Positions 1-32,000 are shown, counted from the stretch's first letter. The stretch is DNA of 32,000 bases from Streptomyces sp. NBC_00258 (GCF_036182465.1 NZ_CP108081.1:3374349-3406348), one strand, 5' to 3'. Made by a program: numbers and translations. The notes: generated by a model from the sequence alone, not told the origin.

Positions 1-402
1 GTCCGTGCCCGTGATCGGGGCGTACCCCGCGGCCGTGACGTACTCCTTGGTGTACCGGATGCGCCGGGCCAGGAACTCACCGTCGCGGTCGAGGTCCCGC
101 AGGACGGCCGCGGCCGTGAGTCCCTTGAACACCGAGCACATCGGGAAACGCTCGTCGGCGCGGTGGGCCACGGTCCGGCCCGTGGCCGTGTCGTGGGCGA
201 AGACCCCGAGGCGTGCGGAGTACTCCCGCTCCAGGTCACTCAGTTGTCCGGAGAGGCTCTCTCCGGACAGGGTCGAGGCATGCGCCGCGGTCGGGACGGT
301 GACCGCCAGCGCCGCTCCGGCGCCCAGGGCCAGTGCCGTGCGGCGGCTCGGGCGTGAGCTGAAGCGGGCGCGGGAGCCGGGGCTGGATCCTGTGGTGTCC
401 AA
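1..402 (-). CDS. class A beta-lactamase, first 134 codons (3' end lies beyond window start)
   Basis: Not in the ORF track because it runs off the edge. Minus-strand translation from TTG 402 (AGGAAG 6 nt upstream) reads LDTTGSSPGSRARFSSRPSRRTALALGAGAALAVTVPTAAHASTLSGESLSGQLSDLEREYSARLGVFAHDTATGRTVAHRADERFPMCSVFKGLTAAAVLRDL... It has a twin-arginine signal (SRRTALAL, AHA cleavage site) and the class A S-x-x-K active-site context (FPMCSVFK). Confidence 0.8.
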   Translation of the reverse strand, partial: MDTTGSSPGSRARFSSRPSRRTALALGAGAALAVTVPTAAHASTLSGESLSGQLSDLEREYSARLGVFAHDTATGRTVAHRADERFPMCSVFKGLTAAAVLRDLDRDGEFLARRIRYTKEYVTAAGYAPITGTD

Positions 403-537
403 GACGTACTTCCTGTTCGTGCGGGCGTGGTTTTCCTTCCGATGATCAAGACGCCACGACATGACGAACGGGTTCCCACGGGCCTCGTACGACCCCATAT
501 GACCCATACGGGCTCGTACGGCACAGGGCGACGGCCC

Positions 538-1182
538 CTACGCGCCGGCGGCCTCGGCGCGTTCCTCCGACGCCACGCCCTCGACGACCGCGGACGCCTC
601 CTTCTCCGGTACGCCCGCCGCGACCAGCGTGGCGACGGCGGTCCGCGTCCCGTCGTCCTCCCACGTGCCCGTGTTGACGCTTTCGAGCAGGGAGATGGTC
701 AGGGCTTCCAGGGCGGAACTGAGGACCACCGCCGGCAGGTGGTCGTGGAACACGCCCGCGTGCTGCCCTCGTTCGAGGACGGCCGTCGCCTCGTCACGGG
801 CCGGGGCCAGCACCTCGGACACCCGCTCCATGCCCAGATCCTGGCGGGCGAGCGCCAGGAGCAGCCGGTAGCGGTCTCCCACCGACCAGATCGACAGGAC
901 GAACCGCGCGAGCGCACGCTCGGGTGCCTCCGCCGTGTCCGGTTTCCGGGCCACGACTCCGCGCAGGGCCTCGGACGCCTCCTCGGCGAGAGCGTCCAGC
1001 AGGGCCGCACGCCCCGGGAAGTGCCCGAAGAGCGTACGGCGGACCACGCCGGCCGCCCGCGCGATCTCCTCCAGGGTGACGTCGGGGTTCCGGCCGAGTT
1101 CCTGTCGGGCGGTGGCGAGGATGCGGGCCCGGTTGGAACGCGAATTGCGTCGCAACGGCTCACGGACCACGGGCTTGGGCAC
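538..1182 (-). CDS. TetR/AcrR family transcriptional regulator
   Basis: 214 aa ORF. N-terminal TetR HTH (RARILATARQELGRNPDVTLEEIARAAGVVRRTLFGHFPGRAALL). Clear paralogue of the TetR at 9777-10448. Confidence 0.9.
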   Translation of the reverse strand: MPKPVVREPLRRNSRSNRARILATARQELGRNPDVTLEEIARAAGVVRRTLFGHFPGRAALLDALAEEASEALRGVVARKPDTAEAPERALARFVLSIWSVGDRYRLLLALARQDLGMERVSEVLAPARDEATAVLERGQHAGVFHDHLPAVVLSSALEALTISLLESVNTGTWEDDGTRTAVATLVAAGVPEKEASAVVEGVASEERAEAAGA

Positions 1183-1274
1183 GACACGTCCTCGCGGATG
1201 CAGGGGGTGGGAAGGGCCCTGTCATTCTCCCACGGTGAAGGGCCACGCCCCCTGGGGCCGCAGGGACCCCTTCG

Positions 1275-1910
1275 TCAGCCGAGGTCGGGGAGTTGCCGCC
1301 GGGCGACGTCGTGGGCGTCGTCGGCCGGGACGCCCAGCATGCGCAGGACCATCTCGGCCAGGTTCACGGCGGCCTCGTCGCCGTCCAGGTCCGGGCGGGT
1401 GAACCTCAGCTCCACCAGGGACAGCAGGGTCCCGCCCAGCGCGGACAGCGCGACGGTCGGGTCGACAGGGGAGAAACGGCCGGAGGCGACGCCGATCTCC
1501 AGGTCACGCAGGGCGCGGGGAGCGAGGCCGCGGTCGGAGTGGAGATGCTCCAGTCCCCGGCGGCGCAGGACCTGCATCAGCTCCGGATGCGAGTCGGCCA
1601 TTCTGGCGCTGAGCCTGAAGCCCGCGGCCACGAGCTCCGCCGGGTCGTCGATCCCGCTCAGGCGCTCGTCGAAGGTCTGGCCGAACTCCTCCAGGGCGTC
1701 CACGACGGCCGCGTCGAACAGCTCCGCCTTCGACGCGAAGTGGTTGTAGAAGGAGCCGAACCCCACGTCCGCGCGCTCCGCGATCGCCTGGATGCTCACG
1801 CCGGTGTCACCGTTCTCGGCGAGGATCTGCCGGGCCGCGCGCACGAGCGCCTGACGCGTCTCGGCGCGACGCCGTTCGAACCGGTTGCCGGGTGGGGCTG
1901 TCGTAGGCAT
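1275..1910 (-). CDS. TetR/AcrR family transcriptional regulator
   Basis: 211 aa ORF. TetR HTH (RQALVRAARQILAENGDTGVSIQAIAERADVGFGSFYNHFASKAELF). Divergent from the dioxygenase operon. Confidence 0.9.
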   Translation of the reverse strand: MPTTAPPGNRFERRRAETRQALVRAARQILAENGDTGVSIQAIAERADVGFGSFYNHFASKAELFDAAVVDALEEFGQTFDERLSGIDDPAELVAAGFRLSARMADSHPELMQVLRRRGLEHLHSDRGLAPRALRDLEIGVASGRFSPVDPTVALSALGGTLLSLVELRFTRPDLDGDEAAVNLAEMVLRMLGVPADDAHDVARRQLPDLG

Positions 1911-1950
1911 GCGCAGAGTCTAGTCACGGATCAGACGCCGATCACAGTTC

Positions 1951-2019
1951 TGATGAATCCATCAATTAACGCTCCGGACCCCTTGACGGGAGACATTGTC
2001 AAACTTGATGATTTCATCA
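1951..2019. promoter_or_regulatory. two TGATGA-N2-(T/C)CATCA palindromes, candidate TetR operators in the divergent promoter region
   Basis: TGATGAATCCATCA at 1951-1964 and the perfect TGATGATTTCATCA at 2006-2019. They lie in the AT-richer 136-bp gap between the TetR start (1910) and the dioxygenase start (2047). Confidence 0.4.
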
Positions 2020-2046
2020 TTACGGCGATGTTGCTTGGAGAACACG

Positions 2047-3174
2047 ATGACCAGGACAGCCCACCAGGACCTCCACAGCGAGCAGGGCGCCCTGCGGGGC
2101 GAGCACCCCGGGCGCTCCCGAAACCCCGTGATCAAGGTGGCCGACCTGGCCTGGCTGGAGTTCGAGAAGCCGGATCTGGACCGCGCCGAGGTCTTCGCCC
2201 GCGACTTCGGCTTCGGTGTCGCCGCCCGCACCGAGCACGAGCTGTGGCTGCGCGGCACCCTCGCCGGCTCGCCCTGCATGGTGATCCGCAAGGGGCGTAC
2301 GTCCCGCTTCGTCGGACCGGCGTTCCGCGCGGCCGAGCGGACCGATCTCGACCGGCTGGCCCGAGCCACCGGCTCCGACGTGCGGGACCTCGATGGAACG
2401 GGCGCCCCCGGCGACGGCAGGGCCGTGGACCTCCTGGACCCCTCGGGCTTCCCGGTGCGCGTGGTGCACTGCGGCGAGGATCTGCCGGCGCTGCCCGAAC
2501 AGGGGCCGCTGCTCCTCAACTTCGGCACCGATCACCGTCGTACGAACGCCACGCAGCGCCCGCCCCGCGAGCCGTCCCGTATCCAGCGGCTGGGCCATGT
2601 GGTCCTGGAGACAAGGGTGTTCGGCCGTGCGCTGGACTGGTACCTGGACACACTCGGCATGATCGTCAGCGACTTCCTCTTCCTGGACGGGCAGCGTGAG
2701 CGTGGCCCGACGATGGCGTTCATCCGCTGCGACCGGGGCACTCTGGCCGTCGACCACCACACCCTGGCCATGCACCTGGGCCCCGGCAACGGCTATGTGC
2801 ACTCCGCCTACCAGGTCACCGACCTGGACTCGATCGCGGCCGGCGGGGAGTACCTCAACGAGCGCGGATACAAACGCAGTTGGGGCATCGGGCGGCACAT
2901 CCAGGGCAGCCAGCTCTTCGACTACTGGCGCGACCCCGACCGCTTCATGCTGGAGCACTTCGCCGACGGCGACCTGTTCTCCCGCGACCTCGAACCCGGG
3001 TGGGCACCCATGTCGACGAGCGGCCTCGCCCAGTGGGGCCCGCCGGCCACCCGCGACTTCCTCGGCGCGAGCCCCTCCCCCGCCCGGGTCCGAGACGTCG
3101 TCCAGGCCCTGCGCGGCGACAACGAAGTGGACCCGGCACGCCTGCTGGGTCTGCTGAAGGCCGTGAACTCCTGA
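2047..3174 (+). CDS. VOC-superfamily (glyoxalase/extradiol ring-cleavage dioxygenase-like) protein
   Basis: ORF 1996-3174 trimmed to ATG 2047, which has GGAGAA 5-6 nt upstream. Two VOC-type modules are visible (KVADLAWLEFEKPDLDRAEVFARDFGF... and RLGHVVLETRVFGRALDWYLDTLGMIVSDF...HHTLAM...HSAYQV). Confidence 0.7.
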   Translation: MTRTAHQDLHSEQGALRGEHPGRSRNPVIKVADLAWLEFEKPDLDRAEVFARDFGFGVAARTEHELWLRGTLAGSPCMVIRKGRTSRFVGPAFRAAERTDLDRLARATGSDVRDLDGTGAPGDGRAVDLLDPSGFPVRVVHCGEDLPALPEQGPLLLNFGTDHRRTNATQRPPREPSRIQRLGHVVLETRVFGRALDWYLDTLGMIVSDFLFLDGQRERGPTMAFIRCDRGTLAVDHHTLAMHLGPGNGYVHSAYQVTDLDSIAAGGEYLNERGYKRSWGIGRHIQGSQLFDYWRDPDRFMLEHFADGDLFSRDLEPGWAPMSTSGLAQWGPPATRDFLGASPSPARVRDVVQALRGDNEVDPARLLGLLKAVNS

Positions 3175-3234
3175 ATCCCCCCGCCCTCTGATCCCCCGAC
3201 TCCTGATCCTCCGCCCCCCGATGAAGGCAATGAC

Positions 3235-4173
3235 ATGAGCTCCAACGTCCTGCGCACCGCCGACGGCTGGTGGGTGGTGCGCGACACGCGCGCCGTCCGC
3301 ATCGAGACCAAGGCCGTCACCACCGCCGACCTGCTGGCCGACCGCGCCGCCGTCCGGGAAGCCGCCGCCTCCGGTGACACCGGCACGGCCGTCGCCGACC
3401 TGGTGGCCCTCTCCCCGGTCACCACGCCCTGCCGGGTGGTCGCCCAGATGGTCAACTACCGCAGCCACGCCCGCGATTCGGGCTTCACCGGCGACATCCC
3501 GCCCACCTTCTTCCGCAAGGCGTCCGGCTCGGTGAGCGGCCCGGGTGAGGCGATCGTCCGCCCGTCGCACGTGAAGTTCCTCGACTACGAGATCGAGCTC
3601 GGCCTGGTGATGGGCGCGCCCCTGCCCGTGGGCACCGTCGTCACCGAGCGGGACCTGCCCTCGTACGTGGCCGGGCTCGTCCTCGCCAACGACGTCAGCG
3701 CCCGTGACGTACAGCTGACCAAGACGCAGTTCTACGAGAGCAAGTCGTACCCGACCTTCACGCCGGCCGGGCCCTACCTCTGTCTGCCGGAGCCGGAGGA
3801 CTTCGCCCATCTCCTCGATCTGCGGCTGAGGTTGTCGGTCAACGGCGACCTGCGCCAGGACCGCACCCTGGCCGACATGATCGTCCGCCCGGCGCAGGCG
3901 CTGACCCTGCTCGCGCGCTTCCAGACCCTGGGCCCTGGCGATCTGCTGCTCACCGGCACCCCGGGCGGCACCGCCCTCAAGGCCCCGCCCAAGGCCGTCG
4001 AGAAGATCGGTGCGCTTCTGCCGCCCGCCGTGAAGTGGAAGGCGTTCTTCAAGAGCCAGGCCCGCAATCCGCACTATCTGCGCGACGGCGACCTGATCAC
4101 CGCGACGATCGCCACGCCGGACGGGCGGATCGACCTCGGTGAACAGCGCACCCCCGTGACCGACGCGCAATGA
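3235..4173 (+). CDS. fumarylacetoacetate hydrolase (FAH) family protein
   Basis: 312 aa. FAH-family motifs present: FFRKASGSVSGPGEAIVRP, LDYEIELGLVMG, LANDVSARDVQ, PGDLLLTGTPGG. GAAGG RBS upstream. Confidence 0.9.
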   Translation: MSSNVLRTADGWWVVRDTRAVRIETKAVTTADLLADRAAVREAAASGDTGTAVADLVALSPVTTPCRVVAQMVNYRSHARDSGFTGDIPPTFFRKASGSVSGPGEAIVRPSHVKFLDYEIELGLVMGAPLPVGTVVTERDLPSYVAGLVLANDVSARDVQLTKTQFYESKSYPTFTPAGPYLCLPEPEDFAHLLDLRLRLSVNGDLRQDRTLADMIVRPAQALTLLARFQTLGPGDLLLTGTPGGTALKAPPKAVEKIGALLPPAVKWKAFFKSQARNPHYLRDGDLITATIATPDGRIDLGEQRTPVTDAQ

Positions 4174-4220
4174 CCCACGCGCAGTGACCACCGCGAAACG
4201 AGAGCAGAAGTGAGCCGCAC

Positions 4221-5870
4221 ATGACCGTCGACCAGGCCGCCGGAGCACGGGACACCGCGCCCAGGTCGGCACACGTACCCGTGGTGATCGTCGGAGCCGG
4301 GCCGGTGGGTGTGACCGCCGCCCTCCTGCTCGCCCGGCGCGGCGTACGGACCGTCGTCCTCGAACGCCATCACGGCGTCTACCCCCTCCCCCGCGCCGTC
4401 GCCACCGACGACGAGGTGCGCAGGATCCTCCAGACCGCCGGGGTCGACGAGGAGTTCACCGCGATCGCCCGCCCCGCGCGGGGGCTCCGGCTGCTGGACG
4501 CCCGGCACCGGGTGATGGCCGAGTTCCCGCGCGCCGAGCAGGGGGCGCACGGCTTCCCGCAGACCAGCATGTTCGACCAGCCGGAGCTGGAGCGGCTGCT
4601 GCGCGACGCCCTGGCCCGCCGCCCGGAGTGCGATCTGTGGACCGGGGTGGAGGTCGTCGGCGTGGACGTCGGCGAGGACAGCAATGGCCCTGTCCGGGTG
4701 ACCCTCCGCCGGGACGGCGCCGAGGAACACCTGTGGGCGGACGCCGTCCTCGGCTGTGACGGTGCGGGCAGCCTCACCCGCGACGCCGTCGGCGCCGGAT
4801 GGCAGGACCTGCGCTTCGAGGAGCGCTGGACGGTCGTCGACGTGCGCACGAGCGTCCCGGTCCGCTGCTGGGAAGGCGTGGAACAGGTCTGTGATCCCGA
4901 CCGGCCCGCGACCTTCATGCGCATCGGCGAGGACCGCTACCGCTGGGAGTTCCGTCTGCGGGACGAGCCGGAAGCGGATCACGAGCGGCTGCGCGAGCTG
5001 ATCGCTCCCTGGGTGGATCTCTCGTACGGCTCCGACTTCGAGGTGGTGCGGCAGGCTCAGTACACCTTCCGGGCCCGTATCGCCGACCGCTGGCGCCGGG
5101 GGCGGGTCTTCCTGCTCGGTGACGCCGCGCACCTCACCCCGCCGTTCATCGGGCAGGGGCTGTGCTCCGGGATGCGCGACGCCCACAACCTGACGTGGAA
5201 GCTGGCCCGAGTCCTCCAACAGGGCGCTGACGAGCGGTTGTTGGATACGTACGAGAGCGAACGCAAGCCGCACGCCCGTCATGCGATCCGGCTCGCGGTC
5301 GCGATGGGCTGGGCCATGACCGGCGGCCAGGACGGTGCCGCCGTCCTCCGTCGCGGCGTCCTGGGCGCGGCCTTCCGTATTCCCGGCCTGACCGCGGCGG
5401 CCGCCCGTGACCTCAGTCCGGCCCTTGCCGCGGGGCCGCTCGTGCGCCGACGCGCCCTCCGTTGGACCCGCTGGGGCGGTCGCGGTCTCGTGGGCGGAAT
5501 CTGCCCGCAGCCGTGGGTGGCCGTCGACGGGCGGCGCGTCCGTCTCGACGAGCTGCTCGGTGGCTCCTTCGCCGTACTGACCGCCGTACCGCTCTCGCCC
5601 TCGCTGCGGGCGGTCGCCGGCGGACTCGGTGCCCGGGTCGTCCCCGTGGCCGGCCTCGGCGACGACGGCCACCTTGCCGCCTGGCTGCGCGAGGGCCGGG
5701 CGGACGCCGTGCTGTTGCGTCCCGACCGCGTCGTCATGGACGTCGTCCCGTCCGGCGCCGACGACTTCACCGACACCGCGGGCTGGGCGGCCCTGCTGCA
5801 CAGCACACGAAAACCTCTCCCCGCCCAACGGACCATCGACACAAGCCTGTTGAGGAGCGCCGCACGATGA
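4221..5870 (+). CDS. FAD-dependent aromatic-ring monooxygenase (MhpA / 3-(3-hydroxyphenyl)propionate hydroxylase-like)
   Basis: 549 aa. Has the GxGxxG FAD fold (VVIVGAGPVGVTAALLLARRG) and the GD and DAAH motifs (VLGCDGAGS, VFLLGDAAHLTPPFIGQGLCSGMRDAHNLTWKL). Confidence 0.9.
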   Translation: MTVDQAAGARDTAPRSAHVPVVIVGAGPVGVTAALLLARRGVRTVVLERHHGVYPLPRAVATDDEVRRILQTAGVDEEFTAIARPARGLRLLDARHRVMAEFPRAEQGAHGFPQTSMFDQPELERLLRDALARRPECDLWTGVEVVGVDVGEDSNGPVRVTLRRDGAEEHLWADAVLGCDGAGSLTRDAVGAGWQDLRFEERWTVVDVRTSVPVRCWEGVEQVCDPDRPATFMRIGEDRYRWEFRLRDEPEADHERLRELIAPWVDLSYGSDFEVVRQAQYTFRARIADRWRRGRVFLLGDAAHLTPPFIGQGLCSGMRDAHNLTWKLARVLQQGADERLLDTYESERKPHARHAIRLAVAMGWAMTGGQDGAAVLRRGVLGAAFRIPGLTAAAARDLSPALAAGPLVRRRALRWTRWGGRGLVGGICPQPWVAVDGRRVRLDELLGGSFAVLTAVPLSPSLRAVAGGLGARVVPVAGLGDDGHLAAWLREGRADAVLLRPDRVVMDVVPSGADDFTDTAGWAALLHSTRKPLPAQRTIDTSLLRSAAR

Positions 5871-7882
5871 CCAGGCCGTACCCGGACCCCTTCATGACTC
5901 CCGATCCGCAGGCCGCGGCCTCCAGCCGCATCGTGGACTTCGCCCGCCGGTCCGCCCGGCACCGGGGCGTCGGCACGGGCGACGACCACACCGACTACGC
6001 CGCGCTGCACCGCTGGTCCGTCACGGACCTGGAGGGCTTCTGGGGTGCGGTGTGGGAGTACTTCGACATCGACGCGGACAGCGCGTACGAGCGGGTGCTG
6101 GCCGAGGAGGCCATGCCGGGTGCCCGCTGGTTCCCCGGGGCGACCCTCAACTACACCCACCACGCCCTGCGCGGCCTGAGCCCCGACCGGCCCGCGATCG
6201 TCGCGCTGGACGAGACCGGTTCGGCCCGCCCGGTCGGCGCCGGGCAACTGCGTGCCGAGGTCGCCTCCGTCGCCGCGACCCTGCGCGACCTCGGCGTCGG
6301 TATGGGCGACCGGGTCGTCGGCTACCTCCCCAACACCCCGCACGCCATCGTGGCGTTCCTCGCCGCAGCGAGCCTCGGCGCCGTCTGGTCGGTGTGCGGC
6401 CAGGACTACGCGCCGAAGGCCGCCGCCGACCGCTTCGCCCAGCTGGAACCCACCGTCCTGATCTCCGCCGACGGATACCTCTTCAACGGAACCGCCCACG
6501 ACCGCCGCGAGGCGTCCCTCGAACTGGCCCGCGCGCTACCGACGTTGAAGGCCGCCGTGCTCGTGGATCACATCGGCCTGCCGCGGCTGTCCCGGAAGTA
6601 CCCGTCCCTGGCCGTGCCGTGGGAGGACGCGGCCACCCGCACGGAGCAACTCGCCTGTACGCCGGTACCGTTCGACCACCCGCGCTGGGTCGTCTTCTCC
6701 TCCGGCACCACCGGCCTGCCCAAGGGCATCGTGCACGGCCACGGCGGAGTCCTCCTGGAACACCTGAAGACCCTGGGTCTGCACTCCGACCTCGGCCCCG
6801 GCGACCGCCTCCTCTGGTACACCACCACCCACTGGATGATGTGGAACCTGGTCGCCTCCACCCTGCTGACGGGCGCCACGGCCTGTACGTACGACGGCAG
6901 CCCGGCGCCGCTCGCCCGCCCCGGCATCCTGTGGGAGCTGGCCGCCCGCCATCGCGTCACCGTCTTCGGCACGAGTCCCCAATACCTGCTGGGGATGGCC
7001 AAGTTCGGCATCGACCCGTCCGTGCACGACCTGTCGTCCGTCCGCGTGGTCGGCTGCACCGGCTCCGCACTGCCGGCCTCCGCCTATCCCTGGGTCCGCG
7101 ACCACGTCGGCGACCGCGTCCTGCTCGCCTCCATCAGCGGCGGAACGGACATCGTCTCCGGCTTCGCCGGCAGCGCGCCCACGACACCTGTCCGGGCGGG
7201 GGAACTGTCGGCTCCCCACCTCGGCGTGGCGCTGGCCGCGTACGACGCCGAGGGGCGCCCTGTCCTCGACCAGGTCGGTGAGCTGGTGGTCACCCGCCCC
7301 ATGCCGTCGATGCCGCTGTACTTCTGGGACGACCCGGACGGCACCCGGTACCACGACGCGTACTTCTCCACGTATCCCGGTGTGTGGCGGCACGGCGACT
7401 GGATCACCTTCACCTCCCACGGTTCGGTGATCGTGCACGGCCGCTCCGACTCCACCCTCAACCGCAACGGCGTACGGCTCGGGAGCGCCGACATCCACGA
7501 TGTCGTCGAGCGGCTTCCGGAGGTCGCCGAGGCCCTGGTCATCGGGGCGGAGGAACCGGACGGCGGCTACTGGATGCCGCTGTTCGTGGTCCCGGCGGCC
7601 GGTGCGACCCTCGACGACGCGCTCCGCCACCGCATCCGTGAGGCGATCCGCGCCGGTGTCTCGCCGCGCCACGTCCCCGACGAGATCCTCGCAGTCCCGG
7701 CCGTCCCGCACACCCGCACGGGCAAGAAGCTCGAAGTCCCCGTCAAGCGGCTGCTCCAGGGCACGCCCGCCGAGCAGGTCGTCAACCCGGCCACCGTCGA
7801 CGCGCCCGAACTCATCGACTACTACGCCCGGCTGGGAGCCGAACGCCGCGCGCGGACAGGTGCCGAGCCCGCCCGTCAGTGA
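5867..7882 (+). CDS. acetoacetate-CoA ligase (acetoacetyl-CoA synthetase)
   Basis: ORF 5462-7882 trimmed to ATG 5867, which overlaps the upstream TGA as ATGA. The N-terminus (DYAALHRWSVTDLEGFWGAVWEYF) and the adenylate-forming motifs (VVFSSGTTGLPKGIVH, YGSTE-like region, GKKLEVPVKRLL) are typical of this enzyme. Confidence 0.9.
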   Translation: MTRPYPDPFMTPDPQAAASSRIVDFARRSARHRGVGTGDDHTDYAALHRWSVTDLEGFWGAVWEYFDIDADSAYERVLAEEAMPGARWFPGATLNYTHHALRGLSPDRPAIVALDETGSARPVGAGQLRAEVASVAATLRDLGVGMGDRVVGYLPNTPHAIVAFLAAASLGAVWSVCGQDYAPKAAADRFAQLEPTVLISADGYLFNGTAHDRREASLELARALPTLKAAVLVDHIGLPRLSRKYPSLAVPWEDAATRTEQLACTPVPFDHPRWVVFSSGTTGLPKGIVHGHGGVLLEHLKTLGLHSDLGPGDRLLWYTTTHWMMWNLVASTLLTGATACTYDGSPAPLARPGILWELAARHRVTVFGTSPQYLLGMAKFGIDPSVHDLSSVRVVGCTGSALPASAYPWVRDHVGDRVLLASISGGTDIVSGFAGSAPTTPVRAGELSAPHLGVALAAYDAEGRPVLDQVGELVVTRPMPSMPLYFWDDPDGTRYHDAYFSTYPGVWRHGDWITFTSHGSVIVHGRSDSTLNRNGVRLGSADIHDVVERLPEVAEALVIGAEEPDGGYWMPLFVVPAAGATLDDALRHRIREAIRAGVSPRHVPDEILAVPAVPHTRTGKKLEVPVKRLLQGTPAEQVVNPATVDAPELIDYYARLGAERRARTGAEPARQ

Positions 7883-7885
7883 GAA

Positions 7886-8017
7886 GGGCGGTGCCGGGCG
7901 TCCCCTCCCGGCACCGCCCGGGCCGTGCGCCGCTCGGGCACGGCCCGTCATGGGTGAAGGAGGCCGGACCTCAGGTTCGGCCTCCTTGTGGTCGGCTCCG
8001 TTCTCCGGGAGCCGACC
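7886..8017. terminator. array of four consecutive GC-rich hairpins between convergent genes
   Basis: Four stems: GGGCGGTGCCGGG/CCCGGCACCGCCC (7886-7919), GGGCCGTGC/GCACGGCCC (7920-7946), AAGGAGGCCG/CGGCCTCCTT (7957-7987), GGTCGGCTCC/GGAGCCGACC (7990-8017). Confidence 0.5.
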
Positions 8018-8030
8018 CGCGTGTGCGTCC

Positions 8031-9644
8031 TCAGACGACGTCCACGCGCTCCTTCGGGCTCTCCTCCGGCTCCGCCGGCTCCTCCTGGTCGTTCTCGGCG
8101 GCCTTGCGGCCGGGCAGGACCGCGAGGACGATCATGGTTCCGGCGGCCATGATGATCCCGCCGATCAGGCTGGTGTGCGCGACGCCGTGGGCGAAGGCCT
8201 CGTGCACCGCGTCGATCAGGGCCTGCGCCTGCTGGGGTCCGGCGGAGGGGGTCTTCGCGATCTGCTCGGCGACCGCCAGACCGCCGCCGACCGAGTCCTT
8301 GGCCGTCTCCATCGCGGAGGCCGGCAGCTGACCGCCGACCAGGTCGGCAAGCCGGTCCTTGTACGCGGTGGCCAGCAGCGAGCCCAGTACGGCGATGCCG
8401 AGGGAGCCGCCGAGTTCCAGCGCGGTGTCGTTGGCGCCGCCGCCGACGCCCAGCTCGCTCTCCGGGAAGGAGCCCATGATGGTGTCGGTGGCGGGGGACA
8501 CGCTCAGACCGATCGCGAACCCGAGCATCATCATCGGCGCCAGGAAGTCGGCGTACGTGGAGCCCGTGTCGATCCGGGTGAGCAGGAGGACGCCCACGGT
8601 GCCGATGGCCATGCCGGCCACCACCATCGCCTTCATGCCCAGCTTCGGCGTCAGGCGCCCGGTGGCCGCGGCGCCGACGAACACCGCGCCGGCCAGCGGC
8701 AGCAGACGGACGCCGGTCTCCAGCGCGCCGTAGCCGAGGACGAACTGCAGGAACTGGGTGGAGTAGTAGATCGCGCCGAAGGTGCCGAAGAAGAAGAACA
8801 GCACCGCCAGCATCGAGCCGCTGAAGGGACGCTGGGCGAACCTGCGCACGTCCAGCATCGGGTGCGGGTGACGCAGCTCCCAGAGCACGAAGGCCGGCAG
8901 GCCCACGCCCGCGACCACTGCGGCGGTGACCGGGCCGGTGCCCCAGCCGAAGTGCGGGCCCTCGATGATCGCGTAGACGAGCGAGCCGACGGAGACGATC
9001 GACAGCAGTCCGCCCACGTAGTCGATCCGGCCCGCGTTCGCCGCCTTCGACGGCGGCACCAGGACCAGCGCGCCTATCACGGCGACGACGGCGATGGGAA
9101 CGTTGATCAGGAAGGTCGAACCCCAGGCGTGGTCCTCCAGCAGCCAGCCGGCCACCAGCGGGCCGACCGCGATGGCGAGGCCGGAGGTCGCGGTCCAGGC
9201 CGTGATGGCCTTGGCCCGCTCACGCTTCGGGAAGATCGCGACCAGCAGGGACAGCGTGGCCGGCATGACCACCGCAGCGCCGACGCCCATGATCGCCCGG
9301 GCCGTGATCACCAGGCCCGTCCCGTCGACCAGGCTGCCCATCACCGAACCGCCCGCGAAGATCACCAGACCCGCGACGAGGGCACCGCGACGGCTGTACT
9401 TGTCGCCGATCGAGCCGAGGACGAGCATCAGCGCGGCGTAGGGAACGGTGTAGCCGTCGATGACCCACTGCAGGTCACTGCTGCTCAGGCCCAGGTCCTG
9501 GGTCATGTCCGGCGCCGCCACGATCAGTGACGTGTTCGCCATGACCACGATCAGCAGACTCAGACACAGCACCAGCAGGGCGGGCCGGCGCCGCGGGTAC
9601 GGCCCTGTCATCTTCTCGACGGGTGTGTTGGCGAAGAGCGGCAT
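8031..9644 (-). CDS. MFS transporter, DHA2 (EmrB/QacA-like, 14-TMS) drug-efflux type
   Basis: 537 aa and highly hydrophobic. MFS signature region (DLGLSSSDLQWVIDGYTVPYAALMLVLGSIGDKYSRRGALV). GGGAG RBS. Divergent TetR neighbour. Confidence 0.9.
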   Translation of the reverse strand: MPLFANTPVEKMTGPYPRRRPALLVLCLSLLIVVMANTSLIVAAPDMTQDLGLSSSDLQWVIDGYTVPYAALMLVLGSIGDKYSRRGALVAGLVIFAGGSVMGSLVDGTGLVITARAIMGVGAAVVMPATLSLLVAIFPKRERAKAITAWTATSGLAIAVGPLVAGWLLEDHAWGSTFLINVPIAVVAVIGALVLVPPSKAANAGRIDYVGGLLSIVSVGSLVYAIIEGPHFGWGTGPVTAAVVAGVGLPAFVLWELRHPHPMLDVRRFAQRPFSGSMLAVLFFFFGTFGAIYYSTQFLQFVLGYGALETGVRLLPLAGAVFVGAAATGRLTPKLGMKAMVVAGMAIGTVGVLLLTRIDTGSTYADFLAPMMMLGFAIGLSVSPATDTIMGSFPESELGVGGGANDTALELGGSLGIAVLGSLLATAYKDRLADLVGGQLPASAMETAKDSVGGGLAVAEQIAKTPSAGPQQAQALIDAVHEAFAHGVAHTSLIGGIIMAAGTMIVLAVLPGRKAAENDQEEPAEPEESPKERVDVV

Positions 9645-9687
9645 TGGAGGCTCCCAGGGGGTGAGCGGGACGAGCGGGGCGACTTAA

Positions 9688-9732
9688 TTGCCCACTGATG
9701 TGCAGACTAGTTTATTGCTCACCAGTGTGCAA
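9688..9732. promoter_or_regulatory. two related 18-bp imperfect palindromes, candidate TetR operators
   Basis: TTGCCCACTGATGTGCAG (9688-9705) and TTGCTCACCAGTGTGCAA (9715-9732; 14 of 18 positions self-complementary). They sit in the 132-bp MFS/TetR divergent region. Confidence 0.4.
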
Positions 9733-9776
9733 ATATCGCGGTAGTCGTCCCTGCCCCCGCCCGCCGAGGTACCGAT

Positions 9777-10448
9777 GTGACCAGCCCGCCAGCGACGCAC
9801 GAACCCCTCAGCCGTACGGCCCGCGCCACCCGCACGCGCATCCTGGAAGCGGCTCGGCGGGAACTGGGGCGCAACGCCGACAGCAGCCTCGGTGACATAG
9901 CCGAGGCCGCCGGTGTGGCGCGTCGCACCGTCTACGCGCACTTCGCGGGGCGGGCCGCTCTCCTCGGAGGGCTCGCGGCGGAGGCCGGGGAGGCGATACG
10001 CGGCGCGACCGCCGACATCGACACGTCGGCTCCGGATGCCGCGAGGGCCCTGGCGCGTGTCGTCCTCACCCTCTGGCCGGTCGGTGACCGCTATCGCACG
10101 CTCATCGGGCTCGCCCGCCAGGACCTGAGGGCCAGCGGGTTCAGCGAACTCCTGACTCCCGTGCGCGACATGGTCGCCGGGATCCTCGCCCGTGGCCAAC
10201 GGCAGGGCGTCTTCCACACCGGCGTCCCGCCCGGCCCGCTCAGCAGAGCCCTCGAAGCGCACATTCTGGCCCTCCTCGACAGCGTCAACTCCGGGATCTG
10301 GGCCGACGACGGCTCGGGCACCGCCACCACCGCTCTGATCGCCGCGGGCGCCGACCGCGATGTCGCGGCCTCGACGGTTCGCCGCCTCTGCGACGCCAAC
10401 CAGCCCGGGTGCCAAGCGACTCGGGCACGCAACTCGGGTGCCGAGTAA
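9777..10448 (+). CDS. TetR/AcrR family transcriptional regulator (GTG start)
   Basis: 223 aa. TetR HTH (TRILEAARRELGRNADSSLGDIAEAAGVARRTVYAHFAGRAALL). Divergent from the MFS pump. Confidence 0.9.
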   Translation: MTSPPATHEPLSRTARATRTRILEAARRELGRNADSSLGDIAEAAGVARRTVYAHFAGRAALLGGLAAEAGEAIRGATADIDTSAPDAARALARVVLTLWPVGDRYRTLIGLARQDLRASGFSELLTPVRDMVAGILARGQRQGVFHTGVPPGPLSRALEAHILALLDSVNSGIWADDGSGTATTALIAAGADRDVAASTVRRLCDANQPGCQATRARNSGAE

Positions 10449-10490
10449 CCCGGGCGCCCAGCGACCCCGTACAACGCGACAGGAGAACTC

Positions 10491-11332
10491 ATGTACCGCC
10501 CCCATCCCGAATACCGCGACGACTTCGCGTACCAGCCGGACGCCACTCGGACGCACCGGCTACCGCTCGTCATCGCGCTCGCCGCCCTGTGCGCGCTGAT
10601 CCTCGTCCCCGTGGTGGTCGACCGTGTCGCGACGGCGCGGGTGGAGTCGGGTACGGCCGAGGCGTTCCAGGAGGGCATGGGCACATCCACGCGGCCCAAG
10701 GTCCATGTGCGGGGCTTCCCCGTGCTGACCCAGGTGGTCTCCGGCACCCTGCGGCACGTGGACATCAGCGCTCACGACATACCCGCCGACGAGGCCACCC
10801 GTCCGCTGCCGGTGACCGAACTCGACCTCGGGCTCGACGACTTGCGGAAGTCGGACGACGGCAGCGAGGCACGGGCACGCAGTGCCGAAGCGACCGCCCG
10901 GCTGTCGTACACCGATGTGTCCGACGCCCTCGGTCCTGAGGTGTCCCAGGGCGACCGGCCCGGCCGGATCGGCGGAGGATCGCGATGCCGTTCGGCGACG
11001 GGATCACCGTGACGGTGAAGGTGTCGGCGGTCTCCGGCAACCGCATCGCCTTCGAGGATTTCCGGGTGACGAGCGGTGTACTGCCCGACGCCGGTCAGGC
11101 GCTGCTCGACAAGGTCTTCGAGCAGCCGATCCGGCTGCGGAACATTCCCGACGGCCTACGTCTTCGCTCGGTCGCCACCTCGACCGACGGCCTCACCGCC
11201 CGCTTCTCGGGCACGTCGGTCACCTTCCGCCCCGACCACGCGGCACAGAGCGGCGCCTCTCAGGGCGACTCGGCGCAGGGAAATTCGGTGTGGCGGAACG
11301 CGCATGGGGCGGAAGGCGCAGGGGTGCGATGA
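10491..11332 (+). pseudogene. DUF2993 (LmeA-like, membrane-anchored) protein split by a frameshift near 10960-10985
   Basis: ORF 10491-11012 carries AGGAGA RBS, a TM anchor (LPLVIALAALCALILVPVVV) and VHVRGFPVLTQVVSGTLRHVDI. ORF 10985-11332 carries GITVTVKVSAVSGNRIAFEDF...IPDGLRLRSVATSTDGLTARFSG. These look like the N- and C-halves of one ~280-aa DUF2993 protein, now in different frames. Confidence 0.6.
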
Positions 11333-11346
11333 CCGCCCGCGCCCGC

Positions 11347-11934
11347 TCAGCGGCCGCGCAGAGCGGCCAGTGTGGCCTCCAGGTCGGCCGCGCGAGGGCG
11401 GTTGTGCGGCAGCTTGCCGAGCAGGACGGCCATGGTGCAGGTGTTGGTGAGCGCGGAGAGGACCAGGCCGCCCGCGACCCCGGCCGAGAGGAGCTGGAAG
11501 GCCGGGTGGACGAACAGTCCCAGGGCCAGTCCGACGAGTACGAGCGTGCCGGCGGTGAGGCGCACCTGGCGTTCCATGGCCCAGACGACGCGGGCACCGG
11601 AGGCCGGGGGCCGGTCCAGGTCGTTCCCCTCGGCAGCCCACGCGGTCGTGCCGCCGGCAAGGGTCGCCGCGGCGATGTCCTCTCCGGCCAGGAGTTCGCA
11701 GGCTGCCTGGGAGCGGTTGCCGGAGGCACACACCATCAGGACGTCACCGCGCTCGGCGGCATGCCGTAGTCCGGGCAGCACCCGCCGCACCTGGTCCAGC
11801 GGGATGTTCAGGGCGCCGGGCAGATGACCCGAGGCGTACTCGCCCGGCGTCCGTACGTCGATGACGGTGAGGTCGTGCAGCCGGCTGCGGGCCTGGCCGA
11901 CGCCGAGGACGACGGGCGTGGGGGAAACGGTCAT
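11347..11934 (-). CDS. rhodanese-domain sulfurtransferase fused to a DUF2892 (YgaP-like) membrane domain
   Basis: Composite ORF 11347-12813 trimmed to ATG 11934, which has AGGAG upstream. Rhodanese active-site loop VLMVCASGNRS. C-terminal membrane part with the LTNTC motif (ERQVRLTAGTLVLVGLALGL...SALTNTCTMAVLLGKLP). Confidence 0.85.
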   Translation of the reverse strand: MTVSPTPVVLGVGQARSRLHDLTVIDVRTPGEYASGHLPGALNIPLDQVRRVLPGLRHAAERGDVLMVCASGNRSQAACELLAGEDIAAATLAGGTTAWAAEGNDLDRPPASGARVVWAMERQVRLTAGTLVLVGLALGLFVHPAFQLLSAGVAGGLVLSALTNTCTMAVLLGKLPHNRPRAADLEATLAALRGR

Positions 11935-11962
11935 GACTGAGGTGCTCCTGTTGTGTCGGTAG

Positions 11963-11996
11963 GTACTGGAGGCTGGAGTTACTGGAGTTACTGGAG
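11963..11996. repeat. 9-bp tandem repeat (minus-strand CTCCAGTAA x2 plus two degenerate CTCCAG copies)
   Basis: Plus strand reads GTACTGGAGGCTGGAGTTACTGGAGTTACTGGAG. It lies in the 83-nt TauE/rhodanese intergenic gap, just 5' of the rhodanese RBS. Confidence 0.7.
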
Positions 11997-12017
11997 TGAT
12001 CGCGTGGCTGAAGCCGG

Positions 12018-12764
12018 TCACACCGCCGTGTCGATGAGCATCAGGGCGGCCACCGCGAGCAGCACCAGGGCGAAGACCCGTTGGAGCGTGGGGCTGGACA
12101 CCTTCGCGGCGAGGCGTTTGCCGTCCCACGCGCCGAGGATCGCGGCCCCGGCGAAGGGCGCGATGACGGCCCAGTCCAGGCCGTCGGCCGTACCGGCGCG
12201 CATCACGAGCGCGGCGAGCGAGTTGACGGTGATGACGAGCAGGCTGGTGCCCACCGCCTCCCTCATCCGCAGACCGAGTACGCCCACGAGCGCCGGTACG
12301 GCGAGGAAGCCGCCGCCGACTCCGAGTACGCCGGTGACCGCGCCGAGCCCGCCACCGGCCGCCGCGGCCCGGACGGACCGGACCGGACGGGCGTCGTCCG
12401 GACCCTGCCGGGAGCGCAGCATGCGGGCCGCCGCCACCGCCGCGACCACGGCGAAGGCCCCGGTCAACGCGGCGTCCGGCAGCCGACCCGCTACCGCGCC
12501 GCCCAGCAGCGCCGGGCCGATGCCCGCCGCCGCGAGGAGCGCCCCCGTACGCCAGCGGACCTGGCCGTCGCGGGCGTGGCCGAACAGTGCCGTGGCCGAG
12601 GTGGCGGTCACGATGAGGAGGCTCGCGGTGCTGGCCGCGACCGGGGTAAAACCGAGCAGATAGATCAGGGCGGGGACGGCCAGGACACTGCCGCCGCCTC
12701 CGAGCGCGCCGAGCGCCAGCCCGATGACGGCACCGGCAGTCAGGGCGAGTATGAGAGGGCTCAC
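12018..12764 (-). CDS. TauE/SafE family sulfite/organosulfonate exporter (DUF81)
   Basis: 248 aa polytopic membrane protein with the GGGGS motif (GLALGALGGGGSVLAVPALIYLLG) repeated in the second half (VLGVGGGFLAVPALV). GTG start. Confidence 0.9.
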   Translation of the reverse strand: MSPLILALTAGAVIGLALGALGGGGSVLAVPALIYLLGFTPVAASTASLLIVTATSATALFGHARDGQVRWRTGALLAAAGIGPALLGGAVAGRLPDAALTGAFAVVAAVAAARMLRSRQGPDDARPVRSVRAAAAGGGLGAVTGVLGVGGGFLAVPALVGVLGLRMREAVGTSLLVITVNSLAALVMRAGTADGLDWAVIAPFAGAAILGAWDGKRLAAKVSSPTLQRVFALVLLAVAALMLIDTAV

Positions 12765-12965
12765 GCCACCGTGCCGTTCTCAGGGCTGTCGGCACCACCG
12801 CCGCTCGCCGCACCGTTGGGACTGTGCCCGGTGGAGGCCGCCGCCCGGTGCACGGTGACCCGGCCGGGAGCGCGGGGCAGGGGGAGAGGATTCATGGGCA
12901 CGGGCTCGCTTCTTTCTGATGATGGACGGCGGTTGCCGCGCGAGGGCGGGACCCGTTTGGGAACT

Positions 12966-13148
12966 GGCCCGAGGGGAGGTCCGGGCCCCGCGCGGTCTGC
13001 CCCGCGTGAACGCGGATCCCAGGTGCGGACCGGACCCGCGTGAGGGCTGATCCCAGGCGCGGACCGGACCCGCGGAAGGCTGGTCCCAGGTGAGGTCCGG
13101 GCCTGTGGGAGACCGACCCCGGTGAGGCAGCCCTCTCGTACCGGTGGG
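12966..13148. repeat. tandem ~33-bp repeats: two near-identical core copies at 13015-13081 flanked by degenerate copies
   Basis: GATCCCAGGTGCGGACCGGACCCGCGTGAGGGCT (13015-13048) is followed by GATCCCAGGCGCGGACCGGACCCGCGGAAGGCT (13049-13081), then GGTCCCAGGTGAGGTCCGGGCCTGTGGGAGACC (13082-13114). Weaker copies lie on both sides. Confidence 0.7.
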
Positions 13149-13151
13149 TGT

Positions 13152-14528
13152 TCAGACGGTCCGGACGGTGAGGCCGGCCTTCTCCGCCGCGGTGAACGCG
13201 TCGTCCACGGCGACGACTTCACGGCCCGCCGCGTCCAGCAGGGAGGCGGCGATGGCGGCGCGCATGCCGCCCGCGCAGTGCACCCACACCTCGCCCGCGG
13301 GAATCTCGCCGAGCCGTCCGTGCAGGGCATGGACCGGGATGTGGACCGAGCCCTCGATGAAGCCGCCGGCGCGTTCGGAGGCCCGCCGGACGTCCAGTAC
13401 GACAGGGCCGTCACCGGGGTGGCGACCGACGAGGTCGGCGAGATCGGCGAACGTGGCCCGGCGGAATGCGGCCAGGGGCTCGCCCCCGCGCACCCATGCC
13501 GAGGGTTCACCGGTGGCCGCGGCGGCCGGACGGTCGACGCCGACCCGGACCAACTCGCGCTGGGCGGCGGCCAGTTGCCCGGCCGATTCGGCGAGCAGCG
13601 TCACCGGCTTGCCCCATGGGATCAACCAGGCCAGATAGGTGGCCAGTTGCCCCTCGGCCTCGAAGTTGAACGAGCCCGCGACATGCCCTTCGGCGAACGC
13701 GACCCGGTTTCGCAGATCGACCACCCACTCCCCCGCGGCCAGCCGGGCGGCGATCTCGTCGGCGTCGGCCACGGCCGGTGGGGTGAGGTCGACGGGCGCG
13801 GGCCCCGCGGCGTTGGCCGGGCCCATGTGCGCGTAGTAGGCGGGGACTTCGTCCAGCCCCGCCAGCAGATCGGCGACGAAGGTGTCCACGTCCCGGCCGA
13901 GCGCCTCGTTGGCCGACTTCTCCTTGCCGATGGTGGTGGCACCGCCCTCGGCCCGGCCGGCGGAACAGAAGCTGCCGAAGCCGTGGGTGGGCAACACCGC
14001 TGTCTCGTCGGGGAGTTCGTCCGCGAGCCTGCGGGCGGAGGCGTGCTGGGCGCGGGCCAGGTCCTCGGTCAGGCGGGGTTCGACGAGGTCGGGGCGTCCG
14101 ACCGTACCGATGAGCAGCGAACCCCCGGTGAAGACCGCGACCGCCGCCCCGGCCTCCTCCAGGACGTACGAGGTGTGGTGCGGGGTGTGGCCCGGGGTCG
14201 CCAGCGCGCGCAGGGCCAGACCCGCGCCGGCGTCGACGACCGTCCTGTCCCCGTCGCGCACGGGTGTCCGCTCGAAGAAGACACGGGCTCCGGCCGGAAC
14301 GAGGTAGGCCGCGCCCGTGAGCCGGGCCAGCTCCGGACCGCCGGTGACGTAGTCGTTGTGCACGTGCGTCTCGACCACGTGCGCTATCCGCACGCCCCGC
14401 CGGGCCGCGGCCGCGATCACCTGGTCGACGTCACGCGGCGGATCGATCACGACGGCCTCCCGCTCGCCGCCCGCCAGATAGCTGCGGTTGCCGAGCCCCG
14501 CCACCTCGATGGTGTCAACGAAGAACAC
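13152..14528 (-). CDS. MBL-fold persulfide-dioxygenase-like protein fused to two rhodanese domains (CstB-like)
   Basis: ORF 13152-14783 trimmed to GTG 14528, with GGAAGGAG 8 nt upstream. MBL motif VVETHVHNDYVTGG and ATPGHTPHHTSY. C-terminal rhodanese with catalytic loop VWVHCAGGMRAA. Confidence 0.85.
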   Translation of the reverse strand: MFFVDTIEVAGLGNRSYLAGGEREAVVIDPPRDVDQVIAAAARRGVRIAHVVETHVHNDYVTGGPELARLTGAAYLVPAGARVFFERTPVRDGDRTVVDAGAGLALRALATPGHTPHHTSYVLEEAGAAVAVFTGGSLLIGTVGRPDLVEPRLTEDLARAQHASARRLADELPDETAVLPTHGFGSFCSAGRAEGGATTIGKEKSANEALGRDVDTFVADLLAGLDEVPAYYAHMGPANAAGPAPVDLTPPAVADADEIAARLAAGEWVVDLRNRVAFAEGHVAGSFNFEAEGQLATYLAWLIPWGKPVTLLAESAGQLAAAQRELVRVGVDRPAAAATGEPSAWVRGGEPLAAFRRATFADLADLVGRHPGDGPVVLDVRRASERAGGFIEGSVHIPVHALHGRLGEIPAGEVWVHCAGGMRAAIAASLLDAAGREVVAVDDAFTAAEKAGLTVRTV

Positions 14529-14554
14529 GTCGGGCACTCCTTCCGAACGAAAAT

Positions 14555-14601
14555 TACCCCCGGGGGTATATGAGGGACAGTAGCATGTACCCCCGGGGGT
14601 A
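14555..14601. promoter_or_regulatory. two identical perfect palindromes TACCCCCGGGGGTA (CsoR/CstR/RcnR-type operator architecture)
   Basis: Sites at 14555-14568 and 14588-14601, centres 33 bp apart. The proximal site lies 10 nt upstream of the RBS of the MBL-rhodanese gene. Confidence 0.55.
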
Positions 14602-14637
14602 TTTGAAAGCTGTTCGAAAGGCCGAGGAACGGACAGA

Positions 14638-15043
14638 TCAGGCGGCCCGGTCGCGCGGCTCGGAGGCTGGATCCGCGTGCCCACGTGCCCACGTGCCCGC
14701 GTATGGCCGGCGCGTCGGCCTCGGCTAGCAGGCCGACGAGGGTGGCGCGGGCCACGCGGGAGCGCACGGTTCCGACAGGGCATTCACTGAGCTCGGCCGC
14801 CTCCGCGCAGGGCAGCCCCATCAGCCGGGAGAGAACGAACGCCTCACGGCGTGCCCCGGGCAGCGCGGCCAGCAGATCGAGCAGCGCGACCCCGTCGCCG
14901 AAGCCGGGCAGGCCGGAAGCCGCGCAGCGCGGGCGGCACCAGTTTCCGCAGTGGCGCGCCCGCGATCGCGCCGGCACCCGCGACGGCCCCCGCGCTCGGG
15001 GCGGATTGTCGGGACTCGCCCATGCCGGTTCTCGGGATCGCAC
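14638..15043 (-). pseudogene. relic of an ECF-type sigma factor (only the region-4 HTH is recognisable, about 14714-14899)
   Basis: The minus frame of ORF 14447-15043 reads GDGVALLDLLAALPGARREAFVLSRLMGLPCAEAAELSECPVGTVRSRVARATLVGLL, a sigma70_r4-like segment. No region 2 fits in the ~220 nt before the next gene. The frame has no stop until it overlaps the operators and the next CDS. Confidence 0.4.
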
Positions 15044-15124
15044 GGCAGCGGCCGGTCCGGGCCGTGACGGTCCAGAAGTCGGGCGCGCACCCCTGTGAGT
15101 TCCGGCGCGGGCCTACGGCGTGCG

Positions 15125-15742
15125 TCACTCGGTCGGTGCTGTCACTCCTCCTGGCCGGTGCGGCATCCGTACGTCGACGGCCGTGAGCGCCAGCGCCAGC
15201 GGTCCCGGCGCCAGGAACGCCAGCGGCAGCAGCATCCAGGCGCACAACGCGGCCGCCGCGACGGCGAGCAGGACGAGACCGCTGCCACCCACGTCCCGTA
15301 CGGAGTCCCGGGCGGCCCCGACCACGGCCGCCCGCCAGTCGGTGAGCGACTCCGGGCGCCCGCAGGCGCGAAGGCCCACGACGGCCGCGTACGTGCCGAT
15401 GGCGGCGGCGGCGAAAGCGAACAGCGGGGCGCCCGGCAGTCCGGCGCGTGCCAGGGCGAGGTCCGCCCAGAGCAGCAGGACGCCGGCCAGGGACAGCGCC
15501 CCGGCAGCGAGGTCCCCGGCGCGCAGGCGTCGTCGCAGCGTCGTCAAGTACCGCCCCGCCGTGGCCGGTTGGTCCTCGCGGGCGCCGCGCAGGACCGCGC
15601 AGGCCGTGGACAGCGCCGCCGGCAAGGTGACGACCGGCAGCGACACCAGGGCCGTGCAGACGCCGACGCTCAGCACGTCCGCGAACAGCGTCATGCGCGG
15701 CCCGAAGATCTCGCCCGTCTCGCGGGCCTGTCCGGCGCTCAT
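15125..15742 (-). CDS. DUF624 (YesL-like) membrane protein accompanying the sugar ABC permeases
   Basis: ORF 15125-16498 trimmed to ATG 15742, which overlaps the permease stop as ATGA. 205 aa with multiple TM segments (LSVGVCTALVSLPVVTLPAALSTACAVLR). Confidence 0.6.
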   Translation of the reverse strand: MSAGQARETGEIFGPRMTLFADVLSVGVCTALVSLPVVTLPAALSTACAVLRGAREDQPATAGRYLTTLRRRLRAGDLAAGALSLAGVLLLWADLALARAGLPGAPLFAFAAAAIGTYAAVVGLRACGRPESLTDWRAAVVGAARDSVRDVGGSGLVLLAVAAAALCAWMLLPLAFLAPGPLALALTAVDVRMPHRPGGVTAPTE

Positions 15743-16602
15743 CCCTTGATCCCGGAGTTCGCCATGCCCTCGACCAGGAACCGCTGGAAGGCGAGGAAGA
15801 ACAGGACGATCGGGAGGAGGGCGATCACCGACATGGCGAACATCGGGCCGAACGCGGACTGGCTGGACGCGTCCACGAACGACCTGAGCGCCAGCGTGAG
15901 CGTGAACTTCTCCGGCGAGAAGAGGTAGATCAGCTGGGTGAAGAAGTCGTTCCAGGTCCAGATGAAGGTGAAGATCGCCGTGGTGATGAGTGCCGGACGG
16001 GTGAGCGGGAGGATCACCAGGAAGAAGCTCCTGAACGGCCCGCACCCGTCGATCCGCGCCGCCTCCTCCAGTTCGCGCGGCAGCCCTCGCATGAACTGCA
16101 CGATGAGGAAGACGAAGAACGCCTCCGTGGCAAGGAACTTGGGCAGGATCAGCGGCCAGTAGGTGTTCACCATGCCGAGCTGGTTGAAGATGATGTACTG
16201 CGGGATCAGCACGGCGTGGTGCGGCAGCATGATCGTCGCGATCATGAACGCGAACAGCGGGCCGCGGAAGCGGAATCGCAGCCGGGCGAAGGCGTACGCG
16301 GCCAGCGAGCAGCTCAGTACGTTCCCGACGACCGCGCCGCCCGCGATGAACAGCGAGTTGCCGAGCAACTGCCACACGGAGACGTCGTTCACGCCGTCGA
16401 GGGCCGTCTTGTAGTTGGACCACTCCAGGCTGCTGGGCAGCAGGTCGAGGCTGGCGATGACCTCGTCGGCGGGCTTGAGCGAGGTCGCGAGCAGCCATGC
16501 CAGCGGGTACAGCATCACGAGCAGCGCGGCCAGACAGCCGAGGTGCAGGGCGACGCGACGCCAGGCGACGGGCTTGCGTACGGCGACAGTTGAGGTGGTC
16601 AT
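15739..16602 (-). CDS. carbohydrate ABC transporter permease (MalG-like)
   Basis: Trimmed to ATG 16602 (ATGA overlap). 287 aa. EAA loop present (ELEEAARIDGCGPFRSFFLVILPLTRPAL). Confidence 0.9.
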   Translation of the reverse strand: MTTSTVAVRKPVAWRRVALHLGCLAALLVMLYPLAWLLATSLKPADEVIASLDLLPSSLEWSNYKTALDGVNDVSVWQLLGNSLFIAGGAVVGNVLSCSLAAYAFARLRFRFRGPLFAFMIATIMLPHHAVLIPQYIIFNQLGMVNTYWPLILPKFLATEAFFVFLIVQFMRGLPRELEEAARIDGCGPFRSFFLVILPLTRPALITTAIFTFIWTWNDFFTQLIYLFSPEKFTLTLALRSFVDASSQSAFGPMFAMSVIALLPIVLFFLAFQRFLVEGMANSGIKG

Positions 16603-17540
16603 CGGTCCCCCTCGGACGCGTAGAAGACCCAGGATCGCGAGGTCCGGAACAGTACGGCGGTCACGGCTCCGATGACGAGGAGCAGTACCCAGGCCATCGC
16701 GGAGGCGTAGCCCATGTGGGAGGCGACGAAGCCGCGGTCGTAGAGGTAGAGCGTGTAGAAGAGCGTCGAGTCGGCGGGGCCGCCCTTGCCCGCGCTCACC
16801 GCGAACGCCGGGGTGAAGACCTGGAAGGCCTGGATGGTCTGGAGCACCAGGTTGAAGAAGATCACCGGGGAGAGCATGGGCACGGTGATGGACAGGAACT
16901 GGCGCCATCGGCTCGCTCCGTCCACGGACGCGGCCTCGTACAGCTCCGAGGGGATCTGCTGGAGTCCGGCGAGGAAGATGACCATGGGGGCGCCGAACTG
17001 CCACACCGTCAGCAGGGCGACGGCGAAGAGTGCCCAGCCCGGCCGGTTGACCCAGCCGCCCGTGCCCAGCAGGTTGTCGACCGTTCCGCCGTCGTTGAAC
17101 ACCGCCCGCCACACCAGGGCGATGGACATGGAGGCGCCGAGCAGGGAGGGGGCGTAGAAGGCCGAGCGGTAGAAGCCGCGGCCGCGCCGCATGGACTTGA
17201 GGGCGAGTGCGACGACCAGGGCGAGGCCGAGTTGGAGGGGCACGGCGATGACGACGTACGTGAGTGTCGCGACGACCGAGCGCCAGTAGCGCGGGTCCTC
17301 GGTGAACATCTGCGTGTAGTTGCGCAGGCCCACCCATCGGGGCGGGTTGAACAAGTCGTAGTCCGTGAAGGAGAGATAGAGCGAGACGGCCATCGGGAGC
17401 AGGGTCAGCACGGCGGCGCCGAGGACCCACGGGGAGAGGAACACCCAGGCGGCGCCCTCGCGTCGGCGCCTTCCGGGTCGCTTCGGTGGTGTGGAGGGCT
17501 TCCCTGCGCGGGCGGTGGCCGGTACTTCGGTGGTGGTCAT
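16599..17540 (-). CDS. carbohydrate ABC transporter permease (MalF-like)
   Basis: Trimmed to ATG 17540 (ATGA overlap). 313 aa. EAA loop present (ELYEAASVDGASRWRQFLSITVPMLSPVI). Confidence 0.9.
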   Translation of the reverse strand: MTTTEVPATARAGKPSTPPKRPGRRRREGAAWVFLSPWVLGAAVLTLLPMAVSLYLSFTDYDLFNPPRWVGLRNYTQMFTEDPRYWRSVVATLTYVVIAVPLQLGLALVVALALKSMRRGRGFYRSAFYAPSLLGASMSIALVWRAVFNDGGTVDNLLGTGGWVNRPGWALFAVALLTVWQFGAPMVIFLAGLQQIPSELYEAASVDGASRWRQFLSITVPMLSPVIFFNLVLQTIQAFQVFTPAFAVSAGKGGPADSTLFYTLYLYDRGFVASHMGYASAMAWVLLLVIGAVTAVLFRTSRSWVFYASEGDR

Positions 17541-18865
17541 GACCTCAGCTCCGCCTTCGCCTCGGTGACGTAGTCCTCGGCCGCCTCGCGGGGCGACATC
17601 TGCTCGTAGGACACCTGGTCGTAGTCCCGCTGGAAGGTGGTCTGCAGGGCACTGTCGCCCGAAGGCGGCGCCTGCGGCGGGGAGTTGAGGGTTCCGTCCA
17701 CGGAGGCCTGGTAGTCGGCGACCGTCTTGTCGAAGTCCTTCAGCTCGGGGGCCAGCGTCGTACGGATCGACTCGTTGACCGGGATGCCACGGGTCGCGCC
17801 CAGGATCTTCGCCGCGTCCCGGTCGTTCAGCATGAAGTCGATGAGCCTGGCCGACTCCTCGGGATGGCCCGAGTCGGCCGCGACGCCCATGAACATCGAC
17901 GGCTTGAAGTACTGGCCGGGGGTGCCGTCCTCGCCCGAGGGCATCGGCGCGAGCGTCACGCCCGTCGGGACGAGAGCCACGTATCCGCTCGACGGGGCGT
18001 CCCAGTTGAAGTCGGAGACGGACTTGCCGCGGCCGAGCGGGGTGTTCTCGACCGCGCCGTCGAGCTGGGTGGTCTGCTCGGCGGGCGACACCGCGCCCTC
18101 CCGGCGGAGCTTGTCGGTGAAGGTCCACCAGCGGGTCAAGTCATCCGCGGTGAAGCCAAGTTCGCGGTCCTTGGTGTAGAGCGACCTGCCCTGGCCGCGC
18201 AGCCACACCTCGAAGGCGTCCTCGCTCTGGCCCGGGTCGGTGGCGCCGGGCTTCCCGGTCTTCTCGGCGAGGGCGCGCATGGCGTCGGCCCAGTCGCTCC
18301 AGGTCCAGCCCTTCCGCGGCTTCTCGACGCCGGACGACTCCCACGCCTTGGTGTCGTACACGACCGTCTCCGTGCCGCGGGCCTGCGGGAGCGCGTACTG
18401 CTTGCCGTCCACGACCCCGGTGGCGAGCAGGCCGCGGTCGAACTCCTCGGTCCGTACGGCCTGTTGCTTCCCCAGGTCGAGGAGGACGCCGCCGGACGCG
18501 TACTGGTCGATCATGCGGTAGTCGAGCTGCATCACGTCCGGGGCGTCGCCGCCGGCCGCCTGGGTGGCGAGCTTCTGCTTGTAGGCGTCGTATCCGGAGA
18601 AGGAGGTCTGGACAACGATGTCCGGGAACTTCTTCTCGAAGAGGTCGATGGCCTCCTGGGTTCGGGCCGCTCTGTCCGGGTTGCCCCACCAGGTGTAGCG
18701 CAGGACGACGTTGCCGCCCGCGCTGCTCGACCCGCCCGTGTCGGAGCAGCCGGTGAGTGCCGTTGCCGCCGCGCAGAGCGCGAGGGCCGCGGTCGTCGTG
18801 CGAGACGGCCGGGGCTTGGCGGTCCTGCGGAACGGCCAGGACTTCCTTGTCCTGTTTCCGGGCAT
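17537..18865 (-). CDS. extracellular sugar-binding lipoprotein (ABC CUT1 family SBP)
   Basis: 442 aa. Signal peptide with lipobox LTGC. Contains YTWWGNPDRAARTQEAIDLFEKKFPDI. GAGGTG RBS. Confidence 0.9.
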   Translation of the reverse strand: MPGNRTRKSWPFRRTAKPRPSRTTTAALALCAAATALTGCSDTGGSSSAGGNVVLRYTWWGNPDRAARTQEAIDLFEKKFPDIVVQTSFSGYDAYKQKLATQAAGGDAPDVMQLDYRMIDQYASGGVLLDLGKQQAVRTEEFDRGLLATGVVDGKQYALPQARGTETVVYDTKAWESSGVEKPRKGWTWSDWADAMRALAEKTGKPGATDPGQSEDAFEVWLRGQGRSLYTKDRELGFTADDLTRWWTFTDKLRREGAVSPAEQTTQLDGAVENTPLGRGKSVSDFNWDAPSSGYVALVPTGVTLAPMPSGEDGTPGQYFKPSMFMGVAADSGHPEESARLIDFMLNDRDAAKILGATRGIPVNESIRTTLAPELKDFDKTVADYQASVDGTLNSPPQAPPSGDSALQTTFQRDYDQVSYEQMSPREAAEDYVTEAKAELRS

Positions 18866-18886
18866 GAGTGGGTCACCTCATTCGCT

Positions 18887-18900
18887 AGAAAGCGCTTCCA
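18887..18900. promoter_or_regulatory. LacI/GalR-type operator-like palindrome
   Basis: AGAAAGCGCTTCCA (10 of 14 positions self-complementary, central GCGC core). It lies in the 65-bp divergent gap between the SBP and the Gfo/Idh/MocA gene. Confidence 0.3.
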
Positions 18901-18930
18901 CCCCCCGGTACGACCCTAGGGAAGGTCCTG

Positions 18931-20346
18931 ATGTCAGAACAAGACCCGTGCATCGCATCCGCCACATCCGTCTCGTCGGCCGCGCCCGTCGCGCCTGTCG
19001 GGGCCGTCGGGGGAAAGCGTCGTCGTTGTGCCGTGGTGGGGCTGGGTGCGCGTGCGCGGATGTTCACCGAGGCGCTGACCGGGCCGTACGCGGACCGGAT
19101 CGAATTGGTGGGCTTCTGTGACGTCAACGCCCGTCGTATGGCCGTCCACAACGGGTGGATCGCGGCCGATCATCCTGGGCGGGGGGCCGTGCCTGCTTAC
19201 GCCGCCGAGGACTTCGAGGTCATGTTGCGGCGCGAGCGGGTGGATCTTGTTGTTGTGTGCAGTGTCGACCGCACCCATGACGACTACATCGTGCGAGCGC
19301 TGGAAGCGGGGTGCGACGTCGTCACGGAGAAGCCGATGACCACGGACGCCGACAAGGCCCGCCGCATTCTCGATGCTCGGCGGCGGACCGGGGGTGACGT
19401 GCGGGTCGCCTTCAACTACCGCTACAACCCGGTGCATTCGGCTGTACGGGAACTCATCGCGGCCGGGGAGATCGGCGAGGTCGGGTCGGTGCACTTCGAG
19501 TGGCTGCTCGATCTGCGGCACGGTGCGGACTACTTCCGGCGGTGGCACCGGGACAAGGCCAACTCCGGTGGGCTGATGGTCCACAAGGCCACGCATCACT
19601 TCGATCTGGTCAACTGGTGGTTGGGCACGGAGCCGGAGACCGTGTTCGCGCAGGGCGGGCTGTTCTTCTACGGCGAGGAGGCCGGGCGGCGGCGGGGGCT
19701 TGCTCGGCCCTATGCCCGGGCTCACGGGGCCGCTGCGGCGGAGGGGGATCCGTTCGCGGTGCGGCTTGCGGACTCCGAGGTGCTGCGTGCGCTCTATCTG
19801 GAGGCGGAGGCTGAGGACGGGTATCACCGCGACCAGAACGTGTTCGGGCCCGGGGTCAGCATCGAGGACGACATGGCCGTGCTTGTGCGGTATGCGTCCG
19901 GGGCCTCGTTGACGTATCACTTGACCGCCTACTCCCCCTGGGAGGGGTATCGCGTCGCCTTCAACGGGAGCGAAGGGCGGCTGGAGCTGTTGGTGGAGGA
20001 GTCGACGTGGACTCGGTCCGCGGTGCGGGCCGACGGGGCGAGTCCTGTCATGCACGGGGCGGCTGTCGGGGATGAGGCCGGGCGTACGGAGTTGTTGCTG
20101 CGGCGGTTCTGGGAGCCGGCTCGTGAGGTGAAGGTCGGGGGCGGGGTGGGTGCCGCTGAGGGTGGACATGGGGGTGGAGATGTGCGGATGCTGGCCGATC
20201 TGTTCGGCCCTCGGTCCGGCGGGGATGCCCTGGGGCGGGCTGCCGACGCGGTTGACGGGGCGAGGTCGTTGGTCACCGGGCTGGCCGCCAACGAGTCGTT
20301 CGAGACCGGGTTGCCCGTGCGGGTGCGGGATCTGTTGGACGTCTGA
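18931..20346 (+). CDS. Gfo/Idh/MocA family oxidoreductase
   Basis: 471 aa. Rossmann start CAVVGLGARARMF, then VVVCSVDRTHDDYIVRALEAGCDVVTEKP and the GGLMVHKATHHFDLVNWW motifs. The true start is uncertain, because the first ~30 codons have different codon usage. Confidence 0.85.
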   Translation: MSEQDPCIASATSVSSAAPVAPVGAVGGKRRRCAVVGLGARARMFTEALTGPYADRIELVGFCDVNARRMAVHNGWIAADHPGRGAVPAYAAEDFEVMLRRERVDLVVVCSVDRTHDDYIVRALEAGCDVVTEKPMTTDADKARRILDARRRTGGDVRVAFNYRYNPVHSAVRELIAAGEIGEVGSVHFEWLLDLRHGADYFRRWHRDKANSGGLMVHKATHHFDLVNWWLGTEPETVFAQGGLFFYGEEAGRRRGLARPYARAHGAAAAEGDPFAVRLADSEVLRALYLEAEAEDGYHRDQNVFGPGVSIEDDMAVLVRYASGASLTYHLTAYSPWEGYRVAFNGSEGRLELLVEESTWTRSAVRADGASPVMHGAAVGDEAGRTELLLRRFWEPAREVKVGGGVGAAEGGHGGGDVRMLADLFGPRSGGDALGRAADAVDGARSLVTGLAANESFETGLPVRVRDLLDV

Positions 20347-20371
20347 CGTCGTCGGCAGGCCGCGGGCTGCC

Positions 20372-20806
20372 TCACCAAGTGACGTGCAGGTTCTCGGGTG
20401 AGCGGTGGATCAGGGTCGGGCGCATCGTGACCGGGTGGTCGTCGGTGAGGCGGAGGGTGGGGAAGCGGGTCGTCAACTGCTACAGGGTCAGGCGGAGTTG
20501 CTCTCTCGCCAGTTGGGATCCTGGGCAGGTGTGCACCCCCAGGCCGAATGCCAGGTGCCGGCCCGGGGTGCGGGTGATGTCGAACCGCGAGGACGGCGGG
20601 GCCGGCATCACGTCCGGGCGCAGCGCGTTCGCCGAGGAGAAGTCGTCCGGGCGGCGGAGGATCTCCCTGACGTCCTCGTCTCTGGCCGCCAGCCAGGCGT
20701 CGAGTTCCGGGATGAACGTCAGGCCTTTGGCCCTTCTCGCGCGCTCGTAGTGGGGGTACGGGTCTCGTTGCAACTCGTCGAGTCTGCTGTGCGGTTCACC
20801 GTCCAC
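20372..20806 (-). pseudogene. cytochrome P450 relic: internal deletion plus in-frame TAG
   Basis: The N-terminal ~65 aa (DPYPHYERARRAKGLTFIPELDAWLAARDEDVREILRRPDDFSS) run directly into the C-terminal heme loop (RFDITRTPGRHLAFGLGVHTCPGSQLAR). TAG at 20480-20482 interrupts the frame. The same frame then continues QLTTRFPTLRLTDDHPVTMRPTLIHRSPENLHVTW to TGA at 20372-20374. Confidence 0.75.
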
Positions 20807-20865
20807 GGGGTCATGGTGCCGGACGCGTTCGGGGGCGGCTAGGGCGCTTCCGGGCCGGTGTGGGT

Positions 20866-20991
20866 GGGGCGGGGCCGTGCCGGTATGTCACGTTCGCGAC
20901 TGCCGGGCGTACGGCCCTGAGTCCTATTGGTGGGCGTTTCCAGCGGGAGCCGTACGTCGCGAACGTTGACATACCGGCACGGCCCCGCCCC
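20866..20991. repeat. 35/36-bp near-perfect inverted repeat with 55-nt spacer (MITE-like or long hairpin)
   Basis: Left arm GGGGCGGGGCCGTGCCGGTATGTCACGTTCGCGAC (20866-20900). The reverse complement of 20956-20991 is identical except for one extra A. An inner 8-bp pair is CGTACGGC/GCCGTACG. GGGT abuts both outer ends. Confidence 0.85.
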
Positions 20992-20993
20992 GG

Positions 20994-21485
20994 GTGCGTC
21001 GGCGGGTGCGGGGGACTTGGGTGGTTTTTGCCTACGATCTTGGCGTGGCTCTCTTTGTTGTGCGGCGGGACAGCGTGGTGGGTGTCGGTGAGGCTTGGCG
21101 GCGGCTCACTGCGTGGGAGAGGCATGCGGATGTGGTGCCCCTGACCCGGATCACTGTTGCCGCGAGGGCGGGGGGTGGCGTGGGCACCATGTTCGTGGCC
21201 CGGACCGGGGTCGGGGTACTTGCGTTTGATGACCCCATGGAGGTTGTCGTGTGGCGGCCGCCTGTGGGAGGGCGGGCCGGGGTCTGTCGGCTCGTCAAGC
21301 GGGGGGCTTTTGTAACTGGGTGGGCCGAGATTGAGGTGCGTTCGGGGGTGGGCGGTGGTTCGCGGGTCGTGTGGCGAGAGGAGTTGAGGGTGTGGGGGGT
21401 GTCCCGGGTTTTTGATTCCTTGGTGGGGTGGGTGGCTCGGTGGGTGTTCGGGCGGGTTGTGCGTCGGCTGTTGGTGCGGCCCTGA
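20994..21485 (+). CDS. SRPBCC (polyketide cyclase/START-like) family protein; start uncertain (GTG 20994, 21021 or 21042)
   Basis: 163-aa ORF. The segments EAWRRLTAWERHADVVPLTRI, FVARTGVGVLAFDDPMEVVVWRPP and VTGWAEIEVRSGVGGGSRVVWREELRV match my recollection of a conserved actinobacterial SRPBCC family. Composition is very atypical. Confidence 0.55.
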   Translation: MRRRVRGTWVVFAYDLGVALFVVRRDSVVGVGEAWRRLTAWERHADVVPLTRITVAARAGGGVGTMFVARTGVGVLAFDDPMEVVVWRPPVGGRAGVCRLVKRGAFVTGWAEIEVRSGVGGGSRVVWREELRVWGVSRVFDSLVGWVARWVFGRVVRRLLVRP

Positions 21486-21544
21486 CGGGGTGTGGGGCGT
21501 CCTCCACATGTCCGGCTGACGGTCCGTGGTGGGATGGCTGACGG

Positions 21545-22084
21545 TCAGGGATGGGATGGAGGTCGCGGCTGGAGGTTCTCGGGCAGCTCCGTGTACTTCA
21601 TGTACGCCTCCCGGCTGTCCGAGACGAAGGGCCACTGCCACAGCCTCTGTCGCAGCTCGGCCTCGGGCAGCCAGTCGTGCCACGCGATCTCCGACGGGTC
21701 CGGCGTGATGTCCCCGTCGACCTCATCGATGACGGCCTCGTGCAACCCGAGCCAGTACGGGCTGATCTCTCCCCGACAGAGGTACTTGAAGGCGAAGCGG
21801 ACCGTGGCCCTGATTCCGAGTTCCTCCTTCAGCTCCCGGGTCGCGGCCTCCTCGTAGGACTCCCCCGCTTCGACGGCTCCGCCCAGCAGCCAGTTGTACT
21901 GGCCGGGGAAGCGTGTGACGTGCTCCGGCCTGCGGTGCACGAGTATGCGTCCCCCTGGGTCGCGGCATACGACCGTGGCCACCCGGTGCAGCCAGCCGCG
22001 GCGGACGGCTTCGCCCCGGTCGACGATGTCGAGTACCCGGTCGTGCTCGTCGACGCGTTCCACCTGCTCGCCCGTGAGAGTCAT
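21545..22084 (-). CDS. NUDIX hydrolase
   Basis: Nudix box GGAVEAGESYEEAATRELKEELGI. ORF 21545-22156 trimmed to ATG 22084 (MTLTGEQVERVDEHDRVLDIV...). The longer start at 22156 cannot be excluded. Confidence 0.85.
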   Translation of the reverse strand: MTLTGEQVERVDEHDRVLDIVDRGEAVRRGWLHRVATVVCRDPGGRILVHRRPEHVTRFPGQYNWLLGGAVEAGESYEEAATRELKEELGIRATVRFAFKYLCRGEISPYWLGLHEAVIDEVDGDITPDPSEIAWHDWLPEAELRQRLWQWPFVSDSREAYMKYTELPENLQPRPPSHP

Positions 22085-22145
22085 GGAGCCCACCCTGCCA
22101 AAAGTCTGTGGAGTGCGGCCGAGCGGACTTGCGAGACTGGGATCC

Positions 22146-22805
22146 ATGAGCGACATGGAGAGATTCCGTCGGGCCGTTGTCGAGTGGGCGGCCGGTGGAG
22201 TGGGGGCGTCGGCGGCCGGTGAGAGCGCGCGGGAGCTGGCGGTCGGGGTCGGGCTGCGTACGGTCGTGCTCGTCGAGGGGGGCAGCGATCAGGTCGCGGT
22301 CGAGGTGCTGGCCACGCGGCGTGGCCGGGATCTGGATGCCGAGGGTGTGTCGGTCGTGCCGCTCGGGGGTGCGACCAGTGTCAGCAGGTTCGTGGATCTG
22401 TGCGGGCCTCAGGGGCTCGGCGTGCGGCTGGCCGGCCTGTGCGATGTCGGGGAGGAGCGCTTCTTCCGGCGGGCGCTGGAGCGGGCCGGGCTCGGCTCCG
22501 ACATCCCGCCGGAGGGGCTGGAACCACTTGGTTTCTACGTGTGCGACATGGACCTGGAGGACGAGTTGATCCGGGCTCTGGGCGCCGAGGTCGTGCAGCA
22601 AGTCGTGGTGGAACAGGGCGAGTCGAGGCCGTTCCGCACCTTCCGGAACCAGCCCGCCCAGCGGGAGCGGACCGTGGAGCAGCAGTTGCGGAGGTTCTTG
22701 GGCACGCACAGTGGCCGCAAGGCACAGTACGCGCGCGGGATGGTCGAGAGTCTGGATCTGGAGCGGACGCCTCGGCCGTTGGAGCGGCTTCTCGCCCACG
22801 TCTGA
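22146..22805 (+). CDS. stand-alone TOPRIM (OLD-nuclease-type) domain protein
   Basis: ORF 21894-22805 trimmed to ATG 22146 (alternative 22155). Toprim Glu in TVVLVEGGSDQVAVEVL. Acidic DxD cluster in FYVCDMDLEDELIRALG. Conserved tail QLRRFLGTHSGRKAQYA. No ATPase domain. Confidence 0.7.
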   Translation: MSDMERFRRAVVEWAAGGVGASAAGESARELAVGVGLRTVVLVEGGSDQVAVEVLATRRGRDLDAEGVSVVPLGGATSVSRFVDLCGPQGLGVRLAGLCDVGEERFFRRALERAGLGSDIPPEGLEPLGFYVCDMDLEDELIRALGAEVVQQVVVEQGESRPFRTFRNQPAQRERTVEQQLRRFLGTHSGRKAQYARGMVESLDLERTPRPLERLLAHV

Positions 22806-22856
22806 CTCTCGCCCCCTCCTGAGGACGCGTCTCGCCCCGGGGCGGGTGCGCCTGTG

Positions 22857-24014
22857 TCAGGCCACCGAACCTATTCGTGCGGTGGGCCTCAGTGTCGACG
22901 ACATGTCGTGGTGGATGGGGGTGTGGGCGCCGGTGAGTGAGACTCCGGTGCCGCCTCGCCTGTTGGCGACGATCTCCGCGGCTATGGAGAGGGCCGTCTC
23001 CTCGGGCGTGCGGGCTCCCAGGTCGAGCCCGATCGGGGAGCGCAGGCGGGCCAACTCCAGTTCGGTTACGCCGACTTCGCGGAGACGTTCGTTGCGGTCC
23101 AGGTGGGTGCGGCGGGAGCCCATCGCTCCGACGTACGCCACGGGGAGGCGGAGCGCGAGCCGGAGGAGGGGTACGTCGAACTTGGCGTCGTGGGTCAGGA
23201 CACAGAGGACCGTGCGGGCATCGACGTGCGTGCGCTCCAGGTAGCGGTGTGGCCAGTCGACCACGATCTCGTCGGCCTCCGGGAAGCGGGCCGATGTCGC
23301 GAAGACCGGGCGGGCGTCGCACACCGTGACGCGGTAGTTCAGGAACTTGCCGATACGGACCAGGGCGGAGGCGAAGTCGATCGCTCCGAAAACGATCATC
23401 CTGGGTGGCGGGACCGATGATTCGATGAGGAGTGTGAGGGGTGCTCCGCAGCGAGAGCCCTGCTCTCCGATCTCCAGGGTGCCTGTGCGGCCCGCGTCCA
23501 GGAAGGCGCGCGCCTCGTCCACGGCCGTCCGGTCCAGTTCCGGGTGGGCGCCGAATCCGCCCTCGTACGAGCCGTCCGGGCGGACCAGCAGGGCGCGGCC
23601 CAGGAGTTCCGGAGGTCCGGATGCGATACGCACCACTGCCGCCGCCTCCCCGCGCGTGGCGGTGGCGAGGGCCTGAGTGAAGATCTCCCGGTCGGAGTCC
23701 TCGGCGCGTACCGGCGTGACCAGGATGTCGATGATGCCGCCGCAGGTCAGGCCCACGGCGAACGCGTCGTCGTCGCTGTAGCCGAAGCGTTCCAGGACCG
23801 GCTTCCCGTCCGCCAACGCCTGTTGGCACAGCTCGTACACCGCGCCCTCCACACAGCCGCCGGAGACCGAGCCGATCGCCGTGCCGTCGGCGTCCACCGC
23901 GAGGGCGGCGCCGGGCTGACGAGGAGCGCTGCCGCCGACGGCCACCACGGTGGCCACGGCGAAGTCGCGTCCCTGCTCGACCCACCGGTGCAGCTCTTCG
24001 GCGATGTCCAGCAT
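22857..24014 (-). CDS. XdhC/CoxI family molybdenum-cofactor insertion accessory protein
   Basis: Composite ORF trimmed to ATG 24014, with AGGAGA upstream. 385 aa. Contains ATVVAVGGSAPRQPGAALAVDADGTAIGSVSGGCVEGAV and the Rossmann-like MIVFGAIDFASALVRIGKFLNYRVTVCDAR. Confidence 0.9.
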   Translation of the reverse strand: MLDIAEELHRWVEQGRDFAVATVVAVGGSAPRQPGAALAVDADGTAIGSVSGGCVEGAVYELCQQALADGKPVLERFGYSDDDAFAVGLTCGGIIDILVTPVRAEDSDREIFTQALATATRGEAAAVVRIASGPPELLGRALLVRPDGSYEGGFGAHPELDRTAVDEARAFLDAGRTGTLEIGEQGSRCGAPLTLLIESSVPPPRMIVFGAIDFASALVRIGKFLNYRVTVCDARPVFATSARFPEADEIVVDWPHRYLERTHVDARTVLCVLTHDAKFDVPLLRLALRLPVAYVGAMGSRRTHLDRNERLREVGVTELELARLRSPIGLDLGARTPEETALSIAAEIVANRRGGTGVSLTGAHTPIHHDMSSTLRPTARIGSVA

Positions 24015-24061
24015 CTCTCGTTCTCCTAACGGTGGTTGGGGTGGCTCGTCGGTCGGGTCGG

Positions 24062-24087
24062 CCCCGCGCCCCGAAAGGGGCGCGGGG
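24062..24087. terminator. perfect 11-bp GC stem with GAAA loop after the permease gene
   Basis: CCCCGCGCCCC-GAAA-GGGGCGCGGGG. It lies 70 nt downstream of the permease stop on the minus strand. Confidence 0.6.
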
Positions 24088-24157
24088 AGCTGCGCGACCA
24101 GCCACGACGGACCCGCGGACGAAGCACCCCCAACCAGCGGAGCGCCTCGCGGAGCGC

Positions 24158-25615
24158 CTAGTGGACGCCCATCCAGCTCTCGATCGGGTTCAGGGCGAAG
24201 TAGACGAGGAAGATCGCCGTCAGGCCCCACATGAACGCCCCGATCTCCCGCGCCTTGCCCTGGGCGACCTTGATGGCGACGTAGCTGATGACTCCGGCCG
24301 CGACACCCGCGGTGATGGAGTACGTGAACGGCATGATCACGACCGTCAGGAAGACCGGGATCGCGGTGGCGCGGTCGGCCCAGTCGACGTGCCGGGCGTT
24401 CATCATCATCATGGCGCCGATGACGACCAGGGCCGCGGCCGCGACCTCGCCCGGGACGATCGCCGTCAGCGGGGTGAAGAAGAGACAGGCCGCGAAGAAC
24501 AGGCCCGTGATGACCGAGGAGAGGCCCGTGCGGGCGCCTTCGCCTACGCCTGTGGCGGACTCGACGAACACCGTCTGGCCCGAGGCGCCCGAGACGCCGC
24601 CGATCGCGCCGCCCGCGCCGTCGATGAACAGCGCCTTGGACAGACCCGGCATCCGGCCCTTGTCGTCGGCCAGCTTGGCCTCGGTGCCGACGCCGATGAT
24701 GGTGGCCATCGCGTCGAAGAACCCGGCGAGGACAAGGGTGAAGACGATCATGCCGACCGTCATCGCGCCGACCTGGCCCCAGCCGCCGAACTCCACGTCT
24801 CCGAAGATCGAGAAGTCTGGCATGGACACCGCGCTGCCGTGCAGCTCGGGTGCGCCGCTGGCCCACTGCTTGGCGTCGATGACGTCCAGGGCATTGAGGA
24901 CGACGGCGAGTACGGTGCCGCCGACGATGCCGATCAGGATCGCGCCGGGGATGCCGCGCGCCTGGAGCATGAAGATGGCGAGCAGGGTGACGGCGAAGAG
25001 CAGGACCGGCCAGCCGGCGAGTTCACCGGTCGCACCGAGGGAGAGCGGGGTCGCCTCGCCCTGGTGGACGAAGCCCGCCTTCACCAGGCCGATCAGGGCG
25101 ACGAACAGGCCGATGCCCATGGTGATCGCGTGCTTCAGCGCCAGCGGGATCGCGTTCATGATCATCTCGCGCAGCCCGGTGACCACCAGGAGCATGATCA
25201 CGACGCCGTACATCACACACATGCCCATGGCCTGCGGCCAGGTCATCTGGGGAGCGACCTGCGAGGAGAGGACGCCGGAGACGGAGAGTCCGGCGGCCAG
25301 GGCGAGCGGCACCTTGCCGAAGAAGCCCATCAGGAGCGTGGTGAAGGCCGCCGCGAACGCGGTCGCGGTGATCAGGGCCTTCTGGCCGAGCGTGTCCCCC
25401 GCCGCGTCCTTGCCGGACAGGATCAGCGGGTTGAGCAGCAGGATGTACGCCATCGCCATGAAGGTCGTGACGCCGCCGCGCACCTCACGCGCGACCGAGC
25501 TTCCTCGCTTGGATATGTGAAAGTACCGGTCGAGCCAGGACCTGCCGGCCGGGATACGGGTTCCTTCACCCGCATCGTCGGCGGTGGTCCTCGGCTCCAG
25601 TGACTGCTGGGTCAT
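24158..25615 (-). CDS. NCS2 family purine permease (AzgA/PbuG-like adenine/guanine/hypoxanthine transporter)
   Basis: 485 aa. N-terminus LDRYFHISKRGSSVAREVRGGVTTFMAMAYILLLNP is typical of the family. Polytopic membrane protein. GGGAG RBS. Confidence 0.9.
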   Translation of the reverse strand: MTQQSLEPRTTADDAGEGTRIPAGRSWLDRYFHISKRGSSVAREVRGGVTTFMAMAYILLLNPLILSGKDAAGDTLGQKALITATAFAAAFTTLLMGFFGKVPLALAAGLSVSGVLSSQVAPQMTWPQAMGMCVMYGVVIMLLVVTGLREMIMNAIPLALKHAITMGIGLFVALIGLVKAGFVHQGEATPLSLGATGELAGWPVLLFAVTLLAIFMLQARGIPGAILIGIVGGTVLAVVLNALDVIDAKQWASGAPELHGSAVSMPDFSIFGDVEFGGWGQVGAMTVGMIVFTLVLAGFFDAMATIIGVGTEAKLADDKGRMPGLSKALFIDGAGGAIGGVSGASGQTVFVESATGVGEGARTGLSSVITGLFFAACLFFTPLTAIVPGEVAAAALVVIGAMMMMNARHVDWADRATAIPVFLTVVIMPFTYSITAGVAAGVISYVAIKVAQGKAREIGAFMWGLTAIFLVYFALNPIESWMGVH

Positions 25616-25732
25616 GTGGGCCTACTCCCAAGGTTCACAGGGACACCCGCGGTTGCCTTCGGCGTTGCGGGATTTGGGAACGTGCTTCGGCCGCACGACC
25701 CGGGGGACGGCCCGAGACGAACGAACTGAGTA

Positions 25733-25777
25733 CTCCGGGCAGCGCGGAGTGTGTGACGTTCCGTGCGCCGCCCGGAG
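25733..25777. terminator. 13-bp stem hairpin immediately after the xanthine dehydrogenase large subunit
   Basis: Minus-strand RNA CUCCGGGCGGCGC...(19 nt)...GCGCUGCCCGGAG (one G-U pair). It starts 6 nt after the stop codon and is followed by a T-containing stretch. Confidence 0.45.
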
Positions 25778-25783
25778 GGTCTG

Positions 25784-28183
25784 TCACGCGGTTCCGGTGA
25801 GGTGTTCCGGACGTACCGGCGTGCGGTTGAGCTCCAGCCCGGTCGCGTTCCGAATTGCCGCAAGGACAGCCGGAGTCGACGACAGGGTCGGTGCCTCGCC
25901 GATGCCACGGAGCCCGTACGGCGCGTGGTCGTCGGCGAGTTCGAGCACGTCGACGGGGATGGTCGGCGTGTCGAGGATCGTGGGGATGAGGTAGTCGGTG
26001 AAGGAGGGGTTCCTGACCTTCGCCGTCTTGGGGTCGACGATGATCTCCTCCATGACCGCGATGCCCAGGCCCTGGGTCGTACCGCCCTGGATCTGGCCGA
26101 TGACGGACAGCGGGTTGAGCGCCTTGCCGACGTCCTGGGCGCAGGCCAGTTCGATGACCTTCACCAGGCCCAGCTCGGTGTCCACCTCGACGACCGCGCG
26201 ATGGGCGGCGAAGGAGTACTGGACATGGCCGAAGCCCTGGCCCGTACGGAGGTCGAAGGGCTCGGTCGGCCGGTGCCGCCACTCCTCCTCGACCTCGACG
26301 GCCTCGCCTTCGAGTACGTCCACCAGGTCGGCCAGTACCTCGCCGCCGTCGGTGACGACCTTGCCGCCCTCCAGGAGCAGTTCGGCGGTGGCCCAGGCGG
26401 GGTGGTACGAACCGAACTTGCGGCGGCCGATCTCCAGGACCTTCTCGCGGACCAGCTCGCAGGAGTTCTTGACGGCGCCGCCGGTGACGTACGTCTGGCG
26501 GGACGCGGAGGTCGAACCGGCCGAGCCCACCTGTGTGTCGGCCGGGCGGATCGTCACCTGCGAGACGCCCAGCTCGGTGCGCGCGATCTGCGCGTGGACG
26601 GTGACGCCGCCCTGGCCGACCTCCGCCATCGCGGTGTGGACGGTGGCCACCGGCTCGCCGCCGACGACTTCCATGCGGACCTTGGCCGTTGAATAGTCGT
26701 CGAAGCCCTCGGAGAAGCCGACGTTCTTGATGCCGACCGCGTAGCCGACACCTCGTACGACGCCTTCGCCGTGGGTGGTGTTGGAGAGGCCGCCGGGCAG
26801 CTGGCGGACGTCCGCCGCCTCGCCGGCCGCGAGCCACTGCTGCTCCGGCGGCATGGGCATCGCCTTGACGCGGCGCAGGAGTTCGGCGACCGGGGCCGGG
26901 GAGTCGACCGGCTGGCCGGTCGGCATGATCGTGCCCTGGGACATCGCGTTCAGCCGGCGGAACTCGACCCGGTCCATGCCCACCTTGTCGGCGAGCTTGT
27001 CCATCTGAGCCTCGTAGGCGAAGCACGCCTGGACCGCGCCGAAGCCGCGCATGGCGCCGCAGGGCGGGTTGTTGGAGTAGAGGGCGATCGATTCGATGTC
27101 GACGTCTTCGAGTACGTACGGGCCGACCGCGAGGGACGCCGCGTTGCCGACGACCGCCGGGGACGCGGAGGCGTAGGCGCCGCCGTCCAGGACGATGCGG
27201 CACTTCATGTGCGTCAGCTTGCCGTCCTTCGTCGCCCCGTGCTCGTAGTGGAGCTTCGCGGGGTGGCGGTGGACGTGGCCGAAGAAGGACTCGAAACGGT
27301 TGTAGACGATCTTGACCGGCTTGCCCGTGCGCAGTGCGAGGAGGCAGGCGTGGATCTGCATCGACAGGTCCTCGCGGCCGCCGAACGCGCCGCCGACGCC
27401 GGACAGCGTCATGCGGACCTTGTCCTCGGGGAGGCCGAGGACGGGTGCGATCTGCTTGAGGTCCGAGTGCAGCCACTGGGTGGCGATGTAGAGGTCGACG
27501 CCACCGTCCTCGGAGGGCACCGCGAGACCGGACTCCGGGCCGAGGAAGGCCTGGTCCTGCATGCCGAAGGTGTACTCGCCCTCGACGATGTGGTCAGCGC
27601 GCTTCCGGGCTTCGTCGACGTCGCCGCGGAGGATCGGCTGGCGGTGCACGATGTTCGGGTGCGGGACGTGGCCGATGTGGTGGTCGTCGCGGCCCTCGTG
27701 GACGAGGATCGCGTCGGGCGCGGTCGCGGACGCCTCGTCCGTGATGACCGGCAGTTCCCGGTACTCCACCTTGATCTTGGCGGCGGCGCGTCGGGCGGTC
27801 TCAGGGTGGTCGGCGGCGACGATCGCGACCGGCTCGCCGTGGTGGCGGACCTTGCCGTGCGCGAGCACCGGGGTGTCCTGGATCTCCAGGCCGTAGTTCT
27901 TCACGTCGGTCGGCAGGTCGTCGTACGTCATGACGGCGTAGACGCCGGGGGTCTTCAGCGCCTCGACCGTGTCGATGGAGACGATCTCGGCGTGGGCGAC
28001 CGTGGAGCGCAGGATCTGGCCCCAGAGCATGTCCTCGTGCCACATGTCGGAGGAGTACGCGAACTCGCCGGTGACCTTGAGGATGCCGTCCGGGCGGAGG
28101 GTGGACTCGCCGATGCCGCCCTTGGTCCGGGAACCCTGGGTGACCTTGGTGGGAGTGCCGAGGGGAGCGCTTTTGCCGGGCAT
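25784..28183 (-). CDS. xanthine dehydrogenase family, molybdopterin-binding large subunit
   Basis: Composite ORF trimmed to ATG 28183. 799 aa. Motifs: GEFAYSSDM, HHGEPVAIVAA, VGGAFGGRED, GAMRGFGAVQACFAYE, GLRGIGEAPT. Confidence 0.9.
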   Translation of the reverse strand: MPGKSAPLGTPTKVTQGSRTKGGIGESTLRPDGILKVTGEFAYSSDMWHEDMLWGQILRSTVAHAEIVSIDTVEALKTPGVYAVMTYDDLPTDVKNYGLEIQDTPVLAHGKVRHHGEPVAIVAADHPETARRAAAKIKVEYRELPVITDEASATAPDAILVHEGRDDHHIGHVPHPNIVHRQPILRGDVDEARKRADHIVEGEYTFGMQDQAFLGPESGLAVPSEDGGVDLYIATQWLHSDLKQIAPVLGLPEDKVRMTLSGVGGAFGGREDLSMQIHACLLALRTGKPVKIVYNRFESFFGHVHRHPAKLHYEHGATKDGKLTHMKCRIVLDGGAYASASPAVVGNAASLAVGPYVLEDVDIESIALYSNNPPCGAMRGFGAVQACFAYEAQMDKLADKVGMDRVEFRRLNAMSQGTIMPTGQPVDSPAPVAELLRRVKAMPMPPEQQWLAAGEAADVRQLPGGLSNTTHGEGVVRGVGYAVGIKNVGFSEGFDDYSTAKVRMEVVGGEPVATVHTAMAEVGQGGVTVHAQIARTELGVSQVTIRPADTQVGSAGSTSASRQTYVTGGAVKNSCELVREKVLEIGRRKFGSYHPAWATAELLLEGGKVVTDGGEVLADLVDVLEGEAVEVEEEWRHRPTEPFDLRTGQGFGHVQYSFAAHRAVVEVDTELGLVKVIELACAQDVGKALNPLSVIGQIQGGTTQGLGIAVMEEIIVDPKTAKVRNPSFTDYLIPTILDTPTIPVDVLELADDHAPYGLRGIGEAPTLSSTPAVLAAIRNATGLELNRTPVRPEHLTGTA

Positions 28184-28185
28184 GG

Positions 28186-28779
28186 TCAGACCGCCTCTCC
28201 CTGTCGGGCGGCCGCCAGGCGGACCGCGTCCATGATCTTCTCGTAGCCGGTGCAGCGGCAGAGGTTGCCCGACAGCGCCTCGCGGATGTCCGCGTCGCTC
28301 GGGGTCGGGTTGCGCTCCAGCATCTCGTCGGCGGCGACCAGCAGGCCGGGCGTGCAGAAGCCGCACTGGACGGCGCCGGCGTCGATGAACGCCTGCTGGA
28401 TCGGGGAGAGTTCGGTGCCTTCGCCCGCCTGGGAGTCCGAAGGCCTGGCCGCCCACTGCTTGGCCGCGTCCAGGGGCGTACCGCAGGCTCCGGAAGCCCC
28501 GGAGGCACAACCTCCGTGCTCCGCACGCTGTTTGGCGAAGTCGGCGAGGCCCTCGACCGTGACGACCTCGCGGCCCTCGACCTGGCCGGCCGCGACGAGG
28601 CACGAACACACCGGTACGCCGTCCAGGCGGACCGTGCAGGAGCCGCACTCGCCCTGCTCGCAGGCGTTCTTGGAGCCGGGAAGCCCCATGCGCTCGCGCA
28701 GGACGTAGAGCAGGCTCTCGCCCTCCCAGACATCGTCGGCTTCCTGTGGACGGCCGTTGACCGTGAAATTGACGCGCAT
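28186..28779 (-). CDS. xanthine dehydrogenase family, [2Fe-2S] small subunit (with long inter-domain insert)
   Basis: Trimmed to ATG 28779. 197 aa. First cluster CEQGECGSCTV...CSC, second cluster QCGFCTPG...NLCRCTGY. Confidence 0.9.
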   Translation of the reverse strand: MRVNFTVNGRPQEADDVWEGESLLYVLRERMGLPGSKNACEQGECGSCTVRLDGVPVCSCLVAAGQVEGREVVTVEGLADFAKQRAEHGGCASGASGACGTPLDAAKQWAARPSDSQAGEGTELSPIQQAFIDAGAVQCGFCTPGLLVAADEMLERNPTPSDADIREALSGNLCRCTGYEKIMDAVRLAAARQGEAV

Positions 28780-29669
28780 TACGCGACTCCCTCCGAATGG
28801 GCGGCGGTGCCGCGGTACGACTCCCAGGTCCAGGTGAGCGTGCGGCGGGCCATGATGGCGACCGCGTGGCGGCGGTAGCTCGCCGTGCCCCGGACGTCGT
28901 CGATCGGGTTGCAGGCGGCGGAGCACAGCTCCGCGAACTGCTTGGCGACCGACGGGGTGATGATCCTGCCGTTGTCCCAGAAGCCGCCCTCTTCGAGCGC
29001 CGCGTTCAGGAACTCCTCGGCGGCCTTGGCCCGTACGGGTGTGGGCGCGGCCGAGCCGATGCCGGTGCGGACCGTGCGGGTGTCGGGGTGCAGGGCCAGA
29101 CCGAAGGCGCAGACCGCGATCACCATGGCGTTGCGTGTGCCGACCTTCGAGTACTGCTGTGGGCCGTCGGCCTTCTTGATGTGGACGGCCCGGATGAGCT
29201 CGTCGGCGGCGAGCGCGTTGCGCTTCACACCGGTGTAGAACTCGTCGATCGGGATCAGCCGCGTGCCTCGTACGGACTGGGCCTCGACCTCCGCGCCCGC
29301 CGCGAGGAGGGCGGGGTGGGCGTCGCCGGCCGGGGAGGCGGTGCCGAGGTTGCCGCCGACGCCGCCGCGGTTGCGGATCTGCGGGGAGGCCACCGTGTGG
29401 GAGGCGAGGGCCAGGCCGGGCAGCTCGCCGCGCAGCTGCTCCATGATCGCCGTGTACGGGACCGAGGCGCCGAGGCGGACGGACTCCTCGCCGACCTCCC
29501 ACTCACCCAGTTCGCCGATGCGGTTCAGGTCCAGCAGGTACTCGGGCCGGCGGTGGTCGAAGTTGATCTCGACCATCACATCGGTGCCACCCGCAATCGG
29601 CACAGCGGTGGGGTGCTCGGCCTTCGCGGCGAGCGCCTCCTCCCAGCTGGCGGGGCGAAGGAAGTCCAT
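28779..29669 (-). CDS. xanthine dehydrogenase family, FAD-binding medium subunit
   Basis: 296 aa. Contains AGGTDVMVEINF, IRNRGGVGGNLGTASPAGD, and the CO-dehydrogenase flavoprotein C-terminal region (DDVRGTASYRRH). The TAA stop shares one base with the next ATG. Confidence 0.9.
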   Translation of the reverse strand: MDFLRPASWEEALAAKAEHPTAVPIAGGTDVMVEINFDHRRPEYLLDLNRIGELGEWEVGEESVRLGASVPYTAIMEQLRGELPGLALASHTVASPQIRNRGGVGGNLGTASPAGDAHPALLAAGAEVEAQSVRGTRLIPIDEFYTGVKRNALAADELIRAVHIKKADGPQQYSKVGTRNAMVIAVCAFGLALHPDTRTVRTGIGSAAPTPVRAKAAEEFLNAALEEGGFWDNGRIITPSVAKQFAELCSAACNPIDDVRGTASYRRHAVAIMARRTLTWTWESYRGTAAHSEGVA

Positions 29670-30098
29670 GACCGGCTCTCTTCTTCGTCTCGTGGATGGT
29701 TCTGTTCAAGCCAGTTCGTGTGCGGCGGGCCCGGCTCGTTCATACGTTGTTCACGTTGATTGAAATCAGTACACAGCGCCGTCCCGCACCTGGGTCAGTC
29801 ACCGAAACCATGAAGGAGTTCGCTGGCCAGGGCGCGCATCTTGTAGATTCGTATGAACGGAGGCCATCAGTAACCTCCCCGCTTTCCCAGGGAAACACCA
29901 GACACAGCCTCGGGAATCAGCGACCACCTGTCGCGAAAGCCCAGGACACAGGCCATGAGGGCCGGAACCACCGTCCACCGGACCCCTCGGACCCACGCTG
30001 CGGAGCCCGGGAACCCGTGCACGGGGCACCCATCCTCGGGTCACTCCGGAACCATCCAGATCCATCGTAGTTTTCGAGACAGAACGGCGGCGACGAGA

Positions 30099-31787
30099 AT
30101 GCGGCTGCGCGCACTGCTGGACACGGACGCGCTGGGCCTGCGGCTGCTCGGCGGCGAGGACGAGCTGGACCGCACGGTCCGTGGCGTGATGACCACGGAC
30201 CTGCGGGACCCCAGCCGCTATCTCTCGGGCGGCGAGCTGGTGCTCACGGGGCTCGCCTGGCGCCGCGACGCCACCGATTCGGAGCCCTTCGTACGGATCC
30301 TCGCGAGCGCCGGGGTCACCGCGCTGGGCGCGGGCGAGGCCGAGCTGGGCCCCATCCCGGAGGACCTGGTGGCGGCCTGTGCGCGGCACCGGCTGCCGTT
30401 GTTCGCCGTCAACGAGTCGGTGGCCTTCGCGACGATCACCGAGCACGTCGTACGGCAGGTGTCGGGCGAGCGCGCCGGGGATCTGGCGGCCGTGGTGGAC
30501 CGGCACCGGCGGATGATGACCTCGGGTCCCGCGGGCGGCGGCCCGGACGTGGTCCTGGACCTGCTCGGCTCCGACCTGGACCTGCGGGCCTGGGTGCTCT
30601 CCCCCGCCGGGCGCCTCATCGCGGGCTCCCCCGATGCCGAGCCGGGGCTGCCCGCCGCGGTGTGCGCGGCACTGGCGGGCGAGCATCTGTCGGCGGTCCG
30701 CACCGGGCGGCGCGGGCCGTACCGGGTGGCGGTGGGCGGCACGACGTACTCGCTCTTCCCGATCCGCAGCAGCGCGCGGGGCCCGGGCACGGCGGTCACG
30801 ACGGGCGCGCGGGACGTCCGCGAGACGGTCCTGTCGGACTGGCTGCTCGCGGTCGAGGCCGACGCCGGGGACTGGCCGGCGGAACGGCTCGACCTGCTGG
30901 AGGGCGTGACCCAGCTGATCTCCGTGGAGCGGGACCGGCGGGACGCGGCACGCACGGTGCGGCGGCGGCTCGCGCAGGAGGTCCTCGAACTGGTGCAGAC
31001 CGGTGCCGCGCCCGGTGAGATCGCGGCGCGGCTGCGGGTCGCGGCGCCCGTGCTGCTGCCGGGGCTCGGCGCGGCCCCGCACTGGCAGGTCGTGGTCGCC
31101 CGGGTCGAGTGGGACGGCGGGGAGATCGAGGGCGGCCCGGTGGCGCAGGCCCTCCTCGAGGAGATCCTCGTCGACCCGCTGTCGTCGGGGCCCGAACCGT
31201 CCGACCGGATCGCGGTCGCCCATACGGGTGACGAGGCCATCGCGCTCGTACCGCTTCCGGCGGTTTCCTCGGAGCACGACGGCTCGGAGGCCGGGCTGCA
31301 CGCGGACACCCTCCTGGCGGCCGTACGGGACCCGCTGTCGGCGGGCCTCGACGACGACGGGCGGCTCACCCTCGGCGTCAGCGCCTCCGTTCACTCGGCG
31401 GAGGGGCTGCGCGGCGCCCTGGAGGAGGCCCGGCACGCACGCCGGGTCGCCGCGGCGCGGGCCGGCCGGGTGTGCGCGGCCGGGCACCAGGAGCTGGCGT
31501 CGCACGTCCTGCTCCTGCCCTTCGTCCCGGACGACGTGCGTCGCGCCTTCACGGCGCGGCTCCTCGATCCCCTCCGCGACTACGACCGGCGCCACCGCGC
31601 CGAGCTGATCCCGACCCTTGAGGCGTTCCTCGACTGCGACGGCTCCTGGACCCGGTGCGCAGCCCGTCTGCACCTGCACGTCAACACGCTGCGCTACCGG
31701 GTGGGACGCATCGAACAGTTGACGAGTCGCGATCTTTCCCGCCTGGAGGACAAGCTCGACTTCTTCCTGGCGTTGCGGATGAGCTGA
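30099..31787 (+). CDS. PucR family transcriptional regulator (purine catabolism regulator-like)
   Basis: ORF 29955-31787 trimmed to ATG 30099 (MRLRALLDTDALGLRLLGGEDELDRTVRGVMTTDL, a PucR N-terminal domain). C-terminal PucR HTH (CAARLHLHVNTLRYRVGRIEQLTSRDL). Confidence 0.85.
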   Translation: MRLRALLDTDALGLRLLGGEDELDRTVRGVMTTDLRDPSRYLSGGELVLTGLAWRRDATDSEPFVRILASAGVTALGAGEAELGPIPEDLVAACARHRLPLFAVNESVAFATITEHVVRQVSGERAGDLAAVVDRHRRMMTSGPAGGGPDVVLDLLGSDLDLRAWVLSPAGRLIAGSPDAEPGLPAAVCAALAGEHLSAVRTGRRGPYRVAVGGTTYSLFPIRSSARGPGTAVTTGARDVRETVLSDWLLAVEADAGDWPAERLDLLEGVTQLISVERDRRDAARTVRRRLAQEVLELVQTGAAPGEIAARLRVAAPVLLPGLGAAPHWQVVVARVEWDGGEIEGGPVAQALLEEILVDPLSSGPEPSDRIAVAHTGDEAIALVPLPAVSSEHDGSEAGLHADTLLAAVRDPLSAGLDDDGRLTLGVSASVHSAEGLRGALEEARHARRVAAARAGRVCAAGHQELASHVLLLPFVPDDVRRAFTARLLDPLRDYDRRHRAELIPTLEAFLDCDGSWTRCAARLHLHVNTLRYRVGRIEQLTSRDLSRLEDKLDFFLALRMS

Positions 31788-32000
31788 GGTCACAAGCGTG
31801 TGCGGCTGGTGGCACCAAGTGCCTTCGCCGCCGCACCCCTTGTCCCACGACTTTGTGAAATCCTTCACCCACCCCCTTGGCCGGGCGAGTGCATTCGTGC
31901 TGAGATGCCGCCACCACTCAACAGCTCAATGGCGTGCTCGGGGAGGGCAACGTGGCGTATCCCGCCATGTCTGGTTACGGAACGACTGCTGGGGACGATC

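Follow-up and report, generated by a model that had tools for sequence, protein, structure and literature searches.

A one-strand hypermutated island in Streptomyces with an oriented palindromic element at its apparent centre

The window analysed here, a 32,000-nt stretch of Streptomyces sp. NBC_00258 DNA (GCF_036182465.1, NZ_CP108081.1:3374349-3406348), contains three + strand genes interleaved with minus-strand genes and a palindromic element (Table 1). The first-pass annotation, made from the sequence alone, had marked positions 19,010–22,805 as an island in which G far exceeds C and T far exceeds A on the + strand. The island is real, and its true limits are slightly broader, at about 18.95–24.0 kb.

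Table 1. Features of the island and its borders (positions in the window; T3, A3, G3 and C3, third codon positions)
Feature	Coordinates	Strand	Remarks
Left boundary, divergent SBP/Gfo intergenic spacer, unskewed	18866..19017		G46 C54 T25 A27
Gfo/Idh/MocA-family oxidoreductase (Gfo), synonymous sites recoded	18931..20346	+	Pfam; T3 0.14, G3>C3
Cytochrome P450 remnant	20480..20887	-	weak Pfam match, haem-loop region; A3 0.13, T3 0.01
Oriented palindromic element, ~165 nt	20843..21012	+	37-bp stem, asymmetric loop, conserved right-hand extension
ORF163, SRPBCC-family, skew peak, all three codon positions recoded	20994..21485	+	orthologues NCBI-named SRPBCC; T3 0.23, G3>C3
NUDIX hydrolase, weak signature, between skewed spacers	21545..22156	-	Pfam
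Stand-alone OLD-like TOPRIM protein	22215..22805	+	Pfam PF20469; T3 0.10, G3 0.52, G3>C3
XdhC-family accessory protein, fading right edge of island	22857..24014	-	+ strand C>T 0.05–0.12, G>A 0.02–0.04

Recomputed + strand base counts were identical to those first given (G231 C95 T118 A36 at 21,001–21,480; G37 C55 T13 A15 in an ordinary control segment at 3301–3420; G/C of 30/14, 27/13 and 33/12 in 60-nt lines of Gfo and 34/14 in TOPRIM). Over 19,010–22,805 the + strand holds G1564 C1059 T713 A460 (GC skew +0.19, TA skew +0.22), with G+C slightly reduced (0.68–0.71 vs 0.70–0.75). Keto skew, calculated as (G+T-A-C)/N, reaches 0.456 in the 500-nt window 21,001–21,500, above the maximum of 0.408 among 6,088 background windows from 1.55 Mb of actinomycete loci; the other extreme windows of the background fall in tandem repeats, in a poly-G/C stretch with an N-run that is probably an assembly gap, or in membrane-protein genes skewed at codon positions 1–2. 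The strand had also been called full of G-runs and G4-prone. Runs of at least four G are indeed frequent (10.8/kb vs 2.9/kb for C), but the G4 potential was overstated, with only two canonical motifs in the island. The left edge is abrupt: the third-position + strand C>T fraction drops from 0.16–0.26 in Gfo to 0.01–0.04 in SBP in all five skewed genomes. This edge coincides with a promoter region, which suits a transcription model better than it suits a smooth decay with distance. On the right, the spacer beyond XdhC (24,015–24,157) is unskewed, and between the edges the spacers flanking NUDIX are skewed (21,486–21,544, G27 C15 T12 A5; 22,157–22,214, G31 C12 T10 A5).

Codon usage follows the same pattern. 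The T-ending codon excess reported for the island was borne out in the three + strand genes against a T3 of about 0.05 and C3>G3 in ordinary genes of the window, as was the recurrence of TTG, which makes up 11/37, 3/10 and 4/24 Leu codons in Gfo, ORF163 and TOPRIM compared with 16/518 (3%) in normal genes. In ORF163, earlier counted by hand at about 35 T-, 33 C- and 4 A-ending codons, we recounted 37, 33 and 5; its protein is, as described, rich in V, R, G and W (37, 26, 22 and 9 residues) and free of Gln, and it also lacks Asn. Synonymous sites are recoded throughout the island; in ORF163, a weakly constrained gene, the protein has been altered as well (Pro/Thr/Gln/Leu to Val/Gly/Trp/Ser/Arg). 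Its unskewed L065 orthologue matches PF10604 (Pfam, E=1.5e-5), and the window copy gave no Pfam match. On the minus strand, the P450 remnant carries 14 A-ending codons versus 1 T-ending. Its reading as a gutted gene was confirmed: compared with L001, where the gene is intact and encodes 449 aa, about 765 bp are missing from its interior. The NUDIX gene, ancestral to the clade, has the A-ending excess claimed for it in direction, though at a smaller ratio than the roughly 16 vs 5 first counted (19 A vs 11 T), and over its coding sequence the whole-sequence skew almost vanishes; the minus-strand L082 orthologue (79% amino-acid identity) has A3 0.14 vs T3 0.01. For XdhC the A-ending counts stand (38 A vs 14 T; 23 vs 6 in the 3' half), but part of the excess is family-intrinsic, because unskewed L005 and L083 show A3>T3 too. 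C>T exceeds G>A in XdhC against L065 (28 vs 9, p=0.012), and against L005 the bias was not significant. XdhC and NUDIX are the weakest portion of the evidence initially put forward.

The proposal that the island records a strand-specific mutational history irrespective of gene orientation, rather than import of lower-GC DNA, was supported by the background comparison above, by orthologues and by polarised substitutions. The skewed genomes share synteny with related Streptomyces in which unskewed orthologues of Gfo, ORF163, TOPRIM and P450 were found; Gfo T3 is 0.02–0.06 in 18 of 19 orthologues from other Streptomyces, with L065 intermediate at 0.085. Polarised changes show a large + strand C>T excess. 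Relative to L004, the island gained 96 C>T vs 4 T>C and 17 G>A, and this directional asymmetry is confined to it. At ancestral third positions of Gfo, C3 became T at 49/244 and G at 64, vs G3 to A at 4/133 (Fisher p=9e-7), and the third-position + strand C>T fraction is equally high in Gfo and in the neighbouring minus-strand P450 (0.17–0.21). The intact P450 of L001 shows + strand C>T 63 vs G>A 6 from L004 (p=4e-16), and the + strand signature is undiminished in the minus-strand MoCoBD genes of L081. From outgroup to window, ORF163 shows C>T 35 vs G>A 2, A>G 18 vs T>C 2 and C>G 42 vs G>C 14; from unskewed L083 to the ingroup, TOPRIM shows C>T 24–32 vs T>C 4–7 and G>A 9–14. The C>T fraction peaks beside the palindrome, in ORF163 (0.29–0.52), then falls to 0.17–0.29 in TOPRIM, to the XdhC values of Table 1 and to about 0.02 beyond. 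The skew is neither intrinsic to the gene families nor imported nor ordinary replication skew.

Internal branches place this process in time. Pooled, they hold C>T 61 vs G>A 11, C>G 55 vs G>C 27 and A>G 20 vs T>C 6; overall, about 2,900 island sites took 212 changes, and 1,827 flank sites took 28. Island + strand C>T, C>G and A>G, and in places G>T, run at about 5 times the flank rate, C>T alone at more than 10 times, and the complementary changes are not raised. The substitutions pile up in a nested, tree-like manner across successive branches. The unskewed orthologues in the same synteny show that the hypermutation struck resident DNA, in an ancestor shared by the S. phaeochromogenes / S. 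umbrinus / S. albicerus group. ssDNA cytosine deamination, offered earlier as an example, fits these data as an unproven part of a broader spectrum that includes asymmetric C>G, A>G and G>T; the last class may be a regional background effect, because the flanks, too, have more G>T than C>A on the + strand. No consistent enzyme motif was found around C>T sites, where neighbour preferences differ between + and minus-strand genes and a 5'T is disfavoured in both. On tip branches C>T:G>A is unbiased (6:14, 4:13, 15:15, 42:27, 20:18), T>C lies above A>G, and a 7-kb insertion in L082 is unskewed. In the window's lineage the process is a fossil: it no longer operates, and reversion by T>C has set in.

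The inverted repeat, mentioned in passing in the first-pass annotation as MITE-like, is a multi-copy palindrome, oriented and conserved in structure, that appears to be the epicentre of the island. Its arms are perfect over 25 nt, and as DNA it is predicted to fold into a hairpin of -61.6 kcal/mol (z=-9.3). The stem covaries: 7 pairs have changed in a compensatory way, and an indel has occurred in concert on the two arms. The C-rich arm is almost invariant. It is present in 5/5 skewed genomes and 0/4 unskewed outgroups, and further copies occur in other, unrelated genomic contexts. Rfam gave no real match; an associated nuclease, transposase or target-site duplication was looked for and none was identified, and a search for phage or plasmid relatives of the island or palindrome found none.

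The same signature accompanies the element elsewhere. At an unrelated LacI locus, palindrome-bearing genomes show C>T:G>A of 45:0, 23:3 and 11:0, compared with unbiased 4:2, 6:6, 10:10 and 2:11 in palindrome-free controls, and both flanks are affected (upstream PALP 21:2, downstream SBP 21:1). In L087, changes accumulated after the split of the palindrome-bearing lineages stand at 22:0. A third context, L085, is milder: minus-strand genes have 73 A3 vs 30 T3 codons, a plus-strand gene has T3 0.12 vs A3 0.03, and genes farther from the palindrome are normal. Each locus stands for a single insertion, so the palindrome–skew link counts two strong cases and a mild independent one, in which the palindrome may be cause or consequence.

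On balance, we consider the island to be probably the eroding record of local strand-specific hypermutation around the oriented palindrome, in an ancestor of the group. The affected zone extends ~2–3 kb to either side, on the strand that reads as + here. Because the elevated classes all fit lesions on one exposed strand, the + strand was probably single-stranded again and again around the palindrome; presumed lesions would be uracil arising from cytosine, hypoxanthine arising from adenine and oxidised guanine, along with bypass of abasic sites. Uracil in ssDNA leads to C>T, and to C>G via abasic sites (PMC11230362). We infer recurrent single-strandedness with the strand set by the palindrome's orientation; seemingly neither replication nor local transcription makes that choice, with replication orientation at the LacI locus read from palindrome-free genomes only, and S. 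prunicolor differing. In a concrete version, a trans-acting hairpin-specific nuclease or transposase would recurrently nick or gap the opposite strand. The C-rich arm would then stay intact because it is base-paired in the single-stranded state, and differences in activity between lineages would be accounted for as well.

A possible but doubtful alternative is transcription: over long periods, rightward transcripts started at the Gfo and ORF163 promoters would have run across the dead P450 and entered the 3' end of XdhC, exposing the + strand as non-template. G-rich RNA would stabilise R-loops and so strengthen the skew, and the palindrome would only sit in the domain or help to nucleate it. 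The island begins at the divergent SBP/Gfo promoter spacer in 5/5 genomes and fades within a convergent gene, the + strand is enriched in G-runs, and a transcript running across the palindrome would affect one and the same strand to its left and right. The genes adjoining the palindrome share a direction at both loci where the arrangement is simplest (L082, L002, L090). The + strand genes at the Gfo locus also lie head-on to replication, an orientation that favours R-loops. As in transcription-associated asymmetry, R-loop mutagenesis and somatic hypermutation, the domain is of kb scale and starts near a promoter, and one strand has an excess of C>T, C>G and A>G. However, the mutated strand is here the template strand of the embedded P450, NUDIX, XdhC and MoCoBD genes, of which the intact P450 and MoCoBD carry the full signature, and in L085 both genes adjoining the palindrome lie on the minus strand and the excess still falls on the palindrome's + strand. 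Unlike in somatic hypermutation-type systems, no AID-like or APOBEC-like motif was seen in the island. Transcription also leaves unexplained the thousands of unaffected transcribed genes and an onset that coincides with palindrome insertion at two loci; promoter and terminator evidence was looked for and none was found.

It is unlikely that the palindrome is instead a passenger, a hairpin element inserting in fixed orientation into ssDNA already chronically exposed, with the skew having another cause. IS200/IS605- and REP-type hairpin elements do act on ssDNA, strand-specifically, and near relatives without the palindrome are mildly skewed (the L065 Gfo above; L083 ORF163, GC3 skew +0.28; L092 LacI, T3 0.08), and a recoded-looking ORF of L005 (3031–3600) has no palindrome nearby. 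Against this, the closest palindrome-free relatives lack C>T bias in the genes that are strongly affected (L083 Gfo T3 0.02 and TOPRIM T3 0.04; L091/L092 LacI, the 4:2 and 6:6 above), mutation continued after insertion in L087, and intensity is highest next to the palindrome at both loci.

The closest known phenomenon is GRINS, intense and correlated skews in GC and TA described from Streptomyces by authors who call the mechanism unknown; the island may be regarded as a single-copy instance in kind, and those authors see single-copy skew regions as possible precursors or relics. Both show intense, positively correlated skews strongest at third codon positions, with Gly/Val/Trp/Cys enriched and Pro/Thr/His/Gln depleted, and GRINS proteins remain functional. 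In the strict sense, with the segment one copy of a genome-internal repeat family and its skew arisen or spread by gene conversion, a GRINS origin is improbable. The skews do reach GRINS thresholds (mean |GC| 0.21, |TA| 0.24, r=0.59), with both the third-position emphasis and the amino-acid shift, and TOPRIM has ~74%-identical homologues on Streptomyces plasmids that are annotated as endonucleases, genes overlapping 15% of actinobacterial GRINS. Yet no second copy was found in the window or in the loci examined, ORF163 clusters are single-copy per genome within the protein collection searched, and the TOPRIM copy on a plasmid shows no skew and falls short of 80% identity. The island moreover keeps one skew sign over about 5 kb, without alternation, across several unrelated non-PKS genes in both orientations; its substitutions are polarised and dated, built up in the tree-like manner described, and a palindrome lies at its apparent centre, whereas the GRINS paper makes no mention of hairpins or palindromes.

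It is very improbable that a DNA cytosine deaminase, be it an interbacterial toxin or a defence enzyme, acted on the segment, or that the segment spent time on a plasmid or phage replicating as ssDNA before it recombined into the chromosome again. C>T with C>G on one strand is the classical result of enzymatic ssDNA deamination followed by uracil excision; here, the sequence context is inconsistent, with 5'-TC disfavoured, A>G and G>T are asymmetric too, the signal is restricted to a few kb and built up over several successive branches, independently in separate lineages, and no replicon relatives emerged from the search. Kataegis at resected breaks or in break-induced replication shares kb-scale, strand-coordinated C>T and C>G ascribed to ssDNA damage, but its clusters are single events that switch strand across the break, unlike an island with the same strand on both sides and several species-tree branches. 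Ordinary causes (family composition, codon-usage selection, lower-GC import, replication skew or inversion) can be set aside: the slightly lower G+C and the XdhC tendency to A3>T3 would suit them, but same-synteny orthologues are unskewed, codon selection is ruled out because minus-strand genes and spacers bear the complementary pattern, the magnitude exceeds all background windows, and no inversion relative to outgroups was found. Replication-associated skew, in which the leading strand has G>C and T>A, shares the drift to G and T and the presumed chemistry of exposed-ssDNA deamination, but it is replichore-wide, whereas the island spans 5 kb with opposite polarity, its G+T-rich strand being lagging-strand sequence in two complete chromosomes.

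Hypermutation around the palindrome thus remains the reading we favour. The element resembles MITEs, Correia elements and REP/REPIN hairpins in being about 165 nt long, non-coding, near-perfect, intergenic, conserved in structure and present in several unrelated contexts; REP/REPIN hairpins are mobilised by HUH-type transposases. It differs in that no target-site duplication or parent transposase was found and its copy number is not demonstrably high. A literature search found nothing on small palindromic elements with flanking one-strand hypermutation, and we know of no such description. What is new is an oriented, structurally conserved, multi-copy palindrome at the apparent centre of the island, flanked by the same signature at an unrelated locus. 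One-strand damage flanking such palindromes, at other loci and in other genomes, may help to explain the origin of ‘skew islands’.

Within this stretch of Streptomyces DNA (~70% G+C), the + strand of 19010–22805 comprises 1564 G, 1059 C, 713 T and 460 A, and every hand count of the first-pass annotation was reproduced exactly on recount. The 500-nt window at 21001 has a GC skew of +0.42 and an AT skew of −0.54, and its keto skew (0.456) exceeds the highest value (0.408) among 6,088 background windows, which were drawn from 1.55 Mb of related actinomycete loci, establishing the suspected outlier status. The remaining extreme background patches were tandem repeats, a poly-G/C stretch with an N-run (probably an assembly gap) and membrane-protein genes skewed at codon positions 1–2, and were rejected as instances of the same phenomenon. 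Genes of both orientations lie in the island. Those on the + strand have third-position T (T3) of 0.10–0.23 and G3 above C3, versus T3 of about 0.05 and C3 above G3 in ordinary genes, while A3 exceeds T3 in those on the − strand; third-position counts thus bear out the claim of T-ending codons with a complementary A3 excess, although the A3 excess of XdhC, cited as evidence, is present but in part family-intrinsic. Spacers within the island are skewed and boundary spacers are not, the skew spanning only about 5 kb.

Features of the island, in gene order, and of the comparison loci
Feature	Sequence	Position	Strand
SBP (sugar-binding)	window	17537–18865	−
Gfo/Idh/MocA oxidoreductase	window		+
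P450 remnant	window		−
Palindromic element	window	20843–21012	
ORF163 (SRPBCC)	window	20994–21485	+
TACGAT (−10-like)	window	21033–21038	
NUDIX	window	21545–22156	−
OLD-like TOPRIM	window	22215–22805	+
XdhC	window		−
Permease	window		−
ORF163–TOPRIM junction	window	21486–22214	
ORF163–TOPRIM junction	L001	13353–14457	
ORF163–TOPRIM junction	L082 (NBC_00878)	10548–17609	
ORF163–TOPRIM junction	L083	10425–12227	
TOPRIM homologue on plasmid	NZ_CP109587.1 (L084)	316089–316757	
NUDIX near palindrome	L085	1318–1830	−
NUDIX, last gene of LacI-locus operon	L092	8487–8891	+
Skewed Kribbella oxidoreductases	L020, L022, L025, L057, L066	around 10000–11400	
Gene near Kribbella oxidoreductase	L025	12641–13228	−
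W/R/G/V-rich ORF	L005 (Streptomyces sp. NPDC046862)	3031–3600	−
Tandem-repeat array in SBP–Gfo spacer	L006 (S. cavernae)	9000–10100	

Comparison with the unskewed relative L004 disclosed the predicted + strand C>T excess. Across 19–21.5 kb, C>T changes numbered 96 versus 4 T>C and 17 G>A, with C>G at 143 vs 71 and A>G at 39 vs 17, whereas substitution counts in the flanks were symmetric. In the oxidoreductase, 49 of 244 ancestral third-position C became T and 64 became G, while 4 of 133 ancestral third-position G became A and 16 became C. All three codon positions were hit in ORF163 (C>T 35 vs G>A 2, A>G 18 vs T>C 2, C>G 42 vs G>C 14). The decisive case is the minus-strand P450, intact in L001 (449 aa), where the + strand accumulated 63 C>T vs 6 G>A (p=4e-16) and 53 G>T vs 6 C>A relative to L004. 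Its C>T excess falls on the template strand at a rate equal to that of the neighboring plus-strand gene, the opposite of transcription-associated asymmetry, in which C>T would lie on each gene's non-template strand. As a gene-by-gene profile, the share of ancestral + strand third-position C turned to T is 0.00–0.05 in the permeases and SBP, 0.16–0.26 in Gfo, 0.17–0.21 in P450, 0.29–0.52 in ORF163, 0.17–0.29 in TOPRIM, 0.05–0.12 in XdhC and 0.00–0.07 beyond it, with the G>A fraction at or below 0.10 throughout. This profile, together with the skewed spacers, indicates that the bias follows the chromosomal rather than the coding strand, and local gene orientation is irrelevant to which strand is mutated. 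The original observation is therefore confirmed, and its strand-specific interpretation supported.

The composition is not a property of the gene families. Among 80 oxidoreductase orthologues, T3 of 0.15–0.18 was confined to the window and its nearest species representatives (L001 and L002), other Streptomyces orthologues having 0.02–0.06 in 18 cases and 0.085 in one (L065); unskewed orthologues of ORF163, P450, TOPRIM and LacI likewise reject a family-intrinsic origin. Plain DNA import, which the first-pass annotation had disfavored, is not the source either: relatives carry unskewed orthologues, and synteny is conserved, so the change arose in place. ORF163 is a real conserved gene (named SRPBCC family protein at NCBI), and its proposed recoding is upheld by a shift from P/T/L/Q/E to V/G/W/R/S. 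Unskewed orthologues (54–58% aa identity) retain motifs such as DVVPLTR and AFDDPMEV, and the L065 orthologue matches PF10604, whereas the window protein matches no Pfam model and has a keto-codon amino-acid excess of +0.37 vs +0.12±0.05 in 106 unskewed orthologue clusters. Recoded proteins form a sharply distinct group of 14 protein clusters (S. phaeochromogenes, S. umbrinus, NBC_00878, S. albicerus and others); exact-protein look-ups found neither the window ORF163 nor the NUDIX on record.

Several further features of the locus were characterized. The ORF163–TOPRIM junction is a gene-turnover hotspot. The window has NUDIX alone there, whereas in L001 an ArsR-like regulator and a probable cation-efflux protein take the place of most of NUDIX; NBC_00878 has a 7-kb block and L083 has TetR plus saccharopine dehydrogenase. 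A recent insertion of NUDIX was rejected: L082 has an orthologue and both L001 and L002 keep remnants, so the gene is ancestral, and it was lost at least three times at this junction. The window TOPRIM is a stand-alone OLD-like protein without the ATPase domain of OLD-family nucleases, and homologues labeled 'ATP-dependent endonuclease' occur on many large linear Streptomyces plasmids; it is rejected as the cause of the skew because unskewed L083 carries it too. The window SBP is a divergent allele (14.9–15.4% nt divergence from both L081 and L001, against just 6.7% between those two and 3–5% in the flanks), probably imported via homologous recombination, and L002 has a divergent allele as well. 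An earlier reading that this import produced the sharp left edge was withdrawn, SBP being unaffected in all five skewed genomes.

Polarization with these five ingroup genomes placed the bias in the past. C>T:G>A ratios are 24:6, 18:0, 9:3 and 7:2 on internal branches and unbiased on the tips (6:14, 4:13, 15:15, 42:27 and 20:18), where T>C exceeds A>G, which indicates reversion. Internal branches carry 212 changes in about 2,900 island sites vs 28 in 1,827 flank sites. In NBC_00878, the island is interrupted by an insertion of 7 kb, which is itself unskewed. With unbiased tips, a signal on internal branches and an unskewed insertion, the island in the window is a fossil of a past process; a three-taxon reading in which the process was still ongoing in L001 and L002 was withdrawn once five taxa gave unbiased tips. 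Separately, + strand G>T exceeds C>A ~3–5 fold on tip branches across 15200–28600, both in the island (66 vs 13) and in the flanks (17 vs 5 and 15 vs 5), which suggests a wider regional or replication-strand asymmetry for that transversion.

At the center of the island, a palindromic element between the P450 remnant and ORF163 is predicted to fold into a hairpin with a 37-bp stem (−61.6 kcal/mol, z=−9.3). Its orientation is definite, and both its asymmetric loop and a right-hand extension are conserved; the stem is maintained, seven pairs showing compensatory changes and the two arms a concerted indel, and the C-rich arm escapes mutation. It lies between Gfo and ORF163 in all five skewed genomes and in none of the four unskewed outgroups. 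In line with the 'MITE-like' label, the element is short (about 165 nt), non-coding, bounded by terminal inverted repeats and found in three unrelated contexts. Comparison of filled and empty sites, which gave the insertion limits, yielded no clear target-site duplication, and no transposase was seen near any copy. Its sole Rfam match was a plant miRNA hairpin (40 bits vs a gathering score of 197), a peptide search through the palindrome gave nothing useful, and searches of plasmids, phages and viral contigs found no copies. A −10-like hexamer, TACGAT, is conserved before ORF163 in filled and empty sites alike (equivalents in L083, L082 and L002); since the palindrome inserted directly upstream of it, the −35 region of the ORF163 promoter was probably replaced. 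Promoter and terminator scans were uninformative.

The element recurs independently at the Gfo locus, a LacI locus and L085, the contexts other than the Gfo locus having come from a metagenome scan, and is missing from every further comparison locus examined. At the LacI locus, LacI T3 is 0.07–0.23 in three genomes with the element vs 0.02–0.08 in four orthologues without it. Where the element-free genomes are invariant, those with the element have C>T:G>A ratios of 45:0, 23:3 and 11:0, against 4:2, 6:6, 10:10 and 2:11 for genomes without it. The ratio is 21:2 in the gene upstream of the element and 21:1 in the downstream gene. These changes are largely lineage-specific (22:0 in L087), so accumulation went on after the element-bearing lineages split. 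In L085, the minus-strand genes on either side of the element have 73 A-ending vs 30 T-ending codons; T3 is 0.12 and A3 0.03 in a plus-strand gene lying beyond them on the right, and genes farther away look ordinary. T enrichment falls, in each of the three contexts, on the strand designated + from element orientation. The proposed link between palindrome and skew rests on two strong loci and one mild one, all independent. Literature searches found no description of a palindromic element tied to one-strand skew, and as far as they show the association is undescribed so far. A NUDIX gene lies near the palindrome both in the window and in the unrelated L085, which may be coincidence or a recurrent neighbor; another NUDIX closes the LacI-locus operon in L092.

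The same strand is mutated on both sides of the element, with intensity dropping over 2–3 kb. Recurrent single-strandedness of the mutated strand around the element would be the simplest model fitting all observations: the raised classes are what lesions of a single exposed strand (C to U, A to hypoxanthine, oxidized G) would be expected to produce, together with abasic-site bypass, which gives C>G by comparison with material in PMC11230362. A strand-specific nick at the hairpin, for example, might open a gap through a trans-acting nuclease or transposase whose presence varies by lineage. A bolder, tentative reading, held at less than even confidence, is that the palindrome may be a mobile element causing strand-specific hypermutation of 2–3 kb on each side wherever it inserts. 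Mutagenesis driven by a rightward read-through transcript or R-loop domain, with which the abrupt left island edge at a promoter spacer agrees, is a less likely rival. Slightly more doubtful still is that the element is a passenger inserting into DNA already prone to single-strandedness, a reading favored by mild skews seen without the element.

Other processes fared worse. Replication-associated skew disagrees in sign: assuming a central oriC, the position and direction of the locus in two complete chromosomes (reversed at 9.07/12.24 Mb, forward at 2.14/10.22 Mb) make the G+T-rich strand the lagging-strand sequence. It disagrees in extent as well, since it would span the replichore instead of about 5 kb, and replication direction is probably irrelevant to which strand is mutated. 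No hotspot motif of an APOBEC-, AID- or DddA-like deaminase (TC, WRC) was found at mutated C. A 5′T ranks lowest (0.10) in both the + and the − gene, other preferences differ between the two genes and mirror background codon patterns, and for T3 gain the neighbor ranking is that of normal genes; the lack of a consistent motif with 5′T disfavored argues against TC-specific deaminases. A diversity-generating retroelement does not fit a spectrum centered on C rather than A; the window holds no repeat of the mutated region, and no reverse transcriptase is among the called genes of the fetched loci. A double-strand break at the palindrome with two-sided resection is ruled out, since the mutated strand would then differ between left and right of it.

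Intense correlated GC/TA skews that recode functional genes, strongest at third positions, were reported in Streptomyces in 2021 as GRINS, without a mechanism or substitution spectrum (PMC8256042). GRINS show a GC–TA skew correlation of r about 0.7 inside vs about 0.09 outside, raised Gly/Val/Cys/Trp and reduced Pro/Thr/His/Gln, and a duplicate (>500 bp, >80% DNA identity) elsewhere in their cluster or genome; that study raised the possibility that skew regions present in single copy are precursors or relics, and hairpins were not mentioned (PMC8256042). Like GRINS, 19010–22805 reaches the skew threshold (mean |GC| 0.208, |TA| 0.236; ORF163 0.39/0.45), its two skews correlate (r=0.59, p=1e-12; flanks r=−0.05 and 0.18), and it shows third-position dominance and the same amino-acid shift. 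Unlike GRINS, it has no second copy in the 32-kb window and comparison loci, plasmid TOPRIM homologues being only ~74% identical. The island thus belongs with GRINS-type skews as a single-copy, multi-gene case, now dated and polarized.

Skews were also seen elsewhere. The same oxidoreductase in Kribbella has T3 of about 0.13 (background about 0.07) with G3 above C3 in five of six orthologues, and in a nearby L025 gene A3 is 0.20 and T3 0.02; the same gene may thus have acquired a one-strand skew, independently and in milder form, in another genus. The unrelated L005 ORF, keto-skewed at third positions of its coding strand (GC3 skew +0.31, TA3 skew +0.76, T3+A3 0.17) in a locus where the palindrome is absent, looks like another recoded gene. 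The ~0.9-kb S. cavernae array, whose + strand is extremely C+A-rich (keto skew of −0.41), is non-coding and bears no relation to the island signature.

The locus adds a polarized, dated spectrum (C>T, C>G and A>G on one strand) that does not depend on gene orientation and runs counter to replication skew, as well as a concrete central element that accompanies the signature at two to three unrelated loci. It also supplies evidence that the process starts and stops in the course of evolution, after which it erodes. Skew islands can mislead selection tests, HGT detectors and homology searches. Were the element causal, bacteria would carry a natural, portable local mutator able to rewrite neighboring proteins rapidly, as in the case of the SRPBCC protein here, which its Pfam model no longer detects, and the GRINS question would become testable by adding or removing a 165-nt sequence; the element could then be the missing seed mechanism of GRINS skews in Streptomyces.
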